Part shown: in pieces, positions 1 to 64,000 of the stretch
How the letters are laid out: every line of letters starts with the position of its first letter
Position numbering within the stretch: position 1 is the first letter of the stretch
The notes under the pieces: model-generated
What the model saw: only the letters and a program-made list of their open reading frames with translations
The model's database searches: none
Told to the model about the DNA's origin: nothing
Translations under genes and position numbers: made by a program
Source: Selaginella moellendorffii
Taxonomy: Eukaryota > Plantae > Lycopodiophyta
Reading direction: 5' to 3'
Length of the DNA: 64,000 bases
Assembly: GCF_000143415.4 (NCBI RefSeq)
Contig: NW_003314264.1
Span: 600,774-664,773, forward strand

Positions 1-1500
1 CCTTCACAAACCGATGACGGTTCAGATGATGAAGAAGAGGAAGAAATACGCATTAAGACAAAGAAGAAAACACCAAAAGACCAAGACTTGAAGGATATAA
101 TCAGGAAAATCTCACAAACCGAACTCAAAGCAGGAGTGTGGTGTACAAAGTNNNNNNNNNNNNNNNNNNNNNNNNNNNNNNNNNNNNNNNNNNNNNNNNN
201 NNNNNNNNNNNNNNNNNNNNNNNNNNNNNNNNNNNNNNNNNNNNNNNNNNNNNNNNNNNNNNNNNNNNNNNNNNNNNNNNNNNNNNNNNNNNNNNNNNNN
301 NNNNNNNNNNNNNNNNNNNNNNNNNNNNNNNNNNNNNNNNNNNNNNNNNNNNNNNNNNNNNNNNNNNNNNNNNNNNNNNNNNNNNNNNNNNNNNNNNNNN
401 NNNNNNNNNNNNNNNNNNNNNNNNNNNNNAATAGCAACTACAATAGAATACCCCCTCAAGATCAAAGACCAAACAACTATCCTGGAAATTATGGAAGAAA
501 CTACAATACATATCAGCAACGTGATGACAACTACCAATGTCCTCCCCCACGAAATTACAATTATGATCAAGAACCATATCGCAACTATAATCAAAGACCA
601 CCTCAAGCTCAAGGTTACAATTACAACCAGCGACCTGCACCACAACAAGATAATCGACCTCGGCAACCTTACCAAAATGCAAATCGTGAAAATAACCAAG
701 TCGTAAACAATCAAGCTCCAAGAGCAAGACCACCTGCAGCACGGAATGTTGAGGTCGAAGTCGAAGACTCACAAACTTATGAAGAACCAGCAATACGAGC
801 AATCACGAGACAACAATACAAGTATCAACAACCAGATAATTTGGAAGAACAAGATCACGATGATGAACTGGAAATTATCCCAGAAACCGAATGGAAGAAA
901 AGCAAGAAAATACTTAAAGCAATTCAAGCTGAATTGCAAGCACAAGATCCAGAAACAATCAAAGAACACAACAAACAATCAAACAATCAAGAAACAAGAA
1001 GTTTTACCCAAGAGGAGTTGGCACCTGTTCAGCAGAAAGAAAAGTTTCATGTGGAAGAGCAAGCTGAAGCAAGGTTGAAGCAAAACCTGGTGGAAGATGA
1101 ACAGCCTGATCAGATTGAGCAACCAGCAGAAGAAGACGAAGACCTGCAGTGGCTAAAGGTGTTTCAGACGCAGGAACTTGAGGTGGTGCTTCCGAAGTTT
1201 TGTGAGCAGACAGAGCAGAAGAAAAATTCAATGCCAGAGTTTGACGTGGAACAGGCAGTAGCTGGTCAAGCTGGCTTGGAGCAGAAAGCTGTTGTGAAGA
1301 AGAAAGAAGAAGATGTTAGACAACAAAGAGGTGTAGAAGTTCATAACCTTGTGGAGCAGCCATCAAGAGGAGCCGTATACCCAGGCCAAAGTTTGAACTT
1401 GAAGGTGGCTGGTTTGAAGTTGCTGAAGAGACGAGGAAGTGTGTTTCTCAAGTTCTGGTGGGACAGAGGCAAGCTGGTTTCATCCTTTGTAGCTCTGTAG
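1..1500 (+). pseudogene. Gag-like low-complexity ORF of an LTR retroelement remnant (open from window start, spans an N gap)
   Basis: Frame +1 is open from base 1. Acidic/basic linker, then VWCTK running into the gap (plausible start of a CCHC zinc knuckle), an N/Q/R/P/Y-rich tract and an E/Q-rich tail ending WWDRGK. No PR/RT follows. Confidence 0.4.
152..429. other. Assembly gap (278 N)
   Basis: Run of N. Confidence 1.
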
Positions 1501-2290
1501 GAGTAGAGGAAGTAAGTAGGAAAGCAGCAAAACTGAAAGCCGTCCAGGAGAAGTTGTGGCTGTTTCAAGTCGGATGTTTAAAGTTTCGAGAAGAGGCGTT
1601 TGTGCAACTGATCTCAGGAAGAAGCTGGTCAAATTCAGATCACAAGACTTTGAGGAAGCAGCTCAGACTTATGAAGAGGAGGAAGAGGAGGAGGAACCGC
1701 ATGAGGGAGCAGCTACCCACGATGCAGCAATGGAGCAGTGACTGCGGGATGCAGCACAAGGCAGTTGTGGGAGAGTGGAGAAGGGAGAAAAAGACAAGCT
1801 CGAGGATTCAAGCTTAGGAAAGTAAACTTGAGAGGTTCAAGGTTAGGACTGTATTCCTAACCTTGACGTGAGCAGTAGCGACTATAAAAGTAGGACTTAG
1901 AATGTTTTTAGACTTATCCCTAATACAAAATACATTGCAATACATGGACATTCTGCCTATCACTTTGGCTATTCACAGCAATGTCTTACTTACCCACCGC
2001 CTTCAAGGGATCAAAGGCGTGGAACTAGCACCTTCAAGCACATGTTCACAGTCTCTACTTGGCTTGGCTCAAGCAGGTAAGTGCACTTTTCTCGTAGTGT
2101 AGTTTTAGATTTAGGGACTAGATTAGATTTGAAACTCCTAGGAAAATCTCGTGTGGACGTTTTCCTCCCAGTCCAGAGAGTCCAGGAGTTTTCATCTAAT
2201 CTCTTCAACTTTGGATTATTATCCTCAAGCAAAGGCCAAAATTGGCATTGCTTCAAAACTATAGGCTTGTGGACATGAATTTGCCATCAA

Positions 2291-2521
2291 ATGAGGAAGA
2301 TTGGAGGATGGAGTGCTGCAAAGATACTAATTTTAGAGATGCTAGCCAAGATCAAGAAGAAGGATCCCAACATGTACAAGCCAAAGGTGAAGTTTTCTGA
2401 TAACAATAATGGTGATGAAATCCAGGAAGAGAAGGCTTTGAAGGAGAGGAAGAAACTAGTGTACCTGAAAGATGTTCTGGCTAAGCAAGTTCTGGAAAAT
2501 CCTGAGGGGGACAAGGATTGA
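2291..2521 (+). pseudogene. KRI1-like exon fragment, copy 1
   Basis: LAKIKKKDP...KF...KKxxYLKDVLAKQVLENPE resembles the N-terminal conserved block of the ribosome biogenesis factor Kri1. Confidence 0.6.
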
Positions 2522-2541
2522 AATCCTCCAGAACACTCACT

Positions 2542-3341
2542 TCATTTATCCGCAGCATTAGGATCCAAAATTCTAATACTTTGAAGGTCCACCCCCCGGC
2601 ATGAAAGCTTGGCTGGAAGGTCGTCTATGTAGCTCAGCAAAAGAGCCACCCACATTGTCCTCAAGGGATTGTCAATGAAACATTCGCCATTGATGAAGAC
2701 GACCTTCTTGGAGGTGTTCTTCCAAAGTTGCCAAAGATATCCAGCCATAGTAGCAAGAGCAGTGGTCTGGAGGAAGGTTGCCATTATCCAAATTGCTATG
2801 TCTCAAGGCTGATACGAAACTTTTTCTCTTCGTAAGAGTGAGCAACCCATGTACATGTATGTTTTACTCCATTCCAGAGAAAGCGGAAGTATGGAGCTCC
2901 CGAAAAGTCACATGGCTTGTCCAGTCAGTGCCATCGTTAGCAAAATCTGTGGTCAGGTTCTCGTCCAGCTTCTCAGCCCAGGCGATCTTGTTTGACACAG
3001 AAAATTATGGCTTTCACTCCCCTAGACATCATTCAGGCACATCAATCTCGGCTGGAGGAAGTCCCGCTGGTGGTGGTGCTGGTGCTGTGAGAGGCACAAT
3101 ATAGTTTATGGAGGAATGGCCATAGAATTAAACACAGCCAAAGGGCAAACAGGGGTGAGAATGACCACAAGGATGCAAAGATTACCAGATATCCACACAG
3201 AAAGAAAGAAACAGATTTAGGAAGCAAAAATCCTTAACCATGACCAGACAGGGAAAGCAAAGCAGGACAGTGGAGCCGCTCCGGGATAAAGAGAGGCTGC
3301 TGCGGAAGAGGAGAACTCGGTTAGTCATCTCTTCTATGTTT
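2542..3341 (-). pseudogene. Crinkler-like gene, 3' remnant only (copy 1)
   Basis: YMYMG...TTALATMAGYLWQLWKNTSKKVVFINGECFIDNPLRTMWVALLLSY; the 5' exon is lost in a deletion at ~3341. Confidence 0.5.
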
Positions 3342-3387
3342 GCATCAATCCATCATTGTTGACGCTCTAACAATTTACATGCAAATG

Positions 3388-4042
3388 TGTAGCGCACTTT
3401 ATCTCTCTCTTCTTAAGCCAACTGGAAAAGGGGCAATTGCTTAATGAGAGAGCCTTTAGTGGCTATTTTATCCCTATTTATCCCCCAAGGTTCCAAGGAT
3501 CCACGGTGACAGTATATCCAAATCTCATCCCATGATCACATGCGTTACACTCATCCCCCCCTTCAGAGATGTCAATGTCCACCCCTACTGAGTCAAGGGG
3601 AACCAGCACCTCCATTTCCACATTGAATATACCAATCTTTCCATTGTGTAGACTAGCTATTCCATGTGAGGCAACTAGTCATCCACCCATACTGCAATCC
3701 CACGGTGGATACCTTCGTCCATGGATACTCCACATAAGAGGAAGGACATATGCATGGATGCCCAATACGTACGATTTCAAATTTAGGGGTAGGAATATAC
3801 CTTGCTCAAGGGTATATTATATTTTTAAGTAGCCACTAATCAATGGGAATCGAATCCGTGCCATTTGCTCCGATACCAACTGTAACACACCTTATCTTTC
3901 TCCCCTTAAGCCAACTGGAAAAGGGGCTATTGCTTGATGAAAGAGCCCTTAGTGGTTATTTTATCCCTATTTATCCCTCAAGGTTCCAAGGATTCACGGT
4001 GATAGTATATCCAAATCCCATTCCATGATCACATGCGCTACA
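3388..4042 (-). mobile_element. TRIM (terminal-repeat retrotransposon in miniature)
   Basis: 162-bp LTRs at 3388-3549 and 3881-4042 with TG...CA ends. PBS TGGTATCGGAGC (3867-3878, minus strand), PPT next to 3550, perfect 5-bp TSD AAATG. The empty site has a single AAATG at 46543. Confidence 0.92.
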
Positions 4043-6260
4043 AAATGTTAGTTTAATTTTGAATGGCATAATTTTCAATTATCTTACTCTACTGTAGAAA
4101 AGTTATCAAGCAATACCATAAAAGTAAGCGAAGTGGAGCTACTTCCCTCTAGAAAAGAGGGTAGAGGCACACCATAGTTTTCAAGGCCTCCACCATCACT
4201 ATCATACACTACCATTAGCTTATCTGCACTCAGAAATTAAAAAATAAAGAAAGTATTCATTTACGTTAATGCTTTTTACCGGCCGCATGGCCTAGAGCCA
4301 CTATCTCTGGTGACAAGGATGTCTCCGGATATCCTTGATGCGGTTCATCCCCACCATCACCTTATTCTTTGACTCCGGTGATGTCTATGTTATCTTGTAT
4401 GGGGAGAGTATCTTCCAGTAATGGAAGAATGTCCTCTTCATCCGTCAAGTCTTCTTCTTCATTATTTTCATCTTGTTTTGGTTCCTGCGTGGTTGGCCTT
4501 GGGAGAAATGGCTCTATCACCAAGGGATCATCATTTGCAGTCAAGGTATTTGTAGCAGCTACAACTGTAAAGACCACAACATATATTTGTGAGGAGGGAA
4601 CTTAAAAAAACAAAATGACTTATGTTCACGAATATTCTTCTCTTTGAATGCTTGGGCTTGCTTTTGATAACTTAGCCAATGTTTGTCAATATGATGCTCC
4701 ATAATATTGTATAGGTATATTATTGCTACTTGGTTGCTATTGGCCTTGTTTGTTATAGCTCCCCATGATGTTAGAGGAGGCCAGTAGCAAGGCCAAATAG
4801 AGCTGAGGCCAAATTTTGCAAACTGGGCATGGGCCTCACCACCATTGGACTACCTTGCACACTGGACAAATACTTCTGGGCTGGTCATGGATGAAGGTTG
4901 GATTCCTGAGGCTTGGAGTGATAGTAGAATCGCATGTTAGGCCGTGCCGGGCTAGAAAGGAATACTGGAGTATAAGCCACCCCATATGAGACACTCTGGG
5001 AGGTCCACTGCTAGCTTGTCAAGTTCCGTCACCTTCATAGATGGCTCTCTTTTCTGCCCATACAAGTGTGTATGCCAAGTCTTCGGGATTGCAATCCACT
5101 TGGTGATAAGAACTGTAGTGAACGGCTGGGGGACCAAGGGTGTCGTAGATGATATCCCACCAATGACTTTGGATTGACTGCCACGACGTCTACGACGACA
5201 AGATAAGTACTACTGATTGTTATTGGCATAGATGTGCACTGCAGCCACAAGTGGTGAGAGAGTCTAGCACAGTGAAACAAAAATGAATTAAATAAATCCA
5301 AAGAAAAAAGAAATGAAGAGTGCACGGGGTCATGTTATACTTGTGGCTCATATGGCAACCTGCCTTGAGCGTTAGCTTGAATAAATCTGGATGTCAAAGC
5401 TCCACTAGATGATGATGTCGATCCTTGGGAGTAGTTGTGGAATGCTGATGGGGAACTATAAGCTTGCTGGTGTGGCAGCATTGTCAACTCACCCTACACA
5501 AAAAAACACATGGAAAAAAAAAGGTACAAATGAAAAACTTACCGAGCTAGACCGCTTGTTGCTTCGGGAGGTAGATGGCCAGGTATTGACACTTGTACTA
5601 GTAGATGGACTTGCAAGAGTAGTAGTGGCTAGTGGAGTTGTGGGGCTGGTAGCAGTGGCACTATATGGGGTTTCATGAGCACAACTTGTAGTTGGTGTTG
5701 GTGGCAGCATTCCAGATTGGACAACACCATGGGCATGAGGCATTCGGACTTGCTCATTTCGGATGCTTGGGCTGCTACTTTCCAAGGAAGGTGAGGAGAA
5801 GGAAACATGCTGGAGGTTCCACATATGTTGCAGTGTATGCAATGTTAGGCGGCACTCTACTTGCTCAAATGCAGTCGGGAGTTGTAGATGGGATGCTGTT
5901 GGAGTTGATGTCCTTGTTGCGGAGCTTGGAAAATCAAGTGGTTGGCGTGTGTCTCGCAGGATTGTTAGCTGTACCAATTGCGGAACATCGAGTGCTTAGT
6001 TGCGTGCTCACGAGGTGTTTCCTGCATAGTGTCTACTGGTATTGAGGCGTGCAACATTCTTGCTTCGAGCCTAGAAACCACAAGGGATTGGTTATGCAAA
6101 CCTGATCAAGGAGAAGCTACCCACCATCACAGTTGTGGTGCTCTTGCTTGGGCAGTGGTCTTGTGATTGGGGGAGTGTGCACTAGAATCCTTGCCTCTAG
6201 TTAGATGACGCGAATCGATTGGAAGAACAAATGAACCATTGACAAAATCATGTCATAAAA
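4043..6260 (-). pseudogene. HECT-domain cargo gene, N-terminal exons only (copy 1)
   Basis: Collinear with 46500-48730 of copy 3; S/T/P-rich and acidic exons. Confidence 0.6.
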
Positions 6261-6293
6261 TGAAATTGCCCCATATCCAAGGCACAATTAATA

Positions 6294-6341
6294 TGGGTGG
6301 GACTTGGTGTAAACCCTAATCCCGAACGTGGAAACCCTAAA
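6294..6341 (-). promoter_or_regulatory. Telo-boxes (AAACCCTAA x2) and GTGGGAC site upstream of the HECT gene
   Basis: GGGTGGGACTTGGTGTAAACCCTAATCCC...GAAACCCTAAA lies between the transposase end and the HECT gene start; related sequence at ~24875 and ~48780. Confidence 0.45.
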
Positions 6342-6399
6342 ATTGAAGAAATCAAGAATTGAATTTACATTTGAAATGTACACTAAAGAACACTTCATT

Positions 6400-8141
6400 T
6401 TCTCTAAGTATGGCCAAGTATAATTTTTCCAAAACTCATTGCTTCACTGGTGTTGTTGTAGGCAAGGCACTCTCGATGTAAAGTGGTAGATCTACACTTG
6501 CAACATCAGTCATTGCACACTCCATTTGTTAAATCCAAATGAAGTAGATATTGTTCGTCCAAGCTGAGTCCCTCCTGATGCATAAAAAGTGCCTAGTTTG
6601 GAACAATGCCATGAGCCTGTAAGGTAGCCAAAAACAACGAAATAGATTTAAAGAAATTGTTCTATTTTTGTTCTAAATATTACCTCTGACAGAGTTGCAC
6701 ATTCGACATTGGAGAGAAATGGTCTAGGAAGGTCTTCAATATCTTTTCCACCAACAGCCAGCATAATCCTACAAAAGCAAAATTAATAAAGAATTCTGTA
6801 ACATTACTAAAATTCTTACCCAAACTCTCATTCCATCGGTTGAAATAAGTTTGCAGGAACATGAGATGGTCTAAAGTAATCACCACATCGATACGGATAG
6901 ACCTCATGGACGTTCCAGGTTGCAACCCAATATGAAATATCCTTCTTGAGGTATGGAGCAAAACCACAACATAGACTCTGGTTGTGCTATGGATTAGATA
7001 CATTGAGAATTCCTATATCTTCCATGGACTCAAAAAGGTGTTTATAAAACCACACCACGCACTCAAAGAGTTCTCTCCACAAATGCTCTATAGGCTGTAA
7101 AACAAATTTGATTTAGTCCTTATTTGGAAAAACTCTAATGCTGTGAGTACCTGGTTACATGTTGATGTCCCACATATAAAGCTCCTAGCTGTAGGACCCC
7201 AACAGCGGACCATGTCCCTCTTAACCTCATTGTGTTCTGGAGCATTGTCGCTTCGGATGTGCTTGGGCCTTGCAAATCAACGAACAGCCTGTGCATATGT
7301 GTTGAATATTGCATGGGATTTTTTGGAGGTAGCTAGCTCGCAAGCTACAATATATGAGTTGCCTAGCAAATAATGGCATATACATAGAAACCATAGCTTA
7401 CAAGCTTGCAATATGCTACAATAAGCATGTTACCACATGTGCTAACAAAAAAGCAGAAATGAAAAAATACTCACAATCCATATGGCAAAGTGCATATGCC
7501 TCCTCGTTCCTATAAATCCGTTGTCAAATCCTTGTCATGTGCCTCTGTTCCAGCCTTATGGGATCGTGAGTGGCTAAAGCCTCACAAATTTGGCATCGGC
7601 TAAACTGGTATCCTCCAGTTCAACAGCTAGATTGGGAATTGATAATCCCCCAGTTTGTGCCACCTTAATTCATGGCATTGTTAGTTCGAACGTGATGAAG
7701 TATCTCTTCGAGTGGTACTCTGTAATATACACCTCTCCAATTTAGATCGACAAGCCGCATGTATTTGTATAGTGTTGGCTTAGAAATTCTAAGATAGCAT
7801 GCAAGGTAAGCAGTCTTCTTAGTCTCGAGGATCTTCAGGTGCATCCAAGTGCCAAATGCAGCTGGACTATCGAATCCCCTTGATTGCAAAAAATTATAAA
7901 AGGCCTAGAAATATGCAAATCATGAATTTAGGAAGCTAGGAACTACACAAACCTCTGGGAGAGCATCGTTGTCACTCACCATACTAAAACCACAGTCCGA
8001 ATCACTAAATTTGGATGGAAGGCCATCCATCTCATCTTCCTCCATGTCTTTCAGTAAACCTGGAAGAAAAAGTTTCAATGACAAAAATTTGAAATAAACT
8101 AAGGAGGGAACTATACTCATGGTAAGAACTTGAAAGTCCAT
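6400..8141 (-). pseudogene. Spliced integrase-core (IS3EU/IS481-type) DDE transposase, copy 1
   Basis: Manual splicing gives HTH YLACYLRISKPTLYKYM; LCHMD|SYCKLVSYGFYVxAII; RPKHIRSDNAPEH; SFICGTSTCNQ|PIEHLWRELF; WVATWNVHEV...PSHVPANLF. These match the WHxDxxHKL / RVRSDxGxEN / NQRIERLW / WNxH motif series. GT-AG introns are ~50 nt; several stops. Confidence 0.85.
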
Positions 8142-9388
8142 AGAGAGCAATCGAGTAGTAAATTAAAGCCACTTCCAACACTACCCACAAAAACATTTGA
8201 AACCAATCATTAACAAACCAAGTTACCTTCCACATGTGCTACCAAGAAACATGCCAAATAACAGAGCACTAAAGCAGGGTGCTAAAGCAAGGAAGCGTCT
8301 CCTAAACCCTATGACCTAATGAATCCCTATGTCATGGGGTCAAAGTTGATGATATGTGGCATCTATATATAGAACATTGTTCATATTATGGGGATATCAT
8401 CAACCCATCATGCTAGTATCCATGGGGTATCCATGAGGGATCCAAATGACATTTAATGCCAAACCAATAGAAAAACTGCCACATGGACAATGTATTGTGA
8501 GTGAAATCTGCCACAGTAACACTCACCCTTTTACGAATTGCATGCCTTAGCTTGTTTATGCAGCTTCTATGTATAGGTATGCTCATCCCTCTAGAGGTTG
8601 TGAGTAAAGGGTCTTTCTACCACCAAAGTAGAGAATGTGGCAGCCACCAATGCCATCCTATCTTACCACTGTTAGAGTCAAGCCAAGTGACTTCAGTCAC
8701 ATTATTTCAAATTAAGGTTTTTATTTTTTTTGCTATTTTGTAAGAGCTGCTCTCTTTCTTTAGAGTGTTAGATGGAGACTCTTCACATGGTATTAGAGGC
8801 ATAGTGCTTTAGACATTAGGTGTCATCTCTATCCTCTTGGAGAAATGGAGCAATGAATTTCCTTGTTGCAAACTTCTGGTTTGTGAGGTGGGGATTTTGG
8901 CTTGTGTTGTCTGGAATGACAAAATGATAAAAATTGATAAAGGTTTGTGGGTTTATTTTTTATTGCTTGGCTTGTTGCCACACATTGCCATTTACAGTTG
9001 CATTGTGTGGCAAAATCATCTATATTAACAACAAAATCAATTTTCATTTTCTATAGCAACAATTATACAATGCATATATGTGGTGAGTGTAAGCAATCTT
9101 GAGTTTAAGCTTTTATTACTGCAAGTGATTTTTAGGATTGCATATTTGAGACTTTTCCTTTTTGTTTCATACTTTTTAAATTTTTTTTCCTTCCCTTTAT
9201 TTTTATTTTATTTCTTTTTACATTTACTTCCATCACTTTGGTCTTCCCATCAATGTTTTTGTTCAATATTTCTATTTTGCTCCTTTATTTCTCAAACCCC
9301 TCCAACTCAAGAAAGAGTATTCTATTCCTCTTCAACTTTGAATTATTGCTTCAAAAGTGTAGGCTTGTGGACGTGAATTTGCCATCAA

Positions 9389-9616
9389 ATGAGGAAGACT
9401 GGAGGATGGAGTGCTGCAAAGATACTAATTTTAGAGATGCTAGCCAAGATCAAGAAGAAGGATCCCAACATGTACAAGCCAAATGTGAAGTTTTCCGATA
9501 ATAATAATGGTGATGAAATCAAGGAAGAGAAGGCTTTGAAGGAGAAGAAACCAATGTACCTGAAAGATGTTCTGGCTAAGCAAGTTCTGGAAAATCCTGA
9601 GGGGGACAAGGATTGA
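9389..9616 (+). pseudogene. KRI1-like exon fragment, copy 2
   Basis: LAKIKKKDPNMY...KKPMYLKDVLAKQVLENPE. Confidence 0.6.
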
Positions 9617-9639
9617 AATCCTCCAGAACACTCCATTTA

Positions 9640-11336
9640 TCCACAGCATCAGGATCCAAAATTCTAATACTTTCAAGGTCCACCCCAAAGCTTGGCTGGA
9701 AGGTCGTCTATGTAGCTCAGCAAAAGAGCCACCCACATTGTCCTCAAGGGATTGTCAATGAAACATTTGCCATTGATAAAGACGACCTTCTTGGAGGTGT
9801 TCTTCCAAAGTTGCCAAAGATATCCAGCCACAGTAGCAAGAGCAGTGGTCTGGAGGAAGGTTGTCATTATCCAAATTGCTATGTCTCAAGGCTGATACGA
9901 AACTTTTTATCTCCGTAAGAGTGAGCGACCCATGTACATGTATGTTTTACTCCATTCCAGAGAAAGCGGAAGTATGGAGCTCCCAAAAAGTCGCATGGCT
10001 TGTCCAGTCAGTGCCATCGTCAGCAAAATCTGCGGTCAGGTTCTCGTTCAGCTTCTTGGCCCAGGCAATCTTGTCTGACACAAAAAATTATGGCTTTCAG
10101 TCCCTTAGACATCATTTTTACCAGGCACCTAAGAATCGGCTGGAGGAAGTCCCGCTGTTGGCGCTGATGCTGTGAGAGGCACAATAAAGTCTATGGAGGA
10201 ATGGCCACAGAATTAAACACAGCCAAAGGGCAAACAGGGGTGAGAATGACCACAAGGATGCGAAGATTACCAGATATCCACACAGAAAGAAAGAAACAGA
10301 TTCAGGAAGCAAAAATCCTTAACCGTGACCAGACAGGGAAAGCAAAGCAGGACAGTGGAGCTGCTCCGGGATAAAGAGTTGCTGCTGCTCCGGGTGAAAG
10401 AGAGGCTGCTGCGGGAGAGGAGAACTCGGTTAGTCATCTCTTCCATGTGTGGTTATGGTCAGGGATTTCGCATCACAGATCTGAGAGGCGAAGGGGTACT
10501 CGACAGAGAGGGCTACCAGATTAGCAGCGACGAAATTTGAAAGAAAAGGCATCGCGGAATGACCAAGTAAACACATGAAAAGCAAACAAGGGGGCTTTGG
10601 AGGAACGCACAGACTTGTGAGCAGAACTGAGCAAACTCTAGTGTCAGGCCGAAAAACATACCAGTCATCCCAAAGAGAAGACACCCAACTATTACTAGAC
10701 AGACAGCATTAAAGTAGCATCCAGAACTGGACAAATGGAATACCAAGAACTGGACAGAAAATGGGGATGCATGTGCAAGGAAACGAAGGGCTTTCGCAAT
10801 TGCTTACCAGATCCGCGCACTGCAACATTCAGAACAAAACAAAGTTAGTATTAGATCTGGAAGAAAAAACCAGGGTCTCAACAGCCATAGTCATACAAGA
10901 ACGACCAAGGATCCACAAGGGAGCATGCGTCCACCGGCAGCATAGCCAAAAGCCACCATAGCCACATTTCCGGCAACCCAAAATAAAAGCGAATTGAAGC
11001 TACCTCTGGCAAAATCCTTAACCATGGCCGAAAGCAGCCATAGCCACATGGAACCACACACACAGTAAAAAGCCCCAAATCGAGGGGGAAAGCTAAATAA
11101 ACAAAGAATGACTTACCATTACATTGGAGGAGGAGGAGTTCCATCTTCCGCAGCTGTAATTTTTTCTTCCGCAGCTGCTGTTTTTCCTTCCGCAGCTGCT
11201 TTTCCTCCTTCTGCCAATATTCCGCCAGAAATTGATTGCCACTCTCAAAGGCAGAGAGAAAAGATCCCCCAGCCGCTTGGATCTGCGGCTCAAGACGCTC
11301 GATTTCAGCCTGCACCTTGGCCAATTCCTCGTCCAT
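9640..11336 (-). pseudogene. Crinkler-like (coiled-coil header + P-loop NTPase fragment) pseudogene, copy 2
   Basis: Exon 1 is MDEELAKVQAEI...YWQKEEKQLRKEKQQLRKKKLQLRK, ending at a G|GTAAGT donor (~11114). The downstream exon has YMGR...TTALA...KKVVFI...ALLLSY. Walker A is missing; stops and frameshifts are present. Confidence 0.55.
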
Positions 11337-14300
11337 TTCGTTAGTTGAAACCCTCACCGCCGCGCGCTGATCCGGAGAGCGATCAAGAGCGCCCTACGAC
11401 AGTGGCGCCCTAGAATCGTCAGGGACCGCACGATCTTCATCCGACGGCCCGGTGGTTTAGACCACTAACTCAATTATAAACACAAGAGACAAAAAGTGAA
11501 AACTTAGCCACAATTTTGTTTGTATGGTGTGCAATTCGTAAAAAGGTGGATTTTACAATGGTGGATTTCACTCACACCACGTGTATGCCTGCTATTGGTC
11601 ACTTGTATTATGAGTGTGAAAAAAAACACATTTTAGGAATATTCAATCCTTATGCCCCGAATGGGGCATAATGCCCATAGCAATAACCCATGCTATAGAA
11701 TGGAGCCATTCATGGCCCATAGACCCATTCATCCCATGCATTCTAACAAATTGTTAATGTTGCAAATTAAATAGACAATTGACTAAATTGCATACCATAC
11801 TACCGTATCTAGAGCACTATGTTCTCACATCTTGCTCTTGGCACTCATGGCAAAAGAACTAAATTATCCTTTTTTGGCACACCTCTTTTAACATAGTGTT
11901 CACAGCAAGCGTAAGTGAATTCTATCTAGGCTAAGGATCTGGAAGATGGAGTTTCCAATCTTTCCAAGTTGATTTGAAAGAAGGAAACATTTGAAAGATT
12001 GGAAAGCCATGGATATATATTGTCTAGAGTTATGTCTTTAATGCATCCCATTGAGTTTATCTTTCGATGCCATTGATTTCCAGTGTAACTCTCTTAACAC
12101 TTTAGTTTTGTACCATGATGCTTAGAAGATTTGCATATGACTAAAAAGTAGATTGATGTTTAAGCAATTTGATGAATTGGTGGGGCTCATACTTCAATTG
12201 TGTATTACAGAAAGGTGCATAGTGTTGATGTTTGGACCTAGAGTTCTCTCAACAAGAGCATGCTGAAGGAGATTTGAGAATGTGGAAGTTGCAATTGCAT
12301 GTAATAAAATTTAGGATAACATAAGACACTTTCAACATTTTCCAATTATAATTGTTTCAAATTGGACTTGGAGTTCTCTCAAGAGGAGCATGCTGAAGGA
12401 GATTTGAGAATATGAAAGTTGCAATCGCATGCAATAACATTCAGGTGAGAAGAGCAATAACAATGGACACTTACAATATTTTCCAATCATAACCGTTTTA
12501 AATTTTGAAATTTGTAAACAGGGTTTCCAAGCATGGGGCAAAACTATCCAATATATGCTACACGCTACGACCGAAGAATTGGATTTTTCAGGGATTGGAA
12601 GCTCATGCTCACTTTGGTAAAAGTAAATTTGTGACAGTTTCCTATATACTCTAACCCTTTTGTAATGTTTGAGGTTTTTGGGTTTCCTCCTGAAATGGCA
12701 AATTGGAGAGGATTCTATGACTTCTTTTGAGGCACAATAATGGATCCAACAAGGGACAGGATCGAGGATTCTATATGATGCCTCCTCTTCTCAAGACTTG
12801 ATAATCCCTTCGACAAGGCAGCCCAAGACTACTTCTAATGTTATGCCAATCACCGAGGGGAAAAGTCCTGCTAAAGAAAGTGACAACAAGGGATATGTTA
12901 TTGCTCGAGATGCAAGCAAAAACAAGTTCACAGACCCAAAGGGTGATTTTGGTTCTACTATGAAACAAGTTGAGAGTTCCTCAAGCGAGGATGTGCATCA
13001 TGTAGCACCCAAACTCAATACTTTTGACCCAAATCCTAAACAAGGAGCTGCTTTAGAAGCTATAGTGATTACCCTTGGTGAGGCAAGCATAAGCCAAAAG
13101 GGTACCAAGGGCCACAAGTGCCTATAATAGGCATTTGTGGAATATTTCAAATATTCTTACCTTTAACTTCGCCAATGAACTAGAAAGAGTCTCTTTCAAA
13201 GTGTGAAATATATTTCAAGATAATTATCTATTTTTATTGTGAAAGTGTCTAGATTATAGTACTTCCACAACATCAGCCTAATCCATACAAACTCTCTAGA
13301 TTTTGGAGTGTCCGGTGGATCTTGTGATCCACTCCATTGACAAGTATGTTAAAGGGAAGAAAACTTCTCGTGTGCATGTGGAGAACCTGGAAAATTGAGT
13401 AGATGATGTACCCTATCTCTCAATGTGGATCCAATTAGGCTCTCCCGGTCGGAACTCTAGAGAATCAATTGCAAAGGGATGGAACTTGGATAACTCTTTC
13501 GGGCTCATATTTATAAAATGTTCAAACATACAAGAGTTTTAGTTGTTTCTGAAAGTAAATAGTTACCTCGAATGATGTCCACAATCCAACTGTGGAAGTT
13601 CTCTCTAAAGTCATGATCAAAGATTAGGCAGTTGGTGAACTCCATGGGAGGAATGATTATCCTTACCCGGAAGACCTGTAACAAAGCATCTCTCCCAATG
13701 AGTGAAAGCCCACCTAACAATGCTGGACCCTTGTAAGGCCTCTAACGAGCTTCCATGCACATTGAGTGTTAGAAGCCATCTTGGAGTAAATATCCCACTA
13801 CGTTTAGCTCAATGAATAGGTAATGCCAAACCATCACAGCCACACATGCCTCCATAGCCTGCTCATAACCTTCACCAAGTTCGGTGAGTCTAGACTCAAG
13901 CACTGCGTTGTAGTCAGTAAATGCAAGGTTCTCTAAGATGGAATCCACAGACTTGTGTCAATCGCCCTCCTCCTTTAGGGTTGATGTACCTCACAATTGG
14001 TTGAGTGCATTCCAGATATACGGCACGTATGCCTTGAGGTCCATCTCATATAGTCTTCATCAGGCAAGTCATTGATCATTCTCATCTGGAACCTCTCGGG
14101 CTGCAATTGCCAATATTGCAATTGTACACCTGCAAGATACCTGTGCATGACATTCGAACGCTTGGAATAGCAACCATCCCATAAAGATAGCTGTGCATAT
14201 AGAAATGAGGAGCATATAAAATTTGTGCTTTAAACTTAACTTACCACATCCTGCTCTTCTTGTCCTAACGTCCTAGAATGCGTTGGCATTTTGGGATGCC

Positions 14301-16150
14301 AATATGTGGCTCCTTCCCTAAGCATAAAGAGTCCACACATTTGTAACACAAAGTTACTTTAGTGAGCCAAGTGAAAATTAAACTTCCCGATCCTGGAATT
14401 TGGCAAACAGCCTCTTTAATGGCTTTTGCATGTGGCCCACCCACATTTATTATGGATTCCTCCCACACCAAAGCTCCTCCAATCTCAAATGCATAGACCA
14501 CTTTGTAATTCAGTGTGCGGAGATTAGTATTGAAGGTGAATTAGAAACAACTGAATTCATTGTTTGGTGCAATCTGAAAGGACAAGTGAGGGAACTTTAA
14601 TTCATAGGCAATCCATTGCTTACCAGAATGTGAGACGGCCTCAAACATGTATAAGCAAGATTGTATGGCCAAAGCATAGCCTTCTCGATGCAAAAACGAG
14701 AGAACTTACAATATAGTGTTTCAGTAGTGTCAAATAATTCTTTTAATTGTTGTGTAGCTGCCCAATTTCTACATAGGTCTTTGCACAAAATAATAAAATG
14801 GTACTAAGTGCTAAGAAATAGATACACGTACTTCTTGTCAATGAACCATGCTATTGTGGACTCAACAATTGAAGAAGGCACATTGATACTTACTTTAGCA
14901 AAGAGTTGTTGGATTGTATTGTCACAAAACACGCGCTTCTGAAAGGCCAAGCTTAAGGAGAACACTCTCCCAATCCTGCTAATGAAGCATGGCTTGGTTG
15001 AAAAAGCACGCGTTGAAGAAATATTTCACTGCTAGCTTAATATAACTTAGAGTGTCTAGCAATAGCGCATAGCATCTATTTGTCACTTGTACTCTCCATA
15101 CCAAAGCAACCAAGAAGCTTATGTTTCAGCCACTACACTTATGAAAGAACTTCAACATCCCTATATGCCCTCACCTCAAGGGCTGTAATGGTATTTTGTA
15201 AGGCAAAAACCTCCTCATACTGCAGCATGATGAAGTTGGCACTATCCTGAGTGGTTAACTGAACAACTTCATTAAATGCATTAGTGACATCAATCCGTCG
15301 TTGTTGACGCTCAAATGGCATAATTTTCAATTATCTTACTCTACTATAGAAAAGTTGTCAAGCAACTCCATAAGAGTAAATGAAGTGGAGCTACTTCCCT
15401 TTAGAAAGGGGGTGGAAGCACACCATGGTCTTCAAAGCCTTTGCCATCACTGTCATACACTACCATTGGTCTATCTGCACTTAGAAATTAGAAAATGAAG
15501 AAAATATTCATTTATGTTAATGCTTTTTACTAGCTATATGGCTTGGAGCCACTATCTCTAGTGACAAGGATGTCTCTGGAGATCCTTGATGCAGTTCATC
15601 CCCACCATCACCTTATTCTTTGACTCCGGTGATGTCCATGTTGTCTTGTATAGGGAGAGTATCTTCTGGTAATGGAAGAATGTTCTCTTCATCCACAAAG
15701 TCTTCTTCTTCATTATTCTCGTCTTGGCTTAGTTCTTGCATGGTTGGCCTTAGGAGAAATGGCTCTATCACCAAGGGATCATCATTTGCAGTCAAGGTAT
15801 TTGTAGTAGCTACAACTGCAAAGACCACAACATATATTTGTGAGGAGGGAACTTAAAAAAAAATTGATTTATATTCACGAACATCCTTCTCCTCGAATGC
15901 TTGGGCTTGCTTTTGATAACTTAGCCAATGTTTGTCAATAAGATGCTCCATAATATTGTATAGGTATATTATTGTTACTCAGTTGCTATTGGCCTTGTTT
16001 GTTATAGCTCCCCATGATGTTTGAGGAGGCCAATACCAAGGCCGGATAAAGTTGAGGCCAAATTTTGCAAACTCAGCATGGGCCTCACCACCATTGGATT
16101 GCCTTGCATGTTGAACAAATGCTTCTGGGTTGGTCATGGATGAAGGTTGG

Positions 16151-17829
16151 TGTAAGCGACTTAATTTTCATTCTATTTTAGTCACTTAACCACACCTTTG
16201 ACCACTTCAAGGAGTCTCATTCACAACCTCCATAAGTTCTATTTCAAACTTGGGCTTGCTAGCCTTGAGAATGGCATCCCCACCACTCAACCTTTGCACT
16301 TGGTCCAAGTGCTCCATGTGCCCGATCCCATGACTGACACCCCAAGATACCATTGACTTATCAACCTGTTACGCTAAGGCCATGCCCCTTTACCTTGGTC
16401 ACACCAGTGGTCTGACACCACTTGCATCACAGTCTTGTCTCTCAAGGATTGGGCCATCCATCCATGAGTGATCATCCTAGATCCACTCCTTAGCATCCTT
16501 AGGATGCCCACAGACATGGGGATTAGCCTTCCCCAATACCCCTTTTCTAGTCCCCACCAAGTCCCTTTCTGTTCATGGTCGTGTTCGCCAACACTGCTAT
16601 TGGATCAAAGCCCACAAGCCCGACTACTAAGTCCCATGGTCCTCTGGGACTTCTTCCTCACACAACCGTATCCTTGACCTCCACACTAGAAAATGGCTCC
16701 TCTTCCTTTTCACAGTTTGGGACTTTGGGGCAACATTTCGGAACACCGTGGCTTTACGCGAGCCTCGTGGGTACTCTCCCCGCCTTCTGCCTTTGGGTGC
16801 TCTAGCCATAGGCTTAGAGTGAGGTTCCGTTGAGCCATGCCAGGTATCCAAGTAGGTAGTGCCACCCACACTTGGACTAGGAGCATCGGCCAGTCGATCT
16901 CCCGGGGGAACTAGAGCTGGCTCTTGAACACTTCACCAAGCTACTTTGCTTGTCGGTCCATGTTCACCCTAGTCTTGGACTTCCTAGTGGGTAGCTCATC
17001 ACCCAACATTGGGTATAGCCTTCCTGAGCCAAACTGGCCTTTCCTGGCCAAACTAGCTCCACTGTAGTCTTCCCCCTCACTATACTTTTGGAGCTCACCA
17101 AACCCCCCAGGGTTTGGGAGACGAACACTTTGGGCTTTCACCCTCTTAGACTTGGACTCAGACTCGGACTTGGACTCGAACTCGACTCGGATTCGGGCTC
17201 GGGCTTGGTCTCGGCCTTGGCCTCGGCCTCGGTCTTGGTCCCGATCTTGGTCTTGGTCTCGGTCCCAATCTTGGTCTCGGTCCCAGTCTCAGTCTCGGTC
17301 TCGGTCCCGGTCTCAGTCTCAGTCTCGGTCCCAGTCTCAGTCTCGACCTCGGACTCCATCTCGGGTCCATCTCGAACTCCATCTCAAACTCCATCTCGGA
17401 CTCCGTCTCGGTCCATCTCGGACTCCATCTTGGGTCCATCTCAGACTCCGTCTCGGATTCCATCTCGGGTCTATCTTAGACTCCATCTCAGACTTCGTCT
17501 CGCTCCATCTTGGACTCCATCTCGGGTCCATCTCGGACTCCATCTTGGACTCCGTCTCGCACTCCATCTCGGGTCCATCTCAGACTCCATCTTGGACTCT
17601 GCCACGTGTCATGTGTTGGTCCTTTTGTGGCTCTTTTCTAGAGACTCACTCATTGCTTGCTTTATGCTTGTTCCTCGAACACTTCGTTGGGAGTTCCACT
17701 CCCGCTCTCAACCTGTCAAGTCAGAGCTTTTAGTCCAAACGTGTTACGTTCATTTGGCTTTCATTTCGGCCACTACCACGTGGCACCCTTTCGGCTCCAC
17801 TTTGGGGCCTAGGGATTTTGTGTCTCACA
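16151..17829 (-). repeat. Family A 3' LTR
   Basis: Direct repeat of 21830-23481; adjacent to the PPT. Confidence 0.93.
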
Positions 17830-20800
17830 ACTCCACCACCCATAAACGAAGTTTGATGTCCTCATCGAACAATAAATTATTTTATAAAGTAATACCAACT
17901 TGTATTACTGTTTCCATCCTTGGCCCCTCACCAATATTCGTCAATGGTTTGATACCAAAGGCTCACCATGCCTTGCCCATCCTCTAAAGAGCATAGTCTC
18001 TCCAACTTAGAGACTTATTTGACCACTTGTGGTGGTTCTCTCCGTTTATTGGTTTAGTCCTTGTTAAACCTGTTAGAGACACCGTCTCTATCTCAATCCA
18101 CTACTTCTTCTCAAGTAGTCTCAGTTTCCGTCGATATAACCCTTGCACTTTGGAACTTTTACTTTTAACTTCTCAAAGTCAATTTCCTAGGTGTCTCCGA
18201 CACCTTGCATTGCACATATTGTGCAACTCCACTTCCCCATCCTAGGAAGTTCTCTACTTAAGGGCACCATTACCCTCTCTTCTATTTCATGCCACCTTGG
18301 GCATTGAGTTTTAGTTATCATACTTTGTGCTAGGGCTGTCCATGGCCCTATCATTTGGCTACCTTACTGCTCTCTCCCTTGGAGCTTCCACTTTTGCTAA
18401 ATCAGAGCTGTTGGGAATCCATCTTTGTGAAAATATTGCATTTGCCACAATTTGCTAGCACCCAACACATTAATGTTCTTGGCCAAACTTTGTCATTTGG
18501 ATTCTTTTCCATGATTCCTATGGCTCTTTTCTTAGCCACTAGTCTTTTGCTCCTATCCTTGATTGTTGCACCTAGCAACATCGGATTGTTACCTCCATTC
18601 TTGAGGTATCCTTTCGGTTCCATAGCAAAGACTTTGCTTTGCTAAGTCCAAAGGGTATTTACCCTTAGTATGTTTCTTTATCATTTTCTGCTATGGGTTT
18701 GTTCATAGCCCAATTTAGTGACCCTCCCATGGGTCTCTTATAGAGACTACTTTCCTCGGACTCACTATGCATCGCATGGACACAACTTATTTCCCTTAGG
18801 TGCTCTTCCCACTTGGTCATCTTGACCAAACCACACCATCTTAAACAATTCAAATCAACACTTTGAACTAGGAACTTCATTCCTTAGCCAACCAAGGATT
18901 TTGTCCTTATTTAGCCATAAGATCATCTAGTGATCTTACCTTAACAGAGTTGCCAAGAGGTATTTGGTCTTCTAGACCTTCAAGTTGTTGACCATGACCC
19001 CATGGGCATCCCCCACACTTGGTGGTGCACCCAAGTCAGCCCTTACAACCAAGGGTCTATAGCAATTGAGATTAGGTGTCCCCATCTCATTCACCACGTC
19101 TTTGGTGCCACTCACACCAAAGTGTTCAAGTTAGATATGCCAAGCCATACTAAATAATCTAACCGTGCATCACGACTCTGGGGCATCCCCCGCTTGGTGG
19201 TGTGCCCAAACTAGTCTCCTTACTGAGAGCCTATGACCACCGAAAAATGAGTGTCCTCATATTTCAAACCATTACTGTGCCCTAGTGAGTTGGGACTCAA
19301 ACCCAAGCACTAAAGGGTTGGGACTCGAACCATCTACGAAAGGCATCATCCAAGATGCTTGGTGTGACTCAGCACACCGGTGCACCAACTTATACTTAAA
19401 GCACGTTATAGACCATAGCTTAGGAATTTAGTTCTTCCGCACTGCCAAGTCTTCTCACTTGACATGTCTGTGATCATGCATGGACTCCTCCATGCTTGGC
19501 CTCATGGCCACCCTTTTTGAAGGCAGCACCTTCAACTAGAGTATTTGTTCCCTCGACTTGTCAATCTCATCTAGAAAGTCATCCAGCCACCATAATGTGG
19601 TTCATGCATAAGTGTGAAAGTCTTTAACTATTGACTTTCGTTCAAAGCCCTCTCTTTGAACACTCGGGAACTAGTTCCCCAACTTTGATAGCCTCGCCTC
19701 ATGACTAGCTTCAAGACCACACTTCTGCTATGCCACTTTGGTTTTGCACACCCTAGGAACCATTTACACTTGGCTTTCTAGGTCTTTATCTACCTAGAAT
19801 TGTCTTTAGGAACCTTCAAGGATGCAAGCTCCCTACTCGCCATATGGTCTAACATGGATAATTCCACATTTTATATTCTCTATGGTATTGCAGTTGCTAA
19901 TAACAACATCCTCGAGCACCCTCTTGATTCTCCACTCTGAACTTGTATAACCACCATTGGTTATGCCTTTTGATTCCTATGGTTCGGTTCTATCCTTTTA
20001 CTACTTTGCTTTTTGGCCTCATATGTTTCCTTCAATTATTCTCCTCAAGACTAGAAGGATAGCTTTGCACTTTCTACCATGCCTTAGCAAGTATTCATAG
20101 GGATGAACCTACCCGATAGCCTTGAGAGTGGTTTCTCAATCCGAGTATGCTCACCTTGTAATCCCATACACCAGGATTAACGTTGCTACTCATGGGCCTT
20201 TATATGCCCATCATTAGCCTTGCCAAAATCCCTTTTTGGCTTTGTCCAATTCGGGTAGAGAGATTTCTCCCATCTCTGCAACTTTGGACGTTTGGATAGC
20301 ACCTTCTATCCATCATTCGCTAGGGATTTTGTCCCTTGGGTCTTATTTATTGCCCTCGCAATGCTAAACACCACCTCTTGGTGTTCTAGAGTGTTTGGGT
20401 GTCCCAATGATGGCCTTTTTGACAATGAGCATTTTCTTTTACGACATTGACTTACTATATTGCAATATAAACAACTTACCCCCGATAAGGGAATATTTAA
20501 CTTCTTTATGCCATTAAAAAGTCTTAGATAGCTACTTTCTACCTGTTTAACCAATTATCTGCACCTTTTGCTTAATTGCCTCATAGTTGTTAAGTCCTAT
20601 AATTCATTATTGGTGCTTCCACACCTCTATCATTATCTAGGTCACCACACTCTACCACATGCCTTCCAGCTTAGGCTATGCCATTCCCATTTCCATTGAG
20701 ATTCCCTTGGCAAGGGGTTCTCATGAACCCATCAACATAATCTCAAGGTATCACATCTTGGCCCATTTGGGTGTCTCCACACCATCGGCTCCATAAGTTT

Positions 20801-21829
20801 GTATTTATGACACTTTGCACTTGTGTTTAGGTATTTGCCAAGACTAACCCAGTCGTTTCTCATGCCAACTATCCATTAGCACTATACCATAGTGTTCGCA
20901 CACAACTCTACACCAAAGTTACTTCTTCTGGGAACACCTTTCCCACGACTTTAGTATGGCACATTCTGCCACCCATAAGATATCCACTGTTCTCATACTT
21001 GGATCTTATGATCCTCCCCATCCTTCCTGGGGCACAACACACCTCAGTCCAAAAGCTTCCATTAGTCCTTTAGGACCATTTTTTGACTCCACTTAAGTCA
21101 TTCAGCCTTTTGGACCTTTCTTAATCCCCTGACATACAAGATCTTACTTTTGAGGTGCTAGCTCATTGGAATACAACTTTTTGTATTCATGTCCTACTCA
21201 CCAAGACCACCATCATACGTGTTATTCTAATACTTGACTATTTTTTGATAATTGTGGGCTATTTTTGCCCATTAGGACTATTTGTCTATATGATGAGAAT
21301 ATCTATTCATCCTCTAAGCATACCCTTAACTCCTGGCGTTGTTCCAGCATTTATTCAAGGTAGCTTGGCTACCATTCCAAGGACTTATATCCTCATCCGC
21401 ATTTGACCTCCCACGGTCATTAATTCTGGTCTCAAATTCATGAGCACCATCCTCAACTTTATGAGGGTAATTTTGTGACTTCTTTATCGTTTTGGAGTCT
21501 TTATCTTCCCCGTGATCCGAACTATAGTTGTTTACCAAACCTACATTAGCTAGTTTGCTGAGTCAAACGTTCATCTGGATCACATCCTCAACTCAATGAG
21601 GAAAACCTTGCACTGTTCCCAAGATCCCAAAGTAGTTCCATTATTGGCCCTTTTTTATCCACCACCTCGTCTACAAGTTCACACATGAACTATAATGGAG
21701 AGCCATGTCTTCCCGACCTGCTACTCCTCAAGGATAGGCCCACTCCTTGGACCTTCCAATGCCAACACCAATGGTGATATACTTGAGCACTAATAAAAAT
21801 CAGACTAAGGAATAGCTCTGATACCAAGT

Positions 21830-23481
21830 TGTAAGCGACTTAATTTTCCATTTTACTTTAATCACTTAACCACACCTTTGACCACTTGGAGGAGTCTCAC
21901 TCACAATCTCCATAAGTCCTATTTCGGACTTGGGCTTGCTAGCCCCGAGAATGGCATCCCCGCCACTCAATCTTTGCACTTGGTCCAAGTGCTCCACGTG
22001 TCCGATCCCATGATCAACACCCCAAGGTACCATCGACTTATCAACCTGTTATGCTAAGGCCATGCCCCTTCACCTTGGTAACACCGGTGGTCTAACACCA
22101 CCTACATCACAGTCCTGTCTCTCAAGGACTAGGCCATCCATCCATGACTGATCATCCCAGATCCACTCCTTAGCATCCTTAGGATGCCCACAGACATGGG
22201 GATTAGCCTTCCCTAATACCCTTTTTCCAGTTCCCACCAAGTCCCTTTCTGTCCATGGCCGTGTTTGCCAACACTGCCATTGGATCAAAGCCCACAAGCC
22301 CGACTACTAAGTCCCACGGTCCTCTGGGACTTTTTCCTCACACAACCGTATCCTTGACCTCCACACTAGAAAATGGCTCTTCTTCCTTTTCACAGTTTGG
22401 GACTTTGGGGCAACATTTCGGAACACCGTGGCCTTACGCAAGCTTCGTGGGTACTCTCCCTGCCTTCCGCCTTTGAGTGCTCTAGCCATAGGCTTAGAGC
22501 GAGGTTCTGTTGAGCCACGCCAGGTATCCAAGTAGGTAGTGCCACCCACACTTGGATTGGGAGCATCGGCGAATTGATCTCCCGGGGGAACTAGAGCTGG
22601 CTCTTGAACACTTCACCAAGCTACTCTGCTTGTCGGTCCATGTTCACCCTAGTCTTGGACTTCCTAGTGGGTAGCTCATCACCTAACATTGGGTACAGCC
22701 TTCCTGGGCCAAACTGGCCTTTCTTGGCCAAACTGACTCCACTGCAGTCCTCCTCCTCACTATACTTTTGGAGCTCACCAAACCCCCCAGGGTTTGGGAG
22801 ACGAACGCTTTGGGCTTTCACCCTCTCAGACTTGGACTCAGACTCAGACTTGGACTCGAACTCGGACTCGGACTTGGAGTCGGACTCGGACTCGGACTCG
22901 GCCTTGGCCTCGGTCTCAGTCTCGGTCCCGGTCTTGGTCTCGGTCCCGGTCTCAGTCTCGGTCTCAGTCCCGGTCTCAGTCTCAGTCTCAGTCCTGGTCT
23001 CAGTCTCGACCTCGGACTCCATCTTGGGTCGATCTCGAACTCCATCTCGAACTCCATCTCTGACTCTGTCTCGGTCCATCTCGAACTCCATCTTGGACTC
23101 TGTCTCGCATTCCATCTCGAGTCCATCTCGAACTCCATCTCAGATTCCGTCTTGGTCCATCTTGGACTCCATCTCGGGTCCATCTCGGACTCCATCTTAG
23201 ACTCCGTCTCGAACTCCATCTCGGGTCCATTTCGGACTCTATTTCGGACTCTGCCACTTGTCATGTGTATGTCCTCTTGTGTCCCTTTTCTAGAGACTCA
23301 CTCATTGCTTGCTTTGTGCTTGTTCCTCGAACACTTCGTTGGGAGTTCCACTCTCGCTCTCGACCTTTCAAGTCAGAGCTTTTAGTCCAAACATGTTACA
23401 TTCATTTGGGTTTCACTTCGGCCACTACCACGTGGCACCCTTTTGGCTCCACTTTGGGGCCTAGGGATTTTGTGTCTCACA
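21830..23481 (-). repeat. Family A 5' LTR
   Basis: Adjacent to the iMet PBS. Confidence 0.93.
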
Positions 23482-25328
23482 GTTGGATTCCTAAGGCTTG
23501 GAGTGATAATAGAATCACATGTTGGGCCGTGCTGGGCTGGAAAGGAATACTGGAGTATAAGCCACCCCATATGAGACACTCTGGGAGGTCCACTACCAGT
23601 TTGTCAAGTTCCGTCACTTTCACAGATGGCTATCTTTTCTGCCCATACAAGTTTGCAAAAAAGTTTTTGGGATTGCAATCCACTTGGTGATAAGAACTGT
23701 GGTGAATGGCCGAGGGACCAAGGATGTCATAGGTGACATCCCACCAATGACTTTGGATTGACTGCCATGATGTCCACGATGACAAAATAAGGACTACCGA
23801 TTGTTATCAGCATAGGTGTGCACTACAGCCACAAGCGGTGAGAGAGTCTAACACAATAAAATGAAAATGAGTTAAACAAATCCAAAGAAAAAAAAAATGA
23901 AGAGTGCATAGGGTCATGTTATACCTGTGGCTCACATGGCAGCCCACCTTGAGCATCAGGTTGAATATATCAAGATGTCAAAGCTCCACTAGATGATGAT
24001 GTCGATCCTTGGCAGTAGTTGTGGAATGCTGATGAGGAACTATAAGCTTGCTAGTGTGGCGGCATTGTCAACTCACCCTATGCAAAAAAACACATGGAAA
24101 AAAGATAGGTACAAATGACAAACTTACCGAGCTAGACCGCTTGTTGCTTCGGGAGGTAGATGGCCAAGTACTGACACTTGTACCAGTAGATGGAGTTGCG
24201 AGAGTAGTAGTAGCTAGTGGAGTTGCAGGGCTGGTAGCAGTGGCACTATATGGGGTTGCATGAGCACGTCCTGTACTTGGTGTTAGTGGCAGCATTCCAG
24301 ATTGGACTGTGGGCATGAGGCATTCAAACTTACTCATTTTGGACTCTCGGGCTGCTACTTTCCAAGGAAGGTGAGGAGAAGGAAACATGCTGGAGGTTCC
24401 ACATATGTTGCAGTGTATGCAATGTTAGGCGGCACTCTACTTGCTCAAATGCAGTCAGGAGCTGTAGATGGGATGCTGTTGGAGTTGATGTCCTTGTTGC
24501 GGAGCTTGGAAAATCAAGTGGTTGGCGTGTGTCTCGCAGGATTGTTAGCTGTACTAATTGCGGAACATTGAGTGCTTAGTTGCGTGCTCACGAGGTGTTT
24601 CCTGCATAGTGTCTACTGGTATTGAGGCGTGCAACATTCTTGCTTCGAGCCTAGAAACCACAAGGGATTGGTTATGCAAACCTGATCAAGGAGAAGCTAC
24701 CCACCATCATAGCTATGGTGCTTTTGCTTGGGTGGTGGTCTTGCGATTGGGGGAGTGTTCACTAAAAGCCTTGCCTCCAGTTAGATGACACGAATCAATT
24801 GGAAGAACGAATGAACCATCGACAAAATCATGTCATAAAATGAAATTGCCTCGTATCCTAGGCACAATTAATATGGGTGGGACTTGGTGTAAACCCAAAT
24901 CTCGAACGTGGAAACCCTAAAATTGAAGAAATCAAGAATTGAATTTAAATTTGAAATGTACACTAAAGAACACTCAATTTTTTCCGAGTATGGCCAAGTA
25001 TAATTTTTCCAAAACTCCTTGCTTCACTGGTGTTGTTGTAAGCAAGGCACTCTCAATGTAAAGTGGTAGATCTACACTTACAACATCAGCCATTGCACAC
25101 TCCATTATTACATCCAAATGAAGTAGATATTGTTCGTCCAAGTTGAGTCAAAAAATGCCTGGTTTCAAATAGTGCCATGAGCCTGTAAGGTAGCCAAAAA
25201 CAACGAAATAGATTTAAAGAAATTGTTCTATTTTTGTTCTAAAGATTACCTTTGACAGAGTTGCACCTTCGACATTGGAGAGAAATGGTCCAGAAACATC
25301 TTCAATATCTTTTCCACCAACAGCCAAC

Positions 25329-26496
25329 TGTAAGGAACCGACTCCCCGAGATGTCGTAAGCTAAAGGATCCCCAAAAGCTTGACCGAAATGACAAAGAGT
25401 TCATCGGATGGGACTAAGTCGAGGATCGAGTCCAAGACCGACTCTAGGACCGAGTTTGAGATAGAGTCCGGAATCGAGTCCGAGACCGACTCGGGGACTG
25501 AGTTCGAGTTCGAGTTCGAGACCGAGTTCGAGACGGAGTCCGAGATCCGAAATTGGGTCCGAGACCGAGTCCGAGGTCGAGTCCGAGGTCGGGTTCGAGA
25601 TCGGGTCCGAGATCGAGTCCGAGATCGAGTCCGAGACCGAATCCGAAGTCGGATCCGAAATCGGGTCCGAGATCGAGCCAGAGACTAAGTCCAAATACTA
25701 ATACGGGTCAAGGGGTGAAAGCCCAAAGCGTGCGTCTCCTAGGGGGGGGGGGGGCTGCAGGGGGTTTCAAAAGTATAGTAGGGATAGTGAGGTAGTGAGG
25801 TCTAGGAACCAGTCTTGAAGGAACTCTCCAGTGGTGCTTCCAAACTGACTTGAGGTTGAGACTGGGGCCGAGGGGCCTTGGGTGGGAGTGAGCATGGGCC
25901 TGAGTGGTGCCGGAGGGGCCACCCAGGGAAGTGCTCAAGAGCAGCTCCCACTCCCGAAAGGGAAACCGACTGCGGTGCTCCCGGCTCAGGTGGAGTGGTG
26001 CCCCACTTGAGTACCTTGTGGCTCATTGGTCCTCGCCCTTCCTAGGGGCTTGGGCCTTCCCTTCGGGATGGAAGTGGGGGGGTAGAGGTACCCATACCGG
26101 GCCGTTATGCCACGGTGTTTCGCCCTGACATCCCGAAGCAAGTGCTGCACCCAAGACTTGGGATTTAGAGGTCCCATGATCAAGTCTTGTGGTACCAAGG
26201 GGTGTTAGGAATCTGGAGGCTTGGTGTGCTTGGCTGTTTGTGCCTGCGGGGAGTGTAGCCGAACCTTAAGTCTAGTCTAACCCGAGGAGGGGGATTGGGA
26301 GAGATTTGGGAATCCGTAGATGGATGGCTAACACTCCGTTGCTCGTGCAGTAAGTAGCTAAAACCAAGTAGGACCAAGTAGGAGCTGGTACCATAGGCGG
26401 GAACCTTGGTGAGGGAACTTAGCACAAGCCAAGGCAGAGTTGGTCGGATAGACGAGGTAAGCTGGCAAATTGGAAAGGAAAAAATTGTGGCTTACA
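25329..26496 (+). repeat. Outer 5' LTR (family B)
   Basis: TG...CA, followed by the PBS. Confidence 0.95.
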
Positions 26497-29400
26497 ATTT
26501 GGTATCAGAGCCTCTTCCTCAGTTCTAGCGAAGGATAGAGGCGGATTGCTGGGAGATGGCAAGGGCAGGACGTAAGCGAACCCAGGAAGAGACGGAACCT
26601 CCTCCAGAGCTGGAGCCTCCGGTCGAACATGAGGCTATGGATGAGGAATCCTTGCATGAGGAGGACTCCAGTGAGGCAACTTCCAAACAGGAGTCTGGTG
26701 GTGAGGTTTGGTCGTCCAAGGCTCGATTGGATGTTCTAGAAGGACAATTGGCACAAACCAATGCCCTGCTGGAGACTCTCGTACGCAAGATAAAGCGTGA
26801 CGAGAAGCGGAAGAAAAAGCGAAAGACTGCGGATGCTGGCAGCGCAGAAGGTGCGGACCCTTCGGCAGGGACTGAGGCAAAACTAGACAAGGTCGAACAG
26901 ACCGAAGTGGAATCAGTCCCTCAGGCAGTTCCCAAGTACAAACCAAAGCCCCCACCGGTCTTCAAGGGAGTGAACGACTATGGTGGAGGATTGGTTTTAT
27001 GATATGGAGGACTACTTCCGAGCGTTACGATTACCGAGCTCGGAGAAGGTCCCATGTGCAAAACCATACTTGGCAGATAATGCCAAGTCTTGGTGGAGAA
27101 CAACAGAGGCCAACGAAGGACCGGTGGCCACTTGGGAAATGATGAAGGCGAGGATCCGCGCAACTTACGTTCCTCCGAATGCTACTCTGCATCTAAGGGA
27201 CGAGCTGAGTAGGCTGAAGCAGACTGGAACCATTCAGGAGTATGTGAATGGGTTTATGGCAAAGAGGATACTTGTCACGGACATGGGGGATATGGATGCG
27301 TTCCATGCCTTCATATCAGGTTTGCAAACCTGGGCTCGCGGCGAAGTAATGCGGTGGAACCCGACCAACTACAAGGAAGCGTTGGATGCGGCCATCAAGG
27401 TGCATTTCAACGATAACCTGCGAAAGGGGAACACGACAGGGTCGGGATCCACGTTTAGCAAAGGGGCCAAACCAAGGGGAACGTTTAGCAGAGGGAAATT
27501 CAAGAAGAGTTTCTCTAAGAATGAGTCCTCGGGGTTCCGGAAAGGCAGATCCGGTGGCCAGCGAGCGAGTACATGGGGGAGTCAAGCGAAAAGAGACAAA
27601 CCCACGGATAAGAAGGTCAAGTCGTGGGAAACAACGTATGCTACAACTGCGGTGAAGCGGGACACTTCTCGAGGGAATGTCCCTACCCAAAGAAGGCCAA
27701 AGCCAATATGGCCATCAAGTCGGGTGAAGTCCAAACGGAAGTATGTGATCCAGTCCCTAACTCAAAGTTACTCATTACACGAGCAACTTTGGTAGAGAGT
27801 CGTTCGCGACATCTATTAGCCCTTCGAGGGAAGTTCGGAGGTAGCTTTGTTAAAATCCTTATTGACATGGGTGCTTCGGATAATTTTGTGGCTGCAGACA
27901 TAGTCCGGCAAGCCTGACTAATGGTGCAGCGGCTAGGCGAACCAAGGACTATAGAGTTTGTTCAAGGTAGCCAAAGCACCGATGAGGTACTTCGACAAGC
28001 GAAAGTCGAAGTGGGGACTTGGAAGGTGGACATGGATTTCACCGTGTTGGACATGGCGGGATTTGACGTGATCTTCGGAATGGACTGGTTCAATCGATTC
28101 GTGGTAGCCCTGCATGGACAAGGTAGAAACTTTGTGGAACTGGCGAATGCCCAAGGAAGAAGATCTAGGGTGGAGGCCCAAGATCTTAAGGTAGGGCAAA
28201 GCAAGGCCAAAGATTCCTGCTTAAACCTGGTGTCCACGAGAGGACAACTCACTAAAGGAACTAAGGCGGCCTTTTTGTGCTTACTCTCGGTGAAGAGTGA
28301 CAAAAAGACAGGAATGGAAGAAGTACCTTTAGTGATCCAGCGGGTGTTGGACCAATTCCAGGATACCATGCCGGAGGAGCTACCGGCGGGGCTACCCCCA
28401 GCACGACCGATAGAACATAAGATTGAGCTAGTCGAGGGTGCTGAGGCAGTGGTTCGTCCCCCTTATCGTTTGAACGAAAAGGAACTCAAGGAGCTCAAGT
28501 GCCAACTAGAGGAGTTGGTGGACAAAGGGTATGTTAGGTTGAGCAAGTCGCCGTATGGGGCGCCGGTGTTATTTGTGAAAAAGAAAGATGGATCTATGCG
28601 CATGTGCATAGACTACCGGTTGCTCAACAAGTATACAAAGAAGAACAAGTACCCTTTGCCAAGGATTGAGGACCTGTTCGATAGGTTGGGAAAGGCAAAA
28701 TACTTCTCGAGGATTGACCTAAGGTCAGGGTACTACCAGATCAGGGTAGCCGAGGAAGATGTCGAGAAGACAACCTGTCGAACGAGGTATGGGAGCTTTG
28801 AGTTTCTGGTGATGCCCTTCGGGCTATGTAATGCACCGGCAACGTTTTCGGCGCTAATGAACCACATCTTTGTACCCTATCTGGATCACTTCGTGGTCGT
28901 CTATATCGACGACATCCTGATCTATAGCGAGACGCTAGAGGAGCATGCCGAACACTTGGCGAAGGTGTTTGAGAAATTAAGGGAACACAAACTGTATGCT
29001 AAAGAGAGCAAATGTGACATTGCTCAACAAGAGGTAAAGTTTCTCGGGCATGTGGTGGGCTAGGACGGGCTCAAGGTGGACCCGGAGAAGGTCCAAGCGA
29101 TCCAGGAATGGGAGCGACCATCCAATGTACACGAGTTGAGGGCATTCCTGGGGCTATGCAACTACTATCGAAAGTTTATCAGACACTATTCGAGAGTAGC
29201 CCTGCCCTTAACGGAACAAACAGGAAAAGGGAAGATGGTGTGGACAGCGGAATGCAAGGCGGCATTCATCCACCTCAAAGGGAAGTTGAGGAAGGCTCCC
29301 GTATTGGCATTACCAGACTTTGGTAAGGACTTTGAGGTAGAAATGGATGCTTTGGACTTTGCGTTGGGCACAGTTTTGAAGCAAGACAACCATCCGGTAG

Positions 29401-30414
29401 TGTTCTTCTCGAAGAAGCTGGACAAGGCTCAACGAAAGTGGCCTACCCACGAGAAGGAATTGTTTGCGGTGGTCAAGGCGCTCAAGGAGTGGCGACACTA
29501 CCTTGGGAGACACTTCAAGGTTTACACGGACAATGTGGCAACGAAACACTTCTTGTCACAGCCCGACCTAAGAGGGAAACAAGGTCGGTGGGCCAATGCC
29601 TTGGCTGGGTTTGATTGCGAGATTCTGTACAAGCCTGGGAAGAGCAACATCATGGCAGATGTGCTAAGTCGAAAAGCGAGCTTGAGGTTGGCAATATCCA
29701 GCGCAACAGCAACCTTCTGGGACGATGTGCGGACAGCATATGAGAACGATGGTCTAGCACAAGAAGTGTTGCTGAGGAATCTAGAGGCGCGGGAAGCTCA
29801 CCAGAGAGGTGAGCTGCCAACGGAAGAGAAAACGGGCTATGCGGAACGCAACGGACTCATCTATTACAAGCAAACGAGGGTGTATGTTCCAGAAGGGGAA
29901 CTAAGGAAGGTGGCCTTAGAAGAGTGTCATGACGGACCTCTTGCGGGACACGGCGGAGTGCCCGAGACGATGGGCTTACTCAAAAGGAAGTACCATTGGC
30001 CAGATATGGCTAAGGACGTCCAAGACTATGTAAAGACATGTCCAACATGTCAGCAGGTAAAAGCCGTGACTAAGGCTAGTGGGGGCTTGTTGCAAAGCAT
30101 CCCAATTCCAGATCGCCCGTGGAAATGTCTTACGATGGACTTCATCACGGGACTCCCCCCAAGCGAGGGGTTTGATGCGATATTCGTGGTAGTGGACCAA
30201 TTTTTGAAAATGGCACATTTCATACCCACCACAACGGAGGTGGATGCGGAAGGTGTGGCGAAGCTGTTCTTCGAACAAGTGGTTCGAGTGCGGGGAAGAC
30301 CGGAAGAGATCATCTCAGATCAAGATAAGATCTTCACCAGTAGGTTCTGGAGGACTTTGCTAGAACAGTATCGCACCAAGTTGAAATTCAGCACAGCCTA
30401 TCACCCACAGACAG

Positions 30415-30460
30415 GTATGGGGTATTAAGTCAAGTTGTTGGCACTAACACTTCTTGACAG
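30415..30460 (+). other. 46-nt spliceosomal intron in the integrase core (outer copy)
   Basis: GTATGG...CACTAAC...GACAG; removal restores YHPQT-D-GQTERVN. Confidence 0.88.
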
Positions 30461-30878
30461 ACGGACAAACGGAAAGGGTGAATAGGCAGCTGGAGGATTA
30501 TTTGCGATGCTATGTCTCGGGAGACCAGACCGATTGGGTAAGTCATTTGGGACTTGCGGAAATGTGTTATAACAACTCACCACATTCGAGTATCGGGGTG
30601 AGTCCATGGGAAGTCATCAATGGGCGAGCTATTGAAGGTCCTGTGGAACTCAGCGTGGCCGAGTATCATGGAGAGTTGCCCGCAGTGGAGGCATTCACGG
30701 CGGAAAGACTCAGCATTTGGAATCTAGTGAGGGATTCCTTGGAACGGGCTCAACAAAGGCAAACCAAATACGCGAACCAGAAGCGTCGGGATGTAGAGTT
30801 CCAAGCTGGGGAGAAGGTGTGGCTGAACACCAAGAACCTCAGACTACCAAGTGGGATCAGTCGAAAGTTGACCCAAAG

Positions 30879-30930
30879 GTAAAGATGCATGTATTCCTGT
30901 AAATGAATTGATCTTGAGTTCCTTAAGCAG
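30879..30930 (+). other. 52-nt spliceosomal intron in the integrase GPY/F region (outer copy)
   Basis: AG|GTAAAG...AAGCAG|G; removal restores RKLTQR-FAGPYEI. Confidence 0.88.
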
Positions 30931-31531
30931 GTTCGCGGGGCCTTACGAGATTGAGGCACGAATCGGTAAAGTGGCTTACCGACTCCGACTTCCTCGAGAG
31001 ATGGGGAAGATGCACCTAGTGTTCCACGTGAACTTACTCAAGCCGTACTTTGAGGATCTGCTTCGCAAGGACCAAGTGAGACCTTTACCTGAGGTTATCC
31101 AAGGGGAAGAGGAATACGAAGTCGAAGCCATCCTCAATGCGCGCAAGAGTAAGTGACCAGGACGCGAGGTGAGAGAGTTCCATGTGAAGTGGAAAGGATT
31201 TCCACACTGTGAAGCAACATGGGAACCGGAGGAGAACCTAGCGAACGCGCGAGATCTAGTGGAGGAATTTCTGCAAGGCAGAACTCTATGTACTTATGCA
31301 AAATTCAATTAAAAATATCAATTTGCAAAGTTGAGCAAGTGGCATATGTTGGGACCCGAAGGCGCGCCGAAGGTAAGCTAATTAGCATGGGTTGGATAGG
31401 TCGACCAGGCGTAGGGCACTACGCCCGACTCCCCACGGGGATGTCGAATCCGTAGACGTATTCTACGGAGGTTGGGTTCGAGTCCCAACCCCCTAGTAAA
31501 GCAAGGCTGGGTTCAAGTCCCGACCCCATAC

Positions 31532-34500
31532 TATAAGCCACAAATTTTTCCTTTCCACTTTGCCAGCTTACCTTGCCTATCCGTCCAACACTGCCTTGGC
31601 TTTTGCTAAGTTCCCTCGCCAAGGTTCTCGCCTATGGTACCAGCTCCTACTTGGTTTCAGCTACTCACTGCACGAGCAACGGAGTGTTAGCCATCCTTCC
31701 ACGGATTCCCAAATCACTCCCAATCCCCCTCCCCGGGTTAGACTGGACTTAAGGTTCGGCTACATTCCCCACAAGCACAAGCAGCCAAGCACACCAAGCT
31801 TCCAGGTTCCTAACATCCCTTGGTACCACAAGACTTGATCATGGGACCCTCTAAATCCCAAGTCTTGAGTGCAACACTTGCTTCGGGACGCCGGGGCGAA
31901 ACACCGTGGCCTAGCGGCCCGGTATGGGTACCTCTCGCCCCCCACTTCCATCCCGAAAGAAAGCCCAAGCCCCTAGGAAGGGCGAGGACCAATGAGCCGC
32001 ATGGTACTCAAGTGGGGCACCACTCCACATGAGCCGGGAGCACCGCAATCGGTTTCCCTTTCGGGAGTGGGAGCTGCTCTTGAGCACTTCCTTGGATGGC
32101 CCCTCCGGCACCATCCAAGTCCATGCTCACTCCCACCCAAGGCCCCTCGGTCCCAGTCTCAACCTCAAGTCGGTTTGGAAGCCCAACTGGAGAGTCCCTT
32201 CAAAACTGGTTCCTGGACCTCACTATCCCTACTATACTTTTGGAACCCCCTGCAGCCCCCCCCCCCTGGGAGACGCACGCTTTGGGCTTTCACCCCTTGA
32301 CCCGTATTAGTATTTGGACTTAGTCTCTGGCTCGATCTCGGACCCGATTTCGGATCCGACTTCGGATTCGGGTTCGGACTCGATCACGGACTCGATCTCG
32401 GACCCGATCTCGGACCCTACCTCGGACTTGACCTCGGACTCGGTCTTGGACCCGATTTCGGATCTCGGACTCCGTCTCGAACTCGGTCTCGAACTCGGAC
32501 TCGAACTCGGTCCCCAAGTCGGTCTCGGACTCGATTCCGGACTCTATCTCGAACTCGGTCCTAGAGTCGGTCTTTGACTCGATCCTCGACTTGGTCCCAT
32601 CCGATGAACTCTTTGTCATTTCGGTCAAGCTTTTGGGGATCCTTTAGCCTACGACATCTCGGGGAGTCGGTTCCTTACAACTCCACCACCCATAGAAGAA
32701 GTTCGATGCCCACATCGAACGTCTCGTTTTATCCTACGACTTGTTGTCCATGTCTCCGGGGGCATCCCCCCACTTAGCGGTGTGCCTAAGTTAGCCTCCC
32801 CGGCCAAGAGCCCATGACAACGGAATATAGGTGTCCCTATACTCCTCACCTCACCACGCCCTAGTATGGGGTCGGGACTTGAACCCAGCCTTGCTTTACT
32901 AGGGGGTTGGGACTCGAACCCAACCTCTGTAGAATACGTCTACGGATTCGACATCCCCGCGGGGAGTCGGGCGTAGTGCCCTACGCCTGGTCGACCTATC
33001 CAACCCATGCTAATTAGCTTACCTTTGGCGCGCCTTCGGGTCCCAACATATTGCACTTGCTCAACTTTGCAAATATATATTTTTAATTGAATTTTGCATA
33101 AGTACATAGAGTTCTGCCTTGCAGAAATTCCTCCACTAGATCTCGAGCGTTCGCTAGGTTCTCCTCCGGTTCCCATGTTGCTTCGCAGTGTGGAAATCCT
33201 CTCCACTTCACATGGAACTCTCTCACCTCGCGTCCTTGTCGCTTGCTCTTGCGCGCATTGAGGATGGCCTCGACTTCGTATTCCTCTTCCCCTTGGATAA
33301 CCTCAGGCAAAGGTCTCACTTGGTCCTTGCGAAGCGGATCCTCAAAGTACTGCTTGAGTAAGTTCACGTGGAACACTGGGTGCATCTTCCCCATCTCTCG
33401 AGGAAGTCGGAGTCGGTAAGCCACTTTACCGATTCGTGCCTCAATCTCGTAAGGCCCCGCGAACCTGCTTAAGGAACTCAAGATCAATTCATTTACAGAA
33501 ATACATGCATCTTTACCTTTGGGTCAACTTTCAGCTGATCCCACTTGGTAGTTTGAGGTTCTTGGTGTTCAGCCACACCTTCTCCCCAGTTTGGAACTCT
33601 ACATCCCGACGCTTCTGGTTCGTGTATTTGGTTTGCCTTTGTTGAGCCCGTTCCAAGGAATCCCTCACTAGATTCCAAATGCTGAGTCTTTCCGCCGTGA
33701 ATGCCTCCACTGCGGGCAACTCTCCATGATACTCGGCCACGCCGAGTTCCACAGGACCTTCAATAGCTCGCCCATTGATGACTTCCCATGGACTCACCCC
33801 GATACTCGAATGTGGTGAGTTGTTATAACACATTTCCGCAAGTCCCAAATGACTTACCCAATCGATCTGGTCTCCCGAGACATAGCATCGCAAATAATCC
33901 TCCAGCTGCCTATTCACCCTTTCCGTTTGTCCGTCTGTCAAGAAGTGTTAGTGCCCACAACTTTACTTAATACCCCATACCTGTCTGTGGGTGATAGGCT
34001 GTGCTGAATTTCAACTTGGTGCGATACTGTTCAAGGAGAGTCCTCCAGAACCTACTGGTGAAGATCTTATCTCGATCTGAGATGATCTCTTCTGGTCTTC
34101 CCCGCACTCGAACCACTTGCTCGAAGAACAGCTTCGCCACACCTGCCGCATCCACTTCTGTTGTGGTGGGTATGAAATGTGCCATTTTCGAAAATCGGTC
34201 CACCACCACGAATATCGCATCAAACCCCTCGCTTGGGGGGAGTCCCGTGATGAAGTCCATCGTAAGACATTTCCACGGGCGATCTGGAATTGGGATGCTT
34301 TGCAACAAGCCCCCACTAGCCTTAGTCACGGCTTTTACCTGCTGACATGTTGGACATGTCTTTACATAGTCTTGGACGTCCTTAGCCATATCTGGCCAAT
34401 GGTACTTCCTTTTGAGTAAGCCCATCGTCTTGGGCACTCCACCGTGTCCCGCAAGAGGTCCGTCATGACACTCTTCTAAGGCCACCTTCCTTAGTTCCCC

Positions 34501-36737
34501 TTCTGGAACATACACCCTCGTTTGCTTGTAATAAATGAGTCCGTTGCGTTCCGCATAGCCCGTTTTCTCTTCCGTTGGCAGCTCACCTCTTTGGTGAGCT
34601 TCCCGCGCCTCTAGATTCCTCAGCAACACTTCCTGTGCTAGACCATCGTTCTCATATGCTGTCCGCACATCGTCCCAGAAGGTTGCTGTTGCGCTGGATA
34701 TTGCCAACCTCAAGCTCGCTTTTCGACTTAGCGCATCCGCCACGATGTTGCTCTTCCCAGGCTTGTACAAAATTTCGCAATCAAACTCGGCCAAGGCGTT
34801 GGCCCACCGACCTTGTTTCCCTCTTAGGTCGGGCTGTGACAAGAAGTGTTTCGTTGCCACATTGTCCGTGTAAACCTTGAAGTGTCTCCCAAGGTAGTGT
34901 CGCCACTCCTTGAGCGCTTTGACCACCGCAAACAATTCCTTCTCGTGGGCAGGCCACTTCCGTTGAGCCTTGTCCAGCTTCTTCGAGAAGAACGCTACCG
35001 GATGGTTGTCTTGCTTCAAAACTGCGCCCAACGCAAAGTCCGAAGCATCCGTTTCTACCTCAAAGTCCTTACCAAAGTCTGGTAATGCCAATACGGGAGC
35101 CTTCCTCAACTTCCCTTTGAGGTGGACGAATGCCGCCTCGCATTCCACTGTCCACACCATCTTCCCTTTTCCTGTTTGGTCCGTTAAGGGCAGGGCTACT
35201 CTCGAATAGTGTCTGATAAACTTTCGATAGTAGTTGCATAGCCCCAGGAATGCCCTCAACTCGTGTACATTGGATGGTCGCTCCCATTCCTGGATCGCTT
35301 GGACCTTCTCCGGGTCCACCTTGAGCCCGTCCTGGCCCACCACATGCCCGAGAAACTTTACCTCTTGTTGAGCAAAGTCACATTTGCTCTCTTTAGCATA
35401 CAGCTTGTGTTCCCTTAGTTTCTCAAACACCTTCGCCAAGTGTTCGGCATGCTCCTCTAGCGTCTCGCTATAGATCAGGATGTCGTCGATATAGATGACC
35501 ACGAAGTGATCCAGATAGGGTACAAAGACGTGGTTCATTAGCGCCAAAAACGTTGCCGGCGCATTACATAGCCCGAAGGGCATCACCAGAAACTCAAAGC
35601 TCCGATACCAAATTGTAAGCCACAAATTTTTCCTTTCCACTTTGCCAGCTTACCTCGCGTATCTGTCCAACACTGCCTTGGCTTTTGCTAAGTTCCCTCG
35701 CCAAGGTTCTCGCCTATGGTACCAGCTCCTACTTGGTTTCAGCTACTCACTGCACGAGCAACGGAGTGTTAGCCATCCTTCCACGGATTCCCAAATCACT
35801 CCCAATCCCCCTCCCCGGGTTAGACTGGACTTAAGGTTCGGCTACACTCCCCACAAGCACAAGCAGCCAAGCACACCAAGCTTCCAGGTTCCTAACATCC
35901 CTTGGTACCACAAGACTTGATCATGGGACCCTCTAAATCCCAAGTCTTGAGTGCAACACTTGCTTCGGGACGCCGGGGCGAAACACCGTGGCCTAGCGGC
36001 CCGGTATGGGTACCTCTCGCCCCCCACTTCCATCCCGAAAGAAAGCCCAAGCCCCTAGGAAGGGCGAGGACCAATGAGCCGCATGGTACTCAAGTGGGGC
36101 ACCATTCCACATGAGCCGGGAGCACCGCAATCGGTTTCCCTTTCGGGAGTGGGAGCTGCTCTTGAGCACTTCCTTGGATGGCCCCTCCGGCACCATCCAA
36201 GTCCATGCTCACTCCCACCCAAGGCCCCTCGGTCCCAGTCTCAACCTCAAGTCGGTTTGGAAGCCCAACTGGAGAGTCCCTTCAAAACTGGTTCCTGGAC
36301 CTCACTATCCCTACTATACTTTTGGAACCCCCTGCAGCCCCCCCCCCCTGGGAGACGCACGCTTTGGGCTTTCACCCCTTGACCCGTATTAGTATTTGGA
36401 CTTAGCCTCTGGCTCGATCTCGGACCCGATTTCGGATCCGACTTCGGATTCGGGTTCGGACTCGATCACGGACTCGATCTCGGACTCGATCTCGGACCCG
36501 ACCTCGGACTTGACCTCGGACTTGGTCTTGGACCCGATTTCGGATCTCGGACTCCGTCTCGAACTCGGTCCCCGAGTCGGTCTCGGACTCGATTCCGGAC
36601 TCTATCTCGAACTCGGTCCTAGAGTCGGTCTTGGACTCGATCCTCGAGTTGGTCCCATCCGATGAACTCTTTGTCATTTCGGCCAAGCATTTGGGGATCC
36701 TTTAGCCAACGAAATCGCGGGGAGTCAGTTCCTTACA
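31532..36737 (-). mobile_element. Inner, inverted, internally deleted family-B chromovirus
   Basis: LTRs at 31532-32679 and 35614-36737; perfect TSD CATAC (31527-31531, 36738-36742); PBS fused directly to RT; PPT at 32680-32693. Confidence 0.95.
33083..35600 (-). pseudogene. Truncated pol (partial RT, RNase H, integrase, chromodomain) of the inner element
   Basis: YIDD, VETDASDFALG, VVVDRFSK, ISDRD and a complete chromodomain; same introns at 33935-33980 and 33465-33516; one TGA at ~33531. Confidence 0.93.
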
Positions 36738-36926
36738 CATACTAGGGCGTGGTGAGGTTAGGGGTATAGGGACACCTATATTCCGTTGTCATGGGCTCTT
36801 GGCCGGGGAGGCTAACTTAGGCACACTACTAAGTGGGGGGATGCCCCCGGAGACATGGTCAACAAGTCGTAGGATAAAACGAGACGTTCGATGTGGGCAT
36901 CGAACTTCTTCTATGGGTGATGGAGT

Positions 36927-38083
36927 TGTAAGGAACCGACTCCCCGAGATGTTGTAGGCTAAAGGATCCCCAAAAACTTGACCAAAATGACAAAGAGTTC
37001 ATCGGATGGGACCAAGTCGAGGATCGAGTCCAAGACCGACTCTAGGACCGAGTTCGAGATAGAGTCCGGAATCGAGTCCGAGACCGACTTGGGGACCGAG
37101 TTCGAGTCCGAGTTCGAGACCGAGTTCGAGACGGAGTCCGAGATCCGAAATCGGGTCCGAGACCAAGTCCGAGGTCGAGTCCGAGGTCGGGTCCGAGATC
37201 GGGTCCGAGATCGAGTCCGAGATCGAGTCCAAGACCGAATCCGAAGTTGGATCCGAAATCGGGTCCGAGATCGAGCCAGAGACTAAGTCCAAATACTAAT
37301 ACGGGTCAAGGGGTGAAAGCCCAAAGTGTGCGTCTCCCGGGGGGGGGGGGCTGCAGGGGGTTCCAAAAGTATAGTAGGGATAGTGAGGTCCAAGAACCAG
37401 TTTTGAAGGGACTCTCCAGTTGGGCTTCCAAACCGACTTGAGGTTGAGACTGGGACCGAGGGGCCTTGGGTGGGAGTGAGCATGGACTTGGGTGGTGCCG
37501 GAGGGGCCATCCAAGGAAGTGCTCAAGAGCAGCTCCCACTCCCGAAAGGGAAACCGATTGCGGTGCTCCCGGCTCATGTGGAGTGGTGCCCCACTTGAGT
37601 ACCATGCGGCTCATTGGTCCTCGCCCTTCCTAGGGGCTTGGGCTTTCTTTCGGGATGGAAGTGGGGGGCGAGAGGTACCCATACCGGGCCGCTAGGCCAC
37701 GGTGTTTCGCCCCGGCGTCCCGAAGCAAGTGTTGCACTCAAGACTTGGGATTTAGAGGTCCCATGATCAAGTCTTGTGGTACCAAGGGGTGTTAGGAATC
37801 TGGAGGCTTGGTGTGCTTGGCTGTTTGTGCCTGCGGGGAGTGTAGCCGAACCTTAAGTCCAGTCTAACCCGGAGAGGGGGATTGGGAGAGATTTGGGAAT
37901 CCGTAGATGGATGGCTAACACTCCGTTGCTCGTGCAGTAAGTAGCTAAAACCAAGTAGGACCAAGTAGGAGCTGGTACCATAGGCGGGAACCTTGGCGAG
38001 GGAACTTAGCACAAGCCAAGGCAGAGTTGGTCGGATAGACAAGGTAAGCTGGCAAATTGGAAAGGAAAAAATTGTGGCTTACA
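36927..38083 (+). repeat. Outer 3' LTR (family B), mosaic
   Basis: Preceded by PPT ATGGGTGATGGAGT; TG...CA ends. Confidence 0.95.
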
Positions 38084-40716
38084 CCAGCATAATCCTACAA
38101 AAGCAAAATTAATAAAGAATTCTGTAACATTACTAAAATTCTTACCCAAACTCTCATTCCATCGGTTGAAATAAGTTTGCAGGAACATGAGATGGTCTAA
38201 AGTAATCACCACATCGATATGGATAGACCTCATGGACGTTCCAGGTTGCAACCCAATGTGAAATATCCTTCTTGAGGTATAGAGCAAAACCACAACATAG
38301 ACTCTGGTTGTGCTATGGATTAGATACATTGAGAATTCCTATATCTTCCATGGACTCAAAAAGGTGTTTATAAAACCACACCGCGCACTCAAAGAGTTCT
38401 CTCCACAAATGCTCTATAGGCTGTAAAACAAATTTGATTTAGTCCTTATTTGGAAAAACTTTAATGCTGTGAGTACCTGGTTACATGTTGATGTCCCACA
38501 TATGAAGCTCCTAGCTGTAGGACCCCAACAGCGGACCATGTCCCTCTCAACCTCATTGTGTTCTGGAGCATTGTCGCTTCGGATGTGCTTGGGCCTTACA
38601 AATCAACGAACAGCCTGTGCATATGTGTTGAATATTGCATGGGATTTTTTGGAGGTAATTAGCTCGCAAGCTACAATATAATGAGTTGCCCGGAAAACAA
38701 TGGCACGTACATCGAAACCATAGCTTACAAGCTTGCAATATGCTACAATAAGCATATTACCACATGTGTTGACAAAAAAAAAGAAATGAAAGAATACTCA
38801 CAATCCATATGGCAAAGTGCATATGCCTCGTCGTTCTTATAAATCCATTGTCGAATCCTTGTCATGTGCCTTTGTTCCAGCCTACTGGGATCATGAGTGG
38901 CTAAAGCCTCACAAATTTGGCATCGGCAAAACTGGTATCCTCCAGTTCGACAGCTAGATTGGGAATTGATAATCCCCCAGTTTGTGCCACCTCAATTCAT
39001 GGCATTGTTATTTCGAACGTGATGAAGTACCTCTTCGGGTGGTACTTTGTAATATACACCTCTACAATTTAGATCAACAAGCTGCATCTATTTGTATAGT
39101 GTTGGCTTAGAAATTCTAAGATAGCATGCGAGGTAAAAGCAGTAGTCTTAGTCTTGAGGATTGTCAGGTGCATCCAAGTGCCAAATGCAGCTAGACTACC
39201 GAATGCCCTCGATTGCAAAAAATTATAGAAAGCCTAGAAACGTGCAAATCATGAATTTAGAAGGCTAGAAACTAAGCAAACCTCTAGGAGAGCATCATTG
39301 TCACTATCCATACTGGAACCGCAGTCTGAATCACTAAAATTGGATGGAAGGCCATCCATGTTGTCTTCCTCGTCTTCCAGTAACCTAGATGAAAAAGTTT
39401 CAGTGACACAAATTTGAAGTAAACTAGCGAGGGAACTATACTCATGGTAAGAACTTGAAAGTCTATAGAGAGCAATCGAGTAGTAAATCAAAGCTAGTTC
39501 CAACACTGCCCACGAAAACATTTGAAACCAATCACTAGCAAACCAAGTTAACTTCCACATCTGCTACCAAGAAACATGTGCTTTCCATCGCACTTTAGGG
39601 TTAATTTCTTAGTGGGGCAGCTTGCACCCTGCTGCCATGACCAGGCGCTAAAGCAAGGAAGCATCTCCTAAACCCTATGACCTAATGAATCCCTATGTCA
39701 TGGGGTCAAACTTGATGATATGTGACATCTATGTATAGAACATTGTTCATATTATGGGGACATCATCAACCCATCGGGCCAGCATCCATGGGGTATCCAT
39801 GAGGGATCCAAATGACATTTAATGCCAAACCAATAGAAAACTGCCACATGGACACTGTATTGTGAGTGAAATTTGCTACAGTAACACTCACCCTTTTACA
39901 AATTGCACACCATAGCTTGTTTAAGCAGCTTTTATGTATAGGTATGCTCATCCCTCTAGACATTGTGAATAGGGCTTCAGTCACATTATTTCAATTTAAG
40001 GTTTTTAGGTTTTTTTGCTATTTTGTAAGAGCTGCTCTCTTTCTTTAGAGTGTTAGATGGACTCTTCACATGGTATTAGAGGCATAATGCTTTAGACATT
40101 AGGTGTCATCTCTATCCTCTTGGAGAAATGGAGCAATGAATTTCCTTGATGCAAAATTCTGGTTTATGAGGTGGGGATTTTGGCTTGTGGTGTCTAGAAT
40201 GACAAAATGATAAAAGTTGATAAAGGTTTGTGGGTTTATTTTTTATTGCTTGGCTTGTTGCCACACATTGCCATTTACAGTTGCATTGTGTGGCAAAATC
40301 ATCTATACTAACAATAAAATCAGTTTTCAACAATTATACAAATGCATATATGTGGTGAGTGTAAGCAATCTTGAGTTTGAGTTTTTATTACTACAAGTGG
40401 TTTTTAAGATTGCATATTTGAGACTTTTCCTTTTTGTTTCATACTTTTTAATTTTTTTTTCCTTCCCTTTATTTTTATTTTCTTTCTTTTTACATTTACT
40501 TCCATCACTTTGGCCTTCCCATCAATGTTTCTGTTCAATATTTTTATTTTGCTCCTTTATTTCTCAAATCCCTCCAACAATCTTTATATTATAGCAATTG
40601 ACTAGCTCAAGAAAGAGTATTCTAATCTCTTCAACTTTGAATTATTATCCTCAAGCAAAAGCCAAAATTGGCATTGCTTTGAAAGTGCAAGCTTGTGGAC
40701 ATAAATTTGCCATCAA

Positions 40717-40944
40717 ATGAGGAAGACTGGAGGATGGAGTGCTGCAAAGATACTAATTTTAGAGATGCTAGCCAAGATCAAGAAGAAGGATCCCAGCATG
40801 TACAAGCCAAAGGTGAAGTTTTCCGATAACAATGGTGATGAAATCCAGGAAGAGAAGGCTTTGAAGGAGAGGAAGAAACCAATGTACTTGAAAGATGTTC
40901 TGGCTAAGCAAGTTCTGGAAAATCCTGAGGGGGACAAGGATTGA
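40717..40944 (+). pseudogene. KRI1-like exon fragment, copy 3
   Basis: Same motif, KKPMYLKDVLAKQ. Confidence 0.6.
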
Positions 40945-40964
40945 AATCCTCCACAACACTCACT

Positions 40965-42609
40965 TCATTTATCTGCAGCATCAGGATCCAAAATTCTAAT
41001 ACTTTCAAGGTCCACCCCCAGCATGAAAGCTCGGCTGGAAGGTCGTCTATGTAGCTCAGCAAAAGAGCCAGCCACATTGTCCTCGAGGGATTGTCAATGA
41101 AACATTTGCCATTGATAAAGACGACCTTCTAGGAGGTGTTCTTCCAAAGTTGCCAAAGATATCCAGCCACAGTAGCAAGAGCAGTGGTCTGGAGGAAGGT
41201 TGTCATTATCCAAAGTGCCGTGTCTCAAGGCCGATACGAAACTTTTTATCTCCGTAAGAGTGAGCGACCCATGTACATGTATGTTTTACTCCATTCCAGA
41301 GAAAGCGGAAGTATGGAGCTCCCGAAAAGTCGCATGGCTTGTCCAGTCAGTGCCATCGTCAGCAAAATCTGCGGTCAGGTTCTCGTTCAGCTTCTTGGCC
41401 CAGGCGATCTTGTCTAACACAAAAAATTATGGCCTAGACATCATTTTTACCAGGCACCTAAGAATCGGCTGGAGGAAGTCCCGCTGCTGGCGCTGATGCT
41501 GTGAGAGGCACAATAAAGTCTATGGAGGAATGGCCACAGAATTAAACACAGCCAAAGGGCAAACGGGGGTGAGAATGACCACAAGGATGCGGAGATTACC
41601 AGATATCCACACAGAAAGAAAGAAACAGATTCAGGAAGCAAAAATCCTTAACCGTGACCAGACAGGGAAAGCAAAGCAGGACAGTGGAGCCGCTCCGGGA
41701 TAAAGAGTTGCTGCTGCTCCGGGTGAAAGAGAGGCTGCTGCGGGAGAGGAGAACTCGGTTAGTCATCTCTTCCATGTGTGGTTATGGTCAGGGATTTCGC
41801 GACACAGATCTGAGAGACGAAGGGGTACTCGACAGAGAGGGCTACCAGATTAGCAGCGACGAAATTTGAAAGAAAAGGCATCGCGGAATGACCAAGTAAA
41901 ACACAAGACAGACATGAAAAGCAAACAAAGGGGCTTTGGAGGAACGCACAGACTTGTGAGCAGAACTGAGCAAACTATAGTGTCAGGCTACCAGTCATCC
42001 CAAAAAGAAGACACCCAACTAAACAGACAGCATTAAAGTAGCATCCAGAACTGGACAAATGGAATACCAAGAACTGGACAGAAAATGGGCTTTCCCAATT
42101 GCTTACCAGATCCGTGCACTGCAACATTCAGAACAAAACAAAGTTAGTATTAGATCTAGAAGAAAAAACCAGGGTCTCAACAGCCATAGCCATACAAGGA
42201 CGACCAAGGGAGCATGCGTCAGCATAGCCAAAAGCCACACTTCCAGCAACCCAAAATAAAAGCGAATTGAAGCCACCTCTGGCAAAATCCTTAACCATGG
42301 CCGAAAGCAGCCATAGCCACATGGAACCACACACACAGCAAAACGCCCCAAATCGAGGGGGAAAGCTAAATACACAAAGAATGACTTACCATTACATTGG
42401 AGGAGGAGGAGTTCCTTCTTCCGCAGCTGTAATTTTTCCTTCCGCAGCTGTTCTTTTTCCTTCCGCAGCTGCTCTTCCTTCTTCTGCCAATAGTCCGCCA
42501 GAGATAGATTGTCACTCTGAAAGGCAGAGAGAAAAGATTTCCCAGCCGCTTGGATCTGCGGCTCAAGAAGCCCGATTTGAGCCTCCACCTTAGCCAATTC
42601 CTCGTCCAT
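40965..42609 (-). pseudogene. Crinkler-like pseudogene, copy 3
   Basis: MDEELAKVEAQI...KKEEQLRKEKEQLRKEKLQLRKKELLLLQ plus the same NTPase-like exon. Confidence 0.55.
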
Positions 42610-42797
42610 TTCGTTAGTTGAAACCCTCGCCGCCGCGCGCTGGAATCGATGATCCGGAGAGCGATCAAGAGCGACAGTGGCGCCCTAGAATCGTCAGGGA
42701 CCGCACGATTTTCATCCGACGGCCCGGTGGTTTAGACCACTAACTCAATTATAAACACAAGAGACAAAAAGTGAAAACTTAGCCACAATTTTGTTTG

Positions 42798-42851
42798 TAT
42801 GGCATGCAATTCATAAAAGGGTGGATTTTACAACGGTGGATTTCATTCACA
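42798..42851 (+). repeat. Left TIR, copy 3
   Basis: TATGGCATGCAATTCATAAAAGGGTG...GATTTCATTCACA. Confidence 0.88.
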
Positions 42852-43589
42852 CTAGGTGTATGTGTACTATTGGTCCATGTGTATCAAAACACAAGCATAG
42901 AATATTTTACGAATATCCAATCCTTATGCCCCAAATGGGCATCATGCTTATAACAATGACCCATGCTATGTATGGAATGGCGCTATTCATGGCCCATATA
43001 CCCATTCATCCCATGCATTCTAGCAAGTTGTTAATGTTGTAAACCAAATGGACAATTGACTAAATTGTATACCATATTACTTTATCTAGGGTACTATATT
43101 CTCACATCTTGCTCTTGGCGCTCATGGCAAAAGAATTAAATTATCCTTTTCTGGCACACCTCTTTTAACATAGTGTTCATAACAAGTGTAAGTGGACTCC
43201 ATTTAGCTCCATTGCAAAGCCATGGATATATACTATCTGGAGTCATGTCTCTAATGCATCCCATTGAGTTTATATTTCGTTGCCATTGATTTCCAGTGTA
43301 GCTCTCTCAACACTTTAGTTTTGTACCAAGATGCTTAGAAGATTTGCATATGACTCAAAAGTAAGTTGAAGTCTAACTAATTTGATGAATTGGTGGGGTT
43401 TATATTTCAATTGTGTACTACGTAAAGGTGCATAGTGTTGATGTTTGGACCTGGAGTTCTCTCAACAAGAGCATGCTAAAGGAGATTTAGGAATGTGGAA
43501 GTTGTAATTGCATGTAGTAACATTTAGGATAACAAAAGACACTTTCAACATTTTTCAATTAAAATTTTCAATAATTTTCAAATTGGACC

Positions 43590-44424
43590 TGGAGTTATCT
43601 CAAGAGGAGCATGCTAAAGGAGATTTGAGAATATGGAAGTTGCAATTGCATGCAGTAACATTCAGGTGAGAAGAGCAATAACAATGGACACTTACAATAT
43701 TTCCAATCATAATTATTTCAAATTTTGAAATTTGTAAAAAGGGTTTCCAAGCATGGGGCAAAACTATCCAATGTATCCTGTGTGCTACAGCCAAAGAACT
43801 GGAGTTTTCAGGGATTGAAAGTTCGTACTCACTTTGGTAAGAGTATATTTGTGATAGTTTCCTATATGCTCTAACCCTTTTGCAATGTTTGAAGTTTCTA
43901 AGTTTACTCCTAGCATGGCAAACTGGAGAGGATTCTATGACTTTTTTGAGGCACAATAATGGATCCAACAAGGGATAGGACCAAGGATTCTATATAATGC
44001 CTCCTCCTCTCAAGGCTTGACAATCCCTCCAACAAGGCAACCCAAGACTACTTCTAATGTTGTGCCAATCACTGAGGGGAAAGGTCTTGCTAAAGAAAGC
44101 GATAGCAAGGGATATGTTACTACTCGAGATGCAAGCAAGGACGAGTTCACAGACCTAGAGGGTGATTTTGGTTCTACCATGAAACAAGCTAAGAGTTCCT
44201 CAAGCAAGGATGAGTATCATATAGCACCCAAGCTCAATAGTTTTGACCCAGATCCTAAATTGGGAGTTGCTTTGGAAGCTAAAGTGATTACCCTTGGTGA
44301 GGCAAGCATAAGCCAAAAGGGTACTAGGGCCCCAAATGCCTATAATGGGCATTTGTGGAATATTTTGAATATTCTTACCTTTAACTTTGTTAATGAACTG
44401 GAAAGAGTCTCTTTCAAAGTGTGA
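43590..44424 (+). pseudogene. Possible third, convergent spliced gene of the TIR transposon (function unknown); also at ~12370-13127
   Basis: Copy 2 can be spliced as ...VAIACNNIQ|GFQAWGKTIQYMLHATTEELDFSGIGSSCSLW|...; the terminal exon is open for over 100 codons in both copies (12798-13127, 44017-44424). Confidence 0.35.
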
Positions 44425-44469
44425 CACATATTTCAAGATAATTATCTATTTTTATTGTGAAAGTGTTTA

Positions 44470-47400
44470 GATTATGGTACTTCCACAACATCAACCTAAT
44501 CCATACAAGCTCTCTAGATTTTGGAGTGCCCGGGTGGATCTTGTGTTTGGTCCACTCCATTGACGTGTATGTTAAAGGGAAGAAAACTTCTCGTGTGCAT
44601 GTGGAGAACCTGGGAAATCGAGTAGATGATGTACCCTGTCTCTCAATGTGGATCCAAATAGGCTCTCCCGATCAGAACTCTAGAGAATCAACCGCAAAGT
44701 GATGGAACTTGGATAACTCTTTCAGGCTCATATTTATAAAATGTTCAAACATACAAGAGTTTTAGTTATTTGTGAAAGTAAATAGTTACCTCGAATGATA
44801 TCCACAATCCAGCTATGGAAGTTCTCTCCAAAGTCTTAATCAAAGATTAGGCAGTTGATGACCTCTACGGGAGGAATGATCATCCTTACCTGGAAGACCT
44901 GTAACAAAGCATCTCTCCCAATGAGTGAAAGCCCACCTAGCAATGCTGAACTTTTGTAAGGCCTCTGATGAGCTTCCATGCGTATTGAGTATTGGAAGCC
45001 ATCTCAGACTAAGGCTCCCACTACATTTGGCTCGATGAATAGGTGATGCCAGACCACCGCAGCCACACATGCTTCCACAGCCTGCTCATAACCTTCACCA
45101 AGTTCGGTGAGTCTAGACTCAAGCACTGTGTTGTAGTCGGTAATTGCAAGGTTCTCTAGGATGGAATCCACAGACTTGTGCTGATCACCCTCCTCCTTTA
45201 GGCTTGATGCACCTTGCAATTGGTTGAGTGCATTCCAGATATGCGGCACGTATACCTTGAGGTTCATCTCATATAGTCCTCCTCGGGCAAATCATTGGTC
45301 ATTCTCATTTAGAACCTCTCGGGCTGCAATTGCTAATATTGCAATTGTACACCCGCGAAATACTTGTGCATTACATTCGAACGCTTGGAATAGCAACCAT
45401 GCCACAAAGATAGCCTGTGCATATAGAAATGAGGAGCATATAAAACTTGTGCTTTAAACTTAACTTACCACATCCCGCTCATCTTGTCACAACGTCCTAG
45501 AATGCATTGGCATCCTGGAATGCCAATACGTGGCTCCTTCCCTAAGCACAAACAGTTCACGCGTCTATAACACAAAGTTACTTTAGTGAGCCAAGTGAAA
45601 ATTAAACTTACCGATCCTGGAATTTGGTGAATACTAATGGCTTTTGCATGTGGCCCACCCACATCTATTGTGGATTCCTCCCACACCAAAGCTCCTCCAA
45701 TCTCAGACGTATAGACCACTTTGTAATCTGGTATGCGGAGATTAGTATTGAAGGTGAACTAGAAACAATTAAATTCATTGTTTGGTGCAATGAGGGAACT
45801 CCAATTCATAGGCAATCCATTGCTTACCAGAATGCAAGATGGCCTCAAACGTGTACAAGCAAGTTTGTATAGCTGAAACATGGCCTTTTCGATGCAAAAA
45901 CAAGAGAACTTATAATACAGTGTTTCAGCAATGTCAAATAATTGTCTCAATTGTTGTGCAGCTGCCCAATTCTTAGGTAGGTCCCTACACAAAACAATAA
46001 GATGGTACTAAGTGCTAAAATATAAATACACGTACCTCTTCTCAATGAACCATGCTATTATGGACTCAACAATTAAAAGAGGCACATTGATACTTACTTT
46101 AGCAAGGAGTTGTTGGATTGTGTTGTTACAAAACACATCCTCGTACTGTGCATCTGAAAGGCTAAATTTAAGGAGAACACTCTCCCAATCCTGCCAATGA
46201 GGCATGGCTTGGCTGAAAAAGCACGCGCGGAAGAAATATTTCACCGCCAGCCCGATGGAACTCAAGGTGTTTATCAATAGTGTCTAGCATATATTCGTCA
46301 CTTGTGCTCTCCACGCTAAAGCAACCAAGAAGCTTGTGTTTCAACTATTGCACCTGTGATAGAACTTTAGCATCCCTCTATGCCCTCATCTCAAGGGCTA
46401 TGGTGGCATCCTGTAAGGCAAAAACCTCCTCATACTACAGCATGATGAAGTTAGCACTATCTTGAGTGGTTAACTGAACAACTTCATTAAATGCATTAGT
46501 GGCATCAATCCATCATTGTTGACGCTCCAACAATCTACATGCAAATGTTAGTTCAATTTTGAATGGCATAATTTTTAATTATCTTACTCTACTGTAGAAA
46601 AGTTGTCAAGCAACTCCATAAGAGTAAGTGAAGTGGAGCTCCTTCCCTCTAGAAAGGGGGGTGGAGGCACACCATGGTCTTCAAGGCCTCCACCATCATT
46701 GTCATAGGCATATTTACACTCAAAAATTAGAAAATGAAGAAAATAATCATTTATGTTAATACTTTTTACCAGCTGTATAGCCTGGAGCCACTATCTCTAG
46801 TGACAAGGATGTCTCCAGAGATCTTTACTGCAGTTCATCCCCACCATCACCTTGTTCTTCGACTCCAGTGATGTCCATGTTGTCTTGTGTGGGGAGAGTT
46901 TCTTTTGGTAATGGAAGAATATCCTCTTCATCTGTAGAGTCTTCTTCTTTATTATTCTCATTTTGGTTTGGTTCCTGCATGGGGAGAAATGGCTTTATCA
47001 CCAAGGGATCATCATTTGCAGTCAAGGTATTTGTAGCAACTACAACTGCAAAGACCACAACATATATTTGTGAGGAGGGAACTTAAAAAACAAAATAACT
47101 TATATTCATAAATATTCTTCTCTTTGAATGCTTGGGCTTGTTTTTGATAACTTAGCCAATGTTTGTCAATATGATGCTCCATAATATTGTATAGGTATAT
47201 TATTGTTACCTGGTTGCTATTGGCCTTGTTTGTTATAGCTCCCCATGATGTTAGAGGAGGCCAGTAGCAAGGCCAAATAGAGCTGAGGCCAAATTTTGCA
47301 AACTCGGCATGGGCCTCACCACCATTGGACTACCTTGCATGTTGGACAAATGCTTCTGGGTTGGTCATGGATGAAGGTTGGATTCTTGAGGCTTGGAGTG

Positions 47401-48730
47401 ATAGTAGAATCGCATGTTGGGCCGTGCCGGGCTAGAAAGGAATACTGGAGTATAAGCCACCCCATATGAGACACTCTGGGAGGTCCACTACCAGCTCATC
47501 AAGTTCTGTCACCTTCACAGATGGCTCTCTTTTCTACCCATACAAGTGTGCATGCCAAGTCTTCGGGATTGCAATCCACTTGGTGATAAGAACTGTGGTG
47601 AACGGCCAGGGGACCAAAGGTGTCATAGATGACATCCCACCAATGACTTTGGATTGACTGCCATGATGTCCATGACGACAAGATAAGGACTGCCGATTGT
47701 TATCAGCTTAGGTGTGCACTGCAGCCACAAGTGGTCAGAGAGTCTAGCACAGTGAAATGAAAATGAGTTAAACAAATCCAAAGAAAAAAAAAATGAAGAG
47801 TGCATGGGGTCATGTTATACCTGTGGCTCATATGGCAGCCCGCCTTGAGTGTCAGCTTGAACATATTTGGATGTCGAAGCTCCACTAAATGATGATGTTG
47901 ATCCTTGGGAGTAGTTGTGGAATGCTAATAGGGAACTATAAGCTCGCTGGTGTGGCAGCATTGTCAACTCACCCTACGTAGAAAAACATATGGAAAAATG
48001 ACGGGTACAAATGAAAAACTTACCGAGCTAGACCACTTGTTGCTTCGGGAGGTAGATGGGCCAGGTACTGGCACTTGTACCAGTAGATGGAGTTGCAAGA
48101 GTTGTAGCGGCTGGTGGAGTTGCGGGGCTAGTAGCAGTGGCACTATATGGGGTTCCATGAGCACGTCCTGTAGTTGGTGTTGGTGGCAGCATTCTAGATT
48201 GGATGACACCGTAGGCATGAGGCATCCGGACTTGCTTGTTTCAGACACTCGGGCTGCTACTTTCCAAGGAAGGCAAGGAGAAGGAAACATGCTGGAGGTT
48301 TTGCATATGTTGTAGTGTATGCAATGTTAGGCGGCACTCTATTTGCTCAAATGCAGTCAGGAGCTGTAGATGGGATGCTGTTGGAGTTGATGTCCTTGTT
48401 GCGAAGCTTGGAAAATCAAGTGGTTGGCGTGTGTCTCGTAGGATTGTTAGCTGTACCAATTGCAAAACATTGAGTGCTTAGTTGCGTGCTCACAAGGTGT
48501 TTCCTGCATAGTGTCTATTGGTATTGAGGCGTGCAGCATTCTTGCTTCGAGCCTAGAAACCACAAGGGATTGGTTATGCAAACCTAATCGAGGAGAAGCT
48601 ACCCACCATCACAACTGTGGCGCTCTTGCTTGGGCGGTGGTCCTACGATTAGGGGAGTGTGCACTAGAAGCCTTTCCTCCGGTTAGATGACACGAATCGA
48701 TTGGAAGAATGAACAAACCATTGACAAAAT
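44470..48730 (-). pseudogene. Multi-exon HECT E3 ubiquitin-ligase-like gene, copy 3
   Basis: N-lobe KVVY...EESTIDVGGP (45651-45720, cf. GExxxDxGG). C-lobe ELSKFHHFAVDS...TSSTRFPRFSTCTREVFFPLTYTSMEWTKHKI (cf. LPxAHTCxxxLxLPxYxSxE), with the Cys codon at 44597-44599. Exon boundaries are approximate. Confidence 0.72.
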
Positions 48731-48879
48731 CATGTCATAAAATGAAATTGCCCCATATCCAAGGCACAATTAATAATGGTGGGACTTTGTGTAAACCCTA
48801 ATCCCGTGGGAACCCTTAATTTGAACAAATCAAGAATTGAATTTAAATTTGAAATATATACTAAAGAACACTCAATTTT

Positions 48880-50504
48880 CTCCGAGTATGGCTAAGTATA
48901 ATTTTTCAAAAGCTCATCACTTCACCGATGTTACTGTAGGCAATTGCTTGTCCAAGTTGAGTCCCTCCCGATGCATAAAAAATGCCTGGTTCTGAACAGT
49001 GCTAAGAGCCTGTAAGGTAGCCAAACACAATGAAATAGATTTAAAAAAATTGTTCTATTTTTGTTCTAAAGATTACCTTTGACAGAGTTGCACCTTCAAC
49101 ATTGGAGAGAAATGGTCTAGGAACGTTTTTAATATCTTTTCCACCAACAGCCGGCATAATTCTACAAAAGCACAATTTATAAAGAATTCTGTAACGTTAC
49201 CAAAATTTTTACCCAAGCTCTCATTTCATCGGTTGAAATAGGTTTGTAGAAATATGAGATGGTCTGAAGTAATCATCACATCAATACGAATGGACCTCAT
49301 GGAGGTTCCAGGTTGCAACCCAATGTGAAATATGCTTCTTGAGGTACGAAGCAAAGACACAACATAGACTCTAGTTGTGCACATCGAGAATTCCCATATC
49401 TTCCATGGACTCAAAAAGGTGCTTATAAAACCACACCATGAACTCAAAGAGCTCTCTCCACAAATGCTCTATGCGCTATAAAACAAATTTGATTTAGTCC
49501 TTATTTGGAAAAACTCTAATGCTGTGAGTACCTGGTTACGTGTTGATGTCCTACGTATGAAACTCTTAATTGCAAGACCCCAATAGTAGACTATGTCGCT
49601 CTCAACCTCATTGTGCTCTAGAGCATTGTCGCTCCAAATGCACTTGGGCCTTCCAAATTGACAGATAGCCTATGTATATGTGTTGAATATTGCATAGGAT
49701 TCTTTGGAGGTAGCTAGCTTACAAGCTACAATATAATGAGTTGCCCCACAAATAATGGCATGTACATAGAAACCATAGCTTACAAGCTTGCAATATGCTA
49801 CAATAATCTTGTTCCCACATGTGTTAACAAAAAAGCAGAAATGAAAGAATACTCTCAATCCACATGGCAAAGTGCATAAGCCTCCTTGTTCTTGTCCGTC
49901 GTTGAATCCTTGTCATATGCCTCTGTTCTAGTCTACTTGGATTGTGAGTGGCTAAGGCCTGGCGTCGGCTAAACCAGTATCCTCCAATTCGATAGCTAGA
50001 TCGAGAATTGATAATCCCCCAATTTGTGTCACCTCAATTCATGGCATTGTTAGTTTGAACATGATGAAGTGCCTCTTTGAGTGGTACTCTATAATATACA
50101 CCTCTCCAATTTCGATTGATCATGTATTTGTATAGTGTTGGCTTAGAAATTCTAAGATAGCATGCGAGGTAAGCAGTAGTCTTAGTCTCGAGGATCTTCA
50201 AGTGCATCCAAGTGCCAAATGCGGCTGGACTACTGAATCCCCTCGATTGCAAAAAATTATAGAAGGCCTAGAAACATATAAATCATGAATTTAGGAGGCT
50301 AGAAACTAAGTAAACCTCTAGGAGAGCATCATTGTCACTATCCATATTGGAACCACAATCCGAATCACTAAAATTGGATGGAAGGCCGTCCATCTTGTCT
50401 TCCTCCACGTCTTCTAGTAAAGTTGGAAAAAAAAGCTTTAATGATACAAATTTGAAGTAAACTAGGGAGGGAACTATACTCATGGTAGGAATTTGAAAGT
50501 CCAT
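48880..50504 (-). pseudogene. DDE transposase, copy 3
   Basis: LLE|AFYNFLQSRG...RISKPTLYKYM; YCKLVSYGFYVHAIICGATHYIVACKLATSK; IEHLWRELF; WNLHEV; multiple stops. Confidence 0.82.
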
Positions 50505-50857
50505 AGAGAGCAATCGAGTAGTAAATCAAAGCCACTTCCAACACTACCCATAAAAACATTTAAAACCAATCACTAGCAAACCAAGTTACTTTCCACATTT
50601 GCTACCAAGAAACATGCCGAATAACAAAGCACTAAAGCAGGGCACTAAGACAAGGAAGCATCTCCTAAACCCTATGACCTGATGAATCCCTATGTTATGG
50701 GGTCAAACTTGATGATATGTGGCATATATGTAGAACACATTATTCATATTATGGGGATATCATCGACCCATTAGGCAAGCATCCATGGGGTATCTATGAG
50801 GCATCCAAATGACATTTAATGCCGAACCAATAGAAAACTGCCATATGGACATTGTAT

Positions 50858-50911
50858 TGTGAGTGAAATCTATTGCAGTAACACTCACCCTTTTACAAAT
50901 TGCATGCCATA
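50858..50911 (-). repeat. Right TIR, copy 3
   Basis: Reverse complement reads TATGGCATGCAATTTGTAAAAGGGTG...GATTTCACTCACA. Confidence 0.88.
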
Positions 50912-51812
50912 ATTTGTTTAAGCAGCTTCTATGTATAGGTATGCTCATAAATCCCCACTTCATAAACCAGAATTCTACAACAAAGAAATTCATTGTTCCA
51001 TTGCTCCATTTCTCCAAGAGGATAGAGATGACACCTAATGTCTAAAGCACTATGCCTCTAATACCATGTGAAGAGTCTCCATCTAACACTCTAAAGAAAG
51101 AGAGCAGCTCTTACAAAATAGCAAAACTAAAAACCTTAAATTGAAGAAATGTGACTCAAGCCACTTGGCTTGACTCTAACAGTGGTAGGACAAGATGGCA
51201 TTGGTGGCTGCCACATTCTCTACTTTGGTGGCAGGAAGACCCTTTACTCACAACCTCCAGAGGGTGGCTTGTGGTGTCTGGAATGACAAAATGATAAAAG
51301 TTGATAAAGGCTTGTGGGTTTATTTTTTATTGCCTGGCTTGTTGCCACATATTGCCATTTACAGTTTCATTGTGTGGCAAAATCATCTGTACTAACAACA
51401 AAATCAGTTTTCATTTTTTATAGCAATAACTATACAAATGCATATGTGTGGTAAGTGTAAACAATCTTGAGTTTGAGCTTTTATTACTGCAAGTGGTTTA
51501 TAGGATTGCATATTTGAGACTTTTCCTTTTTGTTTCATACTTTTTAAATTTTTTTTCCTTCCCTTTATTTTTATTTTATTTCTTTTTACATTTACTTCCA
51601 TCACTTTGGTCTCCCCATCAATGTTTCTGTTCAATATTTCTATTTTGCTCCTTTATTTCTCAAATCCCTCCAATAGTCTTTATATTATAGCAATTAACTA
51701 GCTCAAGAAAGAGTATTCTAATCTCTTCAACTTTGAATTATTATCCTCAAGCAAAGGCCAAAATTGGCATTGCTTTGAAAGTGCAAGCTTGTGGACATGA
51801 ATTTGCCATCAA

Positions 51813-52040
51813 ATGAGGAAGACTGGAGGATGGAGTGCTGCAAAGATACTAATTTTAGAGATGCTAGCCAAGATCAAGAAGAAGGATCCCAGCATGTACA
51901 AGCCAAAGGTGAAGTTTTCCGATAACAATGGTGATGAAATCGAGGAAGAGAAGGCTTTGAAGGAGAGGAAGAAACCAGTGTACTTGAAAGATGTTCTGGC
52001 TAAGCAAGTTCTGGAAAATCCTGAGGGGGACAAGGATTGA
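51813..52040 (+). pseudogene. KRI1-like exon fragment, copy 4
   Basis: Same motif, KKPVYLKDVLAKQ. Confidence 0.6.
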
Positions 52041-52060
52041 AATCCTCCACAACACTCACT

Positions 52061-53597
52061 TCATTTATCCGCAGCATCAGGATCCAAAATTCTAATACTT
52101 TCAAGGTCCACCCCCCAGCATGAAAGCTCGGCTGGAAGGTCGTCTATGTAGCTCAGCAAAAGAGCCAGCCACATTGTCCTCAAGGGATTGTCAATGACAC
52201 ATTTGCCATTGATAAAGACGACCTTCTTGGAGGTGTTCTTCCAAAGTTGCCGAAGATATCCAGCCACAGTAGCAAGAGCAGTGGTCTGGAGGAAGGTTGT
52301 CATTATCCAAAGTGCCGTGTCTCAAGGCCGATACGAAACTTTTTATCTCTGTAAGAGTGAGCAACCCATGTACATGTATGTTTTACTCCATTCCAGAGAA
52401 AGCGGAAGTATGGAGCTCCCGAAAAGTCGCATGGCTTGTCCAGTCAGTGCCATCGTCAGCAAAATCTGCGGTCAGGTTCTCGTTCAGCTTCTTGGCCCAG
52501 GCGATCTTGTCTAACACAAAAAATTATGGCCTAGACATCATTTTTACCAGGCACCTAAGAATCGGCTGGAGGAAGTCCCGCTGCTGGTGCTGATGCTGTG
52601 AGAGGCACAATAAAGTCTATGGAGGAATGGCCACAGAATTAAACACAGCCAAAGGGCAAACAGGGGTGAGAATGACCACAAGGATGCGGAGATTACCAGA
52701 TATCCACACAGAAAGAAAGAAACAGATTCAGGAAGCAAAAATCCTTAACCATGACCAGACAGGGAAAGCAAAGCAGGACAGTGGAGCCACTCTGGGATAA
52801 AGAGTTGCTGCTGCTCCGGGTGAAAGAGAGGCTGCTGCGGGAGAGAGGGCTACGAGATTAGCAGCGACAAAATTTGAAAGAAAAGGCATCGCGGAATGAC
52901 CAAGTAAAACACAAGACAGACATGAAAAGCAAACAAAGGGGCTTTGGAGGAACGCACAGACTTGTGAGCAGAACTGAGCAAACTATAGTGTCAGGCTACC
53001 AGTCATCCCAAAGAGAAGACACCCAACTAGATAAAGTAGCATCGAGAACTGGACAAATGGAATACCAAGAACTGGACAGAAAATGGGCTAGGAAACAAAG
53101 GGCTTTCCCAATTGCTTACCAGATCCGTGCACTGTAACATTCAGAACAAAACAAAGTTAGTATTAGATCTAGAAGAAAAAACCAGGGTCTCAACAGTCAT
53201 AGCCATACAAGGACGACCAAGGGAGCATGCGTCAGCATAGCCAAAAGCCACACTTCCAGCAACCCAAAATAAAAGCGAATTGAAGCTACCTCTGGCAAAA
53301 TCCTTAACCATGGCCGAAAGCAGCCATAGCCACATGGAACCACACACACAGCAAAACACCCCAAATCGAGGGGGAAAGCTAAATACACAAAGAATGACTT
53401 ACCATAACATTGGAGGAGGAGGAGTTCCTTCTTCCGCAGCTGTAATTTTTTCTTCCGCAGCTGCTGTTTTTCCTTCCGCAGCTGTTTTTCCTCCTTCTGC
53501 CAATATTCCGCCAGAAATTGATTGCCACTCTCAAAGGCAGAGAGAAAAGATTCCCCAGCCGCTTGGATCTGTGGCTGAAGACACCCGATTTGAGCCT
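52061..53597 (-). pseudogene. Crinkler-like pseudogene, copy 4 (5' end cut off at an LTR junction)
   Basis: Same exons; similarity ends at ~53597, where family-A LTR sequence begins. Confidence 0.55.
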
Positions 53598-56345
53598 ACA
53601 CAGGGGGGCAGCTGCAAGGGGTTTCAAAAGTATAGTAGGGAGAGTGTGGGGATTGGAGCACAGTTAAGCCAATTTGGCTAGGAAAGCTAAGTTTGGCCTA
53701 GGAAGGTTGTGCCCAGGTGTTGGGTGATAACTTAACCACTGGGAAGTCCAAAACTAAAGTGAATACAAACTGATAAGTGGGGTAACTTAGTGAAGTGTTC
53801 AAGAGGCAACTCTAGTTCCCTCAGGAGATCGAATGGTCGATGCTTCTAGTCCAAGCATGGGTGACACTATACCTGGCATGGCTCAATGGAACCTCGCTCT
53901 AAGCCCATGGCTAGAGCACCCAAAGGCAGAAGGCAGGGAGAGTACCCATAAGGCTCATGTAGGGCCACAATATTCCAAAATGTTGTCCTAAAATCCTAGA
54001 TTGTGGAAAAGAGGAGGAGTAGTTCTTTGGTGTGGTGACCAAAGATACAGTTATACAGTGAGGAAGTCCCAGTGGACAGTGGGACTTAGTGGTTGGGTCT
54101 GTGAGCCTTGATCCAATAATAGTGTTGGTGAACACGGCCATGGACAGAAAGGGACTTGGTGGGGATTGGAAAAGAGATATTGGGGAAGGTTATTCCCCTT
54201 GTTTATGGGCATCCTAAAGATGCTAAAGAGTGGATTTAGGTTGATCACTCATGGACGGATGGCCTAGTCTTTGAGAGATGGGACTGTGCTGTAAGTGGTG
54301 TTAGACCACCGGTGTGACTAAGGTGAATGGGTATGGCCTTAATGTAATAGACTGGTATATCGGTGGTAACTTGGAGTCTCAGTCATGGGATCGGACACGT
54401 GGAGCACTTGGACCAAGTGCAAAGGTTGAGTGGTATGGATGCCATTCTCGGGGTTAGCAAGCCCCAAGTCTTAAATTAGACTTATGGAGGTTGTGAATGG
54501 GACTCCTCCAAGTGGTTGGAGGTGTGGTTAAGTGACTAAAGTAAAGTGGAAAAATTAGTCACTTACAATTTGGTATCAAAGTTGTTCTTTAGTCTAACTT
54601 TTAATAGTGCTCAAGTATATCACCACTAGTGTTGGCATTGGAAGGTCCTAGGAGTGGACTTATCATTAAGGAGTAGTAGGTTGGGAAGACATGGCTCTCC
54701 ACTACAGTTTATGTGTGAACTTATAGGTGAGGTGGTAGATAGAAAAGAGGCCAATAATGGAACAACTTCAGAATCTTGGGAACAGTATAAAGTTTTCCTC
54801 TGAGAGTTGAGGATGTGATCTAGATGAGCGTTTGACTTAGCAAACTAGCTAATGTAATTGTGGTAAGTAACTATAGTTAGGATCACGGGAAAGATAAAGA
54901 CTCTAAAATAATAAAGGAGTCACAAAATTATCCTCATAATTAATGAACGTGGGAGGTCAAATACGGAAAAGGACACAAGTCCTTGAAATGGTAGCTAAGA
55001 CTACCCTTAATAAATGCTAGAACAACTCAAGGGATTGGGGGTGTACTTAGAGGATGAGTTGGTATTCTTATCACATAAACAAATAGTTCTAAGGGGCAAA
55101 GGTAGCTCATATGGAATAAAGAATAATAAAATATCGGAGTAATACTTGCAAGAATGGTCCTTATAGGTAACACATGAATACAAGAAGTTGTATTCTAACG
55201 AGCTGGCACTTCAAAAAATGGAACATTATAGGTCATTAGATTAATGAAGTCCAAAAAGCTAGATGACTCGAGTGGAGTCAAGGAATGGTCCTAGAGGACT
55301 GGTGGAAGCATTTAGACTGAGGTGTGTTGTACCTCACGAAGGATGGGGAGGATCATACGTGCGCTACATTAAAGCAGCGAGGGGACCTCATACATTACGT
55401 TAATGCGTTTGTTCAGAAGTACATTATGATTGCAAATATGAGTGACAAAGGTGCTCGGAGTTATTTCCTAAGGTGGGATACCTTGAGGTCATGTTGGCAG
55501 GTTCATAAGAACCCCCTCCCAAACAAATCTTAATAGAAATGGGAATGGCATAGCCTAAGCTAGGAGGTATGCAGTTAGAGTGTGGTGACCCAAAATAATA
55601 GAGGTGTAGAAGCTCTAACAATGAGTTGTAGGACTTGACAACTATAAAGCAATTAAGTAAAAAAGTGCAAAATAAGTGATTAAACTGGTAGAGACTGATT
55701 ACCTAAGACTTCTTATTAGGATAAAGAAGTTAGACATACCTTTATAGAGGATAAATTGCTCATGTTGTGATATAATAAGTTAATGTTGTAAAGGGAATCC
55801 TCATTGTTAAAGAAGGCCATTATTGGGACACCCAAATACTGTAAAACACCAGAAAGTGGTCTTTGGTGTCATGAGGGCATTAAATAAGGCCTAAGGGATT
55901 AAATCCCTAACGAACAATGAATATGAGATGCTATCTAAACGTCCAAGGTTGCAAAGATGGAAGAAGTCCTTTTATCTGAATTGGACAAAACCAAAAAGGG
56001 ATTTTGGCAAGGTTAGTCATGGGCATATAAAGACTCATACGTAACAATGTTAATCTCAGTGTGTGGGATTACAAGATGAGCATACCCAGATTGAAGAACC
56101 ATTCCCTAGGCTACCGAGTGGATTCATCCCTATGAATACTTGCTAAGGCATGGTAGAAAGTGCAAAGCTATCCTTCTAGTCTGAAGAAAAATGACTGAAG
56201 GAAACGTATGAGGCTAAAAAGCAAGTAGTAAAGGGATAAAATTGAACCATAGGAATCAAAAGGCATAACTAGGGGTGGTTATTCAAGTTGGAAGTGGAGA
56301 ATCAAGTGGGGGCTCTAACAGTTTGTTAATAACAACTGTGATGCC
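53598..56345 (+). mobile_element. Older truncated family-A element (partial 5' LTR, PBS, part of the interior)
   Basis: 53598-54567 is the reverse complement of part of the family-A LTR and ends CTTACA; PBS TGGTATCAAAG at 54571; interior collinear with ~19880-21810. Confidence 0.85.
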
Positions 56346-58722
56346 AAGCTTGATTTTACATGTCAATTTTTTTATTAGTGTTTTGGCTCTACATTGGATC
56401 TTGAAGGTGGTTGAAGAAGAGTGTTAATGCAATATAAATATCCAAAGATATGGTTTTCTTGATCAAACCTTAGATGTTTATTTTGCATTTTTGCGGATGT
56501 TGGTGTTAGATATTAGAAAAATGGATATGAAATTTAATGCTTAAACATGTTATTGGGTCATAAGAATTTATATTGAGGTGAATCTATGTGAAGTTGTGGG
56601 TAAGAGGAAGTTAGTTGAGTCTTGAAAGTTTGCATTCCTAGACTAAGAGTCATTCTTTCTCTATGATGGAAATACTTTCCATAAATTTTCTTAAACTTTT
56701 TTAATAGCTGATCTATTAATCATTTTGTTCGAAAACCATTCTATTTTTGTAAAAGTTAGTACAAACTAGTGAAGGGGTTGGAGTTGACATTGGTTAGCTT
56801 AGACATTAGTAGGTAGTTTATAAAATGTAGCCCAAAAGGGATGCTAAATTTTAGGGCTAAGGCAATTGAGTTGGATAGAGTCTGACGTTGGTGTAAAAAA
56901 GTGGCCATTGCACTTTTCTAAAAAAGGTGACTTTTGTGCCTTTCTTTTATAGCATTGTGTTTGTGTAAGCAACCAAAGAGAACAACTCGAGAGACGATCC
57001 ATAGGGTTCAAATATAGAGGGAAAGGGCCCATGAACAAGAATGCACCCCCTTTTCCAATCAGTTAAGAGTTTTGGGATATTTAGGATTAAGTGTCCTTGG
57101 GTTTAAATAGTACTGGGTTAGGTGACCTTCTGAAAACTCCAAAACTCAGGGTTTTATAGCTTGGTGGCAAGTTGCACCTTGCATTTTGTTAAACTCTATG
57201 AGAGCAGTAAACTCTCACTGATTTTGACTTGGTTTTGGTGGCCTTATGCCTTTGTGGAAGATAGTGAAGTTCAACTTAGTTGTTTGAGGTTGAGATGTTA
57301 ATACCCGAGGAGGTCTATGAGGAGGTTGTGTACTAATATAAGTTTATCTTATGGTCTTTACTTTAGTTTCGATTGAGTGTTGATCATGCCTAGCTAGGTT
57401 CTTCAAGGCATGCTTAGAGCTATTGGCTAGACATATTTGTGAGTTTATTGCAATTTTATTGGATTCAAGTGGTTATTTAATTCGTACTTGTTCATATTCC
57501 TATATCTCATATCTGAGGTATTATGTTCATGTTGGACAAGTATATGACTTAATGGCATGAGTTTAGTGTTTAGATCTTGTGAAGGCAAGTTGAAAGGTGA
57601 TTGTTGGTTGCTTTGCAACTAATAATTGCTTGTAGACTTTGTCGACGATTATGACTTTTTCTTCACTGGATGATGATTTAGCAATGATAAATTTGCTTTA
57701 CCAGATGGTGTTGTAGAGGATCATGTTGTGGCTTGCATGGTTTTTCTATATTGGTATGTCGATTCTTTTGTCAATATCCTTTAGTTATGTTTAGTCCACA
57801 GTGTTGGATTACATTGAGTCTTGGATGTGGTGATTCACTCTTTGATGATGTGTTATCTATAGTTGAGTAATTTTGAAAATTATTGGTCTTGGAAACTAAG
57901 TGTAATATCTTTGACTTTGGTTAACTTAGTTGCTAAAAAGCTTTGAATGGTGATTCACTCTTGCTTTCTTCTAGCTTTGCTTTAGTATTAATGGCATTGA
58001 AGTGATGCTTTGTCATTGATATTGTTGGTATTGAGATTTAAGTGGGATGAGATATCTCTTTGTAAAATTGATATTGAGTTTCATTAGTTTCAATACAAAT
58101 AATGTTGATACTTGGGCTGTAACTTTGTGTTATTAACATTTATGCATTTGTTAATTGGCAACTGTATTGATGTTCAAATGAACTGAGTGGTAAGTTTGAG
58201 TTAATTGTGTTTTAGATGAGATTATTTAATAGGTGTTGAACTTTGAGTTTTTCCTTGAAAATTGATTTAGTCATGGACTATAGTAGTTTTACAAGAAGGA
58301 GAGTTAGTGATTGATATTGGAATGTTTGAATCTTTATTAGATTTGAGTTGGAATATATTAGTCATTAATGATTCTTCTTATGCTTGCTATGAAGTGAGTT
58401 ACGTCTGGCTATAGATGGATTTATGAAGGATCATTTAGTAATCATTTGTTGAGCATAACTTTGTTATGCTTAGCTTTTGGATTGATGTAGAAATGCTCTT
58501 CATTAACTTTGGCATTATGAATTTTAGCTTCTAGATATGTTGAGAAGGATATTATGGGTTGTACCATAATTTTTTCTTTAGCATTGAAATTAGTCATGTG
58601 AGACTTGTGATCATTGTTAGACAAGACATAGCGAAAGGCTTCTTTGAGCTTTTGATTTTTTGAATTTTTATGCTCATTATTCCATCTGCTAGGAGTTGTT
58701 GGGAAAATATTTGTGGCTTATT
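56346..58722 (-). mobile_element. Highly decayed element, possibly LINE RT (may continue at 60326-61100)
   Basis: Strong G/T strand skew; faint motifs resembling KAYD (~57345) and RQGCPLSP (~57170) in the expected order; no ORF. Confidence 0.25.
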
Positions 58723-60325
58723 TGTAGCGCATTGTAAGAAACCAACTCTCCAATGTGTCGTAGGCTAAGGATTGCTCTCAGTAGGCATGACCACAATGAC
58801 AAAGAGTTCATCAGATGGGACCGAATCAAAGATCGAGTCCAAGACCGACTTTGAGACCGAGTTTGAGTATTAATACAGGTCAAGGGGTGAAAGCCCAAAG
58901 CGTGTGTCTCCCGGGGGGGGGGGCTGTAGGGTGTTCCAAAACTATAGTAGGGATAGTGAGGTTCAGGAACCAGTCTTGAAGGAACTCTCCAGTGGTGCTT
59001 CCAAACTGACTTGAGGTTGAGATTGAGGCCGAGGGGCCTTGGGTGGGAGTGAGCAGGGACTTGGGTGGTGCCGGAGGGGCCACCCCAGGAAGTGCTCAAG
59101 AGCAGCTTCCACTCCCGAAAGGGAAATCGATTGCGGTGCTCCCGGCTCATGTGGAGTGGTGCCCCACTTGAGTACTATGCGGCTCATTGGTCCTTGCCCT
59201 TCCTAGGGGCTTGGGCCTTCCTTCGGGATGGAAGTAGGGGGGGGTAGAGGTACCCATACCGGGCCGTTAGGCCACGGTGTTTCGCCCCGGCGTCCCAAAG
59301 CAAGTGATACACTCAAGACTTGGGATTTAGAGGGTCCCATGATCAAGTCTTGTGGTACCAAGGGGTATTAGAAACTTGGAGGCTTGGTGTGTTTGGCTGC
59401 TTGTGCCTGTGGGGAGTGTAACCAAACTTTAAATCCAGTCTAACCCAGGGAGGGGGATTGGGAGAGATTTGGGAATCTGTAAATGGATGGCTAACGCTCT
59501 GTTGCTCGTGTAGTGAGTAGTTGAAACGAAGTAGAACCAAGTAGGAGCTGGTACAATAGGCAAGAACCTTGGCGAGAGAACTTAGCAAAAGTCAAGGCAG
59601 TGTTGGACGGATAGACAAGGTAAGCTGGCAACTTGGAAAAGAAAAATTTGTAGCTTACATGCATGTGATCATGGGATGAGATTTGGATATACTATCACTA
59701 GGATCCTTGGAACCTTGGGGGATAAATAGGGATAAAATAGCCATTAAAGGCTCTCTCATCATGCAATTGCCCCTTTTCCAGTTGATTTAAAGGAAGAGAG
59801 ATAAGGTGCGCTACATGTGTTATCGGAGCAAATGGCATGGGTTTGATTCCCATTGATTAGTGGCTAATTAAAATATAATATACCCTTGAGCAAGGTATAT
59901 TCCTACCCCTAAATTTGAAAATTATATGTATTAAGCATCCATGTGTATGCCTTTCTTCTTGAGGAATATCCCAGACGAAGGTATCCACCGTGGGACTACG
60001 GCACGAGTGGATAACTAATTGCCTCACATGGAATAGCTAGTCTACACAATGAAAGGATTAGTAAATTTAGTGCAGAAATAGAGGTGCAAGTTCCCTTTGG
60101 CTCAGTAGGGGTTGTTAGTCAATAGTCAATAAGGACATTGACATCTCTGAAGGGGGGGGTGAATGTGACGCATGTGATCATGAGATGAGATTTGGATATA
60201 CTGTCATTGTGGATCTTTGGAACCTTGGGGGATAAATGGGGATAAAATAGCCACTAAGGGCTTTTTCATCAAGCAATTGCCCTTTTTGCAGTTGGATTAA
60301 AGGAAGAGAGATAAGATGCACTACA
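58723..60325 (+). mobile_element. Second TRIM of the same family as 3388-4042, with a nested solo LTR
   Basis: 5' LTR 58723-59815 (interrupted); degenerate PBS TGTTATCGGAGC; PPT GAAGGGGGGGG; 3' LTR 60164-60325; perfect TSD TTATT. Confidence 0.9.
58733..59659 (+). mobile_element. Family-B solo LTR
   Basis: TGTAAG...CTTACA, homologous to 25329-26496 with a shorter hexamer array; TSD CGCAT/TGCAT. Confidence 0.92.
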
Positions 60326-61614
60326 TTATTAACTTTGATATTGTTAATATTTGCATATGGCAATCATTGAGATGAATGATTATCATTTTGGGATAGTTAA
60401 TTGTTCTTGTCAAAAAAATTTGCTTGATTATTGTTAATCTAGAATGATTTGTCATTCTTCAGGATGGTGGATTCTTTTCTTCGACAATGATTATGCATCT
60501 CTCTATTGATAGGATGATTAATGATCTTTCATGATAGTTAATTATTCTCTTTGATGCTTTATGGTTTTTCACATTACCGTATGTTCTTTGTGGTTTGCTC
60601 TGGATTAGTTTCTTGGGTTTGAGACATCAATAAGATGTTGCTGACACTTACTTAAGCAACTTGAGCTCCTTTGTATTGTTGATTGAAATTAATTCAAATT
60701 GGTTAATATGACAGTTGGTATGAGCAAATGTTTATTGGTCTTACCATATTCATTCTATTCTGTTGACTATCATTACAATTGCTTCTGATAGATTAAAATG
60801 TTATTTTCTTCAAACGATACATTCGCGAACATTTTGTTTGCCAATCAATGATATTTTGTGTTCTTTGAGTTATTTTTGGTAAGTTTTTTGGCATACTATC
60901 TATAATTTTTGGTGGTTATATTTTATCATTGAGTTTTCTCAATTTTGTTGGATGATTAATTCTATGATTTTAACCTTTAAAGATCTTGATGGTTCCTGTA
61001 CTCTAATATTGGTTTATCAGATGATAACTTACTTGGAATACTTTTGTGTTCTAATATAAGATTTATTCACTGATAATTAAATCTCTAAGATATCATTGTC
61101 TTTGACTTTGATATTGTCTATATGTTGATCTTTGAGTTTGGGCTAGTATAGGTAGACTGGCTTCAGCACTTCGTTTGCATGGTGAATTCTCCAGTCATAG
61201 GGTAGCTACTATCGATTGGTCATATCACCCGCCTTTTTATTGATGTTCCTTATTTCGTTAAAAGAGCGTGACCATGTAAATAACTTTAACTGTTTGTTTA
61301 TAGTAGTCTATCTAAACCTTACCAATGGGCTTGGTTTCTTTGCTCATGAGGGTTGGGGTCACTGAGTTCTCTCTCTATGTCCCTGCAAGCAAGGGTGTAT
61401 CACACTTTTGTAAGCTAGGTGACACCCAGAGTAGCAAGAGTGGCCAATTCCATTGGTCATTTCCTTATCGACAGCTGAAAGGTGGTAGCATATCCACGTT
61501 AGACAAAGAAGTTATCCTAACCCTTTAAGTTGGAGCATTTCTCACATAATATGATCACTGTGAACTTTTTTTAGAGTTATTTCCTTGGCGGTGATTTAGA
61601 TTGGAGTATGCATT

Positions 61615-61860
61615 GACAAGGACATTGATCTTCCCTAAGGGGGGGAAAATATCGTGAATGTGATTTCGGGTATTGAAAGCTATCTATCGGCTAGTCCTTT
61701 TGAATATGCTTTCCTTACTGCCATGATAGTAGAAAGTCAGTATTGTTGGACCCTTTATTAGTCCCTTTTGTGCTAGTGGAGTTAATTAGGCATTTCGAGT
61801 ATACTTAGACCGGATGAGCATAAGGACAGAATTTCTACATGTTATTAGTTAAGCATACTT
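61615..61860 (+). mobile_element. Possible PPT and degenerate LTR of another element
   Basis: AAGGACATTGATCTTCCCTAAGGGGGGGAAAA resembles the TRIM pre-LTR sequence AAGGACATTGACATCTCTGAAGGGGGGGG. Confidence 0.3.
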
Positions 61861-64000
61861 AGCCTAGTAAGGAATTCCCATCTCTTTGCATTTGGATCAT
61901 GAATATTGAGCTCAAACCATTTTATAGCATTGTTCCATTACATGCTGCCCTTTGCAAGGCATTGTGCTCTAAACCTTCTGTAAAATATACATGTTGAAAA
62001 TTAGAAAGATGAATGGCTAGATGTATTACAAGGTGTGAGCATCCATGCATTTTAAATTTAAATATCCTTCAAATAGCTTCTACTGCTGAAATATATTGAG
62101 TATTTATAAAATTTGTGACCTAATTTAATATTTTTTTAGACTATGTAGTTGTTTGGATTTCAATGGTTGCACAATTATATCCTTTTTAAACATATTGAAA
62201 AAGATACTTAATATTTTTAATTGATGGACATATTTCTACATTTATATGGATTTTGTTTTTTACATAAATATTTATTATATGGGAATATAATCCATTTATT
62301 ATCAATTGGAACATGATTTTTAAGGAAGGTGCAATCATTGTTTGGTCTTAAATAGTATAGGTACCCATCTACATAATATATGGTCTTGTCATTGAAGTTT
62401 TTAGGATAGTTTTTTGAGCATTTTTTGTTTTTCATACATGTACTTTGAGGATTTAGTAATCCACATAGACTATGTATCATATGTGATGTGATTATTTCAA
62501 ATAGTTTGGGCTCTGATAAATGGTTAAGTAATTGAGCAGATATATATTAGTCACGGTCTTTAATTTTACTTTCATTGTCTAATATGCCTAGGAAATGACA
62601 ATGTGGCAATCTTTTTTTTAGAATTCAATGACATATATAAATGCAATACATCTTCCAAAGATATTATGTGTTGTAATATCATGGAGAAAATATTTTAAAT
62701 CATGTCAGTCTTCAGGTCCTTCATTAGGGTGTAGATTTTGTAATGTCTTAGGCCATTTAGGGTTTCTATTGAAAATTATGAAAATATTAGGTTTTGAGTA
62801 TTCTATTGCAATTGTCATAGCATCTTGGTAATTTTGTTGCATAACTCTTGGGGTTCTTATTAAAGTAGATGGTAAAATAACAATTTTTCCTAGTCGAGCA
62901 TTTGCATCAGTAGCTTTGCTAGTAATATAATCCATTAAACCTGTATAAAAATCAACTCTCATACTTTTTTTATTAGATCTATAGTATTGTAAATTGTTGC
63001 TTTCAATTTTAATATAGGCATCTACAATATATTATTGGGTGAGTTTTCCAGCATGTAAAATTTGGTCATATGTAACTATAGAGGATGATAATATTAAATC
63101 ACTTTTGGACAAATAATAAGCATAATATTGAAGGAGTGTTATATGTTTGTTAGAAGAATGTTTGTCATGTTAGGCTTTATCTCCATGTAGAAAAAGCAAT
63201 GGATAAACCATAGGATTGCAATTAGCATTTAAAATAGATATATATTGTGGTTCTGATGATTTTGGATGAATGCATATTTCACGGTCAAAAAGTGGCATCC
63301 TATCTTCACTTTAGAAAACTATTACAACATCATTAGTTTGTGGAGTATTATATCGATGATGGTTTGTGCCTTCATTTTTAATGAGCATATATACTCCATG
63401 TAAAAATCTACCAGAGATAATAGTTCTTAAAATATTTTCTTGTTCCAATTTATACATCATTCTAAAAACTTTTGCATATGGATTAATATGTCAAAGTATT
63501 GTATCTAGTTGAAGCAATAAATTATAATCACAGTTAATGTTAAAAGGGTTTTGTTTTCTACGATCAATAGCCTTATTAGAGTCTAGTATGTACAATTGAC
63601 TATAACTTGGATTTTGATGTATTAAAGGATGTTGTGGCATAATTTTGTGATAGATTTGTTAATGAATTGTATAGCAATATGGACCATGACCTATAAAAGT
63701 ATTAATGTTACTTCTAAAGATGTGAAAGCAAGTGCACTAGTATATTGTCTTGTATTACTCTTGTAATTAGAGTTTTTGTGTGAGTTATATACAGAATATA
63801 GAAAAGGTGGTAACAGAAGTATTGGAGGCAGATAAACCTGTCCACTCTAGCAACAAATAGACTTGTTCTTATCGGTGAAGTATGTGACAATAGTTACAAA
63901 TATATAATAAAGGACCTATATTCATTGACAAAACAAATGTATCATTATATAGGTAATTGCTAGCAAGTGTGCTATGAATCTAAGGTGAAGGGGGCAAATG
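61860..64000 (-). mobile_element. Decayed Helitron RepHel (Rep portion; helicase absent)
   Basis: ILPSTLIRTPRVMQQNYQDAM...KPNIFIIFNRNPKWP and MIHSLCG...CMKNKKCSKNYPK...DNKWIIFPYN match Helitron Rep motifs (LPSSFxGxPRxMxQxYQDAM, KPDLFITFTCNPxW, MIHGPCG, DNRWVVPYN). Confidence 0.9.

What the first reader, a model, noticed from the sequence alone, without database searches (positions are those of the whole stretch)
42798..50911. 8.1-kb TIR DNA transposon encoding an IS3EU/IS481-type integrase plus a HECT ubiquitin ligase, in an apparent land-plant genome
Seen: 54-bp TIRs starting TATGG and a probable 5-bp TSD (GTTTG vs ATTTG/GCTTG). Two co-oriented spliced genes are invisible in the ORF track: an HTH + D(HMD)-D(RSD)-E(IEHLW) integrase-core transposase and a HECT-like protein. 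Three copies occur here. This is not hAT, MULE, CACTA, Harbinger or Mariner. From memory (unverified), IS3EU elements have TAY...RTA ends and are described mainly from animals and fungi. A plant lineage with host-style mini-introns may be undescribed.
Basis: partly seen in the sequence, partly recalled or inferred. Interest (0 to 1): 0.9.

Follow-up and report, generated by a model that had tools for sequence, protein, structure and literature searches.

The report
Dead spikemoss GingerRoot transposon with HECT gene
This is a long-dead copy of a cut-and-paste jumping gene of a kind already known from spikemosses (IS3EU/GingerRoot), notable because the family also carries a very divergent ubiquitin-ligase-like (HECT) gene and a small RNA:DNA-hybrid-binding gene; the "three copies" in this window are one old insertion copied along with its surroundings.

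Summary
The window is Selaginella moellendorffii scaffold GL377568.1. The terminal inverted repeats at 42798-42854 and 50855-50911 are real. In six other loci of the same genome, homology to this element stops exactly at those ends and the flanks all differ. Four of these copies have perfect 5-bp target duplications, so it is a genuine mobile element of about 8.1-8.8 kb.

On the minus strand it carries a decayed HTH plus DD35E integrase-core transposase; sister copies hit Pfam rva_4 and rve above threshold. It also carries a long gene ending in a very divergent HECT-like domain with the catalytic Cys codon kept. A small opposite-strand gene has an RNase H1-type hybrid-binding domain.

Copy C has 21 in-frame stops and 6 frameshifts. 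The three local copies share both flanks: they are units of an 11.1-kb tandem segmental duplication, not separate insertions.

The superfamily (IS3EU/GingerRoot) was described in Selaginella lepidophylla, lycophytes and bryophytes in 2019, so the "undescribed plant lineage" claim fails. The 5-bp target duplication (against the usual 6 bp) and the HECT and hybrid-binding genes are not in the papers I could search.

This scan has already found the same family at several other loci of this genome.

The parts
42798..42854 (.). Terminal inverted repeat at the low-coordinate end. This is the 3' end relative to the transposase and HECT genes. It starts TATGGCATGC.
   Evidence: Homology to independent copies L001, L002, L004, L005 and L007 ends exactly at 42798.
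50855..50911 (.). Terminal inverted repeat at the high-coordinate end, ending ...GCATGCCATA.
   Evidence: Homology to independent copies ends at 50911.
42793..42797 (.). Left copy of the 5-bp target-site duplication (GTTTG).
   Evidence: The 5-bp length is fixed by perfect TSDs in L001 (GAATG), L002 (GCTCA), L004 (TTTTT) and L007 (AAAAC).
50912..50916 (.). Right copy of the target-site duplication. It reads ATTTG here and GCTTG in units A and B; each is one change from GTTTG.
48944..50465 (-). Transposase pseudogene with an N-terminal HTH and a DD35E integrase core (rva_4/rve type). D1 is at 49858-49860, D2 at 49628-49630 and E at 49467-49469. It carries 7 in-frame stops, a 4-nt deletion and an 84-nt deletion.
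   Evidence: tblastn of P0015 and P0016. Pieces of this copy give only weak Pfam hits. Exons of sister copies score rva_4 52.7 and 57.5 bits and rve 35.6 bits. Breaks are listed and catalytic codons.
47105..48570 (-). Ser/Thr/Pro-rich coding region between the transposase core and the HECT part. It is probably the N-terminal part of gene 2. Gene models disagree on whether it is fused to the transposase.
   Evidence: It is open for 192 and 219 codons in the majority consensus. This copy has 4 stops and 2 frameshifts here.
44494..47182 (-). HECT-like gene remains, equivalent to SELMODRAFT_407700 (P0002, 747 aa). An unexplained helical N-terminal half runs from 47182 to about 45760. The HECT-like domain runs from about 45758 to 44494, with the catalytic Cys codon at 44597-44599. 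This copy has 10 stops and 3 frameshifts. The annotated model on this very copy is P0001 (SELMODRAFT_404841).
   Evidence: Pfam HECT scores 21.4 and 20.7 bits. Breaks are, the Cys.
43738..44328 (+). Third gene, on the opposite strand. It has an RNase H1-type hybrid-binding domain (Cauli_VI) split by an intron, followed by an acidic/Ser-rich tail. This copy has two in-frame stops.
   Evidence: A 151-aa gene is called at this place in L001 and L004. Pfam PF01693 scores 25.6 bits on L002:11336-11449(-). tblastn onto the window is.
43445..43724 (.). Internal 138-bp x 2 tandem repeat upstream of the third gene.
   Evidence: The repeat is also seen in the other loci.
11523..39914 (.). Tandem unit B copy of the same insertion. 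Its element pieces are 11523-16150, 23482-25325 and 38081-39914. They are split by nested insertions at 16151-23481 and at 25326-38080; the second holds Ty3/gypsy genes.
4043..8549 (.). Tandem unit A copy. It lacks the equivalent of 42798-46542. It is sister to copy B with 100/100 support.
39915..42797 (.). The roughly 2.9-kb spacer of the 11.1-kb tandem unit. Other spacers lie at 8550-11522, 50912-53601 and, in part, 2195-3303. They are 92-95% alike and are absent from the flanks of the unlinked copies.

Best explanation
The stretch 42798-50911 is a dead, full-length copy of a multi-copy TIR DNA transposon of Selaginella moellendorffii. It belongs to the IS3EU/GingerRoot type.

Shown:
- The termini are TA...TA, with TIRs of about 55 nt whose outer 26 nt are nearly perfect.
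- The target duplication is 5 bp.
- The family carries three genes. Gene 1 (minus strand here) is an HTH plus DD35E integrase-core transposase. Gene 2 (same strand) is a long protein with a Ser/Thr/Pro-rich N-terminus, an unexplained helical middle and a very divergent HECT-like C-terminal domain, with the catalytic Cys 34 residues from the end. Gene 3 (opposite strand) is a small protein with an RNase H1-type RNA:DNA-hybrid-binding domain.
- All genes contain 47-60-nt GT..AG introns in the annotated models.

Inferred mechanism:
- The transposase binds the TIRs and subterminal repeats through its HTH.
- It cuts and joins the ends into a target cut with a 5-bp stagger, as integrase, IS3 and IS481 enzymes do.
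- The HECT-like and hybrid-binding proteins were accessory genes of the active element. The HECT protein most likely ubiquitinated a host factor or the transposase itself. This function is not shown.

Local history, shown:
- A single insertion at GTTTG was copied together with about 3 kb of flank into an 11.1-kb tandem array of at least three element-bearing units (A, B, C) plus a fourth spacer.
- The array was later hit by nested retrotransposons (unit B), a deletion (unit A) and a 316-bp inversion.
- All copies then decayed. Copy C has 21 in-frame stops and 6 frameshifts.
For: - TIRs.
- Shared flanks and 11,097-bp period.
- Organism and scaffold: (L006 is 100% identical to window 34836-56205, GCA_000143415.2 GL377568.1); protein names are.
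- Independent copies with different flanks, where homology stops at 42798 and 50911.
- TSDs: GAATG, GCTCA, TTTTT and AAAAC are perfect; ACTAA/ACTAT is 4 of 5.
- Transposase: rva_4 at 52.7, 57.5 and 54.6 bits and rve at 35.6 bits on sister exons, HTH_17 at E 9e-4; rva_4 at 51 and 41 bits in P0015 and P0016. No H2C2 zinc finger or chromodomain was found, unlike the LTR integrase in the same window.
- D-D-E codons.
- HECT: Pfam PF00632 at E 2.2e-4 and 3.7e-4 on profile positions 213-301 of 306. 57 of the 60 nearest ESM-Atlas clusters are HECT (score 0.95, 200 of 256 features). Atlas-model TM is 0.54-0.60 over about 300 residues to HECT clusters. The Cys codon is kept in all 7 copies that cover it.
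- Hybrid-binding domain: PF01693 at 25.6 bits.
- A majority consensus of 8 copies has 0 stops in 1,341 codons, whereas every single copy is broken.
- Gene models of the family lie on at least 13 scaffolds.
- Literature: PMC6839031 and PMC10045372.
Against: - The TSD is 5 bp, not the 6 bp (6-8) that characterises GingerRoot/IS3EU. The TIRs are shorter than the 100-150 bp reported for S. lepidophylla.
- Placement of the transposase next to reference IS3EU/GingerRoot sequences was not tested, because no reference sequences were at hand.
- HECT scores stay below Pfam's gathering threshold. Sequence searches of PDB gave no HECT hit. My own AlphaFold model was unusable (pLDDT 32).
- There was no signal of purifying selection on any gene. 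The transposase showed none either, so the test had no power.
- There were no RNA reads: 1 of 27.6 million at 85% identity or more, with no positive control.
- Whether genes 1 and 2 are one transcript or two is unresolved, since the annotated models disagree.
Confidence: 0.85

Rival explanations
1. The HECT-like gene, and perhaps the hybrid-binding gene, is passive cargo: a host gene captured by a GingerRoot element and carried along without any role in transposition.
For: GingerRoot elements of S. lepidophylla often carry captured gene fragments (PMC6839031). I found no signal of purifying selection on the HECT region. Close relatives were found only in S. moellendorffii.
Against: - It is a complete C-terminal HECT-like domain, not a fragment, with the Cys at the canonical distance from the stop. 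It has its own long N-terminal region and at least 9 introns.
- It is present at the same place in every copy that covers that region.
- It is fully open in the family consensus.
- It is far too divergent from canonical HECT (21 bits) to be a recent capture of a host UPL gene, and no host parent appeared in three searches.
- The selection test also failed on the transposase, so it says nothing.
Confidence: 0.2
2. The C-terminal domain of gene 2 is not a HECT homologue at all; the resemblance is chance.
For: Pfam scores are under the gathering cut-off. phmmer and profile searches of PDB sequences gave no HECT hit. The AlphaFold model failed.
Against: - Two family members hit the same C-lobe part of the HECT profile, with the Cys aligned.
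- 57 of 60 language-model neighbours are HECT at score 0.95. About 1 in 100 shuffled proteins reach that score.
- All ten structural neighbour sets of the Atlas model are HECT ligases, at TM 0.54-0.60 over about 300 residues.
- UniRef already names P0002 as HECT domain-containing.
Confidence: 0.08
3. The three copies in the window are three independent insertions of an active element.
For: There are three TIR-bearing copies within 47 kb.
Against: - The left flank is identical over about 100 nt in B and C. The 37-nt right flank is the same in A, B and C, followed by the same spacer.
- The spacers are 92-95% alike and absent from unlinked copies.
- The period is 11,097 bp.
- A and B are sisters with 100/100 support.
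Confidence: 0.02
4. It is a Ginger1/Ginger2, IS481EU or LTR-retrotransposon-derived element rather than IS3EU/GingerRoot.
For: All of these have integrase-like DDE cores. A 5-bp TSD is typical of LTR elements. The GingerRoot paper found Ginger2 to be the best Repbase match of its DDE.
Against: - The termini are TA..TA, not TG..CA.
- There is no H2C2/HHCC finger, GPY/F motif, chromodomain, RT or LTRs (contrast).
- The N-terminus is an HTH.
- The best Pfam family is rva_4, the eukaryotic stand-alone integrase-core family.
- IS481EU is known from parabasalids, with TSDs of about 4, 15 or 25 bp.
Confidence: 0.04

Closest known systems
GingerRoot (Cerbin et al. 2019, PMC6839031), equivalent to the IS3EU superfamily of Repbase (Kojima and Bao 2023, PMC10045372)
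   Same: - It is a TIR DNA transposon of a Selaginella genome with 5'-TA...TA-3' termini.
- Its transposase is integrase-related DDE, without an HHCC finger or GPY/F motif.
- Its size lies within 3.9-12.9 kb.
- It is multi-copy and mostly dead or silent.
   Different: - The TSD is 5 bp, perfect in 4 independent copies, instead of 6 (6-8) bp.
- The TIRs are about 55 nt (up to about 90 with gaps) instead of 100-150 bp.
- The host species is S. moellendorffii, which the main text of that paper does not mention.
- It carries a complete HECT-like gene and a hybrid-binding-domain gene. Neither paper mentions these: there are 0 occurrences of HECT or ubiquitin in the GingerRoot paper, and no paper in the library holds both IS3EU and HECT.
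Prokaryotic IS3/IS481 insertion sequences and retroviral or LTR integrases
   Same: The catalytic core is DD35E: D, then about 57 residues, D, then 34 residues, E. IS3/IS481 also have an N-terminal HTH. Short fixed target duplications are shared.
   Different: This is a eukaryotic element with spliceosomal introns and three genes. It has no frameshifted orfAB, RT or LTRs. Whether it moves by cut-and-paste or by copy-out-paste-in is unknown.
DNA transposons with ubiquitin-system accessory genes (from my own knowledge, not checked here): ULP1-like proteases in KI-MULEs and CACTA elements, OTU protease in Ginger1
   Same: An accessory gene of the ubiquitin or SUMO system is carried beside the transposase inside the TIRs.
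   Different: Those genes are deconjugating cysteine proteases. Here the gene is a ligase-type HECT domain, which I could not find reported for any transposon.
Canonical HECT E3 ligases (plant UPL1-7, HERC, NEDD4, E6AP)
   Same: The C-terminal domain of about 350 residues has its catalytic Cys 34 residues from the C-terminus. Its nearest neighbours by language-model features and by predicted structure are all HECT.
   Different: - It is extremely divergent (21 bits against the Pfam HECT model).
- It has no recognisable substrate-binding domain.
- It is multi-copy and lies within transposon TIRs.
- Activity is untested.

Membership tests
IS3EU/GingerRoot DNA transposons | DDE (DD35E) integrase-type transposase core | tested here: met
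   Sister-copy exons score rva_4 52.7-57.5 bits (cut-off 26) and rve 35.6 bits (cut-off 32.6). The window copy keeps the HVD, WSDN and IEHLW codons but hits Pfam only weakly.
IS3EU/GingerRoot DNA transposons | No HHCC zinc finger, GPY/F motif or chromodomain; HTH-type N-terminus | tested here: met
   Pfam finds only HTH_17/HTH_22 upstream of the core and no H2C2 or chromo domain in P0015 or P0016. The Ty3/gypsy integrase in the same window hits Integrase_H2C2 at 74-77 bits.
IS3EU/GingerRoot DNA transposons | TA...TA termini with terminal inverted repeats | tested here: met
   TATGG...CCATA is seen in the window and in L001, L002, L004, L005 and L007. The TIR is about 55 nt, shorter than the 100-150 bp of S. 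lepidophylla elements.
IS3EU/GingerRoot DNA transposons | 6-bp target-site duplication ('mostly 6', 'usually 6') | tested here: not met
   The TSD is 5 bp: GAATG, GCTCA, TTTTT and AAAAC are perfect, and ACTAA/ACTAT and GTTTG/ATTTG are 4 of 5. No 6-bp reading fits. I therefore file it as a variant of the type, not as a typical member.
IS3EU/GingerRoot DNA transposons | Transposase falls in the IS3EU/GingerRoot clade in a phylogeny | not tested
   No Repbase or GingerRoot reference proteins could be fetched with these tools. The paper's supplements are not held. There is only indirect support from the rva_4 family and its eukaryotic neighbours.
HECT E3 ubiquitin ligases | HECT domain recognised above Pfam's gathering score | tested here: not met
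   PF00632 scores 21.4 bits (P0002) and 20.7 bits (P0015) against a cut-off of 23.9. Only the C-lobe is matched, at profile positions 213-301 of 306.
HECT E3 ubiquitin ligases | Catalytic Cys about 35 residues from the C-terminus | tested here: met
   In P0002 the ...RFSTCTRE... Cys is followed by 34 residues and then the stop. The codon is conserved in all 7 copies covering it; in the window it lies at 44597-44599.
HECT E3 ubiquitin ligases | Bilobal HECT fold | tested here: inconclusive
   The ESM-Atlas model of P0002 (pTM 0.48) matches HECT clusters at TM 0.54-0.60 over 294-312 residues, and 57 of 60 feature neighbours are HECT. My own AlphaFold2 model failed (pLDDT 32.5).
HECT E3 ubiquitin ligases | Ubiquitin thioester formation and transfer | not testable with these tools
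   This needs biochemistry.
RNase H1-type hybrid-binding domain (Cauli_VI, PF01693) | Domain recognised above the gathering score | tested here: met
   L002:11336-11449(-) scores 25.6 bits against a cut-off of 21 for the first half of the domain, and L004 scores 20.2 bits. The second half lies in the next exon. The window copy has two stops.
Ginger1 / Ginger2 / IS481EU | TG..CA termini with 4-bp (Ginger1) or 6-bp (Ginger2, per PMC6839031) TSD and integrase accessory motifs, or 4/15/25-bp TSDs (IS481EU) | tested here: not met
   The termini are TA..TA, the TSD is 5 bp, and there is no HHCC or chromodomain.

The most novel reading that the evidence does not exclude
A lineage of IS3EU/GingerRoot transposons makes 5-bp target duplications and has as integral, once-functional components its own HECT-type ubiquitin ligase and an RNA:DNA-hybrid-binding protein. 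On this reading the transposon brings an E3 ligase to manipulate host proteins (for example silencing, repair or chromatin factors) or to control its own transposase. Earlier notes of this scan claim that the same HECT-transposase pairing occurs in unrelated organisms. I could not test that here.
Probability: 0.5. Interest if true: 0.65.

Novelty: new variant of a known kind. Interest (0 to 1): 0.45.

Why it matters
DNA transposons that carry ubiquitin-system genes are known only with deconjugating proteases, as far as I know. A transposon family with its own HECT-type ligase and a hybrid-binding protein would point to a new way for a mobile element to interfere with its host or to regulate itself, and it would add accessory genes to the little-studied IS3EU/GingerRoot superfamily. 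The 5-bp target duplication also widens the definition of that superfamily.

The window itself adds a caution for TE annotation. Several nearby copies with identical junctions can be a segmental tandem duplication and say nothing about mobility. This particular copy is dead and the superfamily is already described in Selaginella, so the finding is of moderate interest rather than high.

Tried and rejected
1. Pfam on stop-to-stop pieces of the window copy gave only weak rve, rva_4 and HTH hits and no HECT. The copy is too decayed, so I moved to sister copies.
2. PDB sequence searches with the C-lobe piece, a family profile and P0002:560-747 found no HECT.
3. AlphaFold2 on a 6-row family alignment gave pLDDT 32.5, which is unusable, so no fold search was run on it.
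4. Three word-based homology searches (HECT region, transposase region of the fused model, largest HECT exon) and one exhaustive phmmer search found only S. moellendorffii proteins. The claim that HECT sits beside IS3EU transposases in other organisms stays untested here.
5. Two selection tests were run: pooled NG86 dN/dS against shifted frames, and synonymous fraction of shared against singleton substitutions. Neither showed a signal for any gene, including the transposase. The differences among these copies are mostly post-insertion decay, so the test has no power.
6. Three RNA-seq runs were laid on 44451-50450. One read of 27.6 million matched at 85% identity or more. There was no positive control, so this shows only that there is no evidence of expression.
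7. A 6-bp TSD reading (TTGTTT with 1- and 2-nt offsets) was rejected after the other loci showed clean 5-bp duplications.
8. The N-terminal half of gene 2 (P0002:150-385) has no convincing look-alike.
9. No inverted repeats were found flanking the 316-bp inverted segment.


Full report
**The observation.** The inverted repeat is real. Its arms lie at 42798-42854 and 50855-50911: 57 nt, 79% complementary, 8,000 nt apart. The outer 26 nt match at 24 of 26 positions. The pattern occurs three times in the window against 0 in 100 shuffles. The termini read TATGG...CCATA, and the flanks are GTTTG on the left and ATTTG on the right.

**The 'three copies'.**
- A self-comparison, the repeat families with constant 11,096-11,097-bp spacing and junction alignments show that the copies share their flanks.
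- About 100 nt left of the TIR are identical but for one base in units B and C.
- The 37 nt right of the TIR are the same in A, B and C and are followed by the same roughly 3-kb spacer.
- The window therefore holds a tandem array of an 11.1-kb unit made of the 8.1-kb element plus a spacer of about 3 kb.
- The layout is: partial spacer 2195-3303; copy A 4043-8549 (left 3.7 kb missing); spacer 8550-11522; copy B 11523-39914; spacer 39915-42797; copy C 42798-50911; spacer 50912-53601.
- Copy B is split by nested insertions at 16151-23481 and 25326-38080. The second carries Ty3/gypsy gag, protease, RT, RNase H and integrase.
- The array then runs into another retroelement.
- The spacers are 92-95% alike and do not occur beside unlinked copies.
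- In a tree, A and B are sisters (100/100) and C sits on a long branch of its own.
- So this was one insertion, later copied with its surroundings. These copies can neither prove mobility nor fix the TSD.

**Organism.** A phmmer search of all representatives with one HECT-region piece and later searches returned only proteins named SELMODRAFT_* of Selaginella moellendorffii. The locus of the 99%-identical model P0001 (SELMODRAFT_404841) is 100% identical to window 34836-56205. It lies on scaffold GL377568.1 of GCA_000143415.2.

**Proof of mobility and TSD.**
- I fetched the loci of eight other gene models.
- In L001, L002, L004, L005 and L007, homology to the window element begins and ends exactly at 50911 and 42798, and the flanks are all different.
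- The TSDs are GAATG/GAATG, GCTCA/GCTCA, TTTTT/TTTTT, AAAAC/AAAAC and ACTAA/ACTAT.
- L003 and L009 are truncated at one end. L008 shares L005's flank, so it is the same insertion, either allelic or duplicated.
- In the window the left flank is GTTTG (B and C) and the right flank is ATTTG (C) or GCTTG (A and B). Each right-hand version is one different substitution from GTTTG.
- The family thus makes 5-bp duplications. Full-length elements are 8.1-8.8 kb, and gene models lie on at least 13 scaffolds.

**Genes: overall layout.** tblastn of the annotated relatives onto copy C shows coding remains on the minus strand from 50465 down to 44494.

**Gene 1, the transposase.**
- The window pieces give only weak Pfam hits: rve at E 0.13, rva_4 at E 0.025, HTH at E 0.03.
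- Intact exons of sister copies score above threshold: rva_4 at 52.7, 57.5 and 54.6 bits (cut-off 26), rve at 35.6 bits (cut-off 32.6) and HTH_17 at E 9e-4.
- The fused models P0015 and P0016 hit rva_4 at 51 and 41 bits.
- The catalytic triad reads HMD ... about 57 residues ... RSD ... 34 residues ... IEHLW, which is a DD35E core.
- In copy C the codons are at 49858-60 (HVD), 49628-30 (WSDN) and 49467-69.
- No H2C2 finger or chromodomain is present, in contrast to the LTR integrase in the same window.

**Gene 2, the HECT-like gene.**
- It has a Ser/Thr/Pro-rich N-terminal region, a helical region with no recognisable relatives and a C-terminal domain of about 350 residues.
- This domain hits Pfam HECT at E 2.2e-4 and 3.7e-4 (21.4 and 20.7 bits), just under the 23.9-bit cut-off, on the C-lobe.
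- Its Cys lies 34 residues from the stop.
- 57 of its 60 nearest ESM-Atlas clusters by language-model features are HECT (score 0.95, 200 of 256 shared features).
- The Atlas model aligns to HECT ligases at TM 0.54-0.60 over about 300 residues.
- UniRef already calls P0002 'HECT domain-containing'.
- Direct sequence searches of PDB and my own AlphaFold model failed.
- I therefore rate the HECT homology at about 0.9, not as proven.
- The Cys codon is kept in all seven copies that cover it; in the window it is at 44597-44599.

**Gene 3, the hybrid-binding gene.** It lies on the opposite strand, at window + 43738-44328. A 151-aa gene is called there in L001 and L004. Its first exon hits the RNase H1 N-terminal hybrid-binding domain PF01693 at 25.6 bits against a cut-off of 21. 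The window copy has two stops.

**Introns and gene boundaries.** The annotated models have 47-60-nt GT..AG introns. Models disagree on whether genes 1 and 2 are fused: P0015 and P0016 fuse them, while L002 and L004 have two genes. I have no RNA evidence on this.

**State of the copy.** A majority consensus of eight copies, used only inside scripts to define frames, has no stop in 1,341 codons across the transposase, the middle region and the HECT gene. Every real copy is broken. Copy C carries 21 in-frame stops, 6 frameshifting indels and an 84-nt deletion. Three RNA-seq runs of the species gave 1 read out of 27.6 million at 85% identity or more. There was no positive control, so this shows only that there is no evidence of expression.

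**Selection.** Pooled dN/dS was no lower in the true frame than in shifted frames. Shared substitutions were no more often synonymous than singletons. This held for every gene, including the transposase. The divergence among these copies is mostly decay after insertion, so the test cannot say whether the HECT gene was useful to the element.

**Comparison with what is known.**
- GingerRoot was described in 2019 from Selaginella lepidophylla. It has a 6-bp (6-8) TSD, mostly TA..TA termini, 100-150-bp TIRs, a size of 3.9-12.9 kb and an integrase-related DDE without HHCC or GPY/F. Among plants it was found in lycophytes and bryophytes only.
- Kojima and Bao (2023) showed that GingerRoot and Repbase's IS3EU form one lineage (bootstrap 99), always with TA..TA termini and usually with 6-bp TSDs.
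- The present family matches in transposase type, missing accessory motifs, termini and host genus. It departs in TSD length (5 bp) and TIR length (about 55 nt, up to about 90 with gaps).
- I could not place the transposase in a tree with reference sequences.
- Neither paper mentions HECT or ubiquitin. No paper in the searchable library holds both IS3EU and HECT, and none describes a HECT gene in a DNA transposon.

**How it most likely worked.**
- Inferred: the HTH region binds the TIR tips and subterminal repeats, such as the 11-bp TGGATGCCCCA x 4.5 array in L001.
- Inferred: the DD35E core cleaves and joins the ends into a 5-bp staggered target cut.
- The HECT-like protein and the hybrid-binding protein were accessory genes of the active ancestor. 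A role in modifying host factors or the transposase is a hypothesis.
- The main rival is that they are old captured cargo, as GingerRoot elements often carry gene fragments.
- Against that rival: the domain is complete, with its own N-terminal region and introns; it is present in all copies; its consensus is open; and no host parent was found.

**Earlier notes of this scan.** Several earlier follow-ups on other loci of this genome reached the same reading: a dead GingerRoot/IS3EU element with a HECT gene and a small hybrid-binding gene. Their mention of GingerRoot led me to the paper, and I checked each point myself. Their claim that the HECT-transposase pairing recurs in unrelated organisms was not testable with the searches I had left. 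New here are the tandem 11.1-kb array that explains the 'three copies', the explicit 5-bp versus 6-bp TSD discrepancy across independent copies, and the inventory of breaks.

**Verdict.** This is a real but ordinary-in-kind, dead transposon of a superfamily already described in spikemosses. It has two noteworthy variant features, the 5-bp TSD and the HECT and hybrid-binding accessory genes. I score interest at 0.45 and novelty as a new variant of a known kind.

Noticed in passing
window 50949-51264 versus 8587-8897 and 39973-40180: A segment of about 316 bp, starting 37 nt outside the right TIR, is inverted in the C/D junction relative to the A/B and B/C junctions of the tandem array. I found no flanking inverted repeats.
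   Followed up: partly
window 25326-38080: A nested insertion in copy B contains two Ty3/gypsy copies head to head. The arms 28786-31533 and 32862-35609 are 97% complementary. Both carry gag, protease, RT, RNase H and H2C2-integrase ORFs.
   Followed up: partly
window 16151-23481 and 53601 to about 60325: A 7.3-kb insertion in copy B has LTR-like direct repeats at 16252-16847 and 21932-22527. A related element in inverse orientation interrupts the fourth spacer at about 53601. Fragments of it also lie at 3304-4042 in unit A.
   Followed up: no
window 17160-17457, 22812-23120, 25419-25717, 32300-32601, 36370-36635, 37005-37315: Arrays of a 12-bp tandem repeat (TCCGAGATCGAG-like, GC-rich) recur inside the retroelement LTR-like regions.
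   Followed up: no
window 88-1500 (+): A 470-aa open reading frame in a region of strong AT skew, left of the array, has no Pfam hit.
   Followed up: no
window 43445-43724; L001 5769-5817: The element has an internal 138-bp x 2 tandem repeat upstream of the third gene. In better-preserved copies it also has an 11-bp x 4.5 subterminal array (TGGATGCCCCA) about 105 nt inside the transposase-side end. These are possible transposase-binding sites.
   Followed up: partly
window 40717-41500 and 51813-52601 (+): The spacer of the tandem unit holds an annotated 182-aa gene model (L006 3605-4393) with no Pfam family on record.
   Followed up: no
L005 and L008: Two scaffolds (GL377609.1 and GL377567.1) carry the element at the same flank (…tagctagcttactaa|TATGG). 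The copies differ by large deletions. They are probably the two haplotypes of the assembly or a segmental duplicate.
   Followed up: no

What the first reader, a model, noticed from the sequence alone, without database searches (positions are those of the whole stretch)
44470..48730. Transposon-borne divergent HECT E3 ligase with retained catalytic Cys
EESTIDVGGP and RFPRFSTCTREVFFPLTYTSMEWTKHKI match the first and last HECT motifs with roughly HECT-sized spacing. The Cys is kept in both copies that retain this region (44597-44599 and ~13375). The gene has a long S/T/P-rich N-terminus and its own telo-box promoter. Inference: an accessory factor that ubiquitylates host silencing/chromatin proteins or the transposase, rather than a passively captured fragment.
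Basis: partly seen in the sequence, partly recalled or inferred. Interest (0 to 1): 0.75.

Follow-up and report, generated by a model that had tools for sequence, protein, structure and literature searches.

The report
Dead HECT-ligase gene inside GingerRoot transposon
The stretch is a broken copy of a divergent HECT-type ubiquitin-ligase gene that sits next to the integrase inside a GingerRoot/IS3EU DNA transposon of the clubmoss Selaginella moellendorffii, a cargo I found in no paper on these transposons.

Summary

The gene lies on the minus strand of an 8.1-kb element (42798-50911). This element has TAYGG..CCRTA ends and an rva_4 integrase, so it is of GingerRoot/IS3EU type. Other copies in Selaginella moellendorffii end exactly at these inverted repeats, with 5-bp target duplications.

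HECT identity cannot be shown from the window's own pieces. It shows only through the one intact paralogue, P0002:
- Pfam HECT is its only hit, E 2e-4, below the curated cut-off.
- All 30 Atlas feature hits are HECT clusters, and the Atlas structure search gives TM about 0.6 over about 300 residues.
- The Cys lies 34 residues from the C-terminus.

The window copy is dead, with 10 stops and 3 frameshifts. Of 13 copies, 12 are broken. The window's three copies are tandem duplicates of one insertion, so "Cys kept in both" is not independent evidence.

A weak signal of past purifying selection falls on the HECT part (p = 0.018). The proposed function is untested.

The scan noted this family before: s1-432101, and s1-419785, whose follow-up found no HECT.

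The parts
42798..50911 (-). Copy A of the GingerRoot/IS3EU-type TIR transposon (8114 bp). It holds the integrase gene, then the HECT-like gene, both on the minus strand.
   Evidence: Inverted repeat I4. Copies in loci L001, L002 and L004 align from exactly 50911 to exactly 42798. The terminal motif was searched.
42798..42854 (.). Terminal inverted repeat at the 3' end of the element in gene orientation. It starts with TATGGCATGC.
   Evidence: 57 nt, 79% complementary to 50855-50911.
50855..50911 (.). Terminal inverted repeat at the 5' end of the element in gene orientation. It ends with GCATGCCATA.
49229..50525 (-). Decayed integrase/transposase gene: HTH region plus a DDE core of Pfam family rva_4, split by small introns and by stops.
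   Evidence: Open stretches. rva_4 is seen weakly on piece 49472-49669 and better on the sister copy at 6990-7276; HTH_17 hits 7668-7904. rva_4 scores 51 bits on the paralogue model P0015.
50667..50674 (-). Telo-box (TAGGGTTT on the coding strand) about 240 nt inside the 5' end, upstream of the integrase gene.
   Evidence: kept in all full copies.
48793..48800 (-). Telo-box between the integrase gene and the HECT-like gene.
   Evidence: kept in 7 of 8 copies that cover it.
47183..48600 (-). S/T/P-rich 5' part of the HECT-like gene. It is included in public models P0005 and P0015 of paralogues. Its exon structure is unresolved.
44491..47182 (-). Pseudogene equivalent to the 747-aa public model P0002. 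Its ten exons are 47182-47104, 47045-46770, 46713-46588, 46534-46390, 46353-46036, 45984-45828, 45791-45612, 45564-45469, 45414-44790 and 44733-44491.
   Evidence: Exon map of P0002 on L002, transferred through the copy alignment. Introns of 47-57 nt with GT-AG ends are conserved in the copies.
44491..45761 (-). The HECT-like domain part (P0002 residues 376-747), broken here by six of the ten stops and a 1-nt insertion at 44534.
   Evidence: for HECT identity; for the breaks.
44597..44599 (-). Codon of the candidate catalytic Cys (TGC; P0002 Cys713, 34 residues before the C-terminus).
44017..44424 (+). Small acidic ORF (135 aa) convergent with the HECT-like gene, inside the element's 3' region. 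It is open or nearly open in most copies.
   Evidence: It is annotated as a 127-151-aa gene in L001, L004 and L011.
11523..39914 (-). Copy B of the same insertion (a tandem duplicate). It is split by an LTR retrotransposon at 16151-23481 and by nested elements at about 25046-38080. Its HECT part lies at about 13276-16030.
4043..8549 (-). Copy C (a tandem duplicate). It keeps the integrase and the 5' part of the HECT-like gene and has lost the HECT part.

Best explanation
The stretch is a decayed copy of the second gene of an 8.1-8.5-kb TIR DNA transposon family of Selaginella moellendorffii, of GingerRoot/IS3EU type.

Shown here:
- The element has TAYGG..CCRTA ends, inverted repeats of about 57 bp and 5-bp target duplications.
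- It carries an intron-bearing rva_4 DDE integrase. Downstream on the same strand lies a gene with 8-9 tiny introns.
- The product of that gene has an S/T/P-rich and acidic N-terminal half and a divergent HECT domain as its last ~370 residues. The candidate catalytic Cys is 34 residues from the end.
- The window copy is dead. It belongs to a three-unit tandem duplication of one insertion plus about 2.9 kb of flank.

Inferred:
- While the family was spreading, the gene was a working element-encoded E3 ubiquitin ligase, expressed from its own promoter (marked by a telo-box) separately from the integrase.
- It helped the element by ubiquitylating a protein target. The target is most plausibly a host silencing or chromatin factor, or the integrase itself after strand transfer. 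It is unknown.

The confidence given covers the whole statement, including the inferred part. The shown part alone I put at about 0.85-0.9.
For: Element:
- Inverted repeats at 42798-42854 and 50855-50911.
- Copies on other scaffolds of GCA_000143415.2 end exactly at those positions with different flanks. Their 5-bp duplications are GAATG, GCTCA and TTTTT.
- rva_4 integrase.
- TA..TA and TAYGG..CCRTA ends match those described for IS3EU/GingerRoot (PMC10045372, PMC12730594, PMC6839031).

HECT identity:
- The big search with the first motif exon found only S. moellendorffii models.
- The intact 747-aa model P0002 has HECT as its sole Pfam hit: residues 656-741 on profile positions 213-301 of 306, 21.4 bits, E 2.2e-4. 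P0015 gives the same at 20.7 bits.
- All 30 Atlas feature hits for residues 375-747 are HECT clusters (score 0.94, 178-199 shared features). The Atlas structure search gives TM 0.57-0.61 over 298-314 residues to HECT proteins.
- UniRef's own name for P0002 is 'HECT domain-containing'.
- The Cys is kept in 11 of 13 copies.

Real gene structure: introns of 47-57 nt with GT-AG ends are conserved across copies.

Selection:
- On lineage-internal branches of the copy tree, non-synonymous:synonymous changes are 82:49. On terminal branches they are 610:242 (p = 0.04).
- In the HECT part the counts are 34:28 against 291:120 (p = 0.018).
- The N-terminal part, the shifted reading frames and the post-duplication branches show no such effect.

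Promoter: there are exactly two telo-boxes per element on the coding strand, one before each gene, in all full copies.
Against: - The Pfam score is below the curated cut-off (21.4 against 23.9 bits).
- Sequence searches of PDB with P0002 or with a family profile found nothing.
- My own AlphaFold model was too poor to use (pLDDT 43). The fold evidence therefore rests on the Atlas's own model, which has pTM 0.48.
- 12 of 13 copies are broken. The one open copy (L002) sits beside an integrase with a frameshifting deletion, so no copy was seen with both genes intact.
- Pairwise pN/pS (0.67) is no lower than in shifted frames (0.43 and 0.64).
- The selection signal rests on about 60-130 changes and was found after splitting the gene in two.
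- All copies were retrieved through the HECT-like gene, so I cannot say whether family members without it exist.
- Two public models (P0015, P0016) join integrase and HECT into one protein.
- There are no expression data.
Confidence: 0.55

Rival explanations
1. Passive cargo. A host HECT gene, or most of one, was picked up by a GingerRoot element and was amplified and then decayed without ever serving the element. GingerRoot elements are known to pick up gene fragments.
For: In S. lepidophylla, 28.6% of GingerRoot elements carry host gene fragments with their introns (PMC6839031). The gene has host-style tiny introns. Nearly all copies are pseudogenes. Pairwise pN/pS is not below the shifted-frame controls.
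Against: The captured pieces described in that paper are fragments of 84-1654 bp, never whole genes. Here a complete C-terminal HECT domain with its stop, a long N-terminal region and an upstream telo-box are all present. No close non-transposon parent turned up in the big search or the word searches, though those searches have limited reach. The domain is so divergent that Pfam barely sees it, which does not fit a recent capture. There is a weak purifying-selection signal on lineage branches in the HECT part only.
Confidence: 0.27
2. One protein, not two. The HECT domain is the C-terminal part of the transposase itself, an integrase-HECT fusion, and acts in cis, for example by ubiquitylating the integrase or the target chromatin at the insertion site.
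For: Both genes lie on the same strand, about 270 bp apart. Public models P0015 (1299 aa) and P0016 (1200 aa) join them.
Against: Other annotations of equally good copies call two genes (L002 and L004). A conserved telo-box sits in the gap. The joined models come from copies with stops, and P0015 skips parts of the integrase core. No transcript data are available.
Confidence: 0.12
3. The one intact copy (L002, SELMODRAFT_407700) is a domesticated host gene. All the others, including the window's copy, are its dead transposon relatives.
For: L002 is the only open copy of 13, and the integrase beside it is broken.
Against: L002 still lies inside a complete element with both inverted repeats and a target duplication. 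It is 97% identical to the broken copy L001. With a terminal branch of about 0.01 substitutions per site, an open frame by chance is not unlikely (my estimate). No orthologue evidence exists.
Confidence: 0.08
4. Not a HECT domain at all. The motifs would be a chance resemblance in a transposon protein of another fold.
For: No significant match comes from the window's own pieces. The Pfam hit is below the gathering score. An earlier follow-up on another copy of this family reported no HECT in any test (s1-419785).
Against: HECT is the only Pfam hit, at E 2e-4, in two paralogues, and the profile's end meets the protein's end. Atlas gives 30 of 30 HECT clusters and structural TM about 0.6 over the whole 370 residues. 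The first motif, the Cys and the C-terminus have HECT spacing.
Confidence: 0.07

Closest known systems
GingerRoot / IS3EU DNA transposons (Cerbin et al. 2019, PMC6839031; Kojima 2023, PMC10045372; Kojima 2025, PMC12730594)
   Same: TIR element with TA..TA ends, more exactly TAYGG..CCRTA as in fungal IS3EU. It has an integrase-like DDE transposase without an HHCC finger (Pfam rva_4) and an HTH N-terminus. Its host is a lycophyte, the plant group in which GingerRoot was described. Its size, 8.1-8.5 kb, is within the reported 3.9-12.9 kb.
   Different: The target duplication is 5 bp in three of three clean copies, not the 6 bp reported. The inverted repeats are about 57 bp, not 100-150 bp. It carries a whole HECT-like gene. 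Neither 'HECT' nor 'ubiquitin' occurs in the GingerRoot paper, and no paper in the library holds both IS3EU and HECT.
HECT-type E3 ubiquitin ligases (Pfam PF00632); nearest Atlas clusters are small HECT-only proteins of oomycetes and chordates
   Same: A C-terminal domain of about 370 residues. It starts with a V-x-[FW]-x-x-E-x-x-x-D-x-G-G-P type motif. The Cys lies in a P-x-x-S-T-C context, 34 residues from the end, and an aromatic residue sits four from the end. The fold match comes from the Atlas model.
   Different: It is very divergent, below Pfam's cut-off and with no PDB hit by sequence. It has no recognisable substrate-binding domain upstream. It is encoded inside a transposon, and it has no demonstrated activity.
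Accessory enzymes carried by DNA transposons, such as TET/JBP dioxygenase and alpha-kinase genes in fungal IS3EU and other superfamilies (PMC12730594). From my own knowledge: VANC anti-silencing proteins of Arabidopsis VANDAL elements and ULP1-like proteases of MULE/CACTA elements.
   Same: A second, non-transposase enzyme gene sits in a fixed position and orientation inside the element. It plausibly acts on the host's silencing or protein-modification machinery.
   Different: The enzyme class (an E3 ligase) does not appear as transposon cargo in any paper I could search. The evidence for function here is only a weak selection signal.
Gene-fragment capture by GingerRoot (Pack-type elements, PMC6839031)
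   Same: Host-style introns lie within sequence carried between GingerRoot ends.
   Different: This is a complete gene rather than a fragment of 84-1654 bp. No close parent gene was found. It occupies the same place in every full copy retrieved.

Membership tests
HECT domain (PF00632) | Profile match at or above the curated Pfam gathering score | tested here: not met
   P0002 scores 21.4 bits and P0015 20.7 bits against a cut-off of 23.9. The E-values are 2.2e-4 and 3.7e-4, and HECT is the only non-integrase hit at E below 0.1. The window's own exon pieces give no hit.
HECT domain (PF00632) | Domain at the extreme C-terminus, with the catalytic Cys about 32-36 residues from the end | tested here: met
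   Cys713 of 747 in P0002. Profile positions 213-301 of 306 map to residues 656-741. The same register holds in the window copy once the 1-nt insertion at 44534 is allowed for.
HECT domain (PF00632) | Bilobed HECT fold over about 350 residues | tested here: inconclusive
   The Atlas's own model of P0002 matches HECT proteins at TM 0.57-0.61 over 298-314 residues, and all 30 feature hits are HECT. My AlphaFold model was unusable (pLDDT 43) and Foldseek on it gave noise.
HECT domain (PF00632) | Ubiquitin thioester on the Cys and E2 binding | not testable with these tools
   This needs an in vitro assay.
GingerRoot / IS3EU superfamily | Integrase-related DDE transposase without an HHCC finger | tested here: met
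   rva_4 (PF24764) scores 51.1 bits on P0015 and 41 bits on P0016, and hits consecutive exons of the window copies. An HTH lies upstream.
GingerRoot / IS3EU superfamily | Terminal inverted repeats ending TA..TA (TAYGG..CCRTA) | tested here: met
   TATGGC..GCCATA in the window and in the five loci where I read an intact terminus (L001-L005). The motif has 8 sites in the window against 0.2 expected.
GingerRoot / IS3EU superfamily | 6-bp target site duplication | tested here: not met
   The duplication is 5 bp in L001 (GAATG), L002 (GCTCA) and L004 (TTTTT). The window shows a degenerate CAAAT/CAAAC.
Pack-type captured gene fragment | A recognisable host parent gene with high identity, of which only a fragment is carried | tested here: not met
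   Only transposon copies were found by the big search and the word searches, and a whole domain with its stop is carried. Those searches were limited in sensitivity and in candidate length, so a distant parent is not excluded.

The most novel reading that the evidence does not exclude
HECT-only E3 ligases may be an old, recurrent partner of IS3EU/GingerRoot integrase transposons across kingdoms. The nearest Atlas clusters to this domain are small HECT-only proteins of oomycetes and of chordates (one cluster has 606 members). GingerRoot-type elements are reported from Phytophthora and from many ray-finned fishes. If those genes also sit beside rva_4 integrases between TAYGG..CCRTA ends, this would be a class of transposon-encoded ubiquitin ligases used against host control.
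Probability: 0.15. Interest if true: 0.85.

Novelty: new variant of a known kind. Interest (0 to 1): 0.55.

Why it matters
Transposons are known to carry proteases, deubiquitinases, demethylation enzymes and anti-silencing proteins. I found no paper in the library describing a transposon that carries a ubiquitin ligase.

If the ligase was active, it would be a transposon that tags proteins for the host's own degradation system, much as some plant viruses do. That gives a direct handle on how integrase-type DNA transposons deal with host silencing, or with removal of their own integrase.

It also warns annotators. The dozen 'hypothetical' and 'HECT domain-containing' Selaginella gene models of this family are transposon genes, most of them pseudogenes.

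Tried and rejected
Searches that found nothing useful:
- Pfam on ten single open stretches of the window gave no HECT.
- PDB sequence searches found nothing relevant with three pieces, with P0002 or with the family profile.
- The word search with the first motif piece found nothing. The two later word searches found only Selaginella transposon copies.
- The Atlas on the 97-aa piece returned noise.
The scan with P0002 found no relatives.
- Literature searches for IS3EU+HECT, G2E3+transposon, 'HECT domain'+'DNA transposon', and G2E3-like found nothing relevant.

A weaker query than intended: half of the 97-aa piece used for the big search turned out to be intron or wrong frame. The search still found the family.

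Structure prediction: AlphaFold on P0002 with a 13-row alignment of near-identical paralogues gave pLDDT 43, and Foldseek on that model was meaningless.

Readings considered and dropped:
- The 11-kb repeat as an LTR element with 4.5-kb LTRs. The independent copies end at the inverted repeats, so the repeat is a tandem duplication of element plus flank.
- An 'FVTG' HECT motif in the frame at 45085-44843. The intact paralogue uses another frame there.
- Pairwise dN/dS. It is uninformative here, because the in-frame value is no lower than in shifted frames.
Full report
**Observation.**
- On the minus strand, the first motif lies in the open stretch 45758-45468 and the last motif in 44671-44417.
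- The Cys codon is TGC at 44599-44597. The second copy has it at about 13376-13374.
- S/T/P-rich frames lie upstream at about 48477-47967.
- A telo-box lies at 48793-48800.

Taken alone, these pieces are not statistically recognisable as HECT. Pfam on ten open stretches gave nothing. PDB sequence searches gave nothing relevant. A word search gave nothing, and the Atlas on the 97-aa piece gave noise.

**What the window holds.**
- Self-comparison and a search for the terminal motif show three tandem units. Each unit is one 8.1-kb element plus about 2.9 kb of flank.
- Copy C is 4043-8549 and is truncated.
- Copy B is 11523-39914. It is split by an LTR retrotransposon at 16151-23481 and by nested elements at about 25046-38080.
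- Copy A is 42798-50911 and carries the finding.
- The flanks are repeated too, so the three copies descend from one insertion. Shared features such as the Cys therefore say nothing about selection.

**The element.**
- Copy A is bounded by 57-nt inverted repeats starting TATGGCATGC.
- The big protein search with the first-motif exon of copies A and B (alignment A1) found 14 proteins. Twelve are models of this family, and the six named by a source are Selaginella moellendorffii. The other two (P0013, P0014) are weak hits to repetitive, unrelated sequences.
- I fetched eleven loci from assembly GCA_000143415.2, on ten scaffolds.
- Full copies in L001, L002 and L004 align from exactly 50911 to exactly 42798 of the window, with unrelated flanks. 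Their 5-bp target duplications are GAATG, GCTCA and TTTTT.
- L010 shares the window's spacer, so it is not an independent insertion.
- The upstream gene is a DDE integrase of Pfam family rva_4 with an HTH N-terminus.
- TA..TA ends, more exactly TAYGG..CCRTA, are the published mark of IS3EU/GingerRoot (PMC10045372; PMC6839031; PMC12730594). GingerRoot was described in a Selaginella species.
- The family differs from the published description in having a 5-bp, not 6-bp, duplication and shorter inverted repeats.

**The gene.**
- The public model P0002 (SELMODRAFT_407700, 747 aa) maps to locus L002 as ten exons. Eight introns measure 47-57 nt and have GT-AG ends conserved across copies. The ninth, a 36-nt 'intron', is itself open and may be coding.
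- Through the alignment of copies, the exons in the window are 47182-47104, 47045-46770, 46713-46588, 46534-46390, 46353-46036, 45984-45828, 45791-45612, 45564-45469, 45414-44790 and 44733-44491.
- Models P0005 and P0015 extend the gene upstream through the S/T/P-rich region. That part's exon structure is unresolved.
I searched pieces by reference and used the public model of the intact paralogue. In scripts, codons were read only in alignment register.

**Is it a HECT domain?**
- P0002 has HECT as its only Pfam hit: residues 656-741 on profile positions 213-301 of 306, 21.4 bits, E 2.2e-4. This is below the 23.9-bit cut-off. P0015 gives the same at 20.7 bits, next to its rva_4 hit.
- For residues 375-747 the Atlas returns HECT clusters for all 30 feature hits (score 0.94, 178-199 shared features).
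- The Atlas's own model matches HECT proteins (E6AP-like, HERC-like, HACE1, HECTD3, NEDD4-like) at TM 0.57-0.61 over 298-314 residues.
- UniRef itself names P0002 'HECT domain-containing'.
- The first motif sits at residues 399-412. The Cys is residue 713, 34 residues before the end, and an aromatic residue lies four from the end.
- Against this, PDB sequence searches with P0002 and with a family profile found nothing. My AlphaFold model was useless (pLDDT 43).
- I put HECT homology at about 0.9.
- An earlier follow-up on another copy of this family (s1-419785) found no HECT signal. My result differs because I reached the intact paralogue.

**State of the copies.**
- In codon register, the window's copy A has ten in-frame stops. 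Their first bases are 46827, 46515, 46437, 46347, 45761, 45489, 45294, 45006, 44838 and 44674. Eight of the ten fit single C-to-T or G-to-A changes relative to L002.
- Copy A also has a 10-nt deletion after 46707, 1-nt insertions at 46220 and 44534, and several lost splice sites.
- Of 13 copies, only L002 is open. The others have 3-20 stops.
- The Cys is kept in 11 copies, deleted in L005 and changed to Tyr in L009.
- L002's integrase has a frameshifting deletion in its core. I did not assess the integrase in the other copies.

**Selection.**
- Pairwise pN/pS in frame (0.67) is no lower than in shifted frames (0.43 and 0.64).
- The copy tree is star-like, so most differences are neutral decay after insertion.
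- With parsimony on the 13-copy tree, changes on lineage-internal branches run 82 non-synonymous to 49 synonymous. Terminal branches run 610:242 (p = 0.04).
- In the HECT part the counts are 34:28 against 291:120 (p = 0.018).
- No such effect appears in the N-terminal part, in the shifted frames, or on branches that reflect post-insertion duplication.
- This is a weak hint that the HECT domain was constrained while the family was active.

**One gene or two.** Each element has exactly two telo-boxes on the coding strand. One lies about 240 nt from the 5' end, before the integrase. The other lies in the gap between the integrase and the HECT-like gene, and it is conserved in the copies. Annotations disagree: two genes in L002 and L004, one fused model in L001 and L003. 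I favour two genes, but only transcripts can settle it.

**Mechanism.**
- Shown: this is a GingerRoot/IS3EU-type element that carries a divergent HECT-like gene of proper gene structure, amplified together with the integrase to at least about ten loci, and now almost entirely decayed.
- Inferred: it was an element-encoded E3 ligase that helped the element. The target is unknown. Host silencing or chromatin proteins, or the integrase after strand transfer, are the obvious candidates.
- Rivals: passive cargo, an integrase-HECT fusion, domestication of the L002 copy, or no HECT at all.

**Comparison and novelty.** IS3EU elements with accessory enzymes (TET/JBP, alpha-kinase) are known in fungi, and GingerRoot captures host gene fragments. 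Neither 'HECT' nor 'ubiquitin' occurs in the GingerRoot paper. No paper in the library links IS3EU, or DNA transposons generally, with a HECT gene. I class it as a new variant of a known kind.

**Not done.**
- A metagenome scan found no relatives.

Noticed in passing
window 44017-44424 (+); L001 12377-12967 (-), L004 10271-10861 (-), L011 10939-11512 (-): A small acidic, Ser-rich ORF (135-151 aa) lies convergent with the HECT-like gene inside the element's 3' region. It is open or nearly open in most copies: 3 stops in about 1080 codons, against about 1 per 100 codons in the HECT-like gene. It has no Pfam family and could be a third element gene.
   Followed up: partly
window 4043-53601: The element plus about 2.9 kb of flank forms a three-unit tandem array with a period of about 11 kb and 87-97% identity between units. 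Locus L010 (GL377614.1) carries a further copy with the same spacer.
   Followed up: partly
window 50949-51264 versus 39973-40180 and 8587-8897: A segment of about 316 bp, 37 bp outside the element's end, is inverted in the unit after copy A relative to the other two units. Identity reaches 99-100% over parts of it. It could be a flipped segment or a small foldback insertion.
   Followed up: no
window 16151-23481; inverted relative at about 53660-56338: An LTR retrotransposon (LTRs 16151-17829 and 21830-23481, 91% identical) is inserted into the 5' part of copy B's HECT-like gene. A related, inverted copy cuts the array at 53601.
   Followed up: no
L003 about 9481-10074: A roughly 590-bp insertion made of two direct repeats of about 270 bp sits in intron 2 of the HECT-like gene of that copy. 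It is probably a small non-autonomous element.
   Followed up: no
window 43063-43076 and 11786-11799; L002 12416, L004 11828: A copy of the terminal motif (TATGGTATGCAATT) lies about 270 bp inside the element's 3' end, in the same orientation as the 5' end's motif. It may be a subterminal binding-site repeat.
   Followed up: no
window 42103-42609 (-): The repeated spacer holds a 168-aa ORF with a coiled-coil-like QLRKEKEQLRKEK run. Its nature is unknown.
   Followed up: no
window 44491-47182 and loci L001-L011: Most stops in the decayed copies arise at CGA, CAG/CAA and TGG codons, that is by C-to-T or G-to-A changes. This is what deamination of methylated cytosines in silenced transposons would produce.
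   Followed up: partly
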